Shown: one piece after another, positions 1-50,750 of the stretch | How positions within the stretch are numbered: the stretch's first letter is position 1 | How the letters are laid out: each line of letters opens with the position of its first letter | Virus record (IMG/VR): IMGVR_UViG_3300006654_000150 | Location: 1 to 50,750 of that record | Strand: one strand, 5' to 3' | From: a virus | Length of the DNA: 50,750 nucleotides | Notes under the pieces: generated by a model | Seen by the model: the letters and a program-made list of their open reading frames with translations, nothing else | Told to the model about the DNA's origin: nothing | Database searches by the model: none | Program-made: the position numbers and the translations under genes

Positions 1-99
1 ACCTCAAACACGCCGCCTTCGTATTTGATGTATTCGCCAGTGCCTTCATCTCCAAACACGCCCGTTGCGGCCTGAAGTTCGCCACTGAAGACGGCATTG
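1..99. repeat. Left copy of the 99-bp exact terminal overlap
   Basis: acctcaaacacgccgccttcgtatttgatg...gacggcattg is identical to 50652..50750. It lies inside a coding frame, so it is an assembly closure overlap and not a physical end signal. Confidence 0.95.
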
Positions 100-3000
100 C
101 CAGAGGCATCAACGGAGAAGTTATCGGTTTCGATGACGAGGTTGGTGCCGTTGTAGTCAATAAAGTTGTCGGAATCGCTACCGAAATGGAAACTGCCGTC
201 GCTCTGGATATAGCTCTTGAAGGCGGTGCCGTCGTAGTAGCCGAGGAACGTGTCGGTGATGTTTAGGCCGACAGTGGCCGTGTCGCTCACCCTGTCCGGG
301 ATACTCGATAGGGTGCTTTCCCAGTCAGCTCCGAAGGTTGCATTGTCTTCAGGCTTGCCAGCGCCAGATACTTGAGTAGACCAGTCTGCGGAGTTTTCGT
401 AGGCCAATCCGCCTGCGTCCCCAGACGTGAATGTTGCGCCGGCATTGGCGTTATCTTTTACAGTCGCAGACGCTTGGCCGTTAACGTTATCTGTATCGGA
501 TGCATTGCCGCCCTTGGTGGAGCTTCCGGCGTAGTTGAACGCCACGTCGCCACTGTCAGCCTGGTTCTTCGTTGCAAGGCTGCCAGCATCAGATAGGTTT
601 GAGATCCCGCTACTGCCGGAGGCAATAGTGATCGCGCCGGTGACGGTGACGTTGCCGAGCTCATCGACGCCAAACGTCACATCGGTGCCGTTGTAGGACC
701 ACATTAGATACGTGGTACCGCCAATCTCTGCCGGGCCAATGCCAGTCTGCACCGTAGGCGCGTTGATGTCGTCAACCGCCCGTATCACGCCTTCGCTGGT
801 GATGGTCTCAGTGGCCAGCAGCGTGCCGGTGGTGATTTTGGCAGCGGTGAGGTTCTTGATTTTGGTTGACGGTACGGCATCGGCCGCCAGATTATCCTCA
901 ATGAACGCCTCGTCCACCGGGTCAATCTCATACGCCCAGCCCGAGAGGCCATCCAGATCCTGGCCGGTTTTCGTGATGACCTCGAACTCGGCGCTGGTGT
1001 TTGTGCCTGTGCGCCCGAAAAAGTCAAAGGGGCGAAGACGCACATAGTAAGTCGTGCCGCTCTCCACGCTCGCCACGTAGCTGTTATCTGATACCGTGGC
1101 GGTCGGCTCTGTCGCATCCGGGTCAAAGCCCTGCGTCTCGCTGATCCAGATATCAACGCCGGCAAAATCCAGATCTGTTGGGCGCAGGTAGCTGATTTCG
1201 ATGACGCTGAATCCCGGCACCACTGACAGTGCGGACAGGGCGGCGGGCGCGGTGTTACTGACGGACAGCTTGGCAGGGCGCTGGCTGATCTGGTTGTTGC
1301 GGCCACGCTCGTACACGCGGCACTCAAAGTCACGCCACGCGCCCTCGACGCCGTTTTCACGCTTATAATCCTCAGCATTCTTCTCGTGCGAGTAGATGTA
1401 GACCGGGTCAACCGGGAATTCAGTGCGAACGATCTTGTTGTCCGCCCAGATCTCCACCTGGTAGTCACGGAAGTATTGATCCAGCCGTGATGCACCGGCA
1501 CCGCGCAAGCCCTCATAGCCCATCTCGACGTAATCGCCCACCGACGACCGGCGCCAGGCGAACTTCGCGTCCTTGCCGGTGAATTCGGCGTCGTTGCCCT
1601 GCTCGAACAGCTCAAGGCCCGACACATTCGGAACCGGCAGAACGTCATACGGGTTCTCGTCGGTGTATTCTGGGTCCAGGACGTTCGTGGTGGTGAAAAG
1701 CTGGGTCACACCATAGAAGTTCTCAACGCCCCACACGGATACGCTGCGCACACGAATCTGATATTGGGTGCCGTTGGCCAGAACTTGAACCTCGGCCTCG
1801 CTGGCGAACTGCCAGCCAATACGGCTGATAAACTGCCACTCGTCCTGGCCGGGTAGGCGGTATTCGGCGATAGCATACAGGTAAGGATCTGGCGCCGGCT
1901 CGTCCACGGTGATGACAAGTGTTGAGAACATGCCGTCCGGGGTCTTCGGCGTGTTGATCTGCTCGGTGACGGTGAACCCATCAACGTCCGGGGCGGGCTG
2001 CTCGCTGACGACCAGCTCAACCTCATCCGACCACGCGGACATGAGATTGCCGCTGCCGGCCGCCTTGGCCCGGAAGTAGAGCACGTTGCCGGTATTCAGG
2101 GGTATCGGAACCTCGGTAGACCCAACTCGCGCATCCACGTCTGGCGCATCGATCCACACTGCATCCTCAACCATCTGCGCCCGGTCTTCCTCGGGCACGA
2201 TCTCACCGGTATCAATGTCCTCCTGAATCTCGGTCACAATCCGGTATTGCAGGCGGTAACGTGTTGCCTTATCAGCAATCCGCTCGTCACTGGTGACCGT
2301 GACAATGGCGGTGGGCTCGCCGTACTTGGTGGAGCCCAGACCGACTTTAACGGTTGGCACGGCGGGAGGCTGATTCTCCGGGCGCGGCGTCAGGTTGGTG
2401 TCATAAACCGGCAGCGCCTCGCCGTCGGTGGTGTAGATCTCGTTGGCAGCATTGACGAGCGTAATGACCGCGCCAACGTCCTGCTGAGGCTTCACATTGG
2501 TCACGATGCACTCAAGGACTTCTTCGCCGGCCACGCCATAGCTGGCCAGGTCGCCTACCTCAAATTCAATGCTGTCTGCCGTAGACCACTGACCGCCGCC
2601 GTCGTAGGTGGCCGAAATCTGCCGGAACTGGGTGCCGCTGTCCACGTTGCGCACGATAACGCCGTAATCGTTGCCCGCGACCAGCCCGATGGTTTCGTCA
2701 ATTGAGAATTCGCCGGTCCCGACCGATTTGATACGACCTGATCCCAGGCCGACATCAATGATGTCGTTCTGAATCCAGACCTCATCGCCCCGGGCACACG
2801 CCAGATTCTCAATATCCGTGGTGAGCTCGTAGGTTTCGCGACGCAGGCGCTTTTCGAGGTAAGCAAAGCGGGCGTGCCGCTGTGCCAGTTCGGGCTTGGT
2901 GACGCCCCAAAGCTCAAGGCTGTCGGTCTGCCCTACCCGTTCGCCGGGGTCAATCTCGGGGTCGAAGAACGTCCACTCGTCAAGCTCGAAGTCCTCATCC

Positions 3001-4769
3001 TCGTTCTGGAATTCAACCTTGATACCGTCGGATGGCGGCGGAAAATCGCGCTTGGACTGGAAGCCGCTGGAATTCTTGGGGGTGAAAATCTGGACCGGGC
3101 CATCCTGCTCCTTCATCTGGGCGACCGAGAATCGGCCATCGCGCAACGTGAACTCAGCCCGGCCAGTCTTGGCCACATTGTTCAGGCACTGCTTGAGTGT
3201 CGTTTCGTAGTTGACCAGGTCCGACGCTTCCCAGCCCTCGGTCACACAATCGGCTTTCCAGGTATTCAGTGCCGTCAGGTTGATGCGGGCGTTGCCGACC
3301 TTGGCGTTATTGAACGGGCCTTGTAGGACCCAACGGTAAAGGTCTGCCGGGTTACGGGTAGGCGTAAGAGTCTGCCCGAACCAGTCTCGCCAGTCATTTG
3401 ACCATGCGGCCGGCACCACGGATTCAGCCGTGCAGTTCACGCTATCGAGCGTACCGCTTACCTGATCCGTGGCCTTGATCCTTAGCGCGATCACGGCCCG
3501 ACGCTTGGCGCCGGAGGGACTGCCGATCAATTCCTCGAAGCGAGTATCACTCAGAACAGCATCGCGGGACACGTCAACCAGGGTGACAGTATCGGTCCAC
3601 GGTTTGCTACTGCTGTCGCCCGGGGATAGGTTGCGGGCGCGGAGCGGTACGCTGTTCTCGGTGTCCGGGCTGCCGGCCAGCGACTGGTCAAACTGGATGG
3701 AACGGGTAAAAAACTTGGTCGTCTTGGCCCATGAGCGGATATTACAGACGTAATACGAGGCCGGCGCCTTGATCACCGCGTAGCCGTTGTTGTCGTCGTA
3801 AACGATGTACGAAGCGGGCACCGTATCCGCCTGAGTTAGGTTGATAGCGCCTTTGCCCCAATTCGCCGCACCAATTCCGCCGCCGCGCTTCAGCACCCCT
3901 CCTTCCTTGAAAAGCGCATAAGGCACAATGCCTTCTGGAACGGTTTGGTTGTAATAAACCGGCGTGTACCACTCGTCATCAGAGCCCTGGTATTCGACCT
4001 GCACGGAGCCGTTGAGTTCGTCCTTGCTCCCGCTACCCTTGATCCAGTAAAGGCCGTTCGGATAGGCAACCGTGACGCGAGTGAGTCCCCGGCCAACCGG
4101 GATAAAGCTGTTCCGGAAATCGTCTTCCCGGGGCAATTCCTCGTTGACCACATTCTGGGTCACATCCCGCGCCCAGATATCCCGCAGCGGCTCTATATCA
4201 GTGGTGTTGTACCAGTCCAGGATTGCGTACTGAACGTCCGTGAAACTGGTGATTGGTACCTCGCCAATGCGCAGGTCCGTGATGTTCAGCGGGCCGTAAC
4301 CGCAGTCTAGCAGCATCCGGTAATACTGGTCGCGACCGACGTACTCGTAATAGGGGTTAGCCATGTAGGCCGGGGTCAGCTTGCGGCGACCCAGAACAAA
4401 AGGAATCGGTTCGTAGGCCTTGTTCTGGTTCCTGTCGCCCTTGACGCGCCTGGCCTTCTCGTTCTCCGGCACTTCCGGCTCGTCCGGCTTGAACAGGAAA
4501 TAGGAGGCGACAGACAGCGCCAGGGAGGCAATGGCGATCCATGTAATGGGGTCGAGGCCGGTGGGAATCTGGGTGATGATGACGTTATCGCCGTCTGCGG
4601 TTGCTCGCTGCCAGTCAGAGACAACCTCCCCGTTGACCTGAATACGGCAGTGCGATGCTGCCAGGCCGGAATACGCTTCAAGAACATCCGAAAGCGTCTC
4701 GCCGGGCTTCCGGGATTCAATGATCGGGCGGGCAACGGGCGCCTTTGAGACAACAACGTTAACGGCCAT
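1..4769 (-). CDS. Tail-tip / host-specificity protein, N-terminal ~1,590 codons (gpI-like N-terminus fused to gpJ-like body). Continues at 49475..50750 in the circle.
   Basis: ATG at 4769. Hand translation (MAVNVVVSKAPVARP...) found no in-frame stop down to base 1, and no track ORF occupies this frame. It is missing from the track only because it has no stop inside the window. J-like core: LELWGVTKPELAQRHARFAYLEKRLRRETYELTTDIENLACARGDEVWIQND. Confidence 0.85.
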   Translation of the reverse strand, partial: MAVNVVVSKAPVARPIIESRKPGETLSDVLEAYSGLAASHCRIQVNGEVVSDWQRATADGDNVIITQIPTGLDPITWIAIASLALSVASYFLFKPDEPEVPENEKARRVKGDRNQNKAYEPIPFVLGRRKLTPAYMANPYYEYVGRDQYYRMLLDCGYGPLNITDLRIGEVPITSFTDVQYAILDWYNTTDIEPLRDIWARDVTQNVVNEELPREDDFRNSFIPVGRGLTRVTVAYPNGLYWIKGSGSKDELNGSVQVEYQGSDDEWYTPVYYNQTVPEGIVPYALFKEGGVLKRGGGIGAANWGKGAINLTQADTVPASYIVYDDNNGYAVIKAPASYYVCNIRSWAKTTKFFTRSIQFDQSLAGSPDTENSVPLRARNLSPGDSSSKPWTDTVTLVDVSRDAVLSDTRFEELIGSPSGAKRRAVIALRIKATDQVSGTLDSVNCTAESVVPAAWSNDWRDWFGQTLTPTRNPADLYRWVLQGPFNNAKVGNARINLTALNTWKADCVTEGWEASDLVNYETTLKQCLNNVAKTGRAEFTLRDGRFSVAQMKEQDGPVQIFTPKNSSGFQSKRDFPPPSDGIKVEFQNEDEDFELDEWTFFDPEIDPGERVGQTDSLELWGVTKPELAQRHARFAYLEKRLRRETYELTTDIENLACARGDEVWIQNDIIDVGLGSGRIKSVGTGEFSIDETIGLVAGNDYGVIVRNVDSGTQFRQISATYDGGGQWSTADSIEFEVGDLASYGVAGEEVLECIVTNVKPQQDVGAVITLVNAANEIYTTDGEALPVYDTNLTPRPENQPPAVPTVKVGLGSTKYGEPTAIVTVTSDERIADKATRYRLQYRIVTEIQEDIDTGEIVPEEDRAQMVEDAVWIDAPDVDARVGSTEVPIPLNTGNVLYFRAKAAGSGNLMSAWSDEVELVVSEQPAPDVDGFTVTEQINTPKTPDGMFSTLVITVDEPAPDPYLYAIAEYRLPGQDEWQFISRIGWQFASEAEVQVLANGTQYQIRVRSVSVWGVENFYGVTQLFTTTNVLDPEYTDENPYDVLPVPNVSGLELFEQGNDAEFTGKDAKFAWRRSSVGDYVEMGYEGLRGAGASRLDQYFRDYQVEIWADNKIVRTEFPVDPVYIYSHEKNAEDYKRENGVEGAWRDFECRVYERGRNNQISQRPAKLSVSNTAPAALSALSVVPGFSVIEISYLRPTDLDFAGVDIWISETQGFDPDATEPTATVSDNSYVASVESGTTYYVRLRPFDFFGRTGTNTSAEFEVITKTGQDLDGLSGWAYEIDPVDEAFIEDNLAADAVPSTKIKNLTAAKITTGTLLATETITSEGVIRAVDDINAPTVQTGIGPAEIGGTTYLMWSYNGTDVTFGVDELGNVTVTGAITIASGSSGISNLSDAGSLATKNQADSGDVAFNYAGSSTKGGNASDTDNVNGQASATVKDNANAGATFTSGDAGGLAYENSADWSTQVSGAGKPEDNATFGADWESTLSSIPDRVSDTATVGLNITDTFLGYYDGTAFKSYIQSDGSFHFGSDSDNFIDYNGTNLVIETDNFSVDASGNAVFSGELQAATGVFGDEGTGEYIKYEGGVFE

Positions 4770-5172
4770 TCAATAGATCCTTGTGGCGGTAATAGCCTCT
4801 GACACGACGCGCCCACTTGGGGCTGCCCAGGTCAACAATGGCGGGGCCGACACCCATCTGCGTGTGCAGCATGGAGGAAGGGCCGAGCATAAAACCGATA
4901 TGAACGGGGTGGTTTAGTAGCGACATCAGAACGAAGTCGCCGCGCCGAGGCTGCTGAACCTCTACAAACTCAGGCTCATGCGAGAGCGCATCCTGAATGC
5001 CTTTCTGGGCACTCTCTGGACTTTGACCAGGGGCGTAATACAGGCCATCGTGACTGCTCGCCTTAACGCCCATGACGTGCTTCAGGCATAACAGGACAAG
5101 GCCCCAGCAGTCCGCCCCGCTCCAGTCTCGACCGCCTGGCAGGTACGGCACACGCATGATCTGCTTAATCAT
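4759..5172 (-). CDS. Tail-associated NlpC/P60 cysteine peptidase (lambda gpK-like)
   Basis: Has DCWGLV (catalytic Cys) and NHPVHIGF (His). The internal ATG at 5172 gives an ATGATTAA overlap with the upstream gene. Sits between the L-like and J-like genes. Confidence 0.75.
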   Translation of the reverse strand: MIKQIMRVPYLPGGRDWSGADCWGLVLLCLKHVMGVKASSHDGLYYAPGQSPESAQKGIQDALSHEPEFVEVQQPRRGDFVLMSLLNHPVHIGFMLGPSSMLHTQMGVGPAIVDLGSPKWARRVRGYYRHKDLLNGR

Positions 5173-5650
5173 TGCCTTCCCAGAGTCCAGGGGTGTTTTG
5201 TGGGGTGTAGCGGTCGGCGGGCAGTTGCACATCAAGGATGGGCTCCACTTCCAGGGACAGGCTTACGGTCGTTCCGCTGATCGTGAAATCCACGGACTCA
5301 AACTGGGCGGGTCCGAACTCGGCCACATTGGGAGCTGAGGCCACCACTAACCAGAGGTTGATGACCACGCGGGAGTTCACCGACCGGAGCCGGCGAATCA
5401 GCTGGATGTCAGCCGCCTCAAAATCAATCGTGGCCCGGGGCGTTCCGTCTGCCGTGTCCTCGGGCAATTCCAGACTGAATCGGCCCGGCTGATAGGTCTG
5501 CGTTGAGCCAGACACATTACTGTCGATGGATTGCGTGTTATCGACGTAGTAATACTTGGTGCCATCGAAATCCGCCTCGATGATGGCGATAACAGCGGCG
5601 CTGGTGGTCTGAGCGTAGATGTCACGCAGGAACTGGTCGGAGTACGGCAT
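5165..5650 (-). CDS. Minor tail protein (gpL position, DUF1833-like)
   Basis: 161 aa, coupled to both neighbours. Call rests on position and general resemblance. Confidence 0.5.
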   Translation of the reverse strand: MPYSDQFLRDIYAQTTSAAVIAIIEADFDGTKYYYVDNTQSIDSNVSGSTQTYQPGRFSLELPEDTADGTPRATIDFEAADIQLIRRLRSVNSRVVINLWLVVASAPNVAEFGPAQFESVDFTISGTTVSLSLEVEPILDVQLPADRYTPQNTPGLWEGND

Positions 5651-5997
5651 TACGGCAGCTTCTCCATCGTCAGTCTCAGGCGATAGATGTCCGGGCTCTC
5701 AGGGGTTAGCTCGTATGGCGCGACCATGATGTATTCAGACGTGCCGCCGTACAGAAAGTCAGGCTTTGTGAACTGCAGGGCGCCGTTGGTCAGATTGCTC
5801 TCGTGAAACACCAGGAACGTGTCAACTTGCGCCTTGGTAATGGTGTACTGCTCGGTGACATCGTGCGGCTGCGCTGTAAACCGGGGGCGCTGCTTTGTCG
5901 ATCCATCCATGGGGGAGCGGATAGTCGTATCCTGCGGAACGTCGCTGAAGTTTTCCCGGTTCGGGAGTTGCGGCAAGGACGCCGGCCATATCGCCAT
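5650..5997 (-). CDS. Minor tail protein (gpM position)
   Basis: 115 aa. Starts on the stop of the tape measure gene. Positional call. Confidence 0.45.
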   Translation of the reverse strand: MAIWPASLPQLPNRENFSDVPQDTTIRSPMDGSTKQRPRFTAQPHDVTEQYTITKAQVDTFLVFHESNLTNGALQFTKPDFLYGGTSEYIMVAPYELTPESPDIYRLRLTMEKLP

Positions 5998-7853
5998 CAG
6001 ACACGCCTCCCTTTGCTCTTGAGATCGAACCGGCTGCCCATGGCGCGGTCATGCTCGCCCCGGGCAATGTTGTTGTTCACGGTGTCGCGGATGATGACGC
6101 GCAGGCGGCGCTGGCCGTCCTGATCCGTGGTTTCTTCGGTCTGATAGTCGTGGTTGCCGGTGCTTTGATCGATGACTTGGAAGCTTACGCTCATGCCGCC
6201 CATCGACTGGCCTTTGGTGTGATCTATTACCGTTTCATTGGGGTGCAGGATCGCGGGGAATCCACCCTGTCCGTCGAGACCGCCTGTGCGAGAACCGCCA
6301 CCGGTATACCCGCCCCCAAGATAAGAACCCTGGTACTCCTGGGACTGTATCTCGGCCACCTGAACGCCGGCCAGAGCGCCAAGCGATAGCGCTAACGGAA
6401 CTCTCGCTAAAGGCGGGATCGTCGGGTCTCCGAGCACTGAAGCGATGGACAGCGCGGCAGCGATTGCGGCCTGAGATGACGCAAGATTCTTGTATCGCTG
6501 GAACGACTCTTCGCCGCCCTTTTCAGCAATGCTAGCCAGGTTTCCGAAGAATTGTCCTGTCAGCTGCAGGGATTTCTCCTGACCCGATGTGAAGACTCGG
6601 TTTTTCTGGGACTCAAGTTGCAAGAGCTCTTCGTTTCTTCGGCGGGCCGACTCCACCTCAAGCCGGTTCCGCTCCTCTACGCTATCAATAACGCCCAGCC
6701 TCAGCGCATCATTCAGCGCCATCACGCGCTCATTGTGAGCCTGCCTGATAGCGAACTCTTGATCCAGGCCATCCCGGACCGCTTGCGCCCTAGCGCGGAT
6801 GCTCTGAATAATCTCTCCGCCTCGATCCTGAGCGCTTACGCGCTGCAACAAAGGGTCCTCGGAGGCAGTGATCTTGTATTGCTCGCGCAACAGCTTCAGC
6901 CGTTCTGCTTCTTGGCTGTAGGCGTCCAACTTGTCGTAGTAGGCGTTGGTCAGATTTCTGGAAATTCTGACGGCTTCTGAATCAGCTCCGTTTTTCTCAA
7001 GCTGCGCAATTTTGGCAAGCTGGATAACCCTCTCGCTGGCCCCAAACGTCTCTATTTGGAACTGGAGCGACTTCGTAAGAGACTCAATTTCTTCATTCGC
7101 GTCGTCAGCTCCGATGCCGCTAAGCATCTCGTCGAATGCTTTTCTGGAATGCTCAGCACGTTTTTCTGCTGTATCAATTTTGCCGGCAAGCTCGGTTATT
7201 TCATCTTGCGTTTCCCTGAGGTCGTCAGCATTGAAGACGTCCGCAAGCCCCGGATCATTGGCCGCCATAGACTGCAGCCTAAGCAAGTTGCTCTCGGTTT
7301 CCCGGAGCTTTTCAAGCTCTTCCCGCTGCTCGGCAATTCTTTTGTTTGCCTGCTGCTGCCCTCTAGCCCTCTCAAGCTCCAGCGCTTCTCGTTGATTTTT
7401 GGTGAGGTCGTTGAAGCTTAAATTGAGCTCGTCAATCTGCTCCCGGAGGCTCTTGGTGGCCTCTTCACCCTCTCCCATGCCCCTCACAAACGCGCCAGCA
7501 ATACCAGCACCGATGGCAATAACGGCGCCAAGAACAGCGCCTCCAGGCCCCATTATCCCGGCAAGCTGACTGGCCTGCTGCCCGAAGGCAACAATTGCAG
7601 ACTGACCAGCGCTAACCTGTGTTGCAAAGTCGCCAACCTGAAAGCCAACTTGCTGTATAGAGCCTTTCATGAGCCTGAAACTGCCGCCAGACCCGCGAGC
7701 AGTGTTTGATAGCCTGGCAGTTGATGCCACCAGTTGATCGCTTGCGCGGGTCGCTTTTATAGACCCATCCTGCAACCCACGCAAAGCCTGACGTGCCCGC
7801 TGCGCACCGTTGACATCGATCTGGAGCGCAAGTCTCGCTACATCGGTGGCCAT
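5997..7853 (-). CDS. Tail tape measure protein
   Basis: 618 aa with long coiled-coil stretches and Gly/Ala-rich hydrophobic segments (GAVLGAVIAIGAGIAGAF). Immediately downstream of the G/GT chaperone pair. Confidence 0.85.
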   Translation of the reverse strand: MATDVARLALQIDVNGAQRARQALRGLQDGSIKATRASDQLVASTARLSNTARGSGGSFRLMKGSIQQVGFQVGDFATQVSAGQSAIVAFGQQASQLAGIMGPGGAVLGAVIAIGAGIAGAFVRGMGEGEEATKSLREQIDELNLSFNDLTKNQREALELERARGQQQANKRIAEQREELEKLRETESNLLRLQSMAANDPGLADVFNADDLRETQDEITELAGKIDTAEKRAEHSRKAFDEMLSGIGADDANEEIESLTKSLQFQIETFGASERVIQLAKIAQLEKNGADSEAVRISRNLTNAYYDKLDAYSQEAERLKLLREQYKITASEDPLLQRVSAQDRGGEIIQSIRARAQAVRDGLDQEFAIRQAHNERVMALNDALRLGVIDSVEERNRLEVESARRRNEELLQLESQKNRVFTSGQEKSLQLTGQFFGNLASIAEKGGEESFQRYKNLASSQAAIAAALSIASVLGDPTIPPLARVPLALSLGALAGVQVAEIQSQEYQGSYLGGGYTGGGSRTGGLDGQGGFPAILHPNETVIDHTKGQSMGGMSVSFQVIDQSTGNHDYQTEETTDQDGQRRLRVIIRDTVNNNIARGEHDRAMGSRFDLKSKGRRV

Positions 7854-7856
7854 AGC

Positions 7857-8219
7857 TTACCTCTGGCGTGGTTTCTGGGTGTCCGACTGGCGCTGGCGCT
7901 GGTCGCTGATTTCTTTCTGGAGGGAGAACACAAAGGCGCGGTCCATCTTCATGAGCACGGCGAACTCTTCTCTACGGACCAGTTCGCCGTTAATCTCCGC
8001 CCATGACTGCCATTCAAGCGGCGTTAGAAGTTGAGGCATGCCGGAATCGCTGCGTCTTGTAGCGGCAGCATCGGCATACCACTCCCAGAGATAGCGGCCC
8101 TGCTTGGGTGGCCTGACCCGTGGCGACTCGACCATGAATCGCTCATTCCGATCTCGCCGAGTCTCGCCATTCTGGTCCGGCGTGTCGTACCGAGCCTCAT
8201 TTGCTAAGGCTTCGCACAA
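7857..8219 (-). CDS. T-frame segment of the tail assembly chaperone, probably expressed as a G-T fusion by -1 frameshift
   Basis: The frame is -1 relative to the G ORF. It stays open upstream to a TGA inside G, so it overlaps the last ~12 G codons. No convincing independent start (TTG only). Confidence 0.6.
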   Translation of the reverse strand: MCEALANEARYDTPDQNGETRRDRNERFMVESPRVRPPKQGRYLWEWYADAAATRRSDSGMPQLLTPLEWQSWAEINGELVRREEFAVLMKMDRAFVFSLQKEISDQRQRQSDTQKPRQR

Positions 8220-8227
8220 CTCACGGC

Positions 8228-8596
8228 TCAGGCTTGATAAAAATCCTTGGTGCGGCGGACCTCAAAAGCCACTTGCTCCCTCAGCGCAATGACCGAGCAG
8301 ATGTCTTTGGCGAGATCTTCGCTATACTTCGGTTTCTCGCCCCGCCAGTTCGCATCGCCCTCGAACTCGACATTCACAATGTGAGAGGACCATCGCGCTA
8401 TATCGTAGTCCTCGGCGTCCTTATCGGTGGCATCCTTGCCTTTTTCAATAATCATGTCGTTCGCCGCTCGCTGAGCTTTCATGACCCGGTCGTCATGGCT
8501 ACAGGCGAGCGTGAGAATCATGCCGGTCGGCTTTCCGTCAGCCGGGTTCTGAACGTTGTAGTGCTTCTCGATTGGCTTGATCTGAGACAAATCCAT
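8228..8596 (-). CDS. Tail assembly chaperone (gpG analogue)
   Basis: 122 aa acidic protein between the tube and tape measure genes, with an overlapping -1 frame ORF downstream. Confidence 0.65.
   Translation of the reverse strand: MDLSQIKPIEKHYNVQNPADGKPTGMILTLACSHDDRVMKAQRAANDMIIEKGKDATDKDAEDYDIARWSSHIVNVEFEGDANWRGEKPKYSEDLAKDICSVIALREQVAFEVRRTKDFYQA
8239..8243 (-). promoter_or_regulatory. Candidate -1 slip site (U5 run, GAU UUU UAU) for G-T fusion
   Basis: Minus-strand ...AAG GAT TTT TAT CAA GCC TGA. The T5 run lies within the window where both the G and T frames are open. Not a canonical X XXY YYZ heptamer. Confidence 0.35.
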
Positions 8597-9099
8597 TACG
8601 CAGCCTCTTTCACGATCTGCTCTTGGTTCAGGCCTAGACTGTAGTTTTCCAGGTCAAAATCCTCGTTGCCGCCGTTGGGGTGAGTCGGGCCAGTGACTAC
8701 GCCACGGTTATAGCGGACGGTGCCGTTCGTTCCGCCGTTTGGCTTGTCGGACAGTTCATATTTGAATGCATAGTTGTTCTGGTTGGCGACCAATGCAGAT
8801 GCTCGCATAGCGATCTGGCCGGGGTCAGAACCAATCCGGCGACACTCAACTACGGGATCACCCGCATTTGCGATGCCCTTGCCCTTCTGGGTTACTTCTG
8901 TCGCCAACTCGTCATAAGTTGGAAGGTTTTGTGTTACACCTGTTTCGCCGAAATTACCGACACCTACAACTTGCAGCCAAGTAAGCCCATCAAAAGCAGC
9001 AAGGTTGAGGTTATCGTTCTGCGGCAGAGGATCACCAGATCCATCTACAGCAATGTAAAACTTGGCGCCTTTTTGGGTGAGTGCCTGTGCCATGTTCAA
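8596..9099 (-). CDS. Major tail tube protein
   Basis: 167 aa. Sits just upstream of the chaperone pair. Beta-rich composition. Confidence 0.7.
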   Translation of the reverse strand: MNMAQALTQKGAKFYIAVDGSGDPLPQNDNLNLAAFDGLTWLQVVGVGNFGETGVTQNLPTYDELATEVTQKGKGIANAGDPVVECRRIGSDPGQIAMRASALVANQNNYAFKYELSDKPNGGTNGTVRYNRGVVTGPTHPNGGNEDFDLENYSLGLNQEQIVKEAA

Positions 9100-9136
9100 T
9101 TCCTCATGTGCGGTTTGCGTGAAACTCTGTGGGGTG

Positions 9137-9526
9137 TTACTCGGAGTATTCGACTGTTACAGGGAGGCGCATGCGGTCGTCTTCAATGCGCGCGGAACTT
9201 GTGTAGGGGTGACTGCCGACACGGATGTTGCCGGAAATCCTGGTGCCTTTGGGGAAAACCGCTTGCACCGCTTCGGCTGCTTCGCGCAGCTTTATCTCTG
9301 ATTGTGGACGACTGGCTACAGTCACCTGATATATCCCCTGGGGGCTGACGTAGCCGTCATCTGCGAGCCTGTCATCGACGCCTTGATTGGGAAGATATAT
9401 GACCTCCAGCCATTCGCCGTTAGCGGGCGGAGTAAAATCAATTCCCGGCCATGCAACCGGGTAGCCAAGCGCGGCAGCCTCAAGTATCTGGTTAAGTGCC
9501 GTTTCAATGGCAGAGTTTGCCGTCAT
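9137..9526 (-). CDS. Tail terminator / tail completion protein (gpU position)
   Basis: 129 aa, directly upstream of the tube gene. Overlaps the upstream gene by 4 nt. Confidence 0.5.
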   Translation of the reverse strand: MTANSAIETALNQILEAAALGYPVAWPGIDFTPPANGEWLEVIYLPNQGVDDRLADDGYVSPQGIYQVTVASRPQSEIKLREAAEAVQAVFPKGTRISGNIRVGSHPYTSSARIEDDRMRLPVTVEYSE

Positions 9527-9927
9527 GTCTTCGCTCTCCGCTCAAGTCGTTCGGCATTCTTGCGGACAATCTGTTGCCAGTTCTGGGCCGCCAGGCGCAT
9601 GAAGCCGAACCTATCCTCGACCATAGGCGCGTAACTCGCCGACCATCCAAAAAATACAGTGTCGCCAAGCTGGGCTTGAGCTATCACAACCAGGGCGGCG
9701 TCAGCGCTCCAGACAAATGACGCATCACCTCCAGTGGGCTCTGTTTCCCCAGATGGGAGCCTGTTTAGCGCAGCGTCACCAGTGGATCGCAAAAACCCCG
9801 TATCCACATTAACTCTCTGTTGAGCGTCCTCTATTACGTCCTGAAGGGATTGCCTGAAGACCGCCTCCATTCGCCCCTGACTCTGAGAAACGAACTTTCC
9901 CACCTGCTCCGCGAATGGCTTTGCCAT
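9523..9927 (-). CDS. HK97 gp10-like head-tail joining protein
   Basis: Contains VDTGFLRSTG, typical of the HK97 gp10 family. 134 aa. Confidence 0.6.
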   Translation of the reverse strand: MAKPFAEQVGKFVSQSQGRMEAVFRQSLQDVIEDAQQRVNVDTGFLRSTGDAALNRLPSGETEPTGGDASFVWSADAALVVIAQAQLGDTVFFGWSASYAPMVEDRFGFMRLAAQNWQQIVRKNAERLERRAKT

Positions 9928-10961
9928 TATCCAAACCCCTCTATGCGCAACTGGCGAGCTATGAAATCAATGCGGTAATAGGCCCGGCAACGGCAATTTA
10001 CGACCTGGCTTGCCGATGCTCCCAAGCTGCTGTCCCCCGGATACCGCATGGCTGAGCCGTCGGGGGCGATAAATGCCTCGTTGAACGGTATAGGCTCCTG
10101 CAGGTAGGTCTGCTCCATCATTAGATGGTCTAGGCGGGTTCGACCATCGCCCGTCGCATCCCATCCTTTGGTCACCTCATTGAGGTCAATATCGCTTCTC
10201 TGCGCCGCCTGCCGGATAGCCTCAAACTGGCCAGCCCTGAGCGCATTCAGGGTCTCTGTCCTGCTGATGTTTCGCCCCCGATATGCAACTGTTCGGTTCT
10301 GCATGGCGACGATCATTCTGTTGATCTGGTCGCGTGGTAGCGGCGTTTCGTTCTTGATCGCCTTCCTGACAGATGAGTCAAACCGCTTGTCTCTGAGTTT
10401 GCGGGAGAAGTAATCGCTATTAAGGGACTCCAGTTCGCCTCTTGCGCTAGTTACCCACTGAGCCTGACGAGAGGTCATGCCTATAAAGCCGCCCTCTCTT
10501 TTGCCGGTTACCCGGTTAAGCCTTCCAACAAGATCAAGGGCCGACTCTCGGGGGTTGGCGCCAGAGGACAGCCCCTCCAGCAGTCGCTCCCTGACCATCC
10601 GCCTTTGCTCGTCGAAGACCTCTGTTATGAGGTTGCTGGATAGATCAGACAGCCACTGAGAGGCGGACGGCAGAGAGAGGCTAAATCGCGCCTGGATCGT
10701 CCCGGCTGATACTGGCACCTGGCCAATCTGCTCCGCCCCGGTCAGGCCGCCTCTCCTGTATGTCTGGCGGATAGATTCTTCAAAAGGCTCGAAGGTCGCT
10801 TCGTCCAGCTGCAACAGCCGGACAATGCTGTCTATGTCACCGACAACAAGCAGTCTCGTGATTTCCTTGATTGAGGCCTGATCCCTGATAGAGCGGATAA
10901 CGCCTTGGAAAGCCCGTAGAACTCGCTGTTCTTGGTTGGCTGATATCTCAAGAAGGTTCAT
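9927..10961 (-). CDS. Minor head protein, Mu F / SPP1 gp7 family
   Basis: C-terminal region WDATGDGRTRLDHLMMEQ...SQVVNCRCRAYY matches the Phage_Mu_F signature. Confidence 0.75.
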   Translation of the reverse strand: MNLLEISANQEQRVLRAFQGVIRSIRDQASIKEITRLLVVGDIDSIVRLLQLDEATFEPFEESIRQTYRRGGLTGAEQIGQVPVSAGTIQARFSLSLPSASQWLSDLSSNLITEVFDEQRRMVRERLLEGLSSGANPRESALDLVGRLNRVTGKREGGFIGMTSRQAQWVTSARGELESLNSDYFSRKLRDKRFDSSVRKAIKNETPLPRDQINRMIVAMQNRTVAYRGRNISRTETLNALRAGQFEAIRQAAQRSDIDLNEVTKGWDATGDGRTRLDHLMMEQTYLQEPIPFNEAFIAPDGSAMRYPGDSSLGASASQVVNCRCRAYYRIDFIARQLRIEGFG

Positions 10962-10979
10962 GGCGCCCCGCTAAAGCGA

Positions 10980-11333
10980 TCAAAACTCCAGCAAAGAGGC
11001 CTCAATACCAGTGCCGCCAGTGACAGCAATGGTGCCGGCTAGGTATGCGCCTATGCTGGCAAGAGAGATTGCGGAAACGTCTCCGGCTGCTATTTCTGCC
11101 GTGGAGAAGCCGGAGCTGATATCAAACGACCCGGCGCCCGGCACTGTGACGCTGCCCGCCTCGTCGCCGTCAATGGTTACAGTCAGAGCCCCCGCTGTAA
11201 CGTTGTTCAGAACCAGCACGGGCTTTTTGCTGGCGTCATAAGCAAAGCTGTCCGTGCCGGTCAGGGTTGTAACTGTGACTGCGCGATCACCGAAGCCTTT
11301 CATGTCGGTTGCTGTAATTGCGGCCATGTTCAA
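10980..11333 (-). CDS. Hypothetical virion-module protein
   Basis: 117 aa, Gly/Thr/Ala-rich and beta-like. Coupled to the upstream ORF. Confidence 0.5.
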   Translation of the reverse strand: MNMAAITATDMKGFGDRAVTVTTLTGTDSFAYDASKKPVLVLNNVTAGALTVTIDGDEAGSVTVPGAGSFDISSGFSTAEIAAGDVSAISLASIGAYLAGTIAVTGGTGIEASLLEF

Positions 11334-11563
11334 TTCCTCTGTGTTTGTGCGCTGTTTGTATTTGCCACTTCAGAAAGTTCGATATCCTCGTCTGCCGCCA
11401 GGGCATAAAGCTTTAGCTGAACCCCTGGTGGCAGACTGTCGAATTCCGCGATCATTGTTTGAATCAGGATCTTGACAGGCTCCAGATCAATAACTTCTAT
11501 GATTGCGCCTTCCTCTGCCATAGCTGACTCTTGAAATCTTGATGCCTTGCCGAAGTCATCCAT
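11330..11563 (-). CDS. Hypothetical protein (acidic, 77 aa)
   Basis: ATGA-type overlaps on both sides. Confidence 0.5.
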   Translation of the reverse strand: MDDFGKASRFQESAMAEEGAIIEVIDLEPVKILIQTMIAEFDSLPPGVQLKLYALAADEDIELSEVANTNSAQTQRN

Positions 11564-11955
11564 TACGCCATCAGATCCAGTTCATAAAGCAGCGCAGTGC
11601 CAGCCGGAGACAAGGGGCGGACTTCGGTTATGGTTCGCCAGTCGCTGGACTCGGTAGCTTCTGTCTCCGTGATGCCGACGGCTACGGTGTCCGACTTCTG
11701 CGGCTCAAAGCCTGGCACGGCGGTAACGGTCAACGTTCTGCGACTCATATCCACGTAACTGCCGTCAGCAGACCTTACGCGCTCGTTGCTCTCGATAACG
11801 TGGACGGTGGTATAGGTGGGGGTAGTAACCGGATCAAACGATGTGCCACCGGTTACAATTTCGCGCCTGATGGCAGCCGGATAGCCATCATCGGTCTCGC
11901 CGACTGACCGGATCGCCTCAGCCACCTCAGCGGCTACGCTTGCCCAATCTTCCAT
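11563..11955 (-). CDS. Hypothetical head-tail module protein
   Basis: 130 aa. Its ATG overlaps the HNH gene's TAA by 1 nt. Confidence 0.5.
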   Translation of the reverse strand: MEDWASVAAEVAEAIRSVGETDDGYPAAIRREIVTGGTSFDPVTTPTYTTVHVIESNERVRSADGSYVDMSRRTLTVTAVPGFEPQKSDTVAVGITETEATESSDWRTITEVRPLSPAGTALLYELDLMA

Positions 11956-12566
11956 TAAGCAGCCCTGCCGTGATTATTGTGAAAGCCATGCTTGATTTCT
12001 GCATCTTTGCGCGCGGCTTTTGCGTCTTCGAAACCGATAAAGCATCCAAGACTAATTCTTTTCCCGTCAACCCATATCACGGCTCGCCACCGGCCAATCT
12101 GCTTTGCCCAGAAAACTCCCATTTGTCCGCTGGTATTGTTTGACCTGAGACAGGCGTTCTTAGCATTCACGCTCCGAGAGACTGACCGAAGGTTGCTCCA
12201 ACGATTGTCAGCCCGATCACCGTTAATATGATCTATGTCGCTATCTGGCCACGATCCCGTCTGCATGGCCCATATAACGCGGTGCGCATAAAGATTTTTC
12301 ATTAGAACCGACCCTTTCCTATAACCAAGGCCCGGATCAATCGAACTTATTGCCTCTTTTCCAGCGTGCGCAGTGTTCCAACATTTGCAATTGCGCTCTG
12401 AGGTGTACCGACCCTTACCATCCACAAACCATTCTTTCGATCGCTCCAGCCAATATAGTCGTCCAGTAGTCGGCTCATACCGCAACAATTGACGAAGGGT
12501 TTCTGGTGATGGCAAAGGTTTTGCCTTGCCAGGTCCATCCCTGAAAATTCTGCTGTGATCGCTCAT
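11955..12566 (-). CDS. HNH homing endonuclease with C-terminal AP2 DNA-binding domain
   Basis: HNH core is HRVIWAMQTGSWPDSDIDHINGDRADNRWSNLR. AP2-like segment is GVFWAKQIGRWRAVIWVDGKRISLGCFIGFEDAKAARKDAE. Paralog of 44476..45027. Confidence 0.8.
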   Translation of the reverse strand: MSDHSRIFRDGPGKAKPLPSPETLRQLLRYEPTTGRLYWLERSKEWFVDGKGRYTSERNCKCWNTAHAGKEAISSIDPGLGYRKGSVLMKNLYAHRVIWAMQTGSWPDSDIDHINGDRADNRWSNLRSVSRSVNAKNACLRSNNTSGQMGVFWAKQIGRWRAVIWVDGKRISLGCFIGFEDAKAARKDAEIKHGFHNNHGRAA

Positions 12567-13039
12567 GACACTATCAACGCGGCAGGCAAATCATTCGGCA
12601 CCAGGATCGGGGCTAGAATGTTATCAATGGTGGTCGATACCGGGGAGTTGGCGCGGTCGCCCTTGCTCTCACCGGTCACCGTCCACCGAATGTTCTGCAC
12701 CTGGGTTAATACCTTTCTCTCGGACTCGGTGAACGTCTTGGAGAAAAATCCCGGCGTCTTGAGTTCCAGCAGCGCCGCCTCATAGGAGGCGTCAATTACA
12801 CGCTGGGGAATTGTGCTATCAGGAATGGCGTTGCCGTAACGGTCCACGGCATCCTTGCGGGGCCATGAGCGCTCCTGATCAATGCCACCGGTCGGTTGTC
12901 CCGGCCAGCGGCGGTAATAGTGACCATCCAGGTATACGGAGCCGCGCAGGCGAGCGGCCGCAACAGTGCCAGCAGGCACGGTGTACCCGTTGGCGGCTGC
13001 GTAATCCTCAAACCCTTGATCGGTTCCGTAACCTGGCAT
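12563..13039 (-). CDS. Head completion / adaptor-type protein (DnaT-like domain family resemblance)
   Basis: 158 aa, downstream of the capsid gene. Family call is weak and from memory. Confidence 0.45.
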   Translation of the reverse strand: MPGYGTDQGFEDYAAANGYTVPAGTVAAARLRGSVYLDGHYYRRWPGQPTGGIDQERSWPRKDAVDRYGNAIPDSTIPQRVIDASYEAALLELKTPGFFSKTFTESERKVLTQVQNIRWTVTGESKGDRANSPVSTTIDNILAPILVPNDLPAALIVS

Positions 13040-13042
13040 GGC

Positions 13043-13264
13043 TTACTCCTTCGGCTCGGCTTTGGCGGGTTTGCTGGTCGCCTTGGCCTTGCCTGCGTCA
13101 GTGATTTTCACGCCCTGTGCGGCGAAATCGGCGATCTGGTCCTTGGTCAGTTCCGTGGCGTTTTCCAGCGTTGCAGTCTTGCCGCGCTTCACCACTTCGC
13201 TGCCGCCGTAGACCTTGATGGCCTTGTCGCGCCCTGAGCCGTTTTCAACTTTGTAGGTCGGCAT
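13043..13264 (-). CDS. Hypothetical small Lys-rich protein
   Basis: 73 aa. AGGAGG 7 nt upstream of the ATG. Confidence 0.55.
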   Translation of the reverse strand: MPTYKVENGSGRDKAIKVYGGSEVVKRGKTATLENATELTKDQIADFAAQGVKITDAGKAKATSKPAKAEPKE

Positions 13265-13282
13265 TGCTACCTCCTAAAATGG

Positions 13283-13298
13283 AGGGGCCGAAGCCCCT
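13283..13298 (-). promoter_or_regulatory. C(UUCG)G-capped 6-bp hairpin directly after the capsid gene
   Basis: Minus strand reads AGGGGC-UUCG-GCCCCU. Located between the MCP stop (13304) and the next RBS. The U tract is weak, so it is more likely a stabiliser or attenuator than a full terminator. Confidence 0.4.
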
Positions 13299-13303
13299 AT
13301 TGA

Positions 13304-14320
13304 TTACGAGGAAACGCCCTTCCGGAGAACTTCCGGACGCTGGCACAGGTACAGCGGATAGCTGTAGATCTCGCCGCGAGTGAAGGCCTGACGATCACGA
13401 TCCGGGATGTTCATGGCGTAGGTGTCCATGCCCAGAGTGTTCACGTAGGGGCCGAACTCAGCCGGCGCCATCGCCTTCTTGAACACGCCAGGCGCATTGA
13501 CCGGGAAGAACTTCGCCTCGTTGGCTGCCACACCAACAGTCGAGCCGTCATCTGTGCCACGGTAGTTGTGCCAAGTGATCCCGCCATACGTGAACGCCTG
13601 GAAAGCGGTTCCTTGGCGAAGATCAGCCGCAGCCGACCAGCCCGTATACGTGTCGCGCACTTGTTTGTGGTTGATGAGCAGGTCGTACAGTGTGTCACCC
13701 GCCAAGGCGTGTACCTGAGTGTTTGGCGTAAATGCACCGCGAGAAGATCGCGCCATGGCGCGGATAACCTGGTTGCAGATACCCCGAACATCGGTACTTT
13801 CTGTGGTCAGCGCAAAGTTAATAGCTGCCGCCTCGGCCACATCGAACCGGTCGAAGTAGTCATAAATGACACTTGAGCCGTCAGCATCCAGCAGTTTGCC
13901 CTGCAAAGCGCCGAGGCGGTGGTGTTCGTGGGTCAACTCAATGTCACCACGGACTCGCGCCAGTCGGCGGAGATATTCACCCTGAACCTGCTCAAGCTCA
14001 GTCTCGGAACCGAAGGCACGAATGCCCTGCACTTCCTCGGCATAGAGCGTGAAGCCCTTGGCCAGGCGAGTGGTTTTCAACGGAACCGCGTCACGGTCAT
14101 CGCCTTTCAGTTCAGACGGAGCTTCACCAGTAGCGCTGGTCGGAACCAGTGTCAGTGCGCCGTCACGGCGATCCACAAACACGGTTCGGGTGCGCACCGG
14201 CATGGGCTCGAAAATGCCGAGCTCGCCGAGCAGTTGCGGCTGGTAATCCAGCTTGTTAGCCACGCCAGACAGAGACGTCATGGAGAAGGCTGAGTTGTTA
14301 AAAATATCCATTGAAGCCAT
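13304..14320 (-). CDS. Major capsid protein, lambda gpE family
   Basis: N-terminus MDIFNNSAFSMTSLSGVANKLDYQPQLLGELGIFEPMPVRTRTV. 338 aa. Preceded by a gpD-like gene. Confidence 0.9.
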   Translation of the reverse strand: MASMDIFNNSAFSMTSLSGVANKLDYQPQLLGELGIFEPMPVRTRTVFVDRRDGALTLVPTSATGEAPSELKGDDRDAVPLKTTRLAKGFTLYAEEVQGIRAFGSETELEQVQGEYLRRLARVRGDIELTHEHHRLGALQGKLLDADGSSVIYDYFDRFDVAEAAAINFALTTESTDVRGICNQVIRAMARSSRGAFTPNTQVHALAGDTLYDLLINHKQVRDTYTGWSAAADLRQGTAFQAFTYGGITWHNYRGTDDGSTVGVAANEAKFFPVNAPGVFKKAMAPAEFGPYVNTLGMDTYAMNIPDRDRQAFTRGEIYSYPLYLCQRPEVLRKGVSS

Positions 14321-14332
14321 GATCCGGTCTCC

Positions 14333-14716
14333 TTATCGACGGACGATGATGCCGAGAGCAGCCAGGGCTGCGTCCGACGCGGTGATTTGAGCGGCGTCTG
14401 CGCCAACCTCATAGGTCAGATCGCCACCATTGACCTCTGCGTCACGCAGGACGGCAGTCACTGTGTGATCAACCGGAGAGGCGGTGGCGTTGACCAGGGT
14501 TTCGTACAGTGCTCCCGCCTCGTTCTGCGAGCCGTCAGCAGCGCCGGCAGCGTGACGAACGTACTTGCTGCTCGCCGTGATCTTCCCAAGAACGGTGCCC
14601 GCCTCCAGGGTGGTGTTCGCCGGTACGGTAACCGTTACGGCCTCGCGTGAGCGGTGGCCATTGGCCTCGCTGACGATGAAGCTGGCATTGCCTTGTGACT
14701 TGACTTGGATATCCAT
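14333..14716 (-). CDS. Head decoration protein, lambda gpD-like
   Basis: 127 aa. TLEAGTVLGKITASSKYVRHAAGAADGSQNEAGAL pattern. Sits immediately upstream of the capsid gene. Confidence 0.75.
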   Translation of the reverse strand: MDIQVKSQGNASFIVSEANGHRSREAVTVTVPANTTLEAGTVLGKITASSKYVRHAAGAADGSQNEAGALYETLVNATASPVDHTVTAVLRDAEVNGGDLTYEVGADAAQITASDAALAALGIIVRR

Positions 14717-14719
14717 CGC

Positions 14720-15853
14720 TTACGCCTCCTTTTTCATCTGGACGCCGGCAGACTTGAACGTGGAGTCGTTCCACGCGCTCGCGCCGTCATTGGGTTTAAC
14801 GCTGGTGATGGTGCGCAGCGGGTCGGTGGGGTTGGAGGCGGAATCCTCAACCAGGATGTCGAAGCGGGCATCGATGTATGCCTGCGACTTGTCCTTCACA
14901 GCCTCATCGCCCAACTTGGCGACAACGGCGGCCTTGCGAATATCCGCATCGCTAACGCCAGTGGTTTCCATGTCCTTGGCAATGGATTTGGCCTTGGTGA
15001 CCAGCTCAGAACGATCCTGTACGCGCTTATCCAGCGCCGCGTCATCCAGAACCTTGCCTTTCAGGTCGTCGATTTCGGCCTGCTTTTTGGCAATCTCGGC
15101 GTCTTTCGCTTCAACTGCCTTGGTGGATTTCGCCTCAGCGTCGGCCATTTTGGCCTGAGTGTCCTTAACGTCGTTCTGCAATTTCTCAATGGCCTGGGCG
15201 CCCTGATCGGTGGTGCTTACCGATAGACCGTCCACGACCACAGTGCGAAGGTTGTCAGTCATCTGATTAATCCTTTCGTCTGCCTTGCGGGTGGTAGGGC
15301 GAGCGCCCCAGTGATTCGCACCGTCGCCGATGCGGAATTCTTGATTGGCCCGGCCTTTATCGACCAGGGCAACGTGATTGATTCGAATGTTTTTCTGGAT
15401 GGCGTCGTACTGCTCGCCGCTGTCGGTCACACCGGCCGTCCAGTCGATGTCTGCGGTGTAGCCGAGGGACAGTTCGCGCTTACCGGACTCGTAGTCCTTG
15501 ATGGCGGCAGCATCCATCATGATCAGAGGGACGCGGACGAACTCGCCGTCTTTGCTGATCTCGTCGCCCATTTGGCCGATGGCGTCCCGTTTCCAGGTCT
15601 CTGCGGACACGGACTCGCTCGGGTGGTCATTTGTCATGGGCTTGTGGGCGGCGCTACTCATGGCGTCCTGGGAGAACACTTCAGACGCCGGGCGGTAGAC
15701 GCGAACGAAGGGCATATCGGATCGGCCCATTTCATCGCCCAGGTACACCTGCACGTTGTTGGCGCGACTGACGCGGGCACTTGCAACCAAATACCCATCG
15801 CCGGTTCGCCGCGCACTGTTCTCATCCACGGAAACCTTGTCCAGTAATTTCAT
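14720..15853 (-). CDS. Prohead protease/scaffold fusion (DUF2213-type N-domain, coiled-coil C-domain)
   Basis: N-domain has VRVYRPASEVF...MTNDHP...ELSLGYT...INHVALVDKGRA. The C-terminal half is Lys/Asp/Ala coiled coil. Confidence 0.75.
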   Translation of the reverse strand: MKLLDKVSVDENSARRTGDGYLVASARVSRANNVQVYLGDEMGRSDMPFVRVYRPASEVFSQDAMSSAAHKPMTNDHPSESVSAETWKRDAIGQMGDEISKDGEFVRVPLIMMDAAAIKDYESGKRELSLGYTADIDWTAGVTDSGEQYDAIQKNIRINHVALVDKGRANQEFRIGDGANHWGARPTTRKADERINQMTDNLRTVVVDGLSVSTTDQGAQAIEKLQNDVKDTQAKMADAEAKSTKAVEAKDAEIAKKQAEIDDLKGKVLDDAALDKRVQDRSELVTKAKSIAKDMETTGVSDADIRKAAVVAKLGDEAVKDKSQAYIDARFDILVEDSASNPTDPLRTITSVKPNDGASAWNDSTFKSAGVQMKKEA

Positions 15854-15856
15854 GGT

Positions 15857-17188
15857 TTATTCCTCGATGGGGTCGGGGTCGTCTTCTTCGCGGAGTTGCC
15901 CGTATTCCAGAATGGCCGCCTCAAGCCCCGGCAAGTCGCCAGACTCGATAAGGGCGTTAATCAGGCTGTCAGACAGCGCCTCTATCGGGATAATCGGGGC
16001 GTCACCCGCACCATTGCCGGCCAGCGTTCTAGCGGCATTGGCTCGCTTCTCAAAGACTTCGGCTTGCTCTTTCTCGCTCATCTGCCACAGCGGACGGAAT
16101 TTGAACCAGCAGTCAGCCGGGTATTCACCAAGGGCAGACCGAACAACCAGATTCAGGAGCTTTTCCAGTGGGTCGCGCAGCGTAAGTTCCTGCTCTGCCC
16201 CAATGCGGTCGTAGTAGTTCTTGAGTTCGCCGTCACCGCTTGACTGTAGTCCGGTCGGGCTCTGGCTCAGGAATCGAGTGGCCGGTATATCAGCGGCGCC
16301 AGAAACGATCTGCAATTGTAGGCGCTGGACATCCGGGAGCTGCGAGAAGTTGATGGTCTTCTGCTGGTATTCGTCGTTCTTGTCCAGCACCACCGCATTA
16401 ACCATCGACTTAGTGCGCTGGACAAGTGAGAACCTGTCGTAGACCGCCTGCTTATATGCCTCTGACTTCATGCCATCCATGAAGCCGTCAATTTTGTAAA
16501 CGTCGATCTTGGCTTCTTGCACCAGGGCGGCAATACCCTGCTGGCCGGCAGTGGCGTCCCGAATGGCAATCTCTATGGCGTCCAGAATGCTGTCGCCCCA
16601 CCGATCAACAAGGACTTCCCAGTCGGTCGGCAGGTCTGCGCCGATGAAACGAATCACCCGAGAGGGGTGAATTCGGACTGAGCCGCCCGCCGCGCCAACC
16701 AGGTCGTAATAGGTCGGCTCCATGTACGTCGGTGACATGGGGTCGTAATCCAGGGTGCCGCTGGTCAGGTGGTAACGATCCATGACCTTCAGGAAGGCAA
16801 TGCCGCCCCTGCCGATGTTGCGAGGCTCCAGAGGCTGGCTGTGGTCTTCCCCGCCGTCGCTGACCATGATGGCGGCACCGCCGTACAGTCGTGCCTGCTT
16901 GAGCGCCGTGAACACGTTACTCAGAACCTTCAGGCGCTTTTCCTCGGCCTCGATGGCTGCGATCTGTTTCTTGTCACACTGCCAGGCCCAGCCCTCGCGC
17001 ATCATGTCAAAGGCCGGAATATCTACAGCCTTACGGCACATCCAGTTGGAGCGGTAGGCGGCCTCAACCTGCTGACGATTCAGCGGCTCAAAGCTCCAAT
17101 AACCCTGGGCGCCTTTGTCGCTATCGCCGCCGAGCCCTGACAGCTTGTTAATCAGGCCTCGGGAGACATCTGCAAACCAGTTGCTCAT
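15857..17188 (-). CDS. Portal protein (DUF1073-type)
   Basis: Start reassigned to the ATG at 17188 (MSNWFADV...), which forms an ATGA overlap with the TerL stop. 443 aa. Confidence 0.85.
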   Translation of the reverse strand: MSNWFADVSRGLINKLSGLGGDSDKGAQGYWSFEPLNRQQVEAAYRSNWMCRKAVDIPAFDMMREGWAWQCDKKQIAAIEAEEKRLKVLSNVFTALKQARLYGGAAIMVSDGGEDHSQPLEPRNIGRGGIAFLKVMDRYHLTSGTLDYDPMSPTYMEPTYYDLVGAAGGSVRIHPSRVIRFIGADLPTDWEVLVDRWGDSILDAIEIAIRDATAGQQGIAALVQEAKIDVYKIDGFMDGMKSEAYKQAVYDRFSLVQRTKSMVNAVVLDKNDEYQQKTINFSQLPDVQRLQLQIVSGAADIPATRFLSQSPTGLQSSGDGELKNYYDRIGAEQELTLRDPLEKLLNLVVRSALGEYPADCWFKFRPLWQMSEKEQAEVFEKRANAARTLAGNGAGDAPIIPIEALSDSLINALIESGDLPGLEAAILEYGQLREEDDPDPIEE

Positions 17189-18834
17189 GAGTACACCGCC
17201 ATCATGTCGTAACCCGCAGACGGCACCGGCCAATAGCACATCATCACCGCGTCCGCGACGTTCGGTGACCGCGTGCCTTCTGGCGTCTTGTTGACGATCA
17301 GTTTCATGCGTGCGCTCTTTCCGGAAGTGGGTTGTGAAAGCTCTTTCTGGATCGTCCGAAGCAATGGCAGGTCGGACGGTATGCTGATCAGTTCGTCATG
17401 GCTGTACCGGACGCCCTCGGTGACCGCTCGCCACGTCTTCTCAAAGCGGCGGCGCAACTGCCACCAGCCCTGGGCTTTCAGGTTGGCGTAAAAGTCTTTA
17501 TTGATCGGGGTGTCGCGGTCGTCTGGATCAATGTGTTTGTCGGGGTCCAGCACTGCCGCCCCGGCATCCCAGGGCACAAACCGGATGCCTGACGGCATCA
17601 GCCCCTCATCGTTGAGCCGGTTGGTTTCCGCCTTGACACCAGAGCCGACACCGATGCAGTCGTATTGAACCTCGATGTCACCACATCCGCTGGCGTGGTC
17701 TATGGCCCTGCGGGCTGTAAGACCGGTATCACGCTCACCCCACTCCGACACATCCGTGAGGATGACGCCCTTACGGGCTGCGTAGGCGTTCTTGTCGCCG
17801 CCTCCGTCCGCTACGTCCAGGGCGCCGCAATAGCCACCGGAATCGTCGATGCCCAACTTGATATGAGCGTCTATGGCTGCGGACACCCATTCAGGCGGAA
17901 TAATCACGCCCTCAACGGAGGCTGCGTAGTTCCGGTCCACTTCCTGCGCGAATACGTGGAGCAGGCCGTCCGCTTCCGCCTTCTTGCGCCTGGCGTCGTG
18001 CCAGGCTTGATCCTTGGCCGGGTGATCGCGCCAATCCATGATGAAAACGTTGGTCACGCCCTTGTGGGCCGGGCCGCCATTCCATTCCTCGCCCGACTCG
18101 CGCCGACGATGGAAGACGTTGCCGGTGCCGTTGACGCTGGATATGTCAATCTGGACGTTGGTGTTGTCCGCCAGGGCCGCCTCAATCTTCTCGGGCCGCT
18201 CAAAGTGGGCCGCCTCGTCCTTGAAGTAGATGAGCTTTCGGCCGCCCCGGCCGATGTTGTCGCCGGCCTCGCCGGTGATCGTGGCGCCGTTCTCCGGGTT
18301 CACGAAGCGCATGTACGTCATGTGCTCTTTGGGCGACAGGCCGGCTGGCCAGAACTCCCGAGGCAGGCCGCCAATAATCAGGCGCATCTTTTCAAAGATC
18401 GAATCTGGATCACCGATGCGGTCAACCAACTGCTCTTTGCGAGAGCCCCAGCCGACCGCAGATCCTGGCCAGAACAGCCAGAGCCAGACCGAGAACCCGC
18501 AGCAGACCCAAGAGGCGCCCATATCGCGGGACTTCTCAATGAGCCCGTTTTCCTGGCCGCGCATCATGGCCAGCAGGAAGTTCACCAGGTCTTCCTGTCG
18601 CTCAAACAGAATGAACGGCATCTTGGCCGGCAACTCGCCGCCGCTGTTACGCGGGTCGTAGGTCGATACCCAGTGCTCTATGAACTCAGCCGGGCGCGTC
18701 CGGTAGTATTCCTTTGCGCCATAGAGCAGAACCGGCTTAGACCTGATGTTCAGGAGCCGCTTTTGCCTCTCGGCGAATACTGCGGTGTAGTCAGGCGGCC
18801 AGCTATCCTTTGTCGCTTTCGAGGGTGCTGGCAT
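17185..18834 (-). CDS. terL: Terminase large subunit
   Basis: 549 aa. Sits between the small subunit and portal genes. Has an acidic nuclease-type segment, LDVADGGGDKNAYAARKG. Confidence 0.85.
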   Translation of the reverse strand: MPAPSKATKDSWPPDYTAVFAERQKRLLNIRSKPVLLYGAKEYYRTRPAEFIEHWVSTYDPRNSGGELPAKMPFILFERQEDLVNFLLAMMRGQENGLIEKSRDMGASWVCCGFSVWLWLFWPGSAVGWGSRKEQLVDRIGDPDSIFEKMRLIIGGLPREFWPAGLSPKEHMTYMRFVNPENGATITGEAGDNIGRGGRKLIYFKDEAAHFERPEKIEAALADNTNVQIDISSVNGTGNVFHRRRESGEEWNGGPAHKGVTNVFIMDWRDHPAKDQAWHDARRKKAEADGLLHVFAQEVDRNYAASVEGVIIPPEWVSAAIDAHIKLGIDDSGGYCGALDVADGGGDKNAYAARKGVILTDVSEWGERDTGLTARRAIDHASGCGDIEVQYDCIGVGSGVKAETNRLNDEGLMPSGIRFVPWDAGAAVLDPDKHIDPDDRDTPINKDFYANLKAQGWWQLRRRFEKTWRAVTEGVRYSHDELISIPSDLPLLRTIQKELSQPTSGKSARMKLIVNKTPEGTRSPNVADAVMMCYWPVPSAGYDMMAVYS

Positions 18835-19321
18835 AGGCTTCTGCAGCTTCCTGTGGGGTCATGTTCTTTGTGACGGTCTGGATGGGTCCGCCATCAATCC
18901 CGGAGACTTCCAGTTGTTGGCGATCTCCGTAGCGCTTTGGTGCGAGCTTGGATAGATACCATTTGCGGGTGTCGACTCGAAGGCGGGAGCGCTGAACGTG
19001 CTCGCCGTTTAACTGGTAGCCAGGGTTATCCGGATCTTCTCGCTCCATGTAATCATTTGAAGCGTTGTCGGCCACATCCATCATTTCGTCGGCCATAGCG
19101 TCCAGGCCAAGATCACGAGCCCGCGCGTATTGCGCCGAAAACCCGTTCCTGTCTTCAAGCACCCACCGCCTTACAGTGTTCTCAGGGGGCATCCCTTTAT
19201 CCCGGCAAACACTCCGCAAGGTTTCGCCATTTGCGAGTCGGTCGCATATCCTTTCGGCTACTGCTGCGGTGTAACGAGTCGGCCTCCCTCTGGATTCAGT
19301 CTTTTGGGCGCTCGACTTCAT
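18803..19321 (-). CDS. terS: Terminase small subunit
   Basis: N-terminal HTH segment is GRPTRYTAAVAERICDRLANGETLRSVCRD. 172 aa. Overlaps the terL start. Confidence 0.65.
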   Translation of the reverse strand: MKSSAQKTESRGRPTRYTAAVAERICDRLANGETLRSVCRDKGMPPENTVRRWVLEDRNGFSAQYARARDLGLDAMADEMMDVADNASNDYMEREDPDNPGYQLNGEHVQRSRLRVDTRKWYLSKLAPKRYGDRQQLEVSGIDGGPIQTVTKNMTPQEAAEAYASTLESDKG

Positions 19322-19324
19322 TGC

Positions 19325-19627
19325 TTACATCCACCAAAAATCAACATCGATATCCGGGCTCGTTGCGCCGGCCAGAACAATCTGCGTGTCGCCTCGCCCA
19401 ACCTTGATTTCCTCTGCCGTAGTCATTGCCTCGGTAATCGTGGCAACGGTCACAAATGCGTCACGGTCGGCGCTGTATTTCTGGACGGTGACGGTTCCGC
19501 TACCGAACGCACCGGTTGCAATCAGCATCAGCGAACCAGCACCGCCGCGCAGGTTCACATCGGTGGCCGAGTTTCCCAGGGATTCGGTGCCGTTCGCCGT
19601 CAGGTTGATCAGTGACATTTCGCTCAT
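19325..19627 (-). CDS. Hypothetical small beta-rich protein
   Basis: 100 aa. ATGA overlap with the upstream 733-aa gene. Confidence 0.5.
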   Translation of the reverse strand: MSEMSLINLTANGTESLGNSATDVNLRGGAGSLMLIATGAFGSGTVTVQKYSADRDAFVTVATITEAMTTAEEIKVGRGDTQIVLAGATSPDIDVDFWWM

Positions 19628-21825
19628 GACTTGATTGCCTCTTTAATGCTGCTCATGGCCGGGCGCCTCATGGATCGCTTGAAGCCGATGCGCGAATTGA
19701 TAGGGGTTGCGATTTCCGACACCACATTCAGAACACCATTCGCCTCAACCGCATCATTCCCCGCCGCATCCTGCCCGTTCAGGGTCATGGGGTAGGTATC
19801 GAGCGCCAGTTCTGGAAGCTGCTGACTCCATGTGCCACCGGAGGGGGTTGGGTTGTAGGTAACGCTATTGACTACCAGGGTGAGGCTTGTGGCATCCCCT
19901 GAACTGCCGGTAACCACCGGAGTGGTGTCTGTGGTCGTCAGGGCGTTGATGGAGATAACAGGCGCTACGCCATCCACAAGGACGCCAGAGGTGTCGCCAA
20001 CGCTGTTCAGCGCCAGTGTGGCGTTGTTGCTTGAGGCATCCTGCAGTGTTCCGCCTTCCAGTGTGAGGCTGGATACAGCAATGCCGTTGTCGTCTTCGTC
20101 GCCTGCCTGAACTGTGTAGGTGAACACCAGGGCGCTTGAGCCGCTACCGGATACGTAGTCGGCCTGGCGAGACGTTCCGCCGATATCAAGATTCAGCGCC
20201 GGAGTGCCCGTGACCGTAACGGCTTCGTCCCAGTTGACGGTAAAGCTCAGGTCATCGCCAATGGCGTAAGTGCCAGCAGTTGGCACCCCCACGCTTTGGG
20301 TAACCGGCCCCGTCACATCGGGCGGCTGCTGGGTGCTGTTGTTCGTTACCGCCTGCCCGCTGAGCGTTGCCAGATCGTTTGGTGTGGCCGCCTGATCCTG
20401 GAAGCCGTCTCCGGGCTGCGTGTAGCCAATCGTCAGCGTGTCTTCGTCGGTCAGTGTGCGTGATGGCGTCAGGTTGACAATCGTGTCGTCTGTGCCGTCT
20501 ACCGACGCAGAGCTGACAGAGACGCCTGCAAGGCTGATGGCCCAGCCGCCAGATCCGCCTGCGCCAACCTGCATGGATTCGGACATCTGTACGGCAATGT
20601 TATTGCCCGCCGTGGGTACAGAGGCGCTTGAGATGGTGGGGGCGGTTTCGTCCGTGCCATCAACGGTCGCCGTCGCCTGAAACGTTCCGGTGGCGCCCGA
20701 CTCTGGCACAAAATACTTCAGGGTTGCTGTGGACTCTCCGGCAGCAACTTCGGTGCTGTGGAGTGCAATGTCGTTGAGTTCGTCTTCCGCCGCGTCCATG
20801 GCGGCCCAATCGACGACGACCACGCCGGAATCAAAGTCAGTTACAACGCCCCACTCTACCGGGCCATCTGTGGCGAATGCAGTATCGAAGAATGCTGAGT
20901 TCGCGTCAGGCTCCCCGTGCGTGACCAGCTCATAGGGGTAGCTGTTGGCGTAGCTAATGACTGTGCTGGCTGTCGTGCTGTCCACAGATACAACCAGGTC
21001 CGCAGTGCCGTCATCAGCAATCAGCGGAGCGGTGTAGCTGTAGGTTGATCCGCTGACCAGCGTTAGAGTGCCGACGCTTGTGCCGTTCAGTGTGGCGCTT
21101 ACCGGGGCCGCGCTGTTGCCTGACAGGGTGAACTCGGCTGTATCGCCCTCGCTGGTGATGTCATCTGCAGAGGATACTGAAGGCCCAGAACTTAGAGGGT
21201 CGTCAGCATCGTATGTCGGTGATCCGTTAACCGTCAGGGCTGAGGCGGCCCCTGTTTCATTTGAGTTGCTTATCAGATCCGCGCCGTCGGGTAAGACCGC
21301 ATTGATTTCTGAAACATTTGTGGCGGAATTATATGCCGCAGCATCCACAGCCGATATTGCCGACCCCGACCGCCTGTAGTATGCAGCCTTGCCGCTCAAA
21401 AAGTTGTCAATTACACCGTCATTGCCGCTGTTTACGCGGGCGCCAATCAGCATTCCATCGTTTGTGTTCGTGTTTATGCTGTAGGAAACAGTTTCGGCAG
21501 GCTGATCATCTAAATACAGCGTTATGCTCGACCCATCATTAACAAGAACTACGGAGTGCCATGTGTCGGCGCTGATCGCAACTTTGCCGGTCTGGTTGTA
21601 GGTAGACCCATGAATGACCCCACGAACACCAGCCGGTGATTCGGTTGTGTATTGCGGGTAAAAGCCGTTCTGGATTCCACTGTCGTCGTTGAAAAAGCCG
21701 ACAGGGGTCTGGTCAACCGCCAGCGTGTCTGTTTTAAACTTTATTGCTACGGTTAGTGCCGCGTTCGAGTTCTTGGAAAAAGACTCCCTTAGCCACTGGT
21801 CCACCCCGTTTAAATTAATCGCCAT
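19624..21825 (-). CDS. Large LamG (concanavalin-like) plus tandem Ig-like repeat protein
   Basis: N-terminal LamG-like segment is TVAIKFKTD...WHSVVLVNDGSSITLYLDD. It is followed by repeats of the adhesin type (VTVTGTPALNLDIGGTSRQADYVSGSGSSALVFTYTVQAGDEDDNG). Confidence 0.6.
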   Translation of the reverse strand: MAINLNGVDQWLRESFSKNSNAALTVAIKFKTDTLAVDQTPVGFFNDDSGIQNGFYPQYTTESPAGVRGVIHGSTYNQTGKVAISADTWHSVVLVNDGSSITLYLDDQPAETVSYSINTNTNDGMLIGARVNSGNDGVIDNFLSGKAAYYRRSGSAISAVDAAAYNSATNVSEINAVLPDGADLISNSNETGAASALTVNGSPTYDADDPLSSGPSVSSADDITSEGDTAEFTLSGNSAAPVSATLNGTSVGTLTLVSGSTYSYTAPLIADDGTADLVVSVDSTTASTVISYANSYPYELVTHGEPDANSAFFDTAFATDGPVEWGVVTDFDSGVVVVDWAAMDAAEDELNDIALHSTEVAAGESTATLKYFVPESGATGTFQATATVDGTDETAPTISSASVPTAGNNIAVQMSESMQVGAGGSGGWAISLAGVSVSSASVDGTDDTIVNLTPSRTLTDEDTLTIGYTQPGDGFQDQAATPNDLATLSGQAVTNNSTQQPPDVTGPVTQSVGVPTAGTYAIGDDLSFTVNWDEAVTVTGTPALNLDIGGTSRQADYVSGSGSSALVFTYTVQAGDEDDNGIAVSSLTLEGGTLQDASSNNATLALNSVGDTSGVLVDGVAPVISINALTTTDTTPVVTGSSGDATSLTLVVNSVTYNPTPSGGTWSQQLPELALDTYPMTLNGQDAAGNDAVEANGVLNVVSEIATPINSRIGFKRSMRRPAMSSIKEAIKS

Positions 21826-22931
21826 TACAGAGGCTCCCCATTTTGGTTATAAGGCGTGCCGTCTGATTTAATGACATAGAGGTAGTTGCCAGACAAAGAC
21901 CCGAGACCCGCAGAGTCAAGAACGACATTGCTGATAGATGTGCTGGACCAATCTGTTTCGGAGACAGGCAAAATCTCTGTGTGTGTGCACGCATCCCATG
22001 TCGAGGCGTTGCCAATCTCAACCCTGGCCTCAGTTGTTGCTACATAGGAGTCGGTGTAGTCCCTTATCGCGCCATCATAGTCTGTATCCATAAAGCCAAG
22101 TCGGAAATTTTTCCAGCCAGTACAATCAACGGTCATGTTGTCTGGCTGCCACATGAAAGACTCGTCTTCTATCCCGACCGTTCTTCCCCGCCAAACTCTA
22201 CAAACCCCGTCCGAAATGCCGGGAGTGTTAAGAGCTACAAGCGTATCCCACCGCTGCCACTTGTCCTCGGTGTCACTACCAAGAGACCATCCGGCGCTAC
22301 TGAAAACATTGGAATCGGAGCCCGAAAGATTAGCCCCCATTGCGTAGGCAGTTTGTCCGGCAGGTACGTGCAAGATAGGTTGGGGAACTTCGGTTAATCC
22401 TGCTCCTGACGTGCCATTCCCGAACACATAGTAATCTTTCCAATTGACATTGCTGGCCACGTAAGAGCCAGATTTCGAATAGCGCCAATAGCTAATAAAG
22501 AGCTTCTGATCCGATCTGCCACCCCCGTACCCGAAACCGCCGTTACGGTTGCTGCCGCCGTTGTTTGATCGACGGCGAAGGGACATTGACCTTCCTGGCC
22601 TCGTGTTAGCGTTCGAGAAAAGCAGATGCTCTCCAGAGGAGTCAGCGCCGAGACCTATTACAAACGTTCCTAGTGTGCCCTGGGCTCCTAATGTAGCGGC
22701 CTCCCCCTCAATTGGGTCGTTGTTTGCGCCTTCATCGCCGCGAGCGTACTGGACAACAACCCCGTCAAAGTCTCCGAAGTTACCGTCTGTCGGCGAGACT
22801 GAAACAGTAGACCCTTCAGAAATAGGCCCCGTTATGCTTAGGTTTCCAGAGCCCCCGCCGCCGCCATTATCCAGGTCAAGCAAAAGAGACCTAGACGCAG
22901 CAACAGACAGCGGTGAGTCGTTTGTGGCCAT
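21825..22931 (-). CDS. Hypothetical Gly/Ser/Trp-rich protein, possible beta-jelly-roll carbohydrate-active protein
   Basis: 368 aa from the ATG at 22931 (GGGAG 7 nt upstream). Its stop overlaps the start of the LamG/Ig gene. No motif I can name. Confidence 0.5.
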   Translation of the reverse strand: MATNDSPLSVAASRSLLLDLDNGGGGGSGNLSITGPISEGSTVSVSPTDGNFGDFDGVVVQYARGDEGANNDPIEGEAATLGAQGTLGTFVIGLGADSSGEHLLFSNANTRPGRSMSLRRRSNNGGSNRNGGFGYGGGRSDQKLFISYWRYSKSGSYVASNVNWKDYYVFGNGTSGAGLTEVPQPILHVPAGQTAYAMGANLSGSDSNVFSSAGWSLGSDTEDKWQRWDTLVALNTPGISDGVCRVWRGRTVGIEDESFMWQPDNMTVDCTGWKNFRLGFMDTDYDGAIRDYTDSYVATTEARVEIGNASTWDACTHTEILPVSETDWSSTSISNVVLDSAGLGSLSGNYLYVIKSDGTPYNQNGEPL

Positions 22932-23042
22932 CACTTGGCTCCCATTAAGGTGCTCTGATCGTCCGAGTTGATTTCGCGAAAACGTCGGAATTATTTACAG
23001 TCGAACGGCCCAAAAGGTAATAGGCTCTTGATTTTAAATGCC

Positions 23043-23058
23043 TGGCACGGACTATGCT
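23043..23058 (+). promoter_or_regulatory. Sigma54 (RpoN) -24/-12 promoter
   Basis: TGGCACGGACTATGCT against consensus TGGCAC-N5-TTGCW. GG and GC are correctly spaced with one mismatch. Lies 35 nt upstream of the PEP-CTERM gene start. Confidence 0.6.
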
Positions 23059-23092
23059 GTCATGGCGGTACAGCTAAAACAGGAGAAATTGC

Positions 23093-23629
23093 GTGAAATG
23101 GATTCTTTTAATAGTCTTTCTTGTGCCCTTCAATGTCTCCGCCACCGTGATCGATTACCGGTTCACTGGTGCCGCGCTTGATTTAATTGATCACAAGACC
23201 ACTTATGATGTGCTTATTGATTTCTCGGTAGACACTGAAACAGCGCTTCTTACAAGCTTTGAAATGAACTTTCAGGGCGAATCATGGGCGCAGAACCCTG
23301 GATTTCCTGGCCAAGTTTCGGTTGTGTCAACAGTGCCAGATGTCCCTCGCGTTGAGGTTTTCTGGCTGAAATGGGACCCCCAGCCAACTAACGGGCAAGA
23401 CACGTTGTTTTTTTATGGTTTCCCTGAATGGAAACTCTATCACTATGGCGAAGTCGCAAATCCACTATTGCACTTGGAAAAATCTTGGATAAGTGCGTCT
23501 GTTTTTGAAACAGGTGGTGGTGACTCATTTATCTTGGATGGACAGTTTGCAAAAGTCCCCGAACCGGCCTCCCTATCCCTACTTGCGCTCGGCCTGGCCG
23601 CTATCGGCATCAGGCGACGATTCCGCTGA
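23093..23629 (+). CDS. Secreted PEP-CTERM sorting-domain protein (exosortase substrate), cargo gene
   Basis: Signal peptide MKWILLIVFLVPFNVSA. C-terminus VPEPASLSLLALGLAAIGIRRRFR is a textbook PEP-CTERM anchor. GTG start 6 nt after AGGAGA. Clearly lower GC than the flanks. Confidence 0.85.
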   Translation: MKWILLIVFLVPFNVSATVIDYRFTGAALDLIDHKTTYDVLIDFSVDTETALLTSFEMNFQGESWAQNPGFPGQVSVVSTVPDVPRVEVFWLKWDPQPTNGQDTLFFYGFPEWKLYHYGEVANPLLHLEKSWISASVFETGGGDSFILDGQFAKVPEPASLSLLALGLAAIGIRRRFR

Positions 23630-23860
23630 CCACTTGCGCAGTTCGGTTTTGTCGGTGTTGCAGATCCGCAGCATGGTCTGCAGTTCGCTTGCGTAATCGG
23701 CCAGGTCGATATTCTTCATGGTCAGCGCAGGCGGAGGAATCGGGCACGGCTCCAGCAGGTAGGCTGGTGGATACCGGTATTCAGTCTTGGTCTGGACGAG
23801 CGCCGGCTTGCAGGCTGTCAATAACAGCAGCAGGCACATCATCATGAGTCCACGGATCAT
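23579..23860 (-). CDS. o-spanin (outer-membrane lipoprotein, Rz1-like)
   Basis: Lipobox LLLTAC. The mature part is Pro-rich. It starts inside the i-spanin gene in another frame and extends past its stop (overlapped architecture). Confidence 0.7.
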   Translation of the reverse strand: MIRGLMMMCLLLLLTACKPALVQTKTEYRYPPAYLLEPCPIPPPALTMKNIDLADYASELQTMLRICNTDKTELRKWSAESSPDADSGQAERK

Positions 23861-24134
23861 CTTTCAGGGCCTTGTCGCGCTCGCGCCGGATGGCGTCAGC
23901 TTCGGATTCCGCCTTATCCTTGGCTCGCTTGGCGTTGAGTACGGCTTGATCTCGGCGCTGCATCTCGGTAGCCATTTCGGCATTCTCGGCAACCTGATCG
24001 CTCAGGGATTGCTCAAGTTGACTGTTGGCCTGTTCAAGCTGGCCTACGTCTTCGTAGAGGCCTTTAATCAGCCAGCCGGCCAGTAGCAGGAGGACGACCA
24101 GAACACCGGTTACGCCCATCATTAGGCGGCTCAT
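23781..24134 (-). CDS. i-spanin (Rz-like)
   Basis: Start reassigned to ATG 24134 (MSRLMMGVTGVLVVLLLLAGWLI...), giving an ATGA overlap with the holin stop. N-terminal TM plus coiled coil. Confidence 0.7.
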   Translation of the reverse strand: MSRLMMGVTGVLVVLLLLAGWLIKGLYEDVGQLEQANSQLEQSLSDQVAENAEMATEMQRRDQAVLNAKRAKDKAESEADAIRRERDKALKDDPWTHDDVPAAVIDSLQAGARPDQD

Positions 24135-24340
24135 TTGCCCTCCGGATTCCCGCGCCACAAAGTCAGGACAGTGGCAAGGATTCCGATTACACCCGTCACG
24201 ATGGTGGCCACCGCAGCACCCCCGATGGCTTGCATGACAGCAGGATCGGTGACACGCAGTACAACGATAGTGATCAGTACGCAGGCCCATATCAGGACCA
24301 GTCGACGCACAACCAGGTGTTTGGTGAGAAAGTCAGGCAT
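24131..24340 (-). CDS. Holin (two TM segments), possible dual-start
   Basis: ATG 24340 is preceded by GAGGAA at 7 nt. An in-frame upstream ATG at 24358 would add MTRNNV. The product has two hydrophobic helices. Confidence 0.65.
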   Translation of the reverse strand: MPDFLTKHLVVRRLVLIWACVLITIVVLRVTDPAVMQAIGGAAVATIVTGVIGILATVLTLWRGNPEGK

Positions 24341-24719
24341 CACGTTGTTCCTCGTCACTCATCCGGCGCTTCAGTAGCTCAATCTCGCCCTTCATGCCGG
24401 CCATCTTGGCGTTGCATTCCTCGCGTTCACGCTGCATCGCCTCACGGTGCTCTATCGCTTGAGTCTTCAGGGCGCTGTCGAGATCCGTGACCAGCGTGTT
24501 CAGGCGGTTGAGCTCTGCCGCCATGTGCTCAACCAGGTTTGATTCGCGCTCAGTGAGGTTGGCGTCTCTTGATGTTTTTCCCATCAGCATGAGCTTCACG
24601 AACGCCAGCGCGGCAAAGCACATGGTTGTGAACACGACGCCCAGGAAGGCCCAAACGCCATTTACATCGGAAAGCTGGGCTTGAATTGAACTCCAGGGCA
24701 TTCTCTCGTCTCGGGTCAT
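24333..24719 (-). CDS. Membrane-anchored coiled-coil protein in the lysis cassette
   Basis: One TM (VWAFLGVVFTTMCFAALAFVKLMLM) followed by coiled coil. Sits between the endolysin and holin genes. Confidence 0.5.
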   Translation of the reverse strand: MTRDERMPWSSIQAQLSDVNGVWAFLGVVFTTMCFAALAFVKLMLMGKTSRDANLTERESNLVEHMAAELNRLNTLVTDLDSALKTQAIEHREAMQREREECNAKMAGMKGEIELLKRRMSDEEQRDA

Positions 24720-24731
24720 GTGGGCTCGGGG

Positions 24732-25193
24732 TTACGGGTAGGCCTTCCAAGGCAACTGGAAATGAGGACCGTCCAGAAACGGCTTTTCTCCTCGATCATG
24801 CTTCTCCCTGACGTAAGCCTCGCTGGCTTCATCTGCGCTGCCATATCCTGACAGGTCGCGCCCCCATGCTGCCCCCCACTCGATTTCGATGCCGAGCTCA
24901 TCGGCGGCATGCTTCATGGCGTCAGCGATCTTGTAATAGAGCGGCCAGTCCCAGCGCACGCCACCGGTTACCCAGGCGCCCAGGTCAACGGCATGGCCGG
25001 TCAGGTGGCGGCTATTCATCGTGGTGGACGCGCCAGAGTCGAACAGTTCTTTCTGGCGGGACTTGCTGCGCAGACCCTCCAGTACCGTGAAGTCAACTTC
25101 GGTGATCTGGATGGCGCGTTCGACAACGGAAAAGAGGTCGTCATGGATGCCTGACAATCTGCTCAATGACCGGGAACTGAGTTTGAATGGCAT
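24732..25193 (-). CDS. Endolysin, peptidase M15 (VanY / L-Ala-D-Glu peptidase type)
   Basis: Start reassigned to ATG 25193 (GGAGG 7 nt upstream). Motifs: SRHLTGHAVDL and DGPHFQL. Confidence 0.8.
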   Translation of the reverse strand: MPFKLSSRSLSRLSGIHDDLFSVVERAIQITEVDFTVLEGLRSKSRQKELFDSGASTTMNSRHLTGHAVDLGAWVTGGVRWDWPLYYKIADAMKHAADELGIEIEWGAAWGRDLSGYGSADEASEAYVREKHDRGEKPFLDGPHFQLPWKAYP

Positions 25194-25271
25194 GGCGACC
25201 TCCAGGAATAAAAAACCCGGCGCATGGCCGGGAAGGAAGTGCAACAGGACGGTTGCGGGGTAATCGGGCAC

Positions 25272-25310
25272 AAAAAAAGCCGCGACGGCGGAACCGGGCG
25301 GCTTTCTTTT
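25272..25310 (-). terminator. Rho-independent terminator between the late promoter and the lysis genes (tR'-like)
   Basis: GCCGC...GCGGC stem followed by U7 on the minus strand (A7 at 25272..25278 on plus). Confidence 0.6.
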
Positions 25311-25336
25311 GGGGGAAACTTCACGAATTAGCTGAA

Positions 25337-25364
25337 AGTGTACCCTGTAATAAGGAATTGTCAA
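25337..25364 (-). promoter_or_regulatory. Late promoter candidate (pR'-like)
   Basis: Minus strand reads TTGACA-N16-TACACT. It is directly downstream of the Q-like gene and upstream of the terminator. Confidence 0.5.
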
Positions 25365-25376
25365 ACAGTCCAACAG

Positions 25377-25862
25377 TCAGGCAGCAACTTTTTCGGCCAG
25401 CAGTGATTCAAGCGCACGGTATCCATCATGCACACGCTGGCTGAATGCTTGCGGGCTGCACCTGAGTTGCTGTGCGCAAGCCTCGTCGTTCCAATGAATC
25501 TCTATTCGGGCATCGGGTGTAAACGGATCTACCGCCACCTTGGTTCGCCCTCGGTATGCCCGATCCATGCACAGCGCCTCTCGCTGCCGGTCACTGATGT
25601 TGCGCATAACCACACACGCCATCTTGTGGCTATCGCTCCACTCCCTGAGCCACTTGGACTGCTCGTAAACCTTGTTGAAGCCGCTGAATCCGGATGACTT
25701 CGGTAGCTCCCCCTTGAAGTCGACCAGCTTGCCTATCAGGCTGTCGCCCTGCCAGCCGGCGTCCTGATCTCTGGACAGCAACACATCCAAAAACAGATCC
25801 ACCACCAATTGCGCCTGCTGCCTTGCTGTTCTTGTCTGGCCGTTACGCTTCTGGTTCGCCAT
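25377..25862 (-). CDS. Late-gene regulator, antiterminator Q-like
   Basis: 161 aa from ATG 25862. Last gene before the promoter-terminator pair and the lysis genes. The C-terminal HTH-like part ISDRQREALCMDRAY...CSPQAFSQRVHDGYRALESLL resembles Q-family proteins. Confidence 0.5.
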   Translation of the reverse strand: MANQKRNGQTRTARQQAQLVVDLFLDVLLSRDQDAGWQGDSLIGKLVDFKGELPKSSGFSGFNKVYEQSKWLREWSDSHKMACVVMRNISDRQREALCMDRAYRGRTKVAVDPFTPDARIEIHWNDEACAQQLRCSPQAFSQRVHDGYRALESLLAEKVAA

Positions 25863-25863
25863 A

Positions 25864-26127
25864 TCACCCTCGCATTCCGTTAAACAGCTTCCGAATCTCT
25901 TTCTCGTCATCTTGCTCTGTCAGCCAGGCCTCTAATTCCTCCCGGCTTATCTGTTTTTCCCGGTACTCGCCCCACTTGCTTCGGGCCTTGGTTTCGGTTG
26001 GTATCGGTGCAAACCCCTCAAACCTCGCCCCGAAGCGGTCTCTGCAGCTTCTGGCCGCTTCTGCAATGCTCCCTTCGGTAAGCATCGTTGCCCGCTTGCC
26101 GTCTATGATGGCGGTAAGCTGGTTCAT
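25864..26127 (-). CDS. Hypothetical protein
   Basis: Start reassigned to ATG 26127 (MNQLTAIIDGK...), giving an ATGA overlap with the upstream ORF. Confidence 0.5.
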   Translation of the reverse strand: MNQLTAIIDGKRATMLTEGSIAEAARSCRDRFGARFEGFAPIPTETKARSKWGEYREKQISREELEAWLTEQDDEKEIRKLFNGMRG

Positions 26128-26360
26128 ACACTCACCAAACACCCATTCTGCAACTGATACCCAGCCCGGCCCCGATAGATCGTCAGCGGATACCGGTTTG
26201 TGATCAGCCAGCCGTGCTTCAGGTACACATCGATCAGGTCGCGTAGCTCCTGTTGGACGCGGCGGCAAGGTCTTTCCTCGCCGGACCACGCGGCGGTGCT
26301 GCCGTCCTCGTTCTGGATAACGCGAGCCCTGCAATAGAACATGTCGTTGCCTGCTTTCAC
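26124..26360 (-). CDS. Hypothetical protein
   Basis: GTG 26360 overlaps the NinG stop (GTGA). GGGAGGAAGG lies upstream. Confidence 0.45.
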   Translation of the reverse strand: MKAGNDMFYCRARVIQNEDGSTAAWSGEERPCRRVQQELRDLIDVYLKHGWLITNRYPLTIYRGRAGYQLQNGCLVSV

Positions 26361-26959
26361 GCCGCCTTCCTCCCGCTCTCGATATCTCGTATTCTCTGAC
26401 TCCACTGCTTACGCAGAGCCTCCAGTTCCTGCCAGCCCCACTTCACCGGCGATGTATTCGATTCGCAGTAGTCGATGATCCGCTGGGCCTCAGCTTCTCC
26501 GAACCGCTCAACCAACCCCTGCTTGTAGCCTCGGCTTGTCTTGGTGCCTTCGATGTTCCCGCTCAACGATTCATTACAGGCCTTGTTGCATTGCAGGAAC
26601 GTGTTCATCCGGTCATACCGCAGGTTGGATTGCGCACCTCGGGTCTTGAAGTGGCCACAACACCAGTCCATGCGCGTCTTGCCGCAGGAAATACACTCAG
26701 GCTCCATGCCTCGCTGTCTGAACCACTGCAATTCCTCGAGTACGCGCATCCGGTTGAATACTCGCTGGCACTGCTTGTGCTGCCAAGTAAGATCCCGGCG
26801 GTTGAATTCCCGGCGCTCGGAGCGGGCCTGCCTTGCAGCTTTTTCAGCCTTCTTCGTAGCCACCTTGCGGCCAACGGCCAGTGCACAGGCGGGACTGCAA
26901 GCAACCTGCAGGCTGTTGTATGGCTCGAACTTGGCTTTGCATTCGCGGCACTTCTTCAT
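26357..26959 (-). CDS. ninG: NinG/Rap-like recombination endonuclease
   Basis: Has the same Cys pattern and layout as lambda NinG: MKKCRECKAKF...CSPACAL, then PECISCGK...CCGHF...QCNKACNESLSGN. Confidence 0.85.
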   Translation of the reverse strand: MKKCRECKAKFEPYNSLQVACSPACALAVGRKVATKKAEKAARQARSERREFNRRDLTWQHKQCQRVFNRMRVLEELQWFRQRGMEPECISCGKTRMDWCCGHFKTRGAQSNLRYDRMNTFLQCNKACNESLSGNIEGTKTSRGYKQGLVERFGEAEAQRIIDYCESNTSPVKWGWQELEALRKQWSQRIRDIESGRKAA

Positions 26960-27240
26960 ATTCCGCTTCCTGCCAACTCTGCCCGCAAGCGGTCAACCAG
27001 AGTCGGGTGCATGACAAAAGATCCATCGCTTAGCTGGAAAGCGCCTGGGGCATCTTCCGTGCCGAAGCGCTTCAGCCATTTCTTCTGCACCCGGCGATGA
27101 TATGTCTCGCTCATGGAAGCCGATTTTTTATGCTTGCGTTTCGGAGCACTCACAACTGCAAACTCACTGCTGTATACGCGAACTCCAGAAGCGCCGAGAA
27201 CAAGGTCAGGCGCGCGATTTACCATTGGTAGGTTAAACAT
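26956..27240 (-). CDS. Hypothetical protein
   Basis: ATG 27240 overlaps the upstream stop (ATGTTTAA). 94 aa. Confidence 0.5.
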   Translation of the reverse strand: MFNLPMVNRAPDLVLGASGVRVYSSEFAVVSAPKRKHKKSASMSETYHRRVQKKWLKRFGTEDAPGAFQLSDGSFVMHPTLVDRLRAELAGSGI

Positions 27241-27421
27241 TCTCACCATCCTCCATCGCCGTGGCCGCATAGTTGCGCCAGGTCAGGTCAACTTGCCTGG
27301 TTGCCCGGATATCCTCCCGCTGGATCTCGCCACCGTTGGCCAGGAAATCCCGCGTCAGTAGTTCAATCTCCGCGCTCTTGGCCTTCTTGCTGTTGCGGCG
27401 GGTTTCTCCGATGCTGGTCAT
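27233..27421 (-). CDS. Hypothetical protein
   Basis: 62 aa. Its ATG is overlapped by the stop of the small upstream ORF. Confidence 0.5.
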   Translation of the reverse strand: MTSIGETRRNSKKAKSAEIELLTRDFLANGGEIQREDIRATRQVDLTWRNYAATAMEDGENV

Positions 27422-27567
27422 GCTGCCTCCCCGATAATTGAGACTGCGGAATAAAGCGCTGCCGCCACGAATATCGCCGCCTCACCGTAACTCCGGGAGC
27501 GGACCATGAAGCCGGCCATTGCCGAGCAGAGGGCTACGCTGAATATCGACGCATAAAGAACTGTCAC
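27418..27567 (-). CDS. Small two-TM membrane protein (49 aa, not in the ORF track)
   Basis: GTG overlaps the NinB stop (GTGA) and its TGA overlaps the next ATG (ATGA). Sequence: VTVLYASIFSVALCSAMAGFMVRSRSYGEAAIFVAAALYSAVSIIGEAA. Confidence 0.35.
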   Translation of the reverse strand: MTVLYASIFSVALCSAMAGFMVRSRSYGEAAIFVAAALYSAVSIIGEAA

Positions 27568-27986
27568 GCCGCCCCCTGATCCCGCTTAGGCCATTCGGGG
27601 CACGTAATTCCCAGCTTCTGGCCAAGGTGCCGCGACAGCACCTCATGGATGGCTGTAGGCTCAACGGTTGTGATCTCCGTCGTGCTGGTCTTCTCGGTCA
27701 TTGCCTTCTGGATGGGGCGCCACAGATGCTCCTTGACGTTTTCAGGCGTCCACGGCACCTCAACGTCCTCTCTCAGCGTCTTGCGCATATCCAGCCCTGC
27801 CTCATTAAGCGTGTCGGCCAGCCACTGGAAGAACAGGTGCATTGCGCCGTTCTGGGTGAGAGTTCGCTGCTTAGCTTTACGGCTGAACTTCATCTCCAGG
27901 TATCGGTTCTTCCGCCATTCTTCATCCAGCTTGCGGTGGGCTTCGGCCAGGCGAATCTCTGAATTGATGATGAGCGGGTCCATCAA
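27564..27986 (-). CDS. ninB: NinB-like recombination protein
   Basis: RTLTQNGAMHLFFQWLADTL parallels lambda NinB RSLDQNRKLWACLGDV. 140 aa. Lies in the nin region. Confidence 0.55.
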   Translation of the reverse strand: MMDPLIINSEIRLAEAHRKLDEEWRKNRYLEMKFSRKAKQRTLTQNGAMHLFFQWLADTLNEAGLDMRKTLREDVEVPWTPENVKEHLWRPIQKAMTEKTSTTEITTVEPTAIHEVLSRHLGQKLGITCPEWPKRDQGAA

Positions 27987-28198
27987 GCCACCTCCGGCCC
28001 AACAGGCCCGCTATCTGTGAGTTGATACCGCCGCCCATCCTCATGACGCACAGTGCGGCCCTCGTCCACCAGTTCATTCATGGCGCCCTGTGCCGCGTAT
28101 TCGGTCGTCCTGATGGCCCAGGCAATGCTGCCGATCAGTAGCGGCCCGCGCTGTTCCAGTACGCGGAGGATGTTGGCTTTCACGTTGGGGTCAGTCAC
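27983..28198 (-). CDS. Small winged-helix-like protein
   Basis: 71 aa. GTG start overlapping the upstream stop. Confidence 0.5.
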   Translation of the reverse strand: MTDPNVKANILRVLEQRGPLLIGSIAWAIRTTEYAAQGAMNELVDEGRTVRHEDGRRYQLTDSGPVGPEVA

Positions 28199-28382
28199 TT
28201 GTCACCTCCACAATCGTCACAGGCAGCCGCCAGGGCTCGAATGTCTCAATGTCCCGGCGTATCTGGTGTTCGCTTTCTCCCTGGCGGATCTCTCGGCGGG
28301 CGAGGAAGGTCGGGGAGTCGATGAAGAAGCTCTTAGCTTCCTTATGATCTACTGTGAGATTGTCGGGCAATGAGGCATTCAT
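28191..28382 (-). CDS. Hypothetical protein
   Basis: Start reassigned to ATG 28382 (MNASLPDN...), giving an ATGA overlap with the methylase stop. Confidence 0.5.
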   Translation of the reverse strand: MNASLPDNLTVDHKEAKSFFIDSPTFLARREIRQGESEHQIRRDIETFEPWRLPVTIVEVTSD

Positions 28383-30001
28383 GATTGACGCTCCGCTTTC
28401 AGGATAACCACGTCCACCGACGCACCACGGAACTGGTTTTCGTAGACTCGGGACCAAGTGAGGCTCATGCCAGGCAATACGTCTTTGCCCTTGGCGCTGG
28501 ACGGTAGGATCGCTACCATCCGCCCTCCCGGAGTAAGAACGGAGTAGGCAGCCTCTACGTGTGCCTGCCACCTACCTTGAGAAAATGGCGGGTTGCAAAT
28601 GACCCTGTTAAAGCGCCTATCCGTGCGGCTTGCCCACACCAAGAAGTCTGCTCGCTCCACATGATGACCTTTTGCCTCCAGCACTGAGCAGTGCAGCGGG
28701 CTAACTTCAACGCAGCACAGACTTTTCCCGCCGCCCATGTGGTCGGCAAGGTTGCCGGTGCCAGCTGAAGGCTCCAGACAGTCGTGCTCCGGGCCAATCT
28801 CTGCCATCTCCACCGCGTCCCGAGCGATACTCTCAGGCGTCGGGTAAAACTGATGGCTCTTATGGTCCGGAATGCAACCGCTGCACACAATTTCCTTGAT
28901 GATCGCGCCCGGCTCGTAGTCGAATTCAAACCACGCATAGGCGTTATGGCTCATCTTGACGCCGCCAAGCATTTCCAGAACCTTCTCTGTCTCGGCCACT
29001 ACGTGCTTGTCGTGCCCCGAGTGAGTGCCCAAGCGCAGCTTTCTCAGATTCAGCTTCGGTCGAGTAACAGGCCTGCCGTTCTCGTTGAGCTCTGGCTCGT
29101 CGTAAATGGGCTCGATGTCGTGAAGCGCATTCAGTACAGCGAACGGCAATGGTCTCTCCATCAGAGTGAATTCTTTCACCTTGCGCTTAGGCTTCTGACG
29201 GAACCGTGACGGAATGGCGGTCGGGTACAGGTGGTGCAGGACCTCATTCAGACGCCAGGCAATGTCCGGGTGAATCTCAAGGTGCGCGTTGCCGTTCAGG
29301 TAGCAGCGAATTCGCATCGCTCCGCCGTCTACTGTGACCCACTCCCCACGATGATTCTCCCGGGCAATCTCAACAACCCGATTACTGGCATTCCAGTCCG
29401 GCTCGTCCCGTCCCATAAACTTGGCAATCACTTGACGCAGGTCGTTGATGTGTCCGGTCTGCCCCCTTGAGTAGCTGCCCCAGTCGTTGGTGACACCGGA
29501 TAGAATCATGCGCTTGCCGAATCCTTCCGGCTGGTTGGTGATGTGAGTCTTGCTCAGGGCGCGGAATATGCCGTCTACCTTCTCGGCCAGAAAGTCCATG
29601 CGAGCGGCCAGCATTTCTGCCAGGGTGGCCCGCACCGTGGATTCCTCGAAGTCCGGCGTTTCCATCTTCTGGATACTGTCAAACCATTCTTCACGGCGCT
29701 TGGATGGCATGAAGTCGAGAACGTCGGTCAGTTCCAGCGATTCGCGCCAGTACCGGGCATTAAGTGCAGCGACACCCTGTTCCAGTTTGAAGCTGGGAGT
29801 TGAGCCCGCCCGGTGATCCTTGCGCCGTGCAGCGTCCTCGAAATAGCCTACAACCGACTTAAAGTCATCGCCGGACAGATACTCAACAACCCGCTCCATG
29901 CGTTGACGCTCGGCGCGGTACCGGCCCACTAATCCATCGACCATATCGGTGTTGGCTGGCGCAAAGAACTGTTCGTCGTTTACTTGCAGCGCTGCGTTCA
30001 C
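28379..30001 (-). CDS. N6-adenine DNA methyltransferase with a large N-terminal DUF4942-like domain
   Basis: The C-terminal 180 aa carry FYPTP, EPSAGTG (SAM motif I) and NPPF (motif IV). No restriction partner is present. Confidence 0.8.
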   Translation of the reverse strand: MNAALQVNDEQFFAPANTDMVDGLVGRYRAERQRMERVVEYLSGDDFKSVVGYFEDAARRKDHRAGSTPSFKLEQGVAALNARYWRESLELTDVLDFMPSKRREEWFDSIQKMETPDFEESTVRATLAEMLAARMDFLAEKVDGIFRALSKTHITNQPEGFGKRMILSGVTNDWGSYSRGQTGHINDLRQVIAKFMGRDEPDWNASNRVVEIARENHRGEWVTVDGGAMRIRCYLNGNAHLEIHPDIAWRLNEVLHHLYPTAIPSRFRQKPKRKVKEFTLMERPLPFAVLNALHDIEPIYDEPELNENGRPVTRPKLNLRKLRLGTHSGHDKHVVAETEKVLEMLGGVKMSHNAYAWFEFDYEPGAIIKEIVCSGCIPDHKSHQFYPTPESIARDAVEMAEIGPEHDCLEPSAGTGNLADHMGGGKSLCCVEVSPLHCSVLEAKGHHVERADFLVWASRTDRRFNRVICNPPFSQGRWQAHVEAAYSVLTPGGRMVAILPSSAKGKDVLPGMSLTWSRVYENQFRGASVDVVILKAERQS

Positions 30002-30032
30002 ACCCCACCCCCAAACCTAAGCAACATTGAGT

Positions 30033-30359
30033 TCATAGCGATTCCACCTCATCCCCGATACGAAGCACCTCAACGCCTACTGACCGGAGCGCTTCCTTGC
30101 ATGGTTCGCAGGCATAGCTGTGGCCTTCCAGTTCAGCCCGGATGCCTTTTCGGCCATGCAGATTCATCACAGCCACCTGCTCGGCATGGCCTGCCTGTTG
30201 GCAGACTTCCTGGCACAAGCGATACCCCTCTCCGGTCTGGTAGCCGCGAGCATCGCGCGGGCAGATCGATTGAGGATTGCGGCAGTAGTTCTCTCCGGTG
30301 ACCACATGGCCGTTAGAGGCTTCGATGTGGCAGATCACTCTGTGCTTTGCGCAGGTCAT
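30033..30359 (-). CDS. CMP/dCMP-type zinc deaminase fold protein
   Basis: GHAEQVAV plus YACEPCKEAL (HAE ... CxxC/PC zinc ligands). 108 aa, shorter than typical dCMP deaminases. Confidence 0.65.
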   Translation of the reverse strand: MTCAKHRVICHIEASNGHVVTGENYCRNPQSICPRDARGYQTGEGYRLCQEVCQQAGHAEQVAVMNLHGRKGIRAELEGHSYACEPCKEALRSVGVEVLRIGDEVESL

Positions 30360-31276
30360 GCGGCGTCACTCCCTTCCAGCCAGTTCGGTGAATGCTGCTG
30401 CTGCCACCAGAGAAACTTGTCCGTTTCCAATGGCTTTAAGTCGGTCCACCCGATAGGCCAGCCCATTAACCACTCGACCCACTGCGGGTTCAGCGCCCCA
30501 CCATCCGAGGCCATCACCGCATGATCCAGCCTGTCGTTCTCCCGGGACTTGCCAGACTTGCGAGTCAGGGATGCAGGGCTGCTGCCTTTGTGCATGGAGG
30601 CGACTGGCGTTGGCCAGTTCTTTACTGCTGTTGCCAGTCCGTCCCCGCTCGTCTTGCTCGCGCCCTTGCGGTTGTAGTTGTCGCATACTGTAGGTGTCGG
30701 CCATGTAACCACTGCTGATTCCAGGCTGGGACTTCGCCTTGCGCGCTCCGACGGGCAGTCTCCCCGCACTGATGCCTTTGGCGTAGGCCACAATCCAGAT
30801 TCTGTCCCGCTGGTGCGGAGCGCCAACATCGGCTGCACCCAGCACTCCCCATTGAGCATCAAACCCCAGCGCGGCCAGGTCTCCGAGTACAAGTCCCAAT
30901 CCCCGAGAAGTGAGAACTGGGGAGTTCTCCACGTAGACGTATCGGGGTCGTACTTCGCCAATGATTCGAGCGAACTCAGACCAAAGGCCGGATCTTGCAC
31001 CGCTGATTCCTTCGCCTCGCCCGGCTGCAGATATGTCCTGGCAGGGAAACCCTCCAGAAATGACATCAACACGGCCTCGCCATGCTGTTCCGTCAAAAGT
31101 CGTAACGTCGGACCAAATTGGGAAAGGCGCGAGGCATCCATCATTTTGTCGTTGCGCCAGAACCCCTGCGGCGTAGGCATCACGCTCCACTGCGCAGATT
31201 GTTCGCCATCCGAGTAAGTGGCCTCCGAGGATTCCGCCTCCGGCTCCGGCGAACAGGGCAAGTTCACGGAGTCCAT
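30356..31276 (-). CDS. Second ORF in the +1 frame, overlapping the whole dcm gene (possible overprinted gene or frameshift isoform)
   Basis: 306 codons from the first ATG. Three WPTP repeats, and it ends LNPQWVEWLMGWPIGWTDL. Its TGA forms an ATGA with the deaminase start. See the first finding. Confidence 0.4.
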   Translation of the reverse strand: MDSVNLPCSPEPEAESSEATYSDGEQSAQWSVMPTPQGFWRNDKMMDASRLSQFGPTLRLLTEQHGEAVLMSFLEGFPARTYLQPGEAKESAVQDPAFGLSSLESLAKYDPDTSTWRTPQFSLLGDWDLYSETWPRWGLMLNGECWVQPMLALRTSGTESGLWPTPKASVRGDCPSERARRSPSLESAVVTWPTPTVCDNYNRKGASKTSGDGLATAVKNWPTPVASMHKGSSPASLTRKSGKSRENDRLDHAVMASDGGALNPQWVEWLMGWPIGWTDLKPLETDKFLWWQQQHSPNWLEGSDAA

Positions 31277-31298
31277 CAGTGCTTTGCTGAATAGCCAT
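30366..31298 (-). CDS. dcm: DNA (cytosine-5)-methyltransferase
   Basis: Motifs I FAGAGGG, IV GGFPCQDIS, VI ENSP, VIII QRDRIW, X RVDRLKAIGNGQV. Start reassigned to ATG 31298. Confidence 0.9.
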   Translation of the reverse strand: MAIQQSTDGLRELALFAGAGGGILGGHLLGWRTICAVERDAYAAGVLAQRQNDGCLAPFPIWSDVTTFDGTAWRGRVDVISGGFPCQDISAAGRGEGISGARSGLWSEFARIIGEVRPRYVYVENSPVLTSRGLGLVLGDLAALGFDAQWGVLGAADVGAPHQRDRIWIVAYAKGISAGRLPVGARKAKSQPGISSGYMADTYSMRQLQPQGREQDERGRTGNSSKELANASRLHAQRQQPCIPDSQVWQVPGERQAGSCGDGLGWWGAEPAVGRVVNGLAYRVDRLKAIGNGQVSLVAAAAFTELAGRE

Positions 31299-31299
31299 G

Positions 31300-31488
31300 T
31301 CACACCCCACCCCCAAACCCAGACCAAGCCTCATTCCGTGGCCTATCCTCAAACCACGAATCCCGGCTCTTTGGCTCAAGTGCCATCTGATAGCGAGCCC
31401 TAGTGCAGGCGAATACTTCTGTCTCAGTGCGATGGAATCCGTGCTCTGAGATTGGTAGGCGGCGTTGGCAGCCGGTGCACTGGTTCAT
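31300..31488 (-). CDS. Small Cys-containing protein
   Basis: 62 aa. ATGA overlap upstream, and its stop is 1 nt before the dcm ATG. N-terminal CTGC. Confidence 0.5.
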   Translation of the reverse strand: MNQCTGCQRRLPISEHGFHRTETEVFACTRARYQMALEPKSRDSWFEDRPRNEAWSGFGGGV

Positions 31489-31802
31489 GCGGACACCTCC
31501 CGATCTGCCATATACTCCAAGTGCGCGGCTATGCTGCTCTTTGAAAGACCGTACTGCCTCCCGAGCCTATGCATAGACAACTCAGCGGCTTCGGACTTCA
31601 AACGGTCGCGCTCTGATATACATGCGCGGATAATTCGCTGTTCATCCTCCGGCACGGATACCGGCATGTGATTGGCGATCTTGGCAATGGTCCGCTCGCT
31701 GCACTCAAACTTGACGGCAAGGCTCGCGTTCGACAGCTCTTTGGCCTGCAGGCGCAACTTTCGGCCCTTGCGGTACTGGCGGCATATTTCGTTAAGGCTC
31801 AT
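31485..31802 (-). CDS. HTH-type small regulator / DNA-binding protein
   Basis: 105 aa with two HTH-like segments (SERTIAKIAN, LSKSSIAAHL). Confidence 0.5.
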   Translation of the reverse strand: MSLNEICRQYRKGRKLRLQAKELSNASLAVKFECSERTIAKIANHMPVSVPEDEQRIIRACISERDRLKSEAAELSMHRLGRQYGLSKSSIAAHLEYMADREVSA

Positions 31803-31954
31803 TGCGCACCTCCGGCAACCATTTCCTTTAATGCTGAAAGCCGCTTTTTTGCCTGCTCTTTGCTGGTTCGATTAAGGCGCACACCGCTGTCACTCCGATA
31901 GCAAGACCGGTCGCAGTTTGTGCAATTGCAATCAGGACGCTTGTTCGGCTTCAT
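31799..31954 (-). CDS. Small Cys-rich protein (51 aa, not in the ORF track)
   Basis: MKPNKRPDCNCTNCDRSCYRS... with ATGA overlaps at both ends. Confidence 0.45.
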   Translation of the reverse strand: MKPNKRPDCNCTNCDRSCYRSDSGVRLNRTSKEQAKKRLSALKEMVAGGAQ

Positions 31955-32622
31955 GAAGCACCTCCGATACGCTTAACTTCACGGTCCAGCGATTCCAGAA
32001 ACGTCTGCGTACTGTCGCGTGTGATCTGCGCAACACCCTGATCGCCGCCGCCCTGGTAGACTTGCCTGGCCTTCTCGGGGTCGCCGATCAGTGCCGGCTC
32101 ATCCTTGGCGCGCCCACGGAGAAACCCGGATGCTTGGCTGTTCTGGTGCTCACAGGTGCCAAGCAGCTTGCGAGGGAATGACTCGGGGGGCTGGACGGTG
32201 AAGCCCTGGTACAACTTCAGGAAGTGATTCTGAAGGAACGGATACTCGTCGTTCTCCGTCATGGAGACTTTGACCCAACCGCCCAGGCGCTCTATCGCGG
32301 CATGGATTCTCGGATCATCGAACACGACTGACCGGTAGTTGCCGACGCAACGCACGGCGTAATCCACCTTTGCCCAAGCCTCACCGGCAGCAGACTGGCT
32401 ATTGCCGGAAATGTGCTTGATAACATCGGCAGGCTTCGGGGCGAACTGGCCTGAGTCGGGATTCTTGACATGGCCCGACAAGCCGGTGCGGATATCTTTG
32501 AGGCTGTAGGCGCTCAAGGCACTGAACACCACGTCAAGCATGGCGTCGGATACTTGCTTCCCGTAGACGGCATAGGCTGCTGTCCAGATTTCAGCGAACT
32601 GTGCGCGATCATTCTTGGTCAT
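31951..32622 (-). CDS. Replication-associated protein (lambda P position)
   Basis: ATG 32622 lies 8 nt after GGGAGG. Follows the DUF1376-type initiator. Positional call. Confidence 0.5.
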   Translation of the reverse strand: MTKNDRAQFAEIWTAAYAVYGKQVSDAMLDVVFSALSAYSLKDIRTGLSGHVKNPDSGQFAPKPADVIKHISGNSQSAAGEAWAKVDYAVRCVGNYRSVVFDDPRIHAAIERLGGWVKVSMTENDEYPFLQNHFLKLYQGFTVQPPESFPRKLLGTCEHQNSQASGFLRGRAKDEPALIGDPEKARQVYQGGGDQGVAQITRDSTQTFLESLDREVKRIGGAS

Positions 32623-33454
32623 AACAATCACCTCCCGCTGCCCAGCGGCGAGCCACTTCCCGGTTGTGATCCTCTACGGAGGGGCGTCCAGCAAAGCGGC
32701 TTGTACCGTCCACCAGGTTGGATATCGGCAAAGGTGCGTCCAACTGCCCGATGTACTGGTTGAACTTCTCGGCATTGAACAGGGTGGCGGGCCTGAGATA
32801 TTGAGACATACCCGGATTGCTTGCCCATTCCTTGCATTTGCGATCAATGACTGCTTTGAAGTCAGCAAGCGTTGCCCCCTCCTTCGCCCTGGCCAGGATC
32901 AGTTTTGTGTTGGTTGGGGCTGATCGGAAATTGCGGCCTGCTTTCGAGTTGAGGTATTCGATAACTTCAGCGGAAATGTCTGGTGCGGCTTCAGTCGCAC
33001 AAGGTTGTTTCTTTGTATCTGTATCTGTATCTGTATCTGTATCTGTATCTGTATCTGTATGGGAACCTGTCCGCATGTCCGTCTGTTCTGCGTTCGCACT
33101 GCGTTCGCATGGTGTCGGCTCATCAGGCGTAGGCTTATGTCGCTTTTCGGCTGCTTTCCTTGCTGATTCTGACTTTGACTTGACCTTATCCAGATCCTTA
33201 TCGAGTCGATTGTGGAACCAGTAGCCATCCTTAATGACAAAAAATTCTTCCAGCGCAGGCCGTAGCTCCTGCCAATGTTCTGCGGACGTTCTGCAAACGC
33301 ATTGCAAACGCTGGTCGTTATCCGGCAGCGGCTTACCTGTCTGCCAGTAGTTCATAATGAGAAGCAGGTACGCGCCATGCTGATCGACATTCAAGTGCAT
33401 GGTGTCGGCCAGGTAATCGGCAACATACAGCTGCATGTATGGAAGTGCTGCCAT
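32609..33454 (-). CDS. Replication initiator-like protein (DUF1376/YdaU N-domain plus conserved phage C-terminal domain)
   Basis: N-domain: PYMQLYVADYLADTMHLNVDQHGAYLLLIMNYW. C-domain: VIEYLNSKAGRNFR...MSQYLRPATLFNAEKFNQY. The two are joined by a (TD)7 linker. Confidence 0.75.
   Translation of the reverse strand: MAALPYMQLYVADYLADTMHLNVDQHGAYLLLIMNYWQTGKPLPDNDQRLQCVCRTSAEHWQELRPALEEFFVIKDGYWFHNRLDKDLDKVKSKSESARKAAEKRHKPTPDEPTPCERSANAEQTDMRTGSHTDTDTDTDTDTDTDTKKQPCATEAAPDISAEVIEYLNSKAGRNFRSAPTNTKLILARAKEGATLADFKAVIDRKCKEWASNPGMSQYLRPATLFNAEKFNQYIGQLDAPLPISNLVDGTSRFAGRPSVEDHNREVARRWAAGGDCYDQE
33015..33060. repeat. Hexanucleotide microsatellite (GTATCT)x7.7
   Basis: Perfect tandem copies that encode the (TD)7 linker of the initiator gene on the minus strand. 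Confidence 0.95.
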
Positions 33455-33456
33455 GG

Positions 33457-33726
33457 TTACTGATCCTCCGGGTCGAAGTGCATAAGGTGCGAACCGGAAA
33501 CAACCCGACCATCCATCTCTTCGATAATATTTAGAATGTCGGTTTCGTTTTCATCGAGTGCCGTGGCAATGTCTTCCGGCATGGTCTGAAGATCACCGTC
33601 TGGAGTCGCGTCTTCGTAAAGCAGCAGGTAAACCGCGTACACGAGGCTGACAGGCGACTGACTCTTGCGAGCGATGGTCCGCCAAACGGGGTCTGTTAGC
33701 TTGAATCCTGGGAATATTTGGTTCAT
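33457..33726 (-). CDS. Hypothetical acidic protein
   Basis: 89 aa. AGAGGT RBS. First ORF after the non-coding gap. Confidence 0.55.
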   Translation of the reverse strand: MNQIFPGFKLTDPVWRTIARKSQSPVSLVYAVYLLLYEDATPDGDLQTMPEDIATALDENETDILNIIEEMDGRVVSGSHLMHFDPEDQ

Positions 33727-34000
33727 GATTACCTCTATCGTTTGATTTGAACCCCGGTAGGCTGTGGCGGCCCGCGATCCGGGGTTTTCTCGTTTATGTC
33801 AGGCCACTTTTCCGTCATGGCCCAGGACGACTACTTAATAAGGTGTCCGTTTGACGGTTACATGGCTGCCCTCCCCTATCCGGTTGAAATCAGACTCATG
33901 TTCAAATCGGCTTCCGCCGTCACCGCCAAAGGGCCAGTTTTAAGCCATGGTCCAGGGCTACAAGTTCGCAACCATCGTTGCTGTGATGCTTACTGCTCGC

Positions 34001-34139
34001 ATCTGGGAGGGCTCTGACCGGACTCGAACCGGCGCAACGCCATGACGCCCGAGGATGCTGTAGGCCATGACCCCACTGCAGCGCCTCGCTCCTGTCCTGC
34101 AGGCGGTCTAACCAACTGACCCACAGAACCCTCCCAGAT
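34001..34139 (-). ncRNA. tRNA-like structured RNA candidate (canonical D-arm and T-arm, 16-bp terminal helix, 71-nt non-canonical centre)
   Basis: On the minus strand a 16-bp helix forms between 34124..34139 and 34001..34016, with one U-G pair that would be A-C on the other strand. A 2-nt linker leads to the D-arm GGUC-AGUUGGUUA-GACC (34105..34121). The T-arm GCCGG-UUCGAGU-CCGGU (34017..34033) abuts the helix. Confidence 0.45.
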
Positions 34140-34254
34140 GCGCCCTGCTCCCAGGGCAAACACTGTTAATCTGTTTCCCGGCACTGGCTGAATAACCAGT
34201 ATTTTTTCCCCACTTATAGCGATTACTAAGAATCGCGTTCCGGGTAATCTGTAC

Positions 34255-34485
34255 TCATGCGCAGTCTTTGAATTCAAAAGTGCTGCTTAAATGGCCGCGA
34301 CTAACGAGAGCCAAGTAGACCCGCTCAACACGCGTAGCAGTTGGGTTCTGAACGTCCCCGCTAACCATCTTTGAAAGAGTGAAGTAGGAAACGTCGGCCT
34401 CTCTGGCGATGTCCGTCCAGTCACCCTTGGCGGCCAGCAATCCGTTCACGACAGCTTGAACAAGTCTGCTTTTCATATGGCTCAT
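34255..34485 (-). CDS. Cro-like small HTH regulator, first gene of the minus-strand early operon
   Basis: 76 aa. HTH segment: WTDIAREADVSYFTLSKMVSG. Divergent from the repressor gene across a 65-83 bp operator region. Confidence 0.65.
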   Translation of the reverse strand: MSHMKSRLVQAVVNGLLAAKGDWTDIAREADVSYFTLSKMVSGDVQNPTATRVERVYLALVSRGHLSSTFEFKDCA

Positions 34486-34488
34486 CTC

Positions 34489-34502
34489 AGTAATTTGTTA
34501 CT
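34489..34502. promoter_or_regulatory. Operator OR1-like site AGTAATTTGTTACT
   Basis: 14-bp AGTA-N6-TACT site, the same pattern as the two sites at pL. Lies between the pR -10 and the cro-like ATG. Confidence 0.6.
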
Positions 34503-34505
34503 AAG

Positions 34506-34533
34506 CATATAGGAAACACATTACTGGCTGCAA
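34506..34533 (-). promoter_or_regulatory. Early rightward promoter candidate (pR-like)
   Basis: Minus strand reads TTGCAG-N16-TATATG, interleaved with the operator sites. Confidence 0.45.
34512..34525. promoter_or_regulatory. Degenerate operator OR2-like site GGAAACACATTACT
   Basis: Only the right half-site is conserved. Starts 23 bp after OR1. Confidence 0.35.
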
Positions 34534-34546
34534 GTAATAAAATACG
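34533..34546. promoter_or_regulatory. Operator OR3-like site AGTAATAAAATACG
   Basis: Keeps the AGTA-N6-TAC ends of the operator pattern (last base G instead of T). Overlaps a TAAAAT hexamer facing the repressor gene. Confidence 0.5.
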
Positions 34547-34568
34547 CGTTATGGATAGGAGAATCCCG

Positions 34569-34931
34569 ATGGAGCAGCGCGTAAAGAAAACGCTTGGTGA
34601 AAATTTATTTAAGCTCAGAAAGTTAAAGGGCGTGTCTCAAACCGCCATGGGAAATATCGCCAGAATAAGCCAGAAGACGGTATCAAACCTTGAGAGAGCG
34701 CAGTCTGAAAGCCTCCCGAATCTTCAAACGCTTATCTACGTTGCGGAGTATTTCAAGATACACCCTGGCGTGCTTTTAATGGCGGACCTTACGGACGACA
34801 CCCTTACTGACAGCGAAGTAAGCTTAATGCTTGAGCGCTTTGCCCAGTTGTCGGTGCCGCACAAGCGCCGGATTATGGACTTGATAGGCGACTACTGGAG
34901 CCTGGAAGCGAAACAGACAGACGCAAGCTAA
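34569..34931 (+). CDS. XRE-family HTH prophage repressor (cI analogue) without a peptidase S24 domain
   Basis: ATG 34569 is preceded by AGGAGA at 7 nt. HTH segment: LRKLKGVSQTAMGNIARISQKTVSNLE. At 120 aa there is no room for, and no trace of, an Ala-Gly/Ser-Lys autocleavage domain. Confidence 0.75.
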   Translation: MEQRVKKTLGENLFKLRKLKGVSQTAMGNIARISQKTVSNLERAQSESLPNLQTLIYVAEYFKIHPGVLLMADLTDDTLTDSEVSLMLERFAQLSVPHKRRIMDLIGDYWSLEAKQTDAS

Positions 34932-34950
34932 TCAGAGTTGACATTGCTTC

Positions 34951-34966
34951 CTGTATGTACATACAG
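34951..34966. promoter_or_regulatory. LexA (SOS) box CTGTATGTACATACAG
   Basis: Perfect 16-bp palindrome matching the gamma/beta-proteobacterial CTGT-N8-ACAG box. It lies inside TTGACA(34938)-N18-TACAGT. Confidence 0.7.
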
Positions 34967-34991
34967 TATACGTACTGTAAAGGAGGTGGCC

Positions 34992-35156
34992 ATGCCAGCA
35001 GTTCATGATGTCAGTAGCAAGCTCCAGGAAGTGGAGTTGATTTTGCAGTACCTGTCCCAGCCCGCCAATCTCACAAGCCCCGACAGCGAATACATTCGCG
35101 CCATCGTTGCTCAAAAAGCCCTCGGCATAATCCAAGAAGTAATAGACCCGAAGTAG
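34992..35156 (+). CDS. Small SOS-controlled protein, candidate antirepressor (54 aa)
   Basis: ATG 34992 lies 6 nt after AGGAGGTGG. Sequence: MPAVHDVSSKLQEVELILQYL.... The promoter is overlapped by the LexA box, and a terminator follows. Confidence 0.5.
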   Translation: MPAVHDVSSKLQEVELILQYLSQPANLTSPDSEYIRAIVAQKALGIIQEVIDPK

Positions 35157-35166
35157 TTTCACCAAC

Positions 35167-35195
35167 AGCACGCTACAGGCGTGCTTTAAACTTTT
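35167..35195 (+). terminator. Rho-independent terminator separating the immunity unit from pL
   Basis: AGCACGC-tacag-GCGTGCT (7 bp) followed by TTTAAACTTTT. Confidence 0.6.
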
Positions 35196-35203
35196 CCCCT
35201 TCT

Positions 35204-35217
35204 AGTATTATTTTACT
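35204..35217. promoter_or_regulatory. Operator OL site AGTATTATTTTACT
   Basis: AGTA-N6-TACT pattern, abutting the pL -35. Confidence 0.6.
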
Positions 35218-35245
35218 TGACTCTCCTCCATGCTAGTATTATGTT
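35217..35245 (+). promoter_or_regulatory. Early leftward promoter candidate (pL-like)
   Basis: TTGACT-N17-TATGTT, about 25 nt upstream of GGAGGAA and ATG 35270. Confidence 0.6.
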
Positions 35246-35248
35246 ACT
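35235..35248. promoter_or_regulatory. Operator OL site AGTATTATGTTACT
   Basis: AGTA-N6-TACT pattern covering the pL -10. Lies 31 bp from the other OL site. Confidence 0.6.
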
Positions 35249-35269
35249 AGGAAAACGGAGGAAATAAAG

Positions 35270-35644
35270 ATGATCACAACGCAAGTAAACGGCAGGCTTT
35301 TCATCATCGACGGCAAGGGTGAGTTCTCCCCAGCCGAAGAACAGACCCTTGAAGACTGGCTGCATGCCATGAAGGCTATGGACGCCGCACAAAAGCGCGA
35401 GCGCAGTCCTGAAACCGTCAACACCCACCGCAAGAACATCCGCGAGAAGACCGACCAGCACAACGGTGAGGGCGTTCTCGTGTACTGCTTCAGCAAGAAC
35501 TACATCAAGGCACTGATTGTTGCGCTGGGCATCACTGGCGGCACCGAGCTGATGCGCAATCGTCCGGTGGTTCGCACGCATTCACGGCCTGTTGCTGCCA
35601 ACTTTCAGCTTGGGCGCCTGGAGATCAGCGGAGTGCTGTCATGA
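35270..35644 (+). CDS. LuxR/GerE-type HTH protein, first gene of the pL operon
   Basis: FSPAEEQTLEDWL...RSPETVNTHRKNIREKT fits the GerE HTH pattern (S..TV..H..NI..K). Confidence 0.55.
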   Translation: MITTQVNGRLFIIDGKGEFSPAEEQTLEDWLHAMKAMDAAQKRERSPETVNTHRKNIREKTDQHNGEGVLVYCFSKNYIKALIVALGITGGTELMRNRPVVRTHSRPVAANFQLGRLEISGVLS

Positions 35645-36081
35645 ATCGCCTGATCGTTGCGTTTCTGCTGGTGGCGTCAGCTGATGCTTTCGCTTCGGGT
35701 GCCTACCTCCACACAGGCGCCTGGAGCAAGCACTTTTCCGACGACGCCTACAACGAGTCTCACAGCCTCCTGGCCGTTGAGTATCGCTCATACATGGCCG
35801 GCTACTTCAAGAACAGTTATGGCGAGGACTCGGTTTTCGCCGCCAAACGCTGGTCATGGAGTCGCGGCAACTGGGAGGCCGGCATTGCAGTGGGCGCCGT
35901 TTACGGATACCGCCATTGCTTTAAGGGGTGGGCGGATCGCTCGCGCCGAGTATGCCCGCTCGTGTCTCCCTCTCTCACATACACGAAGTACGCCATTCAG
36001 CCATCTGTGCTGTTTATGGGCAATGCAGTGGCCCTCTCTGTCCGCACGAACCTGGATGCACTTTTTGGAGGTTCACAATGA
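35641..36081 (+). CDS. Signal-peptide outer-membrane beta-barrel protein, PagP-like (paralog 1)
   Basis: Signal peptide MNRLIVAFLLVASADAFA. Motifs AWSKHF, YNE, GYFKNS, PLVSPSLTY..IQPS..MGNAV align by eye with E. coli PagP ITWHARF, YNE, AFKDS, PLASVGY..FQMT..NGNV. Confidence 0.45.
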   Translation: MNRLIVAFLLVASADAFASGAYLHTGAWSKHFSDDAYNESHSLLAVEYRSYMAGYFKNSYGEDSVFAAKRWSWSRGNWEAGIAVGAVYGYRHCFKGWADRSRRVCPLVSPSLTYTKYAIQPSVLFMGNAVALSVRTNLDALFGGSQ

Positions 36082-36359
36082 ACCCTCTCGACTACCAATT
36101 TCATCGGGCACAAGGCCTGTTAAAGAGCAAAGCGTTGCGATCCCCGTTTAGAGGGCAGAAAGCCGTCGCCCTCTCTTTTTCGCCAGCGCTAACAGGCATC
36201 GAGCCAGCCACGAAAGAAGATCGACTTCACGAATGGCGGGTTAAGGCAGCGGCGCTGAACACGCTGCGCATTAGAGACGAACGGTTGTCCGCTACTCGCT
36301 GGAAGGTGATGCGGAGGATTGCAGCGAATCGGATTGAGGATAGGAGGAAGGCGGCATGA
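36078..36359 (+). CDS. Hypothetical protein
   Basis: ATG 36078 forms an ATGA with the upstream stop. GGAGG 6 nt upstream. Confidence 0.5.
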   Translation: MNPLDYQFHRAQGLLKSKALRSPFRGQKAVALSFSPALTGIEPATKEDRLHEWRVKAAALNTLRIRDERLSATRWKVMRRIAANRIEDRRKAA

Positions 36360-36622
36360 AACAGATCAGCGAGCTCCAAAAGCTATTCAACCTGATCCTG
36401 CACATCAGCGAAAGCTATGCAGCCGAAGCTGAAGCAGGATTCAACTGGGACACGCGCAGTGTCGAGATCACCGTAGACGAATCTGGCAAAACCCTCTACG
36501 CAGCGACACTGGAAATTGACAGCGATGCGGTTGAGGCAAAGGCCCGACTGATCAGGCACGAACTTGAGCAGATGATTGCTGAGTGTGAGTTGCCGATTTT
36601 GGGAATGGAGGTGGCGGCGTGA
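36356..36622 (+). CDS. Hypothetical acidic protein
   Basis: ATGA overlap. 88 aa. Confidence 0.55.
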   Translation: MKQISELQKLFNLILHISESYAAEAEAGFNWDTRSVEITVDESGKTLYAATLEIDSDAVEAKARLIRHELEQMIAECELPILGMEVAA

Positions 36623-37116
36623 AGGGAGAACAGAAACCCGCTGAATATCTCGATGGCTTGGCAGAGATCAGAGTCAAGGCTATGCGCGAGGGCGGCGAAA
36701 TAGAGGTTCCTGCTCTTGCGCATAAATCTTGCCCCGGCCTGGCCGTGACGATGTTTCCGTTTGGGGCATTTGCGGTGACCCACATCAAAACCGGCTGCAA
36801 GCTGTGCAGCCCCAGCGAGCGGGCATCAACCGCCATGCTGACGATGAGTCAGTTTGCACTTGTCGCTGACCTCATGGGCGAGGCTTGGGCAGATATGGAT
36901 CAGGCGCAGGCTTCGCAGATGATCAAGGATGCCAGCCCAAAGGAAGTTCCGTTTGACGGCTACACCAGCACCTCAAATAAGGGGACTCGAAAGATGACCG
37001 TGGGCGAATGGTTTCAAGCGGTTCGCTTTACATTCCCCGGTGAATTTCCATGGGAAGAAAAAGACCCATTTGGAATGGCCTTTGAGAACTTCGAAAAACT
37101 GGAGGCGGCATCGTGA
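36619..37116 (+). CDS. Hypothetical protein
   Basis: GTGA overlap. 165 aa. Confidence 0.55.
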   Translation: MKGEQKPAEYLDGLAEIRVKAMREGGEIEVPALAHKSCPGLAVTMFPFGAFAVTHIKTGCKLCSPSERASTAMLTMSQFALVADLMGEAWADMDQAQASQMIKDASPKEVPFDGYTSTSNKGTRKMTVGEWFQAVRFTFPGEFPWEEKDPFGMAFENFEKLEAAS

Positions 37117-37379
37117 GCACTTTGAATATTCCGTTTCTGCCCTGGTTCTCTGAGAGCAGTTGCGTCACTAACGCAAATGACGAGTGCGTGTTCGCGGCGG
37201 TCAACGGCCAAGTTTACAGAAGCAACAGCCAAGAGGATCACGACACTGCAAAGTTGGTGGCCGCAGCGCCGGATCTTTATAACGCACTCGAAACACTGGC
37301 CACTTACGCAGAACTGAAAGGTATTCCGACAAACGCAGCACAGGCCGCGCTCGCAAAAGCCAGAGGGGAGGTCGCATGA
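37113..37379 (+). CDS. Hypothetical protein
   Basis: GTGA overlap. 88 aa. Confidence 0.5.
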   Translation: MSTLNIPFLPWFSESSCVTNANDECVFAAVNGQVYRSNSQEDHDTAKLVAAAPDLYNALETLATYAELKGIPTNAAQAALAKARGEVA

Positions 37380-37582
37380 CCCACACACCCAGCTCCACAA
37401 AGTTCCGCGAGGAATGCCAGAAGCTGCCAGATCACTCCATGCACTTATACGGACGCATGGTGGTCACGATTTACCTGGTGGCTCAGTACAAGGACCGCGT
37501 AAAGGCGCACAGCAAGAGATTGGCTTTGGCGCTTGAGCGGATGGATCGGGAATTGGTTGAGGGGGTCAGGAATGAATATTGA
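37376..37582 (+). CDS. Hypothetical protein
   Basis: ATGA overlap. 68 aa. Confidence 0.5.
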   Translation: MTHTPSSTKFREECQKLPDHSMHLYGRMVVTIYLVAQYKDRVKAHSKRLALALERMDRELVEGVRNEY

Positions 37583-38066
37583 TCCACGAGCATTCAGTGA
37601 GGACAAGTTGCAGCCGCCGTGGAACCTGCCCTTTGTGAGCAGGAAGGCACTCAAACGAGTTAAGAACCCGCTGCCTATCCCGGAATCGTGCCGGTATTGC
37701 GGACCAAGAACTCCGGTTTTCATCGGTAGCCACGAAGAAATCTACAACGGGCGGTCATACGGCGACTGGCCTTACGTCTGCCTGTGCGACAACTGCGAGG
37801 CATACGTGGGGCTACACCCGTTCACCGACATACCGCTTGGAACTTTGGCCGATGCTGATCTGCGCGAGGCCCGGAAGAAAAATAAGTCGATCTTCCAGAA
37901 TGTTCTCAAGCGGTCGCTTATGTCGCGCAACGAGGGTTATCAGTGGCTCGCTGACGAAATGGAGATACCCGTTGAGCATTGCCACTGGGGCTGGTTTGAA
38001 ATCCAAGATTGCAAAAAGGCTGGCGCTATCTGCCGAGCGAAGATGGAGGAACTGTCATGCCATTAA
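37572..38066 (+). CDS. Zinc-ribbon protein (DUF3268-like)
   Basis: Start reassigned to ATG 37572. Motif: CRYCG...CLCDNCEAYVGLHPFTDIPLGTLA. Confidence 0.55.
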   Translation: MNIDPRAFSEDKLQPPWNLPFVSRKALKRVKNPLPIPESCRYCGPRTPVFIGSHEEIYNGRSYGDWPYVCLCDNCEAYVGLHPFTDIPLGTLADADLREARKKNKSIFQNVLKRSLMSRNEGYQWLADEMEIPVEHCHWGWFEIQDCKKAGAICRAKMEELSCH

Positions 38067-38422
38067 CAGCAAGCCAATACCAGAAACAACTGGACACCGA
38101 CGGCGAACTGGCCATTGCGGTTGAGCGGGCCGAGCAGGATTGCAGAGAGAAGCTGCTGAATCTTGAGCGCTGGCACTACCCCGAGAAGGTCCGGCCATGG
38201 GCCGTTAAGTGGCAATACGCAGGCGAGCAGGACGTGACAGAGGCGCTGTATGACCTGTGCCACGACGAGATAGTTCTGGCCCTGTCCCTGCTGGACACCG
38301 ACGCCCTGGAAGCCGTGCGGATTCTGAAAGAGTGTCGGCGCAAGGCGGTTGAGGATGTGCTGGGGCGGATGGATTTTGAGGCGATTGTTAAGGCGATTAG
38401 TGAACAGGAGTGTGCAGCGTAA
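38057..38422 (+). CDS. Hypothetical protein
   Basis: ATG 38057 follows GGAGG. 121 aa. Confidence 0.5.
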   Translation: MPLTASQYQKQLDTDGELAIAVERAEQDCREKLLNLERWHYPEKVRPWAVKWQYAGEQDVTEALYDLCHDEIVLALSLLDTDALEAVRILKECRRKAVEDVLGRMDFEAIVKAISEQECAA

Positions 38423-39261
38423 TGGGTATTTTCGAGGAACAAACAGAAGGCACGGTTGCGCCTGGCTACCACACCGACCTGACCAACGAGCAATATCACT
38501 CGGGCCCCGGCGTCAGCAAAAGCCAACTGGACCTGATTCACCGCTCGCCCTCCCTGCTGCAGTGGTCAAAGGCAGCGCCAGAGGACGACGAAAAGAAAGC
38601 AGCCCTCAATGTGGGTGACGCGGTTCACGCGCTCATTCTTGAGCCGCACCGGTTCCGCGACGAATTTGCCATCGGCCCTAAAGATGCGCCCCGGAACACG
38701 AAAGAGGGCAAGGCGAAGTGGGCAGAGTTTGAGGCTGGGCTGAAAGAGGGTCAAACCGTTCTGAGCGCTGACGAGGGCCGGAAGGTCGAATTGATTTACG
38801 GCAGCGTCATGGCCCACCCCCACGCTAGATGGATTGCAGAGGCTGCCGGAGACGCTGAGGCGAGCATCTACTGGAACGACCCAGAGAGCGGCCTGCTTTG
38901 CCGGTGCCGGCCCGACAAGCTGATCAAAGAGCACGGCTGGATTGTGGACGTGAAAACCACGGCAGATATGAGCAAGTTCAACCGCTCCGTGTGGGATTAC
39001 CGTTATCACGTACAGGATGCGTTCTATTCCGAAGGCTACAAGCAGCACTTTGGCGAAGCGCCTGCTGGGTTCCTGTTTCTGGTGGTTAGCACTTCAATCG
39101 AGTGCGGCAAGTACCCGGTTCGCCTGTTCTGCCTGGACGCCGAAGCCAAGGCCAAGGGCCAAGCCTCCATGCGAGAGGACCTTTCTGTCCTGGCCGAGTG
39201 CGAGCGCACAGGCGAGTTTCCCGGAATTGAAACATTGTCACTGCCCCGATGGGCAGCATAA
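38422..39261 (+). CDS. RecE/YqaJ-type PD-(D/E)XK recombination exonuclease
   Basis: Start reassigned to ATG 38422 (TAATG junction). Motifs: YHSGPGVSKSQL, GDAVHALILEP, RPDKLI...IVDVKTT. Confidence 0.7.
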   Translation: MGIFEEQTEGTVAPGYHTDLTNEQYHSGPGVSKSQLDLIHRSPSLLQWSKAAPEDDEKKAALNVGDAVHALILEPHRFRDEFAIGPKDAPRNTKEGKAKWAEFEAGLKEGQTVLSADEGRKVELIYGSVMAHPHARWIAEAAGDAEASIYWNDPESGLLCRCRPDKLIKEHGWIVDVKTTADMSKFNRSVWDYRYHVQDAFYSEGYKQHFGEAPAGFLFLVVSTSIECGKYPVRLFCLDAEAKAKGQASMREDLSVLAECERTGEFPGIETLSLPRWAA

Positions 39262-39271
39262 GGAGATTGCA

Positions 39272-40162
39272 ATGAATAATCAGCCGACAGTAAGCGGCCA
39301 GCAAGCGCCGCAGCCGACAAACCCATTTGGCAATAAACAGATGGGCGAGCACGTCAACCACGGAACCGTGCACATTGAGCAGAGCCGTGCCGTTACCGAG
39401 GCGCAAGGCAAGCTACTGCTGGCAAAGCGCTTCCCGCGTGACAAGTTCCGCGCCTTTGAGGAAATCATGGAGTCGTGCAGCCGTCCCGGTATTGCGGCCA
39501 CTGGCGAATACACCTACCCACGCGGCGGTCAGACCGTTCGGGGCCCTTCTATTCGACTGACAGAGGAACTGGCCCGGTGCTGGGGAAACATCGACTACGG
39601 CATCCGTGAGTTGTCTCGCACCGATGGCGTCAGTGAAATGGAAGCCTACGCATGGGACCTGGAAACCAACACGGTCAGCAGCCAGAAGTTTACCGTTCGC
39701 CACATTCGTGACAAGCAAGGTGGCAACCAGGCCCTGACGCAAGAGCGGGACATCTACGAGATTACCGCCAACATGGGCGCTCGTCGCCTGCGGGCCCGCC
39801 TTCTGGCCATTCTTCCGCCTGACATTGTGGATGAGGCGGTGAACCGGTGCCGCCAGACTTTGGCCGGGAAAACCGACGAGCCGATTGCCGACCGGGTGCG
39901 CCGGATCATCAGCGCTTTCAGCAAGTACGGCGTCCGAGAAAAGCACATTGAATCCTACCTTGGGAAGAAAGCCGAGGACATTCTGCCGGACGACATTGCC
40001 GACCTTCAGGGCGTTTACAACAGCCTGAAAGGTGGACAGGCCAGCGCGGAAGATTTCTTCAACATTAAATCGACCGAGAAGGGACAGGCTGCGGATCTTA
40101 ACAAGGCCATGGAAGGGGCAATGAAGCAGGACGAGCCGGAGAAGAAGGAGGCGGAATCATGA
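39272..40162 (+). CDS. Single-strand annealing recombinase (partner of the exonuclease)
   Basis: Start reassigned to ATG 39272 (AGGAG upstream). Called from its position after the exonuclease and a general resemblance to RecT/Red-beta-type proteins. The family is not resolved by eye. Confidence 0.5.
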   Translation: MNNQPTVSGQQAPQPTNPFGNKQMGEHVNHGTVHIEQSRAVTEAQGKLLLAKRFPRDKFRAFEEIMESCSRPGIAATGEYTYPRGGQTVRGPSIRLTEELARCWGNIDYGIRELSRTDGVSEMEAYAWDLETNTVSSQKFTVRHIRDKQGGNQALTQERDIYEITANMGARRLRARLLAILPPDIVDEAVNRCRQTLAGKTDEPIADRVRRIISAFSKYGVREKHIESYLGKKAEDILPDDIADLQGVYNSLKGGQASAEDFFNIKSTEKGQAADLNKAMEGAMKQDEPEKKEAES

Positions 40163-40617
40163 CAGCCCGCAGAGATCTAACCGACGACCACATGAGTCAC
40201 CTTCGGGCCTGCGCTGCCCAAGGGTTGAGTCTGACCAAAGCTGCGCAGGAAATGGGCGTGGCGCACGGCTGGGTAACGCGATCCGCCCAGCGCCTTGGCC
40301 TGCTCCATGAGATCAGCCAACTGTTCCCGAATGACTACCAGGAGGCAAGGCGGTTCCGGCTGTCTGATGAGCAGATCGACCGGCTCAGGGCCATGGCCGA
40401 AACCGGCGCAACCCGGATTGATATGGCCCGGAAGATTGGCTGTTGTGATGTAACTCTCAACAAGGCCATTCGGGCGGCCGGCATTGACGAAGAACTGAAA
40501 GACATTGCTCGCCGGGCTCGCGAGCGCAAGGTTTCCGACATTGAAACCGGCGCCCTGCCCCGCGATGTGTGTCCGGCAGTGCAGTGGCTTACCAAGCCTT
40601 GGAGGGTGGCGGCATGA
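40159..40617 (+). CDS. Double-HTH protein (GcrA-like N-terminal HTH)
   Basis: Two HTH-like repeats (GLSLTKAAQEMGVAHGWVTRSAQRLG and GATRIDMARKIGCCDVTLNKAIR). ATGA overlap upstream. Confidence 0.5.
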   Translation: MTARRDLTDDHMSHLRACAAQGLSLTKAAQEMGVAHGWVTRSAQRLGLLHEISQLFPNDYQEARRFRLSDEQIDRLRAMAETGATRIDMARKIGCCDVTLNKAIRAAGIDEELKDIARRARERKVSDIETGALPRDVCPAVQWLTKPWRVAA

Positions 40618-40961
40618 AGGCAGTTAAATACACGATCTGGACCTACCCAGAGATGCAGAGGCTGAGAGAAATGGCCGAGGACGGTCTGCCGGCAAAGGTG
40701 ATTGCCGAAACACTAGGGCGCACCAGGAACAGCGTTTACGACCGGGCCAGAAAGATGGACGTCAGGCTGCAATACCCGTGCGGCGAGAACACCGCGAAAA
40801 CTCGGCTGCCAGACGAGATCGTCAAAGCAATTCGGGTTATGCGCGAAGGCGGGATTTCGGTAGCCGACATAACCAGAGTTCTGAATCGTCAATTCCGTAT
40901 AAGCCCAACCCACGCGAAGGGCATTTGCCGGGGCGAAAGACGACAGGAGGCACCAGCATGA
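40614..40961 (+). CDS. Double-HTH protein, paralogous in architecture to the preceding gene
   Basis: Start reassigned to ATG 40614 (ATGA). WTYPEMQRLREMAEDGLPAKVIAETLGRTRNSVYDRARKM is GcrA-like. Confidence 0.5.
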   Translation: MKAVKYTIWTYPEMQRLREMAEDGLPAKVIAETLGRTRNSVYDRARKMDVRLQYPCGENTAKTRLPDEIVKAIRVMREGGISVADITRVLNRQFRISPTHAKGICRGERRQEAPA

Positions 40962-41116
40962 ACCCACACAACAAAGACGAATTCCGACGCCAATGGGAAG
41001 CCCTGGATGACTGCGACCAGGCCGGCGTAGTGATTAGCGATCCTGAATTGATACGTGCGGCTGCGGATAAGGATGCGGCGGCAGAGATGGAGATGGGGAG
41101 TGATGGGGATGAGTGA
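40958..41116 (+). CDS. Small acidic protein (52 aa)
   Basis: ATG 40958 follows AGGAGG and forms an ATGA with the upstream stop. Confidence 0.45.
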   Translation: MNPHNKDEFRRQWEALDDCDQAGVVISDPELIRAAADKDAAAEMEMGSDGDE

Positions 41117-42053
41117 GCATAGACCAGATCCAGAGTTCGTTGAATACATGGAGGACCAGGTGAATAACGCTTTCCTGTCTGCGGCCACTGTCATGCAGAT
41201 GGAGCGGGTGTTTATCGATCAGCGCGAGAAGTATGAGGCGAGGTTGCAAGCAGCCCGCGAGCAGGAGGGCGGTGAGGTAGCGGCTTGGCGCATGACGTTC
41301 ACAGACGAAAACGGAGTTCCGTGCCGAGAGGTTTTCTGGGAGCAGAGGCACTTGGATTCTCACTACGAACATAACACCAAAAAACGGAGCCTAGATTGCA
41401 CGGTAACGCCACTCTACACCCACCCGCCCCAGTCTCAGGGAGTGCCGGAGGGCTGGAAGCACGAAATCATTGAGGCTCCTGATTTAATTCCCCGCAGGCC
41501 GGCCTCGGATGAACCCGGTGTGTTAGCGGAGTATGAAGAATCCGATAGAGAGTGGTTCGAGAACAACTCAGAGCTTGTTGAGGCGCTTTTGACGAATTCG
41601 GAGAAAATTCGAGCCCTACTCTCCACCCCCGCCGCGCCCCAGGCTGACAGTTTCCAGAACCGCGTAGCGCCTTGGATGCAAGAGTGCTTCGGCCCTGAGA
41701 TCTCAGCCGATAGAACGGAGCGGAATCATCGATTCCTTGAGGAAGCGCTGGAGCTTGTCCAGTCGCTCGGCTGCACCAGTGATGAGGCGCACCAGTTAGT
41801 GGATTACGTATTTGGACGCGAAGTTGGCGAGCCGTTCCAAGAAGTGGGCGGTGTTCGGGTGACGCTGGCAGCTCTATGTCTTGCCAACAATCTCGATCAG
41901 GACGATTGCGCGGAACTGGAACTGGCGCGGATTACTCAGCCACAGACAGTGAAGAAGATCCGAGAAAAGCAGAAGCGTAAACCGTCCATGAGTCCCCTGC
42001 CCGGAGTTTATCCAGAGCGCCCGCAGCCGCCTGAACAGGGGGACGGTGTATGA
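41109..42053 (+). CDS. Protein with a C-terminal MazG-like all-alpha NTP pyrophosphohydrolase-type domain
   Basis: FQNRVAPWMQECFG...RNHRFLEEALELVQS...EVGGVRVTLAALC. The start could be 41103 or 41109. Confidence 0.45.
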   Translation: MSEHRPDPEFVEYMEDQVNNAFLSAATVMQMERVFIDQREKYEARLQAAREQEGGEVAAWRMTFTDENGVPCREVFWEQRHLDSHYEHNTKKRSLDCTVTPLYTHPPQSQGVPEGWKHEIIEAPDLIPRRPASDEPGVLAEYEESDREWFENNSELVEALLTNSEKIRALLSTPAAPQADSFQNRVAPWMQECFGPEISADRTERNHRFLEEALELVQSLGCTSDEAHQLVDYVFGREVGEPFQEVGGVRVTLAALCLANNLDQDDCAELELARITQPQTVKKIREKQKRKPSMSPLPGVYPERPQPPEQGDGV

Positions 42054-42541
42054 GTGACGCATCCGATCACAGATGGAACTTTGAAGAAGGTGTGCACGGT
42101 CGAGTTCTTAGGTGCACAAACGACCACCCGAAAGGTTATCCGTGTGAATACGAGCCTCTTACCGCGGAAGAGGCGGAGGGCATGGCTGACCTTATATCGA
42201 AGCAGGGAGCCGAAATCACCACCCTCCGCCAACAACTGGAGCAATCCGAGATGCGGTGTACGGAGTTAGGATCTGAAAACGAATCTCTTTGGGAAACGTT
42301 CGTTAAGGTTTCGGATTATCTAGGCATCGACAACGAAGCAGCCAGAAAGATCCCCGGAAAGCCGTCCATCGTTTTCCGCTCCGCCATTCTCCGCAAGCAG
42401 GCAGAGGCGGTGGAAGCTTTCTCCAAGCCCTATACACGGACGCCCTTTACACGCGAAATCGCTAAAGACGGCCACGATTACGCCCAAAGCCTCCGCCAAC
42501 AAGCCGACGAAATCGAAAGCTCAAATCAAGGAGATATCTGA
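42050..42541 (+). CDS. Hypothetical coiled-coil protein
   Basis: ATGA overlap. 163 aa. Confidence 0.55.
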   Translation: MSDASDHRWNFEEGVHGRVLRCTNDHPKGYPCEYEPLTAEEAEGMADLISKQGAEITTLRQQLEQSEMRCTELGSENESLWETFVKVSDYLGIDNEAARKIPGKPSIVFRSAILRKQAEAVEAFSKPYTRTPFTREIAKDGHDYAQSLRQQADEIESSNQGDI

Positions 42542-42900
42542 TGAACGAATCAAATCCAGACCAAGGAAAGACCGAGGCGCAGAAGCTGGAAACAGCTCGC
42601 CTGTGGCACGAACTCAAAGAATCCCATGATCGGGAAGGATTGTTGGCCCATGCCGGCCATGAACTGCTTTATGAATTGGACCGCGAACTTGGCGGGGATA
42701 TGCCGAAGAAAGTCCGGCGGGCCTGCGATCAACTATCCGCCGCTCTGCCAAGGGATTTGCGGCAACAGTTGGAGCCCGGTATTCCGCCTTACGTGGAAGA
42801 GAAGATGGGCAGACTCACCAAAAGGATCATGCTGTTTGGGTTCCCGATCATGCTGGGACTGTTGGTGTGGGCTTATGCGGTCACTCTGGCGGCGGACTGA
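42541..42900 (+). CDS. Hypothetical protein with a C-terminal TM segment
   Basis: TGATG junction. C-terminus IMLFGFPIMLGLLVWAYAVTLAA. Confidence 0.55.
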   Translation: MNESNPDQGKTEAQKLETARLWHELKESHDREGLLAHAGHELLYELDRELGGDMPKKVRRACDQLSAALPRDLRQQLEPGIPPYVEEKMGRLTKRIMLFGFPIMLGLLVWAYAVTLAAD

Positions 42901-42912
42901 GGGAGTCGAATC

Positions 42913-43536
42913 ATGACCGTTGACGCATACCCACTGCACTGGCCGGCGAACTTCCCGCGGACTAAACCGGAAAATCGCAAAGAGGCGAGATTCAACAACG
43001 GCGGAAAGCCACTGACTATCGCTGCCGGCCGGGACAGGATTCTGTCGGAGATCAGCGCCTTCACCCGGTACGGCCACCCTTACCGGATCGATCCGGACCA
43101 GGTGGTTATCAGTTCCGATGTCCCGCTGCGCCGTGACGGACTACCCGCCAGCGGTCGCCGAATGCCGGATGACCCGGGCGTGGCGGTGTATTTCGAGTTG
43201 GATGGAAAGCCAAAGGTATTCCCATGCGATCAATGGGATCGCGTAGCTGACAATATGGCCGCGATTGCCGCCCACTTGGGAGCTATGCGAGGCATTGAGC
43301 GTTGGGGTGTTGGCGACGGCAAGGCTCACTACACCGGCTTTGCCGCCATTGAGCATCAGCCTGCAGAGAAGTGGTATGACGTGCTCGGCTGCAGCGAAGG
43401 CGCCGGCCCTGAAGAAGTGCGGGCTGCATACAAGGTGGCCAGGAAGCAGGCGCATCCGGATCACGGAGGAACTGACGAACAGTTTCACAATGTCCAGCAG
43501 GCTTATGCTGAATGGCAACAGGTAGGTGTGAAATGA
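42913..43536 (+). CDS. J-domain (DnaJ-like) protein
   Basis: C-terminal WYDVLGCSEGAGPEEVRAAYKVARKQAHPDHGG carries the HPD tripeptide. Confidence 0.75.
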   Translation: MTVDAYPLHWPANFPRTKPENRKEARFNNGGKPLTIAAGRDRILSEISAFTRYGHPYRIDPDQVVISSDVPLRRDGLPASGRRMPDDPGVAVYFELDGKPKVFPCDQWDRVADNMAAIAAHLGAMRGIERWGVGDGKAHYTGFAAIEHQPAEKWYDVLGCSEGAGPEEVRAAYKVARKQAHPDHGGTDEQFHNVQQAYAEWQQVGVK

Positions 43537-43790
43537 AATATCACGCACCAACTGGCGAGTTCACCGTCAGCAAGTCCGACATAGAAATGGCAGCGCACTC
43601 ATTCATTTACTCGATCCGGAATATTCGGGAGGCCGCTGGACTGCCGATGACCAAGTATAAGCGAGAAGGGCCCCTTGAGGCTGCCGATCATGCTCAAAAG
43701 GGGCTGATTGATGCAGCGAAGTATATCGGCATCGACCTGGGCGCCGAATGGGGCGAAGACCTGGATGTGAGTGAGCGCGATGACGACTAA
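43533..43790 (+). CDS. Hypothetical protein
   Basis: Start reassigned to ATG 43533 (ATGA). Confidence 0.5.
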   Translation: MKYHAPTGEFTVSKSDIEMAAHSFIYSIRNIREAAGLPMTKYKREGPLEAADHAQKGLIDAAKYIGIDLGAEWGEDLDVSERDDD

Positions 43791-43941
43791 CTACCAGCCC
43801 CGTGGATCAATGTGCGCAGCCTGCAAACACAGAAACGGCCCATGCAGTCACCTGCCCTTTCACGACATGCCCGTGTGCAACGTGCTGCCGGATGGGACGA
43901 AGGTGGTTATTTGCAGTCGGTTCGAAAGGAGGAAGCCATGA
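43780..43941 (+). CDS. Small Cys-rich protein (53 aa, not in the ORF track)
   Basis: MTTNYQPRGSMCAACKHRNGPCSHLPFHDMPVCNVLPDGTKVVICSRFERRKP. Its TGA forms an ATGA with the next start. Confidence 0.4.
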   Translation: MTTNYQPRGSMCAACKHRNGPCSHLPFHDMPVCNVLPDGTKVVICSRFERRKP

Positions 43942-44390
43942 TCGAGTCAGTGTTGAAACCGAAGACTCCCAACAACAGCCTTTGGATCACCCAGGAGGTG
44001 AAACAGTTTTCAGAGTATTCAGCCGTTGGCTATTACCACCCTCGGCTGAAAATCTTTGTAATCAGCGCTGTTGAGGTAGCGGAAAAGGAAATAGGGCCAG
44101 AGTTTCATATATCCATCAGCAAGTCGGTCGGAAACCGCCCGCGTCGATGCTCTATGGCTGAAGCTGAAATGGTGCTCAAGCAATTTGGCGCTGAAGGTGC
44201 CAAGGAGGACAACCACAGCAGTCTGATTCGCAGCTTCTGGATGCCGATCAACGAATCACTAGTTGGCATCGAATGCGACTGCAAAGACGATGAGGCGGTT
44301 GTTCGGGAAGGTGATTTCGAGTGGCGGCCACTGACGCAGGCGAATGCGGACAGGGCGAAGCGATTGAATGATGGGGGCTGGAAGGTATGA
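43938..44390 (+). CDS. Hypothetical protein
   Basis: ATG 43938 follows AGGAGG. 150 aa. Confidence 0.55.
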   Translation: MIESVLKPKTPNNSLWITQEVKQFSEYSAVGYYHPRLKIFVISAVEVAEKEIGPEFHISISKSVGNRPRRCSMAEAEMVLKQFGAEGAKEDNHSSLIRSFWMPINESLVGIECDCKDDEAVVREGDFEWRPLTQANADRAKRLNDGGWKV

Positions 44391-44479
44391 GCAAAATAGC
44401 ACTGAGCGAGTGGAAGAAAGAGAACTACCCAGGCAAGCGCCCCACCCTGCGAACTTTGCAGAACTGGTGGCTGTCATGA
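44387..44479 (+). CDS. 30-codon ORF resembling the N-terminal half of a Xis-type excisionase
   Basis: MSKIALSEWKKENYPGKRPTLRTLQNWWLS compared with lambda Xis MYLTLQEWNARQRRPRSLETVRRWV. ATGA overlaps at both ends. Confidence 0.3.
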   Translation: MSKIALSEWKKENYPGKRPTLRTLQNWWLS

Positions 44480-45027
44480 ATTTGGCTAAAGACATTCCGA
44501 GCCAAGCAGAGCTTCGGAAGATATTCGATTACAACCCCGAAACTGGCGACCTAATATGGCTTCGGAGGCCTGAAAAAGGCTCACAATGGAATGGGCGATT
44601 TGCCGGAAAGGTGGCGGGCACACCTCATAAAGGCTACATCCGCGTAAAACTGGATGGCGAAAAGTATCAGGCTCACAGGCTGATATGGAAATGGGCTTAC
44701 GGTGAAATCCCGAACGACAAGCAGGTTGACCACGAGGATGGAATCGGGAGCCACAACCGACTCAGCAATTTGCGACTGGTGAGCAATCAACAAAACCAGT
44801 TAAACAGATCGGGCAATAAGGGCCGAGGCTATAAGGGCGTCTATCCAAAAGGTAAGCGCTGGAAGGCTGAAATCACCACGCCTGAAGGCCGGAAGTATCT
44901 TGGCATGTTTGACGCACCAGAACAGGCCGCAATTGCCTACGACACAGCGGCGCGGCGATGGCATGGCGAGCATGCCCGATTGAATTTTCCGAACGTATAT
45001 GAGGCAGAAGGTCAGGAGGCAGCATGA
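44476..45027 (+). CDS. HNH homing endonuclease with AP2 domain (paralog 2)
   Basis: HRLIWKWAYGEIPNDKQVDHEDGIGSHNRLSNLR plus GVYPKGKRWKAEITTPEGRKYLGMFDAPEQAAIAYD. The N-terminus aligns with the 11955..12566 product from ATG 44476. Confidence 0.8.
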   Translation: MNLAKDIPSQAELRKIFDYNPETGDLIWLRRPEKGSQWNGRFAGKVAGTPHKGYIRVKLDGEKYQAHRLIWKWAYGEIPNDKQVDHEDGIGSHNRLSNLRLVSNQQNQLNRSGNKGRGYKGVYPKGKRWKAEITTPEGRKYLGMFDAPEQAAIAYDTAARRWHGEHARLNFPNVYEAEGQEAA

Positions 45028-45242
45028 GTGCAGCAGAAAAGATCGAACGATTTCCAGTAACGTGCGGGCGCTGGGTGCGCGGCTCTCTCCTGCCCTCTAT
45101 GTACGGGATCAGCGAGGAAACCGCCCGAAAATATCGGGAGCGCGGCATCTGGCTGGAGGATAAGCACTGGCGCAAAGACCCGATTGGCCGGTATGTTTAT
45201 AACCCTTCAGCGATTGATGACTGGTTTGAGGGGAAGTTGTGA
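45024..45242 (+). CDS. xis: Excisionase
   Basis: 72 aa, directly upstream of and overlapping int. WRKDPIGRYVYNPSAIDDWF resembles the Xis C-terminal wing. Confidence 0.65.
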   Translation: MSAAEKIERFPVTCGRWVRGSLLPSMYGISEETARKYRERGIWLEDKHWRKDPIGRYVYNPSAIDDWFEGKL

Positions 45243-46519
45243 AGCTACCGAAGGGCGTTGAGCGGTTGCCGGCCGGCGTGGAAATCCATGGAAACAGGAT
45301 CCGGATAGCGTTCATGTTCTCCGGCAAGCGCTGCCGGGAACCTCTGCCGGGCGTGGCGAAAGTCACCAAAGGCACGATTGCGTATGCCGAGAACAAGCGG
45401 AAAGTGATACAGACCGAGATTCAGGAAGGCCGGTTTGATTACGCCTCGCACTTCCCCGGGTCCAAAAATGCCGCCCTGTTTAGCGGCTGGGGTGGTCCGG
45501 ACACGGGGCGCTTGGTATCGGAGGGTGTGACCGCCTGGCTGACGATTCAGGAAGGTAAGCGGGCGGTGAGCACCTACCGGAATTACAAGTCGAAGGCCAG
45601 GCATGTAACCGCCAAGTGGCCCCGGCGCCGAATCGCGGACGTGGCTAAATCCGAGATCGAACTATTCCAGACCGAACTATTGCGCCAGGGACTCAGCCCG
45701 AAAACCGCCAACGACATTTTCACGGTGGTGCGCGGCGTTTGGGCGTCAGCATTCTCTGATGGCGTCATTCGCGCCAATCCTCTGGACCGGATCCCGAATG
45801 TGGAGCGCGACCAGTCGGACGATTACGCGGACCCCTTCGACCTGAAAGAGCTTGAGCGCATCCAGTCAGTCAAGACCATGCGCCAGCAGGATATCAATAT
45901 GGTGATGTTCGCCTGTTGGTGTGGGTTGTCGCTGTCGGAATTGCTGGCATTGTCCTGGGATGACGTCGATACCGTTGACTGGGTGATCCATGTAAAGCGA
46001 GCGCGGGTTGAGAATGCGTTCAAGGTGCCGAAAGAACGGGCGCGGATACGTCGGGTTGAATTAATCGAGCCCGCGAAATACTGGCTGCAGCGCCAGCGGG
46101 AATCCACTTATCTGCAGCCGCCTGTGATTATCCAGGTGGTACAGCGGGACAACATTACCGTTAAGGATGACACGTTCAGGCCGGTGTTTCGTAATGGCCT
46201 GAGCAATCTGCCGTGGACCTATGGCAGTCTGTTGCGCTGGTTCTCTGGCCACCTGCGCAGAGCAAAAGTCAGGCATCGAGGCCCAAACCAGTGCCGGCAC
46301 ACGTTCGCCAGTCAAATGCTATCGAATTACGTTAGCCTGGAGTGGGTGGCCCGGCAACTTGGCCACACGGATACCACGATGGTGAAGAAACACTACGGCC
46401 GGTGGATCCAGAAAGACACACCAAATATGGCCGGACAGGTATCAGAAATGTTGGGCTATAAACCGGACAGAAGCGGACAGGAAAGCGCCGATTTTGCCCC
46501 AAAATTGCCCCAAAAATAA
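45239..46519 (+). CDS. int: Tyrosine integrase
   Basis: C-terminal catalytic region CRHTFASQML...LGHTDTTMVKKHYGRW (R, HxxR, Y). GTG start overlapping the xis stop. Confidence 0.9.
   Translation: MKLPKGVERLPAGVEIHGNRIRIAFMFSGKRCREPLPGVAKVTKGTIAYAENKRKVIQTEIQEGRFDYASHFPGSKNAALFSGWGGPDTGRLVSEGVTAWLTIQEGKRAVSTYRNYKSKARHVTAKWPRRRIADVAKSEIELFQTELLRQGLSPKTANDIFTVVRGVWASAFSDGVIRANPLDRIPNVERDQSDDYADPFDLKELERIQSVKTMRQQDINMVMFACWCGLSLSELLALSWDDVDTVDWVIHVKRARVENAFKVPKERARIRRVELIEPAKYWLQRQRESTYLQPPVIIQVVQRDNITVKDDTFRPVFRNGLSNLPWTYGSLLRWFSGHLRRAKVRHRGPNQCRHTFASQMLSNYVSLEWVARQLGHTDTTMVKKHYGRWIQKDTPNMAGQVSEMLGYKPDRSGQESADFAPKLPQK
46465..46479 (+). repeat. Two GGACA copies 10 bp apart (candidate P-arm Int/Xis sites)
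   Basis: cGGACAgaagcGGACAg inside the int 3' end. Same word and phase as the three copies right of the core. Confidence 0.4.
46498..46512 (+). repeat. CCCAAAATTGCCCCA motif, copy 1
   Basis: Shares the 15-nt core with 46680..46702 and 47025..47047. Confidence 0.6.
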
Positions 46520-46560
46520 AAAAGCACCTGACCATTTGCAATGAAATCAGATGCTTGTAT

Positions 46561-46606
46561 TGGCGGAGAGGGAGGGATTCGAACCCTACACCGTCACCGG
46601 ACAGGG
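46561..46606 (-). other. attP core: 3' portion of a class II tRNA (tRNA-Ser-like), not a full gene
   Basis: Minus strand reads ...CCGGTGACGG(variable arm) TGTAGGGTTCGAATCCCTCCCTCTCCGCCA. It has a T-arm, a 3' acceptor strand, G73 and CCA. No 5' acceptor strand or D-arm lies upstream. Confidence 0.7.
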
Positions 46607-46648
46607 GCGGACAACAGCGGAAAATCAGCCGCTTAACGATTTTCGATA

Positions 46649-46673
46649 GGACAATGGCGGACATTATGGGACA
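46649..46673 (+). repeat. Three GGACA copies at exact 10-bp phase (candidate P'-arm sites)
   Basis: GGACAatggcGGACAttatgGGACA. Confidence 0.45.
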
Positions 46674-46679
46674 GTATTT

Positions 46680-46702
46680 CAGCCCAAAATTGTCCCAGGA
46701 GG
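46680..46702 (+). repeat. CAGCCCAAAATTGTCCCAGGAGG leader element, copy 2
   Basis: Matches copy 3 at 21 of 23 positions. Ends in the Shine-Dalgarno sequence of 46711..47022. Confidence 0.7.
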
Positions 46703-46710
46703 ATTAGGTC

Positions 46711-47022
46711 ATGAGCGAACGCGGATCTTGGATTACCGAGTACATCTATTGTGAAGACACCTATACAGCCCTCCGCAAATATTTCGAGGCGAACCTCTGC
46801 CCAGAAAACAAGTACTTTACGCTTTCTTCGGACGAAGATACCTTCAAGCGCTCCATATTGGCCGGCAAAATTGGCGGACTTTATTCTGGCGAGGAGATTG
46901 TCACCTTTGAGCATGAAATGATTCCGGACATTAAAGAGATCATTAAGGTTCCAGTACGGATATGCGTGCTTGCAGAAAGCGGCAGTCGAATTTTTGAGAT
47001 TGAACCTATAGGCAAAAGCTAG
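46711..47022 (+). CDS. Hypothetical att-adjacent cargo protein 1
   Basis: AGGAGG 8 nt upstream. 103 aa with globular-looking composition. Lower GC than the phage backbone. Confidence 0.6.
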   Translation: MSERGSWITEYIYCEDTYTALRKYFEANLCPENKYFTLSSDEDTFKRSILAGKIGGLYSGEEIVTFEHEMIPDIKEIIKVPVRICVLAESGSRIFEIEPIGKS

Positions 47023-47024
47023 GC

Positions 47025-47047
47025 CAGCCCAAAATTGCCCCAAGAGG
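47025..47047 (+). repeat. CAGCCCAAAATTGCCCCAAGAGG leader element, copy 3
   Basis: Ends in the Shine-Dalgarno sequence of 47056..47352. Confidence 0.7.
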
Positions 47048-47055
47048 TGAGCGAT

Positions 47056-47352
47056 ATGATTATAACTGAGTGCGCAAATCATGTGGCAAAATCCATGATC
47101 GCCAAAAAGGAAGCGGTTATCCAGGGCGCTATTAGGTCTCGTATTGGCGATGACTGGAGTGTGCAGAGCTTGGCTGACCGCATTGAATCTGTAACCGTCG
47201 CCCACTCCAGTGTCGAAACTTTCTACCTGGACGGCAAGCCGCTCGTTGAATTTCATCCAGCGGAGCCGACGCGCGATTACCACGACTACAGCCATTACGC
47301 TGGATTTAATCAGAAGTACCGTCTATTTGGCACAGAGCAAGATAGGGCATGA
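47056..47352 (+). CDS. Hypothetical att-adjacent cargo protein 2
   Basis: Start reassigned to ATG 47056 (GAGGTGA 6 nt upstream). 98 aa. Confidence 0.6.
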   Translation: MIITECANHVAKSMIAKKEAVIQGAIRSRIGDDWSVQSLADRIESVTVAHSSVETFYLDGKPLVEFHPAEPTRDYHDYSHYAGFNQKYRLFGTEQDRA

Positions 47353-47603
47353 GAATCACCACCGACATGCTCCGCGAACTGGAGAAAGCCATTGCCCCGG
47401 ACGCTAAAGCGGAAATTCGAATCTATGCTGGCGGGTGCGATATTCGCGTGTGCTGGAATGGAGGCCTAAAGCAGGTCAACCAAAACCTGGGTGTTGTGCA
47501 GCTATCGGAGATCGTGGAGTACCGAGACGAGAAGATGCGGCGGGCCTGGGATAAGGTGATCGAGAAGTTTAGAAGGCTGGCAGCTACAACTCCCAAGCGA
47601 TAG
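47349..47603 (+). CDS. Hypothetical att-adjacent cargo protein 3
   Basis: ATGA overlap with protein 2. 84 aa. Confidence 0.6.
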   Translation: MRITTDMLRELEKAIAPDAKAEIRIYAGGCDIRVCWNGGLKQVNQNLGVVQLSEIVEYRDEKMRRAWDKVIEKFRRLAATTPKR

Positions 47604-48027
47604 AAAACACAACCGCATTGCCCATCAGCGACAGAGACGGCTGCACACTGAAGGCGGTATAGGTCACTGCTGGCGCAATGAGCGGGCATAGCTTTTTGCT
47701 ACCTCCGTCATCCCCTTTCGTGCAATGCGAGTACCCATAAACGCCGCCCGCCAAAACTGATACCCTCACATCCTGATATCTAGCCACCCGCCACCGGTAC
47801 GCCGCCAGAAATGAGTCATCTCCGTGGCTGTTCTCGAAATAGCCGGCCATAATTTGCTCATGCTCAACGGCCAGCAGCTTGTGAGTCTCGTTGTAGTCTC
47901 CGCCGCCTATATGCTTGGACCAGGCGCCCGTATGGAGATAGGTTTCAGCCTGGACGCACAGGGGCAGCAAAAACATCAGGGCATAAAAAAAGCGCCTTGC
48001 GGCGCTTCGGGGGGTCTTGCGTGTCAT
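47584..48027 (-). CDS. Signal-peptide outer-membrane beta-barrel protein, PagP-like (paralog 2)
   Basis: More than half of the aligned residues are identical by eye to the 35641..36081 product over the mature region (YLHTGAWSKH, YNE.H.LLAVE, MAGYF.NS, GGVYGY.HC, CPL..P..TYT...QPS...MGNAV). Confidence 0.45.
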   Translation of the reverse strand: MTRKTPRSAARRFFYALMFLLPLCVQAETYLHTGAWSKHIGGGDYNETHKLLAVEHEQIMAGYFENSHGDDSFLAAYRWRVARYQDVRVSVLAGGVYGYSHCTKGDDGGSKKLCPLIAPAVTYTAFSVQPSLSLMGNAVVFSIAWEL

Positions 48028-48067
48028 GAGTCACCTCTCCATAAGCTCAGGCGGAGGCCGGAACGGC

Positions 48068-48409
48068 TCAGAAATCGACCTCCGGCCATTGAAAAACCGG
48101 CAATTCGGCCAGCAGTTCTTGCTCAGTCGGCACCGGCCGACCGCCAACTTCCACCTCGCTCATCACCTGGTAACAGGTAGCCCACACGTTATCTCGCCAC
48201 TCTACGCCAGCTTGCCCCTCGGCTTGGAACTTGCCGTTCTGGCTGGTGGCATAGGTGCACAGGCTTAGGACGCCGTCATATCCTCGCTCCTGCGCAGTGG
48301 TGTCCAAGTGCTTCTGAACCACCGATGTCAGGCGACTGCGAATTGAGATATCTGCTTCAGCCTGTTTCTGCTCGGCGGTTTTTACTTCCGCATCATCAAG
48401 CCAGCTCAT
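48068..48409 (-). CDS. Hypothetical protein downstream of the tail fibre (possible fibre assembly factor)
   Basis: 113 aa. Overlaps the upstream ORF. Confidence 0.5.
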   Translation of the reverse strand: MSWLDDAEVKTAEQKQAEADISIRSRLTSVVQKHLDTTAQERGYDGVLSLCTYATSQNGKFQAEGQAGVEWRDNVWATCYQVMSEVEVGGRPVPTEQELLAELPVFQWPEVDF

Positions 48410-48716
48410 CGATCACCTCCGGCGCGTCGTAGTCTGGTAGTTTCACGGGGCCGTCCTGCGTCACTTCGATCGGATCCGGAAAGCGCGTAGAATGCGGTGC
48501 GTTAGGGCCGTGAGGCAAGCGCAGGGTGCATTCGTAGTCGTCACCAATGCGACCCACAGACCCTAGAATGGGATGTTGTGCTGTTGCCCCTTCGGGCAGC
48601 TGTGAAAGGTCGTAGTTGGCACCGTCCACGGTCAACACAGGAGCGGCGTAGGTTACTTCCGGCCGTGACTCGTCAGAGCGGACCGGGGATAAATTAAGGG
48701 TTAGCATTAGAACCAC
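48396..48716 (-). CDS. Hypothetical protein downstream of the tail fibre
   Basis: 106 aa. Overlaps the fibre gene stop. Confidence 0.5.
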   Translation of the reverse strand: MVLMLTLNLSPVRSDESRPEVTYAAPVLTVDGANYDLSQLPEGATAQHPILGSVGRIGDDYECTLRLPHGPNAPHSTRFPDPIEVTQDGPVKLPDYDAPEVIDELA

Positions 48717-49459
48717 CTCCCTATTGCTATCGCGCTTGCTCCGTTTAGAGCAAAACTTCCAAAACTTCTAAAAGATAAAAAGTCCAAGTCGGAGCTAGTC
48801 GTATTGGTAGTGTGTACCTTTCCAGATGTAAATTGGTCTTCCCCGTTCTGGGATACTGAAATTGATACAGAGGGTTTCAAAGGAGAGAACGCTGCAGGGA
48901 ATGTCCACGCTTCTCTGTGCCTGTAGATATTGATGCCCTGGAGGATGTAAGTGGAATCAACAACCGTTGAAATCCCAAAATCTACCTTACAAATCATCGT
49001 CCCGTCCGCGAACTTCGTGTACTCCCCGTTCGCGTTGCTGCCGCGCTCGATGATGGCGCCAGTTGGAATGCCGCCTGACTGGGAGGCTGTGCCTAGAATA
49101 TTGTCAGATTTGTAGTAGTCGCCTTGAATATCAGCTAGGGAGCCGTCAATAAGGCGCATGGCTCGGGTGAATGTAGTTGCTGTTTCTATATCCCCTTGGC
49201 TCATCTCGGGTAGATTGTTTTGTGCCGTGAAGTCTCGCCAGATCGCATAGGCCAGACCAGAGCCCGACGGTCCAGCGTAGTTGGCGTTCAGCGTCATCTG
49301 CTCATTGCTATCAACACTACCCACGGTATACGGAACGCCGGTGCCGGCAACGGTGAAGCCATCGCCCGGGCTGACATTGGAAAGCCACAGCGTGCCGGTG
49401 CCGGTGACTACCTGGCTTCCGTTTGTTGCTGATACTGTGCCGGTTTTGTATTGGCTCAC
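48707..49459 (-). CDS. Tail fibre protein
   Basis: N-terminus TGTVSATNGSQVVTGTGTLWLSNVSPGDGF. C-terminal receptor-binding-type end GEYTKFADGTMICK...AIGRWF. Confidence 0.7.
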   Translation of the reverse strand: MSQYKTGTVSATNGSQVVTGTGTLWLSNVSPGDGFTVAGTGVPYTVGSVDSNEQMTLNANYAGPSGSGLAYAIWRDFTAQNNLPEMSQGDIETATTFTRAMRLIDGSLADIQGDYYKSDNILGTASQSGGIPTGAIIERGSNANGEYTKFADGTMICKVDFGISTVVDSTYILQGINIYRHREAWTFPAAFSPLKPSVSISVSQNGEDQFTSGKVHTTNTTSSDLDFLSFRSFGSFALNGASAIAIGRWF

Positions 49460-49474
49460 TCCAAACCCCTCCCG

Positions 49475-50750
49475 TTAAGGCTGCCAGTGGATACCGTCAG
49501 CCGTAAATGTGTTGGGCGATACGTTGACGGTGCCAGCGAACACCGACCCCCGAAGTATGCTGCCCGATTCCATCATGATGTCGTCAGATGCCGTTCCCAA
49601 AACGTCCGCCTCCGCCTGGATTAGGCCGCCCACCGTCAATTCACTTGCGTCTAGATTTAATCGACCGTCCGGCGTTCCTGATTTATCCCCTCCGTTTGCG
49701 CTCAATCCCGCTGATGCGACAATATTCGCTTCCCTTGCATCCAAGAACGCGCCTGCCACACCGGCCGATCCAACCCTGATGAACCCGCCCGCAGTCACCT
49801 TTGACCCAATCACAGACAGGCCCGCGCTTATGGAGGACAAGACCAAATCACTTGCCGCGACTATTTCGCTTCCCTTCGTTACTGCCATGGCGATGCTTGC
49901 GCCGCCACTAGAAGCGATAGCGTTTATGGAGTCAGCGAACATGTAAGAGCCCTCTGTGACCACAATTCCTTTCATCTCGCCGGCAACGGTCTCTGAAATG
50001 TTGTCCACTCTGATTTCCGACGTGGACATATACAGGCTCACAATAGTTTCGCCAGACCCTCCCCGGTCGCCCAATTGCAAAACTCCGCCACCGGCAATTG
50101 AGGATTGCGATTCAAGGTAAGCATTGGCGTCATAGGAATCTTGCAAGGATAAAGAGCCCAACAAAGCAACCTTTCCGCTCTCGGAAAGGCCTACACAGTT
50201 GAATCCGCCTTCGACCGCAATGCCGTCTACGTTGAAAACGGAGCCTTCTCCGCTGGCGCCAATAACGCAGCGCCTGGGCGTAGTGATCGAACTTGCAATC
50301 AAGTCGGCCGCAAAAACGGGCGACCTTCCGCCGTTCCTTACTGCTATTACCGCGCTGTACACACGGTTCCCAGTAAGCGTTGTGGTGGGCGTGCTGATGT
50401 CAACAGATATCGCGCCAGTGTCCGATTCAATCCTGATCCAGGAAAGATCCACTCCGTCGATCAAAGTCTCTTCATCCCATACAAACCCAGCTGAATCCAG
50501 GACCTGAATAGTCGCCGTAAAGCCTCCTGACTTATACGCCGGAATCGTTTTGCTCAAGAACACCAGTGCTTCGTTCGGGCTCGTAAAGTCGCCCCCGGGA
50601 CCCACGGTCACTGTCCGGTCAACATTGCTCCCAATTGTCGCATTTGGCCCGACCTCAAACACGCCGCCTTCGTATTTGATGTATTCGCCAGTGCCTTCAT
50701 CTCCAAACACGCCCGTTGCGGCCTGAAGTTCGCCACTGAAGACGGCATTG
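49475..50750 (-). CDS. C-terminal ~425 codons of the tail-tip protein: predicted right-handed beta-helix (depolymerase-type) domain
   Basis: The track ORF 49475..50710 begins at a GTG only because the window ends. The frame is open to 50750 and is continuous with 1..4769 through the 99-bp overlap. Gly/Ser/Val/Ile-rich periodic sequence. Confidence 0.8.
   Translation of the reverse strand, partial: NAVFSGELQAATGVFGDEGTGEYIKYEGGVFEVGPNATIGSNVDRTVTVGPGGDFTSPNEALVFLSKTIPAYKSGGFTATIQVLDSAGFVWDEETLIDGVDLSWIRIESDTGAISVDISTPTTTLTGNRVYSAVIAVRNGGRSPVFAADLIASSITTPRRCVIGASGEGSVFNVDGIAVEGGFNCVGLSESGKVALLGSLSLQDSYDANAYLESQSSIAGGGVLQLGDRGGSGETIVSLYMSTSEIRVDNISETVAGEMKGIVVTEGSYMFADSINAIASSGGASIAMAVTKGSEIVAASDLVLSSISAGLSVIGSKVTAGGFIRVGSAGVAGAFLDAREANIVASAGLSANGGDKSGTPDGRLNLDASELTVGGLIQAEADVLGTASDDIMMESGSILRGSVFAGTVNVSPNTFTADGIHWQP
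50652..50750. repeat. Right copy of the 99-bp exact terminal overlap
   Basis: Identical to 1..99 by direct comparison. Confidence 0.95.

Follow-up and report, generated by a model that had tools for sequence, protein, structure and literature searches.

Genetic Organization of the Locus and Its Product

The window (the whole stretch of DNA that was analyzed, 50,750 nucleotides) is the complete, circularly assembled genome of a temperate Marinobacter phage, as seen from an encoded integrase and a terminal overlap of 99 nt. Between 4.3 and 33.6 kb, the minus-strand coding is interrupted by a sole large break at 22935..23578, which is occupied by a plus-strand ORF. Its surroundings are formed by the genes for o-spanin, i-spanin, M15 endolysin, terminase, and portal protein. 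The gene and the features next to its ends are the following:

23081..23086, plus strand: Shine-Dalgarno sequence AGGAGA, 6 nt 5' of the GTG, read directly; a purine-rich box is aligned here in the homologues
23093..23629, plus strand: PEP-CTERM protein gene, 178 amino acids, GTG start (ORF; TIGR02595, PF07589)
23579..23860, minus strand: o-spanin, Rz1/LysC-like lipoprotein (PF23793 LysC, 58.4 bits; phrog_456)

In an earlier note on this DNA, a 178-amino-acid ORF with a GTG start behind AGGAGA had been described as the only plus-strand gene within the minus-strand late region, richer in A and T than its flanks and overlapping the o-spanin gene convergently by 51 nt. All of this is borne out. 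The GC content of the gene is 48.0%, compared with 56.5% for the window, and its GC3 is 0.47 versus 0.64-0.76 in the neighbors; the last 17 o-spanin codons run convergently into the PEP-CTERM tail, with exactly 51 nt (23579..23629) being shared. The overlap is also present in two related loci (L001 and L017) and in the isolated phage PS3, and the DNA of the overlap and tail is 96% identical between the window and L017, although the cassettes described below are otherwise swapped. A convincing intrinsic terminator was not found 3' of the gene; the search returned a weak hairpin at 23696..23710, 67 nt beyond the stop codon, and such sites are at chance level in number.

Judged from its sequence, the product is a secreted all-β protein with a genuine PEP-CTERM sorting tail, which would be processed by an exosortase. 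The signal peptide (residues 1-17, MKWILLIVFLVPFNVSA, followed by T), also claimed before, is recognizable by inspection from its n-, h-, and c-regions and a predicted cleavage site after V-S-A, and it is conserved in the family alignment. The passenger portion (about residues 18-153) is predicted to be all-β, the AF2 model (pLDDT 79.8) comprising 10 strands and a C-terminal helix. A fold search with this domain gave no significant match, the best being LolA-like (E 1.2e-3, TM 0.30). The sorting tail corresponds to residues 155-178 (nt 23555..23626), with a helix predicted by AF2 at 160-177; the extreme C-terminus, VPEP-ASLSLLALGLAAIGI-RRRFR, consists of the PEP motif, a hydrophobic helix, and a basic cluster. 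On the model by which the PEP-CTERM assignment was to be checked, TIGR02595, the C-terminus VPEPASLSLLALGLAAIGIRRRFR reaches 25.8 bits (cutoff 16), and on PF07589 30.0 bits (cutoff 20.7); all homologues tested pass the PEP-CTERM models with 19.1-26.1 bits.

The Upstream Regulatory Region

According to Haft 2006 (PMC1569441), cellular PEP-CTERM genes are preceded by a 17-nt motif 1 ending in TTTACA, which is located 32-92 nt 5' of a sigma-54 motif; the latter is 23 nt or more away from the start codon, and more than 200 nt of upstream noncoding DNA are found in more than 65% of the genes, as a tendency and not as a strict criterion. The phage gene is a single-gene unit, too. Its intergenic region of 158 nt (22935..23092) is more compact than is typical of the cellular genes and, unlike there, contains a single copy of motif 1. 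Three elements are conserved:

22983..22999, plus strand: motif 1, CGTCGGAATTATTTACA, 17 nt ending in TTTACA, predicted PrsR enhancer (UAS) site
23022..23034, plus strand: third conserved island, A..nTTGA, A/T-rich, between the enhancer site and the promoter (9-sequence alignment)
23043..23058, plus strand: motif 2, TGGCACGGACTATGCT, predicted sigma-54 -24/-12 promoter, with GG at 23044-45 and GC at 23056-57

Motif 2 agrees with TGGCACG-N4-TTGCW at 11 of the 12 specified positions, has the GG-N10-GC spacing, and is separated from the GTG by 34 nt. A near-consensus sigma-54 promoter had been proposed at this place before. The match, its spacing, and its conservation across lineages uphold that proposal, while the motif by itself does not attain significance: with up to one mismatch allowed, it occurs once in the window against 0.8 expected from shuffles of the window, which is within chance. 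A degenerate expression combining both motifs was rejected as a specific detector, 1.4 matches being expected per shuffled window. The case therefore rests on comparative conservation and fixed spacing, and it is the position of motif 2 and its conservation at divergent homologous loci that lend it significance. GG-N10-GC keeps its place in nine upstream regions, which represent about six divergent lineages; it is situated 23-39 nt 5' of the start codon in every distinct lineage, within flanking DNA that is unalignable. In the 7 loci of a further alignment (A3), TGGC-N8-TGC does not vary.

Motif 1, which had been missed in the earlier note, lies 44 nt upstream of motif 2. The consensus YGTCRG-N7-TTACR is kept in 9/9 upstream regions compared, and the spacer to the -24 GG measures 44 nt in eight of them and 43 nt in one. 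CGTCGGAATTATTTACA fits the published motif 1 by its 17-nt length, TTTACA end, and spacing, the published logo being a figure and the comparison thus not position by position. By this evidence, the regulatory unit is a predicted PrsR enhancer site, a fixed 44-nt spacer, and a predicted sigma-54 promoter, as in proteobacterial PEP-CTERM genes. The proposed connection of the phage to the PrsK/PrsR regulon is, by virtue of motif 1 and the fixed spacer, more strongly supported than when it was first suggested. In the third island, the A and TG columns are invariant among the nine sequences; possibly, it would serve as a DNA-bending (IHF-like) site. No inverted repeat or dyad was found in the regulatory region. 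Riboswitches for c-di-GMP are located ahead of certain PEP-CTERM genes; here, the upstream DNA matched none of the RNA families of Rfam, riboswitches included. RpoN dependence and a promoter mapped as TGGCAC/CTGCTT have been shown experimentally for the cellular pepA of Aquincola (PMC9850573); for the phage gene, RpoN dependence is predicted.

Homologues in Phages and in the Marinobacter Chromosome

An identical protein (WP_075196158.1) is encoded by Marinobacter sp. C18 in a prophage on a 327-kb contig. The same slot is used in the same orientation in at least six divergent phage lineages that differ in terminase and endolysin, among them that of the isolated temperate phage PS3 (vB_MalS-PS3) of M. 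algicola. The equivalent gene of PS3 is unannotated or misannotated and has gone unnoticed so far; it codes for a different passenger domain and was located through synteny. A tblastn search of isolated phages with the PEP-CTERM protein gave no match at E<=1, and scans of genomes and metagenomes yielded no copies beyond those already known.

A homologue of 54% identity, P0002, is encoded on the Marinobacter chromosome in the strain-variable part of an EPS gene cluster (loci L002/L003). It resembles the phage gene in motif 1, the 44-nt spacer, motif 2, and the distance to the start codon, and also in GC content (48.3% versus 48.0%; 46.2% in the EPS variable region). Phage lineages and the cellular homologue thus have in common motif 1, motif 2, and a 43-44-nt spacer in otherwise unalignable DNA. 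Different from the phage gene, P0002 has glycosyltransferase and Wzy genes around it and an exosortase gene about 9 kb away, and its C-terminal tail is different and longer (…NRRRQRSLLFQLA), whereas the phage copies share one homogenized tail.

Host Sorting Machinery and Proposed Pathway

The EPS cluster of P0002 includes an exosortase, and its proteins group with Marinobacter proteins at >=90% identity, which provides the taxonomic link. A homology search with the 129-amino-acid exosortase fragment of L002 gave no match. The expectation that candidate hosts encode an exosortase together with PrsK/PrsR is supported, at the level of the genus, by the Marinobacter chromosomal loci L032/L033. The exosortase of these loci is a 517-amino-acid EpsH-EpsI protein scoring 137.3 bits on TIGR02602 (cutoff 105.55) and 186.3 bits on the XrtA model, just under the cutoff of 208. 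At L032, PrsK (TIGR02916, 632.6 bits, cutoff 300), PrsR (TIGR02915, 655.7 bits, cutoff 502.6), and PrsT (TIGR02917, 377.9 bits, cutoff 312.2) are encoded as well, and the four genes adjoin the EPS cluster of P0002.

Taking these elements together, it is considered likely that the gene is a lysogenic-conversion cargo that is equipped with the full PEP-CTERM cis-regulatory unit of the host, driven by PrsR and RpoN, and sorted by exosortase; that is, the cargo would probably be switched on by the biofilm-matrix regulator of the host and exported by its sorting enzyme. Gene and promoter would most likely have been captured from the strain-variable segment of an EPS cluster in Marinobacter, where P0002, 54% identical and equally low in GC content, is preceded by the same regulatory unit. 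In the lysogen, the histidine kinase PrsK of the host would activate PrsR, which, on motif 1, would drive open-complex formation by the RpoN-holoenzyme at motif 2. This transcription would be independent of the phage repressor and opposite in direction to late transcription. The product would be exported by Sec, its VPEP motif would be recognized by the host exosortase (EpsH/XrtA-like), and the protein would eventually be delivered to the EPS or the outer surface layer. The earlier note had supposed that this is not a described type of phage cargo; in agreement with that, no description of a phage-borne PEP-CTERM/PrsR-box gene was found among the papers searched.

Among bacteria that form biofilms and flocs, PEP-CTERM/exosortase systems are widely distributed, but the functions of their substrates and the chemistry of sorting are poorly understood. 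[quoted passage not shown] The same arrangement is present in the culturable phage vB_MalS-PS3 with its host, Marinobacter algicola DG893, so that its regulation, the sorting of the product, and the phenotype in terms of aggregation and phage adsorption are open to direct experiment.

The Exchangeable Cassette and the Possible Role of the Cargo

On the upstream side, the PEP-CTERM gene is associated with two minus-strand genes:

19624..21825, minus strand: 733-amino-acid protein with an N-terminal ConA-like/LamG domain and C-terminal Ig-like repeats (phrog_30287, 836 bits)
21825..22934, minus strand: 369-amino-acid protein, divergent neighbor, predicted β-jelly-roll with a polysaccharide-lyase/lectin-like fold (AF2, Foldseek)
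19714..23655, no strand assigned: horizontally exchanged block of most of the 733-amino-acid gene, the 369-amino-acid gene, the regulatory region, and the PEP-CTERM gene (alignment to L023)

For the 369-amino-acid protein, no Pfam or PHROG match was obtained; its AF2 model (pLDDT 82.2) is, according to Foldseek, closest to PL14, PL20, and PL36 alginate/glucuronan lyases and to lectin domains (E about 2e-6). The 733-amino-acid protein matches Laminin_G_3 with 30.1 bits (cutoff 27.6) and contains an SWM_repeat; its LamG part is variable and the Ig-like C-terminal part conserved. Sequence searches of the PDB with both proteins returned nothing useful.

The block aligns as one segment of 3,942 bp, at 97.1% identity, with the lambda-like prophage L023 of Marinobacter sp. 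C18, while the terminases of the two phages share 23% amino acid identity and their endolysin and replication genes are unrelated. Between the window and the C18 prophage, identities are 100/95/100% for the passenger, the 369-amino-acid protein, and the LamG N-terminus, and 23% for TerL; between the window and L017, they are 27/25/24% for the same three parts and 95% for TerL. Such co-variation of the PEP-CTERM gene with its lectin/lyase-like neighbors was seen in three informative comparisons. It extends over the N-terminal 220 amino acids of the 733-amino-acid protein, the C-terminus following another pattern, and in the temperate phages compared, the 369-amino-acid gene always accompanies the PEP-CTERM gene. 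The view of the gene as a moron thus needs amendment: a predicted promoter of its own and a deviating base composition agree with it, but the gene is not solitary, being exchanged together with the 369-amino-acid gene and the N-terminal part of the 733-amino-acid gene. From these alignments, it is read as part of a three-gene cassette exchanged between unrelated phage backbones and not as a lone moron. The exchange as a unit suggests that all three parts are concerned with one and the same variable polysaccharide of the host surface. The joint exchange with lyase/lectin-like genes points, tentatively, to a connection of host recognition by phages with EPS-associated proteins, which would be of relevance to marine particle- and algal-associated bacteria.

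Two readings of the biological role have to be weighed. The product might be a matrix protein of benefit to the host, that is, an additional EPS-associated structural protein promoting aggregation or biofilm formation of the lysogen, like PepA of floc formers; the neighbors would then be linked to it through a recombination hot spot common to all, which is located between the lysis genes and the terminase, in the slot of lambda bor. Cellular PEP-CTERM proteins are required for floc formation, with pepA being RpoN-dependent (PMC9850573), and PEP-CTERM genes of Marinobacter are induced in biofilms. Moreover, the slot holds unrelated passenger domains (the 178-amino-acid family, the PS3 type, and the 242-amino-acid P0013 type), and conserved junction sequences flank the variable block. 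What such a role leaves unexplained is why the block always includes the carbohydrate-binding parts of the neighbors and never the PEP-CTERM gene alone, and for this account the chances are considered to be below even, if by no means small.

Alternatively, the protein could act in superinfection exclusion or lytic conversion by covering the EPS or surface receptor of the LamG/lyase-like proteins of the cassette, after the manner of T5 Llp/pb5 or phi80 Cor. This would be in line with the joint swapping of passenger, 369-amino-acid protein, and LamG N-terminus, with the carbohydrate-binding or lyase-like folds predicted for the neighbors, and with the location of the cellular homologue in the strain-variable part of the EPS cluster, as well as with PS6, where a 733/355-amino-acid pair is present and the PEP-CTERM gene is absent. 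A virion or receptor-binding role of the 733- and 369-amino-acid proteins is, however, putative, PS3 possesses a separate large ConA-like tail protein (ORF14), and the correlation over all pairs is weak (Spearman 0.44 for the mid protein and 0.10 for the N-terminus of the large protein), in a test that tells little, most pairs lying at the noise floor. Receptor masking of this kind is regarded as rather unlikely; it would specify the biological role more closely and is compatible with the reading as PrsR/RpoN-driven conversion cargo. In its most elaborate form, which is put forward as a speculation and judged doubtful, the LamG N-terminus, the 369-amino-acid protein, and the PEP-CTERM protein would constitute a matched "recognize and mask" unit for a strain-variable Marinobacter exopolysaccharide. 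The lectin/lyase-like proteins would bind or cut one EPS type, PrsK/PrsR would signal matrix production, and the host exosortase would attach the phage protein to the same EPS, whereby superinfection would be blocked or the matrix of the lysogen protected. If true, this would be the first phage hijacking both exosortase sorting and a host enhancer-binding-protein/sigma-54 circuit for receptor masking.

That the sigma-54-like motif is fortuitous, with the gene being read from an unrecognized sigma-70 or phage-specific promoter or being a decaying passenger, is highly improbable: about one such motif is expected per window and the degenerate composite also occurs in shuffles, but GG-N10-GC, motif 1, and the 44-nt spacing are kept across lineages at 20-54% protein identity and before unrelated passenger domains, no sigma-70-like site was found in 22700-24000, and intact copies of the ORF are present in many metagenomes and isolates, with a confident predicted fold.

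Comparison with Known Systems

A counterpart in position is bor of phage lambda, a surface-protein moron that directly follows Rz/Rz1, precedes cos/Nu1, and lies on the opposite strand. It has its own promoter and is expressed from the prophage, and late transcription crosses it in antisense. Bor is a lipoprotein with a sigma-70 promoter; neither a sorting enzyme of its own nor control through an enhancer is known for it, and it is not known to be exchanged with its neighbors. The phage PEP-CTERM gene is, hence, like bor in slot and strand and unlike it in sorting, promoter type, and cassette exchange. Llp of phage T5 (Llp-pb5) and Cor of phi80 and N15 are receptor-blocking surface lipoproteins that target the protein receptor FhuA and are encoded beside the receptor-binding protein. 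Common to T5 Llp, phi80 Cor, and the present system is a small exported protein whose gene is linked to, and co-varies with, putative host-recognition genes; in contrast, exosortase sorting is predicted and an EPS target presumed here, with blocking and receptor binding by the neighbors being putative.

With cellular PEP-CTERM genes (Haft 2006, PMC1569441; PepA of Aquincola and Zoogloea, PMC9850573), the phage gene shares the order of signal peptide, variable passenger, and PEP-CTERM tail. The likeness extends to the single-gene unit behind a 17-nt TTTACA motif, spacer, and sigma-54 -24/-12 motif, and to a host with exosortase, PrsK, PrsR, PrsT, and an association with an EPS locus. Unlike its cellular counterparts, it is located between lysis cassette and terminase, antisense to late transcription, has a tail overlapping a spanin gene, and moves with two phage genes. 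Serotype-converting phages (gtrABC, oac; P22, Sf6, SfII-type; cf. PMC3851460, PMC2629481) likewise carry temperate cargo that alters the surface polysaccharide layer of the host; theirs are O-antigen-modifying enzymes, whereas the cargo described here would be a sorted protein reliant on the exosortase and the two-component/sigma-54 regulator of the host.

The PEP-CTERM Gene in the Late Region

Temperate Marinobacter phages carry a genuine PEP-CTERM substrate gene. The exact repeat of positions 1..99 at 50652..50750 (a 99-nt end overlap) and the presence of an integrase mark the window as the genome of a temperate phage, assembled to a complete circle of ~50.65 kb; a 50,706-bp contig from a different sample (L025) is circularly permuted relative to it. 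In the direction of late transcription, minus-strand genes for an M15 endolysin, a holin-like protein, an i-spanin, and an Rz1/LysC o-spanin precede the PEP-CTERM slot, which is followed by the 369-aa ORF, a 733-aa ORF matching phrog_30287 and Laminin_G_3, TerS/TerL, and the portal gene. Past the integrase (46600..50710), minus-strand ORFs of 220, 147, 250, and 411 aa lack a Pfam family, and their exact sequences are absent from the searched protein collection.

Features of the window
21825..22934, minus strand, gene of the 369-aa protein (beta-jelly-roll model)
23081..23086, plus strand, AGGAGA before GTG, read from the sequence
23093..23629, plus strand, PEP-CTERM gene, GTG start, 178 aa
23579..23860, minus strand, o-spanin (Rz1/LysC), profile match
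44368..45027, HNH endonuclease, just before the integrase
45239..46519, integrase

The earlier note had singled out a plus-strand ORF amid minus-strand late genes, and it does fill the single large break (22935..23578) that minus-strand coding shows from 4.3 to 33.6 kb. The AGGAGA and GTG start are present as claimed, and so is the 51-nt convergent overlap with the o-spanin gene. The product starts with what is, by inspection, a typical Sec signal peptide (MKWILLIVFLVPFNVSA/T) and ends with VPEPASLSLLALGLAAIGIRRRFR, a PEP-CTERM anchor that passes the proposed check against TIGR02595 (25.8 bits, cutoff 16) and also matches PF07589 (30.0 bits, cutoff 20.7). The gene is indeed AT-richer, with a GC content of 48.0% (GC3 0.47) versus 56.5% for the window. 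Its passenger domain gives a confident all-beta AlphaFold model (pLDDT 79.8), for which the structure search returned no significant neighbour, the best being LolA-like (E 1.2e-3, TM 0.30).

The Upstream Regulatory Unit

Comparison of sequences shows a conserved unit of predicted PrsR box and sigma-54 promoter upstream of the phage gene. The sigma-54 -24/-12 element (motif 2) of the earlier note, TGGCACGGACTATGCT at 23043..23058, agrees with TGGCACG-N4-TTGCW at 11 of the 12 specified positions and has the correct GG-N10-GC spacing; since 0.8 such matches are expected by chance per shuffled window, however, this match alone is not evidence, and the evidence is comparative. When the upstream regions of the collected homologous and analogous loci were aligned, TGGC-N8-TGC was invariant in seven loci. 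GG-N10-GC is found 23-39 nt 5' of the start codon in nine regions from ~6 lineages, the surrounding DNA being essentially unalignable and the encoded proteins sharing 20-54% identity or having unrelated passenger domains. Neither a sigma-70-like promoter nor an Rfam family or hairpin was found around the upstream region of the gene. Experiments on pepA, a PEP-CTERM gene of the bacterium Aquincola, showed that it depends on RpoN and that its transcription starts downstream of TGGCAC/CTGCTT (PMC9850573).

The aligned regions share a further conserved box, YGTCRG-N7-TTACR, with the window copy CGTCGGAATTATTTACA at 22983..22999; this box is absent from the earlier note. According to Haft et al. 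2006 (PMC1569441), proteobacterial PEP-CTERM genes are mostly single-gene operons, preceded by a 17-nt "motif 1" with the 3' end TTTACA, which is the predicted binding site of PrsR, a response regulator that depends on sigma-54, then by a spacer of 32-92 nt and the -24/-12 "motif 2", whose end is separated from the start codon by at least 23 nt. The window agrees with all these numbers (spacer of 43-44 nt, 34 nt to GTG). In eight of these regions exactly 44 nt separate motif 1 from the -24 GG, and in the ninth 43 nt, the spacer sequence itself having diverged. Such near-fixed spacing is what one would expect if an enhancer site and a sigma-54 promoter have to keep their relative helical phase. 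Between the two motifs, a third small conserved island (A..TTGA, 23022..23034) may be a bending site.

Host System and Cellular Homologue

Marinobacter sp. C18 encodes the identical 178-aa protein (WP_075196158.1) in a lambda-like prophage that lies on a contig of 327 kb. A cellular homologue of 54% identity, P0002, shares motif 1, the 44-nt spacer, and motif 2; it is surrounded by glycosyltransferase, Wzy, and flippase genes, in an EPS cluster whose last gene encodes an EpsH-EpsI exosortase. At 90% identity, the proteins of this EPS cluster group with those of Marinobacter (MULTISPECIES, M. alexandrii, M. adhaerens). Through look-up of the conserved acetyltransferase of the cluster, the continuation of the chromosome was reached in a related locus, L032, where the gene order is exosortase, PA14 protein, TPR protein, sigma-54 response regulator, and histidine kinase. 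Marinobacter chromosomes hence encode the cognate exosortase and PrsK/PrsR/PrsT; exosortase and PrsK/PrsR are among the functions that the earlier note had proposed to look for in candidate hosts.

Profile matches in the L032 locus (bits; cutoff)
Exosortase, TIGR02602: 137.3; 105.55
Exosortase as XrtA, TIGR03109: 186.3; 208 (just below)
PrsT, TIGR02917: 377.9; 312.2
PrsR, TIGR02915: 655.7; 502.6
PrsK, TIGR02916: 632.6; 300

The position held by P0002 and a GT4 glycosyltransferase in one EPS cluster (L002 10001..11777) is taken by an Acyl_transf_3 gene in L032 (509..1606), so the cellular copy belongs to a strain-variable part of the cluster. DNA similarity between the window and L002 begins at 23028, 5' of the -24 element. 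The GC contents of the phage gene (48.0%), P0002 (48.3%), and the variable EPS region (46.2%) would fit a capture of gene and promoter as one piece. In M. atlanticus, eight PEP-CTERM proteins were reported, several of them biofilm-induced (PMC8233155).

Cassette Structure and Exchange

Every temperate phage locus has the order lysis genes (leftward), PEP-CTERM gene (rightward), and then, all leftward, genes for proteins of ~360 aa, 500-730 aa, and ~100 aa and the terminase. The terminases differ among these loci (GpA, Terminase_6N, Sf6/phrog_2 type), as do the endolysins (M15, GH108, M23, DUF5675). With the C18 prophage, the window shares a 3,942-bp block (19714..23655) of 97% DNA identity in otherwise unrelated backbones.

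Pairwise protein identities (PEP-CTERM passenger; ~360-aa protein; large protein, N-terminal 220 aa; large protein, C-terminus; TerL)
Window vs C18 prophage: 100%; 95%; 100%; 91%; 23%
Window vs phage locus L017: 27%; 25%; 24%; 96%; 95%
L017 vs phage locus L019: 53%; 41%; 93%; 87%; 21%

From the block and these identities it follows that what is exchanged is the N-terminus of the large protein with its LamG domain, together with the 369-aa protein in full and the PEP-CTERM passenger. The moron reading of the earlier note holds as to base composition, but the gene is part of a cassette and not a lone moron. Conserved junctions bound the unit: the Ig-like C-terminal portion of the large protein, the initial ~13 codons of the gene for the 369-aa protein, and the overlap of PEP-CTERM tail and o-spanin. 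The latter 3' overlap (window 23548..23661; L017 8523..8605) has 96% DNA identity despite the swapped cassettes, and the tail of P0002 is unlike that of the phage copies. It seems that this dual-coding stretch acts as a conserved junction for recombination.

The 369-aa protein belongs to a small family of 12 clusters, for which no Pfam or PHROG family was found. Its confident beta-jelly-roll model (pLDDT 82) best matches lectin domains and PL14, PL20, and PL36 alginate/glucuronan lyases, among them vAL-1 of a Chlorella virus; the protein is a candidate for an EPS-binding or depolymerase function in the phage. In phage PS6 (MF959998, Casjensviridae), the 733- and 355-aa proteins have homologues at 5586..8848 of locus L022, where the DNA of the C-terminal part is 81-86% identical and the genes upstream are large and look structural; inspection of this locus and a motif scan revealed neither a plus-strand gene nor the composite PrsR-box/sigma-54 unit.

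In other loci, the slot is occupied by different PEP-CTERM genes with a common upstream regulatory unit. Phage PS3 (MF959999) encodes, at 7215..7763 of locus L021, a protein with an unrelated passenger and a V-M-E-P tail (TIGR02595, 19.5 bits). Its GenBank CDS (ATN93354.1, record 32635..33102) starts at an internal Met, with loss of the signal peptide; the true start (MTYLQKFF...) is ~81 nt upstream. In a prophage of Marinobacter sp. GCA_041984205.1 (L029 10001..10729), the 242-aa P0013, again with an unrelated passenger, follows motif 1, a 43-nt spacer, and motif 2, which identifies the slot as a hot spot for diverse exosortase substrates. Two tandem 190-aa paralogues, 24 nt apart, are present in L019 (8001..8573 and 8598..9170) and also in L020; the second L019 copy has V-P-E-S in place of V-P-E-P.

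Relation to Known Systems and Proposed Role

The phage gene and its regulation are members of the known cellular system of PEP-CTERM proteins with a PrsR box; for its phage-borne form, no prior description was found. A literature search yielded no paper on phage-borne PEP-CTERM genes or PrsR/sigma-54-controlled phage cargo, and the PS3 genome paper leaves ORFs 33-40 unannotated and does not mention the gene, in line with the earlier note, which knew of no description of this cargo type. According to a 2026 preprint, a conserved protein of Dehalococcoides virus-like elements contains a PEP-CTERM domain; the context there is unrelated.

The proposed link of phage cargo to the sorting pathway and regulon of the host is supported; the PrsR site, the host system, the probable cellular progenitor, and the organisation of the cassette extend it. 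The function of the gene, we infer, would be as follows. In the lysogen, the gene would be silent until the host PrsK/PrsR is activated, whereupon RpoN-holoenzyme would transcribe it independently of phage repression. The product would be exported, and processing by the exosortase of the host would place it in the EPS or outer layer. There it could confer a matrix or aggregation benefit on the lysogen; alternatively, it could mask or protect EPS recognised by the lectin/lyase-like proteins of the cassette. Late phage transcription, starting upstream of the lysis genes, would have to cross the gene in antisense; lambda late transcription likewise passes bor in antisense. Position and orientation of the phage gene recall lambda bor, and in being linked to putative recognition proteins it resembles T5 llp/pb5 and phi80 cor.

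Follow-up and report, generated by a model that had tools for sequence, protein, structure and literature searches.

Overlapping reading frames at a phage-borne DNA (cytosine-5) methyltransferase locus: evidence for dual coding and a proposed two-subunit enzyme

On the minus strand of a phage-like contig, IMG/VR record IMGVR_UViG_3300006654_000150, whose positions 1 to 50,750 are referred to below as the window, a stretch of about 940 bases carries two ORFs, A and B, that overlap over almost their entire length. Their products would be two different proteins of about 310 residues. The locus raises the question whether both frames are in use and, if so, what the second protein would contribute next to a recognizable C5-methyltransferase. 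The original prediction held that these are two full-length same-strand ORFs and that both look like real proteins; the comparative evidence supports this view and, among the explanations offered at the time, that of an overprinted, dual-coding gene.

Two Reading Frames and Their Conservation

ORF A (30366..31298; this and all further features lie on the minus strand) is read by direct translation from ATG 31298 to the stop at 30366-30368. It encodes 310 amino acids with the catalytic domain of a C5-methyltransferase, including motifs I, IV, VI, VIII, and X. The predicted signatures FAGAGGG (31233..31253), GGFPCQDIS (31029..31055), ENSP (30918..30929), QRDRIW of motif VIII (30795..30812), and RVDRLKAIGNGQV of motif X (30414..30452) were all found in this ORF. 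ORF B (30356..31303) lies in the +1 frame relative to A and encodes 315 amino acids from GTG 31303. Its frame comprises 324 open codons between stops (31327..30356), in agreement with the more than 300 codons expected, and it includes an internal ATG at 31276. The three WPTP repeats of B are present at 30779..30790, 30692..30703, and 30605..30616, the latter two inside a central segment (30504..30776) that reads as disordered filler in A (approximately residues 175-265) and as a putative target-recognition region in B. The motif IX-like sequence LNPQWVEWLMGWPIGWTDL of B, likewise anticipated, occupies positions 30437..30493, where the reading of A is EPAVGRVVNGLAYRVD. Motif X of A overlaps the end of this segment as well as LKPLETDKF of B, which confirms that the same nucleotides spell motif IX in one frame (B) and the motif X region in the other (A). 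ORF B ends 10 nt past the end of A, whose stop lies, as had been noted, 7 nt before the TGA of B; this TGA (30356..30358) forms an ATGA junction (30356..30359) with the start codon of the downstream ORF 30033..30359.

Part of what is legible in B is dictated by A. The sequence EGFPARTY of B is indeed the +1 reading of GGFPCQDIS, and the bases of motif VIII read SGTESG in B immediately 5' of the first WPTP, so that this repeat (ESGLWPTP) is partly an echo of QRDRIWIVA on the same bases. The caution about such echoes expressed in the original prediction was, thus, correct for approximately residues 1-100 of B as well as for the first WPTP; repeats two and three do not echo codons of A. Third-position G+C content is 0.51 for A, 0.70 for B, and 0.65-0.70 for neighbouring ORFs. 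The earlier statement that this measure does not favour A holds, but its restriction to the centre does not, since it is true of the whole gene.

The proposed check, namely, whether frame B stays open in homologous loci, gave a clear answer. Frame B is open beside A at about 90% of the loci, with about 68 open among 75 viral loci and 68 among 80 bacterial loci that represent at least 10 phyla; these counts are not independent trials because the loci are related by descent. Low-G+C bacteria, such as Acinetobacter, Leptospira, and Sulfuricurvum, are included, and the two-frame layout is repeated in well over 100 loci from phages and bacteria. The third frame extends over only about 25-41 codons at these loci (about 25 in viral ones). 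From synonymous shuffling of A, 4.7 frame B stops would be expected at each locus versus 0.7 observed, corresponding to an approximately 7-fold depletion, while no depletion was seen in the +2 frame; in the window itself, no stop was found in frame B versus 5.6 expected (P<0.0005). In the related phage and bacterial genes, the second frame is mostly unannotated or named "hypothetical".

Selection acts on the two frames in a complementary manner. For A, pNN/pSN is 0.23-0.34 in the N-terminal half, 0.98 (0.90-1.06) in the centre, and 0.69 (0.49-0.92) at the C-terminal end, where the residues D285, G291, N292, Q294, and V295 of the motif X region are invariant in 106 A homologues. For B, pNN/pNS is 0.56 over residues 111-165, 0.81 (0.74-0.86) in the centre, and 0.51 (0.35-0.72) at the C-terminal end, which contains the motif IX segment. 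Over residues 1-110 of B, the values are 1.02 and 0.77 with intervals that include 1, so that there is no significant constraint beyond that of A. Amino acid identity in the central segment is 0.07-0.27 for A and 0.11-0.56 for B. Constraint falls on motifs I-VIII and X in A, whose centre is neutral, and on the central and C-terminal parts in B. Both frames are conserved coding sequence, kept by selection.

The start region points in the same direction. B most likely begins at GTG 31303 (M-TWLFSKAL), 5 nt upstream of the ATG of A, rather than at ATG 31276, the start originally assigned to it; at this position close relatives have ATG, and the equivalent start was picked by the gene caller on another contig (P0001, 315 aa). 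A Shine-Dalgarno-like G-rich tract, GGGGGTGGGG (31305..31314), lies just upstream of both start codons. In 94 of 118 homologous loci, a single GGAG/GAGG/AGGA core is found 3-5 nt before the start of A, which is 7-9 nt before the ATG of B. This ATG is retained in all 52 loci of the major class by the use of AAT for Asn2 of A, while AAC is preferred for Asn elsewhere in A (323 versus 186); the start codon of A itself varies (ATG, GTG, TTG, TTA, CTG). A variant class, to which the window belongs, has a duplication of nine codons at the gene start. In its upstream copy, MTWLFSKAL of B is kept despite several B-synonymous changes, and in its downstream copy, motif I of A is kept. The B reading WLFS(K/Q)AL is thereby preserved while the A reading shifts from NELALFAGA to DMAIQQS; in the window, the bases of the B peptide M-TWLFSKAL-M (31276..31303) encode the nonconserved extension MAIQQSTDG of A. 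By this duplication, the conflict between A and B at the gene start has been resolved.

Putative Complementary Parts of a Methyltransferase

Homology searches place A firmly among the C5-methyltransferases, albeit over part of its length. The Pfam family PF00145 matches residues 13-180 only (1.8e-31), TIGR00675 remains with 80.9 bits under its cut-off of 100.65, and phrog_363 matches with 3e-67; among its homologues, at least 8000 bear the name DNA cytosine methyltransferase. In the AlphaFold2 model of A, confidence is high for residues 11-177 and 291-310, with a pLDDT of about 72 for the terminal helix. For residues 178-290, pLDDT is below 50 and a single helix of five residues is the sole secondary structure. 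A Foldseek search with this model retrieved M.HhaI and M.HaeIII (E about 1e-12) over approximately 173 columns only, about half of M.HhaI. Motifs I, IV, VI, VIII, and X are present, but a folded target-recognition domain with motif IX was not found between VIII and X, and a QGFP-like motif is absent from A. As judged from the structure model, A is the catalytic large domain devoid of a folded target-recognition domain.

B belongs to a large family of its own. At least 7954 full-length homologues with 45-77% identity were found, none with a Pfam domain, and the family comprises 20,689 clusters (50% identity, E<=1e-3). B matches phrog_1008, "DNA methyltransferase", with 3.5e-27, and the phage matches listed for B (231 records in all) sit under genes annotated as DNA methyltransferase. 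In complete E. coli genomes, there are four distant matches only, annotated as single DNA cytosine methyltransferase. Pfam and NCBIfam gave no match for B itself; the Pfam result is uninformative, since this database likewise has no match for the C-terminal half of Gordonia phage MelBins gp5 or for any part of Streptomyces phage Vash gp33. A profile of 111 B sequences retrieved only chance RapA matches (E about 0.3) among PDB sequences, and the AlphaFold2 model of B alone is of low confidence (pLDDT 58.5, pTM 0.26). Long members of the B family were considered as possible A-B fusions; P0262 and P0268 proved to be B with inserts in the recognition region, and the others checked had no PF00145 match.

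The most informative comparison is that with single-chain relatives. MelBins gp5 and Mycobacterium phage Philonius gp55 contain motifs I-VIII, three to four LLPTP repeats, F.EWMM..P.G.VT, and LKAIGNGV in one frame. They share with the window locus the content and order of motifs I, IV, VI, and VIII, (L/W)PTP repeats, F/V-EW-(L/M)-M-G-x-P-x-G-W/H, and LKAIGNG, and their N-terminal half is similar to the window gene even in DNA; unlike A and B, each is one polypeptide of approximately 500-550 amino acids. With hhalign, residues 157-288 of B were aligned to residues 334-467 of MelBins gp5, which comprise the LLPTP repeats and motif IX (E=5e-5, at a modest probability of 67%), and in this alignment LNPQWVEWLMGWPIGWT of B pairs with FAEWMMMLPAGHVT. 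The motif IX segment of B also pairs with Vash gp33 (E=2.8e-4); in gp33 as in MelBins gp5, the stretch aligned to it is FAEWMM..P.G.VT. By these profile comparisons, the C-terminal half of B matches the recognition region and motif IX of the single-chain enzymes. In a tblastn search, residues 83-175 of B matched the +1 frame of the motif IV-VIII region of Philonius gp55; being partly an echo of conserved A codons, this match is not taken as independent evidence.

From this scenario, the locus quite probably encodes a two-subunit DNA (cytosine-5) methyltransferase in two almost fully overlapping frames on one mRNA. In A, an unconstrained, disordered linker of approximately 100 residues would stand in place of the target-recognition domain, and the missing part, that is, the WPTP-repeat target-recognition region and motif IX, would be supplied by frame B, whose N-terminal 100-160 residues or so would be overprinted on the motif I-VIII codons of A. 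A and B would be initiated at a common ribosome-binding site, their start codons being separated by 4-5 nt. We infer that B is translated, that both polypeptides associate to the active enzyme, by analogy with M.EcoHK31I, for which this was demonstrated biochemically, and that both would be needed for methylation. Neither the view of the two products as complementary halves of an enzyme nor the M.EcoHK31I precedent was part of the original prediction.

Alternative Explanations

B could be a genuine overprinted protein that serves the phage independently, with a function unrelated to methylation. Its lack of a Pfam or NCBIfam family would suit such a role, as would the N-terminal peptide MSWLFSQAL, which is conserved by itself and for which the single-chain enzymes examined offer no equivalent. 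However, the constrained half of B consists of the WPTP region and motif IX, exactly what A lacks, and single-chain relatives hold a WPTP-type region and motif IX in frame. Taken together with natural variants that put motif X on B, too, and with the methyltransferase annotation of the genes above the listed phage relatives of B, this makes an unrelated function very unlikely.

It is still less probable that a programmed +1 ribosomal frameshift joins the catalytic N-terminal half of A to the recognition half of B, giving a single-chain isoform of the kind suggested in the original prediction. The fusion would restore the order of motifs I-VIII, recognition domain, and motif IX, and in extended variants also motif X. 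In the compact form, however, motif VIII and the first WPTP, as well as motifs IX and X, lie on the same nucleotides, so that no fusion would contain all motifs and the compact one would be without X. Neither the invariant ATG of B nor its stop-free first 150 codons nor the conserved N-terminal peptide would be needed for a frameshift. No conserved slippery site, homopolymer, or heptamer was found in the interval from motif VIII to the repeats; conserved heptamers were limited to TTTCCCA and GGGTTTC, which correspond to the PFPIW and GGFPCQ codons in the N-terminal half, and neither their type nor their position suits a shift from A to B.

Similarly improbable is the production of the C-terminal part of B only, from an internal start, resembling the nested M.EcoHK31I beta chain, reportedly of 176 amino acids, with the open N-terminal part being incidental. 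In keeping with it, amino acid constraint on residues 1-110 of B is not significant, and both Paenibacillus phages (234 aa) and phage K1ind3 (265 aa) have shorter, nested ORFs that resemble B. Yet, the first 150 codons of frame B contain 2 stops versus 147.5 expected in 63 loci, the invariant ATG is positioned 7-9 nt from the Shine-Dalgarno core, the N-terminal peptide survives synonymous changes in the variant class, and among the 111 aligned B sequences, no internal Met is invariant or nearly so.

A chance or echo origin of frame B in G+C-rich DNA, or its creation by a sequencing indel, appears extremely improbable and can be rejected on the comparative sequence data, since, for all the automatic echoes of A codons in B (EGFPARTY, the first GLW), the +2 frame is not open while +1 stops are about 7-fold depleted, B is better conserved than A in the centre, and a layout that holds in low-G+C hosts and over more than 100 loci excludes the indel corruption once envisaged.

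Relation to Known Systems and Implications

The preferred reading, a two-subunit enzyme encoded in two frames, can be set beside several described systems. The alpha chain of M.EcoHK31I was reportedly found by Lee, Kam and Shaw in 1995 to have 309 amino acids, to which the 310 amino acids of A are close, and its beta chain is a nested ORF. Compared by published description, both systems have an alternative frame of the same DNA that would encode a second chain with motif IX; in the A/B locus, this frame is maintained by selection. Unlike the nested beta chain, B is, with 315 amino acids, coextensive with A, starts 5 nt from it, and shares its ribosome-binding site. M.EcoHK31I, from E. coli HK31 and a member of a restriction-modification system, is the sole biochemical precedent; its beta chain, encoded in another frame within alpha, carries motif IX, and both chains are needed for activity (PMC2836561, PMC3404938). 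Silent changes in the alpha gene that eliminated the start codon of beta together with two internal Met codons left no methylation (PMC2836561; PMC3404938). Its predicted recognition domain has been placed in alpha (PMC2836561, PMC3404938), while in the system described here the recognition region would be in B and the corresponding segment of A is neutral and predicted to be disordered.

M.AquI and Vash gp32/gp33 are also two-chain C5-methyltransferases whose second chain consists of the recognition region and motif IX. They are split after motif VIII, with adjacent genes that overlap shortly (32 nt in Vash) and with motif X on the second chain; the A and B genes, unlike these, overlap completely and have motif X on the first chain. 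Only in the extended relatives P0009, P0017, P0110, and L072 has motif X moved in frame with B, as in the M.AquI type. Such natural variants and the division of the Vash enzyme into gp32 and gp33 suggest that the modules work in trans. An internal +1 ORF in a C5-methyltransferase gene also occurs in Paenibacillus phage Tadhana (gp54/gp55) and Escherichia phage K1ind3 (ORF30/ORF29, "Mte8-like"). These +1 ORFs contain WxTP repeats and a motif IX-like LNPxW.E.LMG.P..W, and both ORFs of each pair have been deposited as genes. They belong to different subfamilies, start internally (at about codon 30-70 of A), and end before A does. The overlap is not discussed in a related genome paper on Paenibacillus phages (PMC6070908), and literature searches directed at overprinted or overlapping genes, at "Mte8", and at methyltransferases of Paenibacillus phages brought up no description of dual coding in the A/B family.

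The MelBins and Philonius genes, too, hold a +1 ORF of 141-170 amino acids with LPTP repeats, located over the motif VI-VIII region and the linker. In a wider reading, the (L/W)PTP-repeat clade would be wholly built on an ancient same-strand overlap with the recognition domain in the +1 frame. Actinophage single-chain enzymes would keep a working +1 ORF, the N-terminal 100-160 residues of B would be a new functional module, and the assignment of the M.EcoHK31I recognition domain to alpha would be wrong. This is regarded as possible, but rather doubtful. The clade numbers its genes in the tens of thousands, in phages and prophages of at least 10 phyla. Under that reading, the N-terminal module of B could serve for docking on A or for setting the A:B ratio, instead of being a mere stop-free leader.

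Reviews still present C5-methyltransferases as monomers and name two exceptions, M.AquI and M.EcoHK31I. A second chain in an alternative frame is, thus, known from M.EcoHK31I; what would differ here, according to the best explanation of the data, are the coextensive overlap, the shared ribosome-binding site, and the recognition domain in the second frame. With approximately 940 nt and about 310 codons per frame, the overlap is long for the same strand, and it is also widespread. As A and B appear to make up one enzyme between them, the locus would offer a clean natural system for the coevolution of two proteins on one DNA, in which the nine-codon duplication at the start and HNH-split variants represent ways of resolving the conflict between frames. 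The second frame of dcm-like genes explains a family of 20,689 clusters without a Pfam or NCBIfam model, for which the source names seen were "hypothetical protein"; annotation pipelines retain one frame of the two, PGAP, for instance, that of A. Cloning of the annotated ORF A alone would be expected to yield an inactive or nonspecific enzyme, which is of relevance to methylome work, phage engineering, and studies on antirestriction. If the proposal is true, two-chain enzymes would be common among phage-borne methyltransferases.

Two co-extensive reading frames at the methyltransferase locus

The C5-methyltransferase locus of the window holds two long reading frames on the minus strand. ORF A (310 aa by direct translation) extends from the ATG at 31298 to a stop codon at 30366-30368 and contains the motifs FAGAGGG (I), GGFPCQDIS (IV), ENSP (VI), QRDRIW (VIII), and RVDRLKAIGNGQV (X). 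ORF B, in the +1 frame relative to A, spans 324 open codons between 31327 and its TGA at 30356-30358; its candidate starts are TTG 31327, GTG 31303, and ATG 31276, and it contains three WPTP repeats plus LNPQWVEWLMGWPIGWTDL. Motif VIII of A and ESGLWPTP of B are encoded by the same bases, as are the motif X region of A and motif IX of B. The sequence details listed in the original prediction, according to which both frames look like real proteins, were all found upon translation of the two minus-strand frames. A Pfam match was obtained for aa 13-180 of A only, and a Pfam search of B gave no match; in PHROGs, A is assigned to phrog_363 and B to phrog_1008, which is likewise labelled DNA methyltransferase. 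Third-position G+C is 0.51 in A, 0.70 in B, and 0.65-0.70 in neighbouring genes, which explains the frequent choice of B by gene callers, base composition also reflecting the double coding load.

The TGA of B and the ATG of the next ORF (30033-30359, minus strand, 108 aa) overlap as ATGA. This ORF, originally labelled a deaminase, shows HAE...PCxxC-like residues; since no Pfam match was found at E≤0.01, the label is putative. The next gene but one downstream (28379-30001, minus strand) encodes a 540-aa DUF4942 protein (5e-27) with a C-terminal methyltransferase region including an NPPF motif, which is a second DNA methyltransferase, probably N6-adenine or N4, of the same gene row.

Both frames are open end to end in three distant phage homologues, namely Acinetobacter phage ABMM1, Pseudomonas phage phPA-G, and Salmonella phage S9-5; the annotated frame of the phPA-G record is B, not A. 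On viral contigs, B (230-360 codons) is open alongside A in about 68 of 75 loci, the third frame being open for about 25 codons. The bacterial loci, found in species-representative genomes by B profile search, represent at least ten phyla; 68 of 80 contain B and a co-extensive A with motifs I and IV, motif X is found in A in 71, and median lengths are 297 codons for B and 41 for the third frame. Upon shuffling of A's synonymous codons within each gene, 4.7 stops per locus were expected in the +1 frame and 0.7 observed, mostly B's own terminator, in loci which share ancestry and are not independent trials. For the window alone, 5.6 were expected and none was observed (P<0.0005); over the first 150 codons of 63 loci, the totals were 147.5 and 2. 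The +2 frame showed no depletion (12.1 expected and 14.5 observed per locus). Divergence at A-synonymous sites amounts to as much as 0.3-0.5 in the pairs compared, so that there was ample opportunity for stops to arise in frame B. Judged from these comparisons, the openness of frame B cannot be put down to chance. One frame is broken in a minority of loci. L031 and L075 retain only about 130-140 codons of B; in L039/L040, L099, L140, L147, L156, and L171, B is intact and A is shortened to about 170-210 codons. Decaying copies, assembly errors, or additional split forms could account for these loci.

Regional constraint was assessed by OLGenie-style counting on 236 sequence pairs, with pairwise statistics that ignore the tree. 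The ratio for B (pNN/pNS) relates changes altering both proteins to changes altering A only, that for A (pNN/pSN) relates them to changes altering B only, and values below 1 indicate constraint on the frame in question. A is strongly constrained in its N-terminal half (0.23, 0.26, and 0.34 over B residues 1-60, 61-110, and 111-165), neutral in the centre (residues 166-250; 0.98, interval 0.90-1.06), and constrained again at the C-terminal end (residues 251-295; 0.69, 0.49-0.92). For B, the corresponding ratios are 1.02 (0.64-1.58), 0.77 (0.48-1.26), 0.56 (0.36-0.84), 0.81 (0.74-0.86), and 0.51 (0.35-0.72); constraint is significant from residue 111 on and not detectable by pNN/pNS over residues 1-110, of which only the first 13 or so, with the MSWLFSQAL motif, show independent selection. 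The amino-acid identity profiles agree with these ratios, with 0.6-0.96 for A and 0.33-0.64 for B in the N-terminal half, 0.07-0.27 for A in the centre, where B lies above A in each profile window with data, and 0.44-0.70 for both at the C-terminal end.

Distribution of motifs over the two frames

In an AlphaFold2 model of A, built from a 106-sequence alignment, aa 11-177 (pLDDT 78-95 over most) and the terminal helix, aa 291-310 (about 72), are confident; aa 178-290 have pLDDT <50 and are nearly without secondary structure. Foldseek matches A to M.HhaI and M.HaeIII (E ~1e-12) over only about 173 columns, about half of each, which is presumably the large domain. Given this disorder and the half-length match, A is a catalytic domain that lacks both a folded recognition domain and motif IX. 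Confidence is poor in the separate model of B.

The single-chain enzymes Gordonia phage MelBins gp5 (495 aa) and Mycobacterium phage Philonius gp55 (550 aa) carry, in one frame each, motifs I, IV, VI, and VIII, three to four LLPTP repeats, F(A/P)EWMM..P.G.VT, and motif X as (L)(K/R)(A/I)IGNGV. Residues 157-288 of the B profile (111 sequences) align to gp5 334-467 (hhalign E=5e-5), which hold the LLPTP repeats and motif IX. In Streptomyces phage Vash, the same enzyme is present in two chains, gp32 with motifs I-VIII and gp33 with LLPTP repeats, IX, and X. By this alignment and the Vash split, the C-terminal half of B corresponds to the part of this enzyme family that comprises the recognition region and motif IX; one full motif set is given by A and B jointly and is incomplete in either alone. 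The single-chain genes of Philonius (L088 1336-1848) and MelBins (L085 1415-1840) also contain a +1 ORF of 141-170 aa, which spans motifs VI-VIII and a low-complexity linker and includes SETWPTSGMTRNG and two to three further LPTP repeats, among them ILPTPRATDGTKGGPNQRGSSGDLMLPSAV. This ORF may be left over from the two-frame layout, or it may encode a functional second product.

In the extended variants P0009, P0017 (L086), P0110 (L087), and L072, A stops exactly at AEPGVG, and B extends across some 120 inserted residues to reach RVDRLKALGNGQV, so that motif X is carried by B. In L086 and L072, an HNH-like endonuclease ORF lies in the third frame of the insert, between motifs IX and X (2833-3279 and 2708-3070; Pfam HNH 18.9 and 20.9 bits, cut-off 21.4); frame B is open for about 120 codons across it, the insert thus being read in two frames. 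Alignment with the window shows how the IX and X readings separated, the upstream copy keeping only the B reading (IX) and the downstream copy only the A reading (X). It looks as if a mobile endonuclease had invaded the IX/X overlap, with duplication of the overlapped segment. In L052, IX and X share one frame and A is truncated after motif VIII. As sequence evidence, these variants support the idea that the A and B modules would work in trans. Just upstream of the methyltransferase of L072, a hybrid ORF (1215-1862) starts out with MNELALFAG of A and then follows the B reading (LVAEYSAEGCSGGTPSAP...SRLSRFGMTCA), apparently as a frameshifted remnant of a second copy.

Nested forms are found in more distant sub-families. 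Paenibacillus phages HB10c2 and Tadhana contain a 234-aa +1 ORF, annotated along with the methylase ORF in Tadhana, and E. coli phage K1ind3 encodes a 309-aa methylase and a 265-aa +1 ORF. The latter, ORF29 (L091 605-1402), was deposited as 'putative Mte8-like protein', a label that may point to earlier, unpublished recognition of the second frame; the origin of the name Mte8 was not traced in the literature searched.

The start region

In the major class of loci, the start context is xTG-AAT-GAG-yTG-G. A's start codon is ATG in 61 cases, GTG in 34, TTG in 15, TTA in 6, and CTG or CTC in 2; the start of B is an invariant ATG, located 4 nt downstream of A's start codon and directly after an in-frame TGA. 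All 52 non-redundant loci use AAT for the Asn codon that holds B's ATG, and AAC is preferred elsewhere in frame A (323 versus 186 AAT). In 94 of 118 loci, a Shine-Dalgarno core precedes A's start at a spacing of 3-5 nt, corresponding to a spacing of 7-9 nt from B's ATG.

A 9-codon duplication at the gene start characterises the variant class of which the window is a member. In the upstream copy, B reads M-T-WLFSKAL-M and A reads MAIQQS; in the downstream copy, A reads ELALFAGAGGG and B reads NLPCSPEPE. Between the classes, WLFS(Q/K)AL of B is kept despite B-synonymous changes (CTC/CTA, TTT/TTC, TCG/AGC, GCG/GCA, CTG/TTA), and the A reading of these bases is wholly different, which is direct sequence-level evidence that B's N-terminal peptide is selected in its own right. 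Based on the conserved peptide in the upstream copy, the most likely start of B in the window is GTG 31303, located 5 nt upstream of A's ATG; a G-rich tract (31305-31314) precedes this codon.

A two-subunit enzyme as the best reading

The B family comprises 20,689 clusters at 50% identity (E≤1e-3; 9,883 at 1e-10), for which no Pfam or NCBIfam model was found; where source names are given among the top matches, they read 'hypothetical protein'. The A family, with at least 8000 members at 90% identity, has the source name DNA cytosine methyltransferase. Public annotations of Pseudomonas sp. S25 list A as well as B, under different names. The gene caller chose frame A for P0121, which matches A at 100% identity and has an extended N-terminus (322 aa); P0121 is recorded in JGI and ENA on a contig of exactly 50,750 nt, so that the window appears to be a complete metagenomic contig. 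For P0001, which lies on another contig (Logan, 6,982 nt), the frame called was B. No description of dual coding in this family was found in the literature searched.

A function of B unrelated to methylation does not fit its content, which is exactly the modules missing from A, and if B were produced by internal initiation only, the absence of stops from the first 150 codons, the invariant ATG, and the conserved N-terminal peptide would not be expected. A frameshift fusion of A and B, as considered in the original prediction, would necessarily lack part of the motif set, and the junction shows no conserved slippery site. Origin of frame B by chance or by indel is excluded by the comparative data.

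A and B are best read as a two-subunit enzyme comparable to the E. coli two-polypeptide methyltransferase M.EcoHK31I. According to a 1995 paper, its beta chain is reportedly encoded by a nested ORF of 176 aa. By published description beta is nested, whereas B of the window is co-extensive with A; unlike in M.EcoHK31I, only 5 nt separate the two starts of the window. In published accounts, the predicted recognition domain belongs to alpha; in the window, the recognition region lies in B, and the A segment matching that domain of alpha is neutral and disordered, the systems being compared by description. M.EcoHK31I is the biochemical precedent for a two-chain enzyme, and silent removal of beta's start codons from the alpha gene led to loss of methylation (PMC2836561); M.AquI and M.EcoHK31I are the only known two-chain C5-methyltransferases listed (PMC3404938). 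From conservation and this precedent, we infer that B would be translated, that it would associate with A, and that both chains would be needed. A would be the alpha-like and B the beta-like chain of one enzyme, with one ribosome-binding site serving the translation of both.

What the first reader, a model, noticed from the sequence alone, without database searches (positions are those of the whole stretch)
33727..34254. tRNA-like RNA candidate with exact tRNA junction geometry but a 71-nt centre, inside a 530-bp ORF-free gap of the early operon
Every other gene in this operon touches its neighbour, yet no minus-strand ORF longer than about 10 codons fits between the cro-like gene and the next ORF.

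On the minus strand, 34001..34139 folds as follows:
- A 16-bp terminal helix forms between 34124..34139 and 34001..34016. Its single non-Watson-Crick pair is U-G on this strand and would be A-C on the other, which argues for the minus strand.
- Exactly 2 nt (UG) follow, then the D-arm GGUC-AGUUGGUUA-GACC.
- The T-arm GCCGG-UUCGAGU-CCGGU directly abuts the 3' strand of the helix.

This is the acceptor/U8-N9/D-arm and T-arm/acceptor spacing of a real tRNA. Three things differ from a tRNA:
- The acceptor helix continues 9 bp into what would be leader and trailer, and no CCA is encoded.
- The anticodon/variable region is replaced by 71 nt. This region forms two hairpins (a 6-bp CUGCAG stem and an 8-bp stem) and contains a GUCAUGGC direct repeat.
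- I could not find a 5-bp/7-nt anticodon arm.

A GCCCUG-GGAG-CAGGGC hairpin sits immediately 5' of the element.

Possible roles, all speculative: an unusual or suppressor tRNA, a decoy for tRNA-targeting host nucleases, a processing or antitermination element, or an integration target for a satellite.
Basis: partly seen in the sequence, partly recalled or inferred. Interest (0 to 1): 0.75.

Follow-up and report, generated by a model that had tools for sequence, protein, structure and literature searches.

The report
tRNA-shaped insert in phage leader RNA
Between the cro-like gene and the replication genes of this prophage, a conserved RNA hairpin carries at its tip a tRNA-derived module with intact arms but no anticodon loop; related phages carry other inserts or none at that spot, so it is a real, unusual, non-decoding accessory RNA of unknown function.

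Summary
On the minus strand, 34130..34009 scores 36.6 bits against Rfam's tRNA model (threshold 29). The acceptor, U8, D-arm and T-arm are in exact register. An 18-19 bp helix runs 11-12 bp past the acceptor stem, and the centre is 71 nt.

It is not a decoding tRNA. ARAGORN is silent, no canonical anticodon arm can be restored, and no CCA is encoded.

The tRNA-like part sits at the tip of a two-hairpin leader frame: a 6-bp tetraloop hairpin directly followed by a long "GCAUC...GAUGC" stalk. Five other variants of this frame occur in metagenomic phages and show compensatory changes. Their stalk tips differ: 94 nt, 47 nt, 42 nt, or a plain loop. In one contig an HNH endonuclease gene lies between hairpin 1 and the stalk. 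A contig encoding an identical cro protein carries a different tip.

So the tRNA-like part is an exchangeable cargo. It looks tRNA-derived (Asn/Asp-like) and is probably released or displayed as a stable L-shaped RNA.

Caveats:
- Only identical copies exist, so there is no covariation for the tRNA part.
- Thermodynamic folding favours a competing rod (T-stem probability below 1%).
- A decaying tRNA remnant remains a serious rival.

A side scan found 63 other oversized tRNA-likes in viral contigs.

The parts
34255..34485 (-). cro-like repressor gene, upstream neighbour in the early rightward operon
   Evidence: ORF. PHROG 'transcriptional repressor', E = 6.5e-7. It diverges from an HTH_3 cI-like gene at 34551..34931 (+).
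34142..34157 (-). Hairpin 1: 6-bp stem GCCCUG/CAGGGC with GGAG tetraloop, directly abutting the stalk
   Evidence: Read and folded. Conserved in relatives with loops GAAG, GCAA and UACG (CGCAA in L027, which was left out of the count). Two of its 6 pairs show changes on both sides, and 100% of cells are paired.
34124..34141 (-). Stalk, 5' strand (GCAUCUGGGAGGGUUCUG). The last 7 nt, 34130..34124, serve as the acceptor-stem 5' strand.
   Evidence: Base-pair probability at least 0.98 for the 18 pairs. Self-complementarity shown. Stalk base GCAUC.../...GAUGC is conserved; 5 of its first 12 pairs show double changes across variants. One U.G pair (U34128.G34012) would be A.C on the other strand.
33999..34016 (-). 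Stalk, 3' strand (CAGAGCCCUCCCAGAUGC). The first 7 nt, 34016..34010, serve as the acceptor-stem 3' strand. C34009 is at the discriminator position and is paired. No CCA is encoded.
34009..34130 (-). tRNA-like module as matched by the Rfam tRNA model (positions 1-71 of 71)
   Evidence: 36.6 bits against gathering 29, E = 5.2e-6. ARAGORN gives none.
34105..34121 (-). D-arm GGUC-AGUUGGUUA-GACC (A14, G15, G18, G19 and A21 present), preceded by U8-G9 at 34123..34122
34034..34104 (-). 71-nt centre replacing the anticodon arm and variable loop. It contains the CUGCAG/CUGCAG stem (34102..34097 with 34081..34076), a possible second stem CGAGG/CCUCG, the GUCAUGGC direct repeat (34071..34064 and 34046..34039), and a 5-bp/7-nt hairpin GUGGG-GUCAUGG-CCUAC.
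   Evidence: No canonical anticodon arm is recoverable. The fold is unresolved because there are no sequence variants.
34017..34033 (-). T-arm GCCGG-UUCGAGU-CCGGU (G53, T54, T55, C56, A58 and C61 present). C34034 is at position 48, opposite G15.
   Evidence: The 3' half is closest to tRNA-Asn alleles in E. coli genomes, with weak E-values.
33958..33976 (-). Conserved leader block GAUGGUUGCGAACUUGUAG downstream of the stalk
   Evidence: The window and L013 share all 19 nt. L027 shares the first 16 with one substitution, then has an insertion. The surrounding leaders are otherwise diverged.
33727..33957 (-). 3' part of the leader: two copies of a hairpin motif CCUGGNCCAUGNCNNAAAANUGGCC (about 33958..33928 and 33833..33803), and a final hairpin AACCCCGG...CCGGGGUU (33786..33750) before the ribosome-binding site
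   Evidence: 81% identity over 144 nt with L027, although the downstream gene differs. No frame is conserved as coding.
33457..33726 (-). 89-aa gene, first gene of the replication module
   Evidence: Matches the N-terminal part of PHROG replication initiation proteins. It is followed by a DUF1376/Phg_2220_C protein at 32609..33454.

Best explanation
The element is an accessory, exchangeable RNA cargo. It is a tRNA-derived (Asn/Asp-like) L-shaped module that has kept its acceptor/T stack, D-arm and elbow but lost its anticodon loop. It sits at the tip of an 18-19 bp stalk that belongs to a conserved structured leader RNA of the early rightward operon, at the position where lambdoid phages have nutR or putR.

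Shown:
- The tRNA-like anatomy.
- The RNA-level, covarying frame of hairpin 1 plus stalk.
- The replacement of the tip by unrelated sequences in relatives.

Inferred:
- The leader is transcribed from the cro promoter.
- The long stalk is cut by a double-strand-specific nuclease of the RNase III type, or simply displays its tip.
- The tRNA fold gives the released or displayed RNA stability and access to tRNA-recognising factors.
- It therefore acts either as a decoy or sponge for such a factor, or as a natural 'tRNA scaffold' presenting the 71-nt insert.

It does not decode.
For: tRNA anatomy:
- tRNA model 36.6 bits, above the gathering score of 29.
- All tertiary-contact positions are present: U8, A14, G15/C48, G18, G19, G53, T54, T55, C56, A58, C61.
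- A geometry scan found no false positives in the sequence then held.

The frame is a real RNA structure:
- Over the 7 frame sequences compared, 97% of cells are paired, against 30-53% when partners are slid.
- 7 pairs show changes on both sides; only 3 of 500 shuffles reach this.
- There are G.U pairs on the sense strand in the window, L006, L012 and L002.

The cargo is exchangeable:
- Tips of 94 nt (L002), 42 nt (L006/L012), 47 nt (L013) or a bare tetraloop (L027).
- L029 encodes a cro protein identical to the window's. Its upstream sequence matches the window's until a few bases before hairpin 1, and then carries an L002-like tip.

Other points:
- The stalk top (GGGYUCU/AGAGCCC) is shared with L013, which has no tRNA features.
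- The same tRNA-like sequence is present in two independent datasets.
- tRNA-shaped RNAs without a canonical anticodon arm are common in viral contigs: 50 of the 63 other distinct oversized elements from one motif scan, all missed by ARAGORN. There is also a 70-nt one with a GAAA loop in L060.
Against: - There is no sequence variation in the tRNA-like part, so no covariation supports its fold or function.
- Nearest-neighbour folding prefers a rod in which the insert pairs with the D- and T-arm sequences. The cloverleaf-constrained fold is 3.2 kcal/mol worse, and D- and T-stem probabilities are below 1%. Only 9% of 45 real phage tRNAs and 5% of the other oversized tRNA-likes fall below 5%.
- A contig encoding the same cro protein lacks it, so it is dispensable.
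- The buried acceptor end argues against ordinary RNase P or RNase Z maturation.
- No processing, stability or binding partner has been shown. L027's stalk, at about 15-16 bp, is short for an RNase III site.
Confidence: 0.4

Rival explanations
1. It is a decaying remnant of a former phage or host tRNA gene (Asn/Asp-like) that once sat in this leader. Its anticodon region has been destroyed by insertions and a tandem duplication. It is now neutral filler at a recombination-prone spot.
For: - The closest natural matches are tRNA-Asp for the 5' half and tRNA-Asn for the 3' half.
- The centre contains a duplicated GGG(C)GUCAUGGC segment typical of slippage.
- The cloverleaf is disfavoured thermodynamically.
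- The element is absent from a contig with the same cro protein.
- No variants exist to show purifying selection.
Against: - Damage is confined to the anticodon and variable region. All 21 base pairs of the acceptor, D and T stems and every elbow nucleotide are intact, and the junction spacing is exact. Random decay should also hit these.
- The acceptor helix is seamlessly continuous with a selected, covarying stalk.
Confidence: 0.3
2. It is a cis-acting processing signal, a form of 'tRNA punctuation'. The tRNA shape recruits RNase P or another tRNA-processing enzyme to cut the polycistronic early transcript between cro and the replication genes. This uncouples their stability or translation.
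For: - It lies exactly between two functional modules of one operon.
- The acceptor/T minihelix and elbow, the main RNase P determinants by established knowledge, are intact.
- A bacterial Y RNA with a 7-bp acceptor-like stem is cleaved by RNase P (PMC4201824).
Against: - The -1/+1 junction is inside a continuous duplex of 11-12 further pairs, with no single-stranded leader or 3' CCA. By established knowledge that is a poor RNase P substrate.
- Relatives achieve whatever the leader does without any tRNA-like tip.
Confidence: 0.12
3. The conserved frame (hairpin 1 plus stalk) is a processive antitermination or termination-control element of the nut or put type. The tRNA-like tip is irrelevant decoration.
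For: - Position downstream of cro in the early rightward operon; putR lies about 270 nt downstream of the PR start (PMC9378689).
- Two adjacent hairpins that covary.
- The frame is kept across two unrelated cro types and different downstream genes.
- The hairpin 1 stem GCCCU/AGGGC equals the lambda boxB stem (from memory).
Against: - No second copy behind a leftward promoter in the window.
- No boxA-like sequence upstream.
- Sizes differ from put, which is two hairpins of about 35 nt.
- Hairpin loops vary freely: GGAG, GAAG, GCAA, UACG.
- In L012 an HNH gene separates hairpin 1 from the stalk.
- In L002-type phages a terminator-like hairpin lies upstream of the frame, not downstream.
Confidence: 0.2
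4. It is a functional decoding tRNA: an unusual, suppressor or intron-containing tRNA.
For: The Rfam tRNA score is above threshold. A 7-nt loop GUCAUGG with U at its second position exists in the centre.
Against: - ARAGORN gives none.
- No single-segment deletion restores a canonical arm. Thirteen of the 63 other oversized elements do pass this test.
- No CCA, and the 3' end is buried.
- The centre is far beyond any known variable arm.
Confidence: 0.03
5. It is a DNA-level element: a replication origin, an attachment site for a satellite, or a homing-endonuclease target formed by the inverted repeat.
For: It lies just upstream of the replication genes. In L012 an HNH_3 endonuclease gene is inserted right at the stalk. 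Tips are mosaic.
Against: - G.U pairs occur only on the sense strand in several variants.
- The tRNA model matches one strand only.
- There is no repeat of the element elsewhere in the window.
- Tetraloops of the GNRA and UNCG type on hairpin 1 point to RNA.
Confidence: 0.05

Closest known systems
Canonical tRNA (Rfam RF00005)
   Same: 7-bp acceptor helix, U8-N9 spacer, 4-bp D stem with A14/G18G19/A21, and 5-bp T stem with the GTTCRA loop. Scores above the family's gathering threshold. Sequence is closest to tRNA-Asn and tRNA-Asp.
   Different: No anticodon arm at positions 27-43. A 71-nt centre. No CCA. The acceptor helix continues 11-12 bp, so there is no free end. Not called by ARAGORN.
Bacterial Y RNAs with a tRNA-like domain (YrlA; D. 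radiodurans Yrn1)
   Same: A noncoding RNA made of a long basal helix plus a module that mimics tRNA D and T arms without a free CCA end. Yrn1 has the same order: basal helix at the acceptor position, then D-like, middle arm, T (PMC4201824). Some are phage-encoded.
   Different: - No Rfam family other than tRNA matches.
- No Ro60/TROVE hit among the ORFs scanned.
- No GNCGAAN0-1G motif in the stalk.
- YrlA is circularly permuted relative to this element.
- Here the RNA is embedded in an mRNA leader.
tmRNA tRNA-like domain
   Same: An acceptor/T-arm stack formed by distant 5' and 3' segments, with a large non-tRNA insert in between.
   Different: A full D-arm is present here. The 3:70 pair is U.G, not the G.U alanine identity pair. 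No tag reading frame and no CCA. ARAGORN finds no tmRNA.
HK022 put RNA, and lambda nutL/nutR with the RNase III hairpin of the N leader
   Same: Structured RNA just downstream of cro in the early operon, with a small hairpin next to a larger one. The hairpin 1 stem sequence equals that of lambda boxB (from memory).
   Different: No sequence or size match to put. No boxA. No second copy. Loops are not conserved. Function is untested.
Engineered tRNA scaffolds, and mascRNA-type tRNA-like processing modules
   Same: A tRNA body used as a stable, processable carrier with the anticodon arm replaced by another RNA. A tRNA-like module embedded in a longer transcript.
   Different: Those are artificial or eukaryotic. 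Here the acceptor end is locked in a long duplex, and no processing has been shown.

Membership tests
tRNA (decoding) | Covariance-model score at or above the Rfam gathering threshold | tested here: met
   36.6 bits against 29 in the permissive small-region scan. Missed by the default-filter whole-window scan.
tRNA (decoding) | Acceptor, D and T arms in canonical register, with conserved elbow nucleotides | tested here: met
tRNA (decoding) | 5-bp anticodon stem with a 7-nt loop (U33, R37) directly after position 26 | tested here: not met
   The model aligns only 4 bp plus a 5-nt loop, at low posterior probability. There are no solutions in the intron-removal test.
tRNA (decoding) | Variable region of 4-21 nt | tested here: not met
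   71 nt lie between the D and T stems, against about 22-39 nt in canonical tRNAs.
tRNA (decoding) | Free acceptor end: unpaired discriminator, with CCA encoded or addable | tested here: not met
   The discriminator C34009 is paired, the helix continues up to 12 bp in all, and no CCA is present. Sixty-two of the 63 other oversized tRNA-likes extend by 2 bp or less; one extends by 5.
tRNA (decoding) | Called by a dedicated tRNA finder | tested here: not met
   ARAGORN finds 0 genes in the window. tRNAscan-SE was not available.
Intron-containing tRNA | Removing one contiguous segment restores a canonical anticodon arm | tested here: not met
   0 solutions for the window. Thirteen of the 63 other oversized viral elements pass; shuffled controls pass about 3% of the time.
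tmRNA | G3:U70 pair, tag reading frame, detection by ARAGORN | tested here: not met
   The 3:70 pair is U.G. ARAGORN finds no tmRNA.
Y RNA (YrlA/Yrn1) | Match to a curated Y RNA model | tested here: not met
   Only tRNA, plus one chance snoRNA hit, at E up to 10.
Y RNA (YrlA/Yrn1) | Ro60/Rsr (TROVE) gene nearby | tested here: not met
   No TROVE hit among the 18 window ORFs scanned with Pfam, including the 10 largest plausible genes. Not every ORF was scanned.
Y RNA (YrlA/Yrn1) | GNCGAAN0-1G Ro-binding motif in the basal stem (PMC4201824) | tested here: not met
   Absent from GCAUCUGGGAGGGUUCUG and its partner strand.
HK022 put RNA | About 70 nt forming two bulged stem-loops of similar size | tested here: not met
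   The frame is a 16-nt hairpin plus a stalk element of about 37 to 143 nt.
HK022 put RNA | Copies behind both early promoters | tested here: not met
   No second copy in the window.
HK022 put RNA | Factor-independent antitermination through the RNA polymerase beta-prime zinc-binding domain | not testable with these tools
   Needs transcription assays.
Lambda-type nut site | boxA (CGCUCUUA-like) upstream of a boxB hairpin with a conserved loop | tested here: not met
   No boxA upstream. Loops differ among relatives: GGAG, GAAG, GCAA, UACG.
RNase III processing stalk | About two turns of near-perfect duplex RNA that is cleaved in vivo | tested here: inconclusive
   18-19 bp, plus a possibly coaxial 5-bp T stem in the window; 15-21 bp in relatives. 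Cleavage cannot be tested here.

The most novel reading that the evidence does not exclude
Phages use the tRNA body as a natural scaffold for non-decoding RNAs. The window's element would be one such cargo plugged into an exchangeable slot at the tip of a conserved early-leader stalk. It would belong to a broad, so far uncatalogued population of tRNA-shaped RNAs without a recognisable anticodon arm in viral genomes. These RNAs might act on tRNA-recognising host or defence factors.
Probability: 0.3. Interest if true: 0.8.

Novelty: new variant of a known kind. Interest (0 to 1): 0.55.

Why it matters
If functional, this would be a phage-encoded tRNA mimic of a new build: canonical arm order, anticodon arm replaced, and acceptor end locked in an mRNA-leader stalk. 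It would also show that a structured early-leader hairpin can serve as a plug-in site for different RNA cargoes, and in one relative for a homing endonuclease gene.

It would link to two open questions. One is what non-decoding tRNA-like RNAs in phages do, for example as decoys for tRNA-targeting defences, sponges for processing enzymes, or carriers for small RNAs. The other is how many such genes are missed because tRNA finders require an anticodon loop.

If it is only a decayed tRNA, it is a curiosity. The conserved leader frame would remain an uncharacterised regulatory RNA.

Tried and rejected
- DNA similarity of the 701-nt region to the phage and E. coli genome collections gave no match.
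- An exact-pattern scan for the window-type D-arm...T-arm in IMG/VR gave 0 hits.
- The frame-pattern scans of genome and metagenome contigs returned almost only chance matches. L014-L021 and L023-L025 were rejected after reading.
- Protein-guided locus searches with the two cro types found nothing new.
- Thirty-four loci found through the replication protein contain no further frame member, by regex or by a covariance model of the frame. The model copes poorly with large tip insertions.
- Rfam found nothing in the relatives' leaders.
- Coding potential of the gap was rejected.
- A second, nutL/putL-like copy in the window was not found.
- Y RNA membership was rejected on motif, topology and the absence of a TROVE hit among the ORFs scanned.
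- Host identification through exact protein look-up failed.
- Literature searches found no description of this leader frame or of anticodon-less oversized tRNA-likes in phages. These are not exhaustive.
- RNAalifold on the largest oversized family confirmed the tRNA frame but gave no clear structure for its centre.
Full report
**1. What is in the sequence**

Read on the minus strand, the interval contains these features in order:
- a 6-bp hairpin with a GGAG loop (34157..34142);
- immediately after it, an 18-bp helix between 34141..34124 and 33999..34016, or 19 bp if C34142 pairs with G33998;
- at the top of that helix, in exact tRNA register: a U-G spacer, a D-arm GGUC-AGUUGGUUA-GACC (34121..34105), a 71-nt centre (34104..34034), and a T-arm GCCGG-UUCGAGU-CCGGU (34033..34017) abutting the 3' strand.

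Every nucleotide that builds the tRNA elbow and core is present: U8, A14, G15 with C48, G18, G19, G53, T54, T55, C56, A58 and C61.

Detection by the standard tools:
- ARAGORN calls nothing.
- The default Rfam scan of the whole window finds nothing.
- A permissive scan of 701 nt matches the tRNA model end to end at 36.6 bits (gathering 29, E = 5e-6), on the minus strand only. The match carries a 54-nt insertion and a poorly aligned anticodon arm.

A strict scanner of my own required a T arm, a 7/7 acceptor, a 2-nt spacer and a D arm. Over the window and all 63 loci then held, it found only this element (with its identical copies) and one genuine tRNA.

The helix is longer than 16 bp. Mechanical ORFs of 95, 79, 36 and 31 aa do cross the gap. 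They have no family hits, and no frame is conserved as coding.

**2. Context**

The window is a temperate phage or prophage.
- A cI-like HTH_3 gene (34551..34931, +) diverges from a cro-like repressor (34255..34485, -).
- After the 528-nt gap come an 89-aa protein resembling the N-terminus of replication initiators, a DUF1376/Phg_2220_C primosomal-type protein, a DUF6475 protein, a late-activator-like protein and methyltransferases.
- A portal gene and an integrase lie elsewhere.

The gap occupies the place where lambda has nutR/tR1 and HK022 has putR.

**3. Relatives change the picture**

Nothing similar exists in the annotated phage or E. coli collections. Exact-protein look-ups and pattern scans recovered a small set of metagenomic relatives:
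- L001/L028, identical to the window;
- L002-L005 and L007-L011;
- L006;
- L012;
- L013 (the same contig region as L022 and L026);
- L027;
- L029.

All share a frame. The conserved sequence CAGUGUUU(U) precedes a 6-bp tetraloop hairpin, which is followed at once by a stalk beginning GCAUC and ending GAUGC (L027 and L029 differ slightly in these flanks). Hairpin loops are GGAG, GAAG, GCAA, UACG and, in L027, CGCAA.

I built a hand-trimmed alignment of hairpin 1 plus the first 12 stalk pairs from the 7 frame sequences (A4). Tips were replaced by AAAA and two bulges were removed. On it:
- 97% of cells are paired, against 30-53% when partners are slid;
- 7 pairs show changes on both sides, reached by 3 of 500 shuffles.

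G.U pairs lie on the sense strand in several variants. The frame is therefore an RNA structure under selection.

The frame persists across two unrelated cro families and different downstream genes.

The stalk tip is not conserved:

| Locus | Stalk tip |
|---|---|
| window | 107-nt tRNA-like body (122 nt by the Rfam match, which includes the acceptor) |
| L002 type | 94-nt unrelated sequence |
| L013 | 47 nt |
| L006 and L012 | 42 nt |
| L027 | plain hairpin loop |

In L012 an HNH_3 endonuclease gene sits between hairpin 1 and the stalk. L029 encodes a cro protein identical to the window's. Its upstream sequence matches the window's until a few bases before hairpin 1, and it then carries an L002-like tip. 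Rfam recognises nothing in the other tips.

The top seven stalk pairs, which serve as the 'acceptor stem' in the window (GGUUCUG/CAGAGCC), are almost the same in L013 (GGCUCUA/UAGAGCC). L013 has no tRNA features.

The tRNA-like body is thus one exchangeable cargo on a conserved stalk.

**4. Origin of the cargo**
- The only annotated tRNAs hit by the element in the phage collection are tRNA-Asp, with weak E-values.
- Among 63 tRNAs compared segment by segment, tRNA-Asp rank first, but only marginally. My recalled E. coli tRNA-Asp sequence was verified.
- The 3' half is closest to tRNA-Asn alleles in E. coli genomes, again with weak E-values.

The centre keeps a tRNA-Asp-like CCUGC/GCAG stem, but with a 15-19-nt loop. 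It also carries a roughly 45-nt expansion that includes a duplicated GGG(C)GUCAUGGC segment. The module therefore looks tRNA-derived.

**5. It is not a decoder**

No deletion of a single contiguous segment restores a 5-bp/7-nt arm with U33 and R37. Thirteen of the 63 other oversized viral tRNA-likes pass that test, and shuffled controls pass about 3% of the time. No CCA is encoded, and the discriminator and the following bases are paired.

**6. Evidence against a stable tRNA fold**

With nearest-neighbour energies:
- The cloverleaf-constrained fold is -68.2 kcal/mol, against an MFE of -71.4 kcal/mol.
- D- and T-stem probabilities are below 1%, because the insert can pair with both arms.
- Only 9% of 45 real phage tRNAs and 5% of the other oversized tRNA-likes have T-stem probabilities below 5%.

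Tertiary contacts are not modelled, so this weighs against the fold without refuting it. All copies are identical, so there is no covariation test for the tRNA-like part.

**7. A wider phenomenon, seen in passing**

It gave 63 distinct oversized tRNA-likes apart from the window's, each with 6-7 of 7 acceptor pairs in register. Those checked are missed by ARAGORN. They score 33-51 bits on the tRNA model, and no other Rfam family covers their centres.

Fifty of the 63 have no recoverable anticodon arm. The largest family has 18 variants. None has an acceptor extension above 5 bp, against up to 12 in the window.

L060, a phage with a related replication protein, carries a 70-nt tRNA-like whose anticodon loop is a GAAA tetraloop (32.4 bits).

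Non-decoding tRNA-shaped RNAs therefore seem common in phages. Being embedded in a stalk is what sets the window's element apart.

**8. Mechanism**

- Best supported (confidence about 0.4): an accessory tRNA-derived scaffold or mimic, displayed on or released from a conserved leader stalk. It would act through its tRNA shape or through the 71-nt insert. The anatomy, the frame covariation and the cargo exchange are shown. Processing, stability and target are inferred.
- Main rival (about 0.3): a decaying tRNA remnant.
- Others: a cis RNase P-type punctuation signal (0.12); a nut/put-like role for the frame, with the tip irrelevant (0.2, not exclusive of the others); a DNA-level element (0.05); a decoding tRNA (0.03).

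**9. Comparison with known families**

It meets the structural core of tRNA but fails the anticodon, variable-region, free-end and tRNA-finder criteria.

It works most like the tRNA-mimicking Y RNAs. Deinococcus Yrn1 has the same arm order on a long basal helix (PMC4201824). The element fails the Y RNA membership tests: no model match, no Ro-binding motif, and no TROVE hit among the ORFs scanned.

The frame resembles put and nut only in position.

**Verdict:** a new variant of a known kind (tRNA mimic), of moderate interest.

Noticed in passing
L064-L183 (IMG/VR loci), e.g. L173:7544-7651(+), L182:6105-6214(+), L070:10147-10253(-): 63 distinct oversized tRNA-like sequences: canonical acceptor, D and T arms, but 53-82 nt in place of the anticodon and variable region. 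On the loci checked, ARAGORN misses them and no Rfam family other than tRNA covers them. Fifty have no recoverable anticodon arm; 13 look like short introns in the anticodon loop. The largest family (ACCCAAG..., 18 variants, mostly from sample 3300045988) sat in a locus with no ARAGORN-called tRNA (L071, the one checked). Others sit inside large tRNA clusters.
   Followed up: partly
L060:951-1020(+): A 70-nt tRNA-like (Rfam tRNA 32.4 bits; ARAGORN silent) whose anticodon loop is replaced by a GAAA tetraloop on a 5-bp stem. It lies between a 61-aa ORF and an ORF I read as exonuclease-like (not scanned), about 1.5 kb upstream of a DUF1376-type replication gene related to the window's.
   Followed up: partly
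L012:255-797(-): An HNH_3 homing-type endonuclease gene (E = 5e-16) starts right after a truncated window-type 5' stalk strand (GCAUCUGGAUGGGG). An L006-type stalk follows it. The stalk therefore also accepts a protein-coding mobile gene and may be its homing site.
   Followed up: partly
window 33958..33976(-); about 33928..33958(-) and 33803..33833(-): A 19-nt block GAUGGUUGCGAACUUGUAG is shared in full by the window and L013 and largely by L027, in otherwise diverged leaders. The leader also holds two copies of a hairpin motif CCUGGNCCAUGNCNNAAAANUGGCC. Its 3' part is 81% identical to L027 although the downstream gene differs.
   Followed up: partly
window 34183..34206(+): A terminator-like hairpin ACTGG-CTGAATAA-CCAGT followed by a T-run on the plus strand, antisense to the leader. 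No plus-strand promoter-like site was found inside the gap.
   Followed up: no
L002:3585-3625(+): In the L002-type phages, a terminator-like hairpin GGGGAA...UUCCCC followed by U6 overlaps the cro stop codon, upstream of hairpin 1. The window lacks it.
   Followed up: no
window 32609..33454(-), residues about 133-147: The replication protein contains a (Thr-Asp)7 repeat, HTDTDTDTDTDTDTDTKK. The homologue in L060 has a related TDTDTETETNTDTKTDT stretch.
   Followed up: no
window 45239..46519(+): A tyrosine integrase with an Arm-DNA-bind_2 domain. No tRNA gene is detected anywhere in the window, so the attachment site is not an intact tRNA within this stretch.
   Followed up: no
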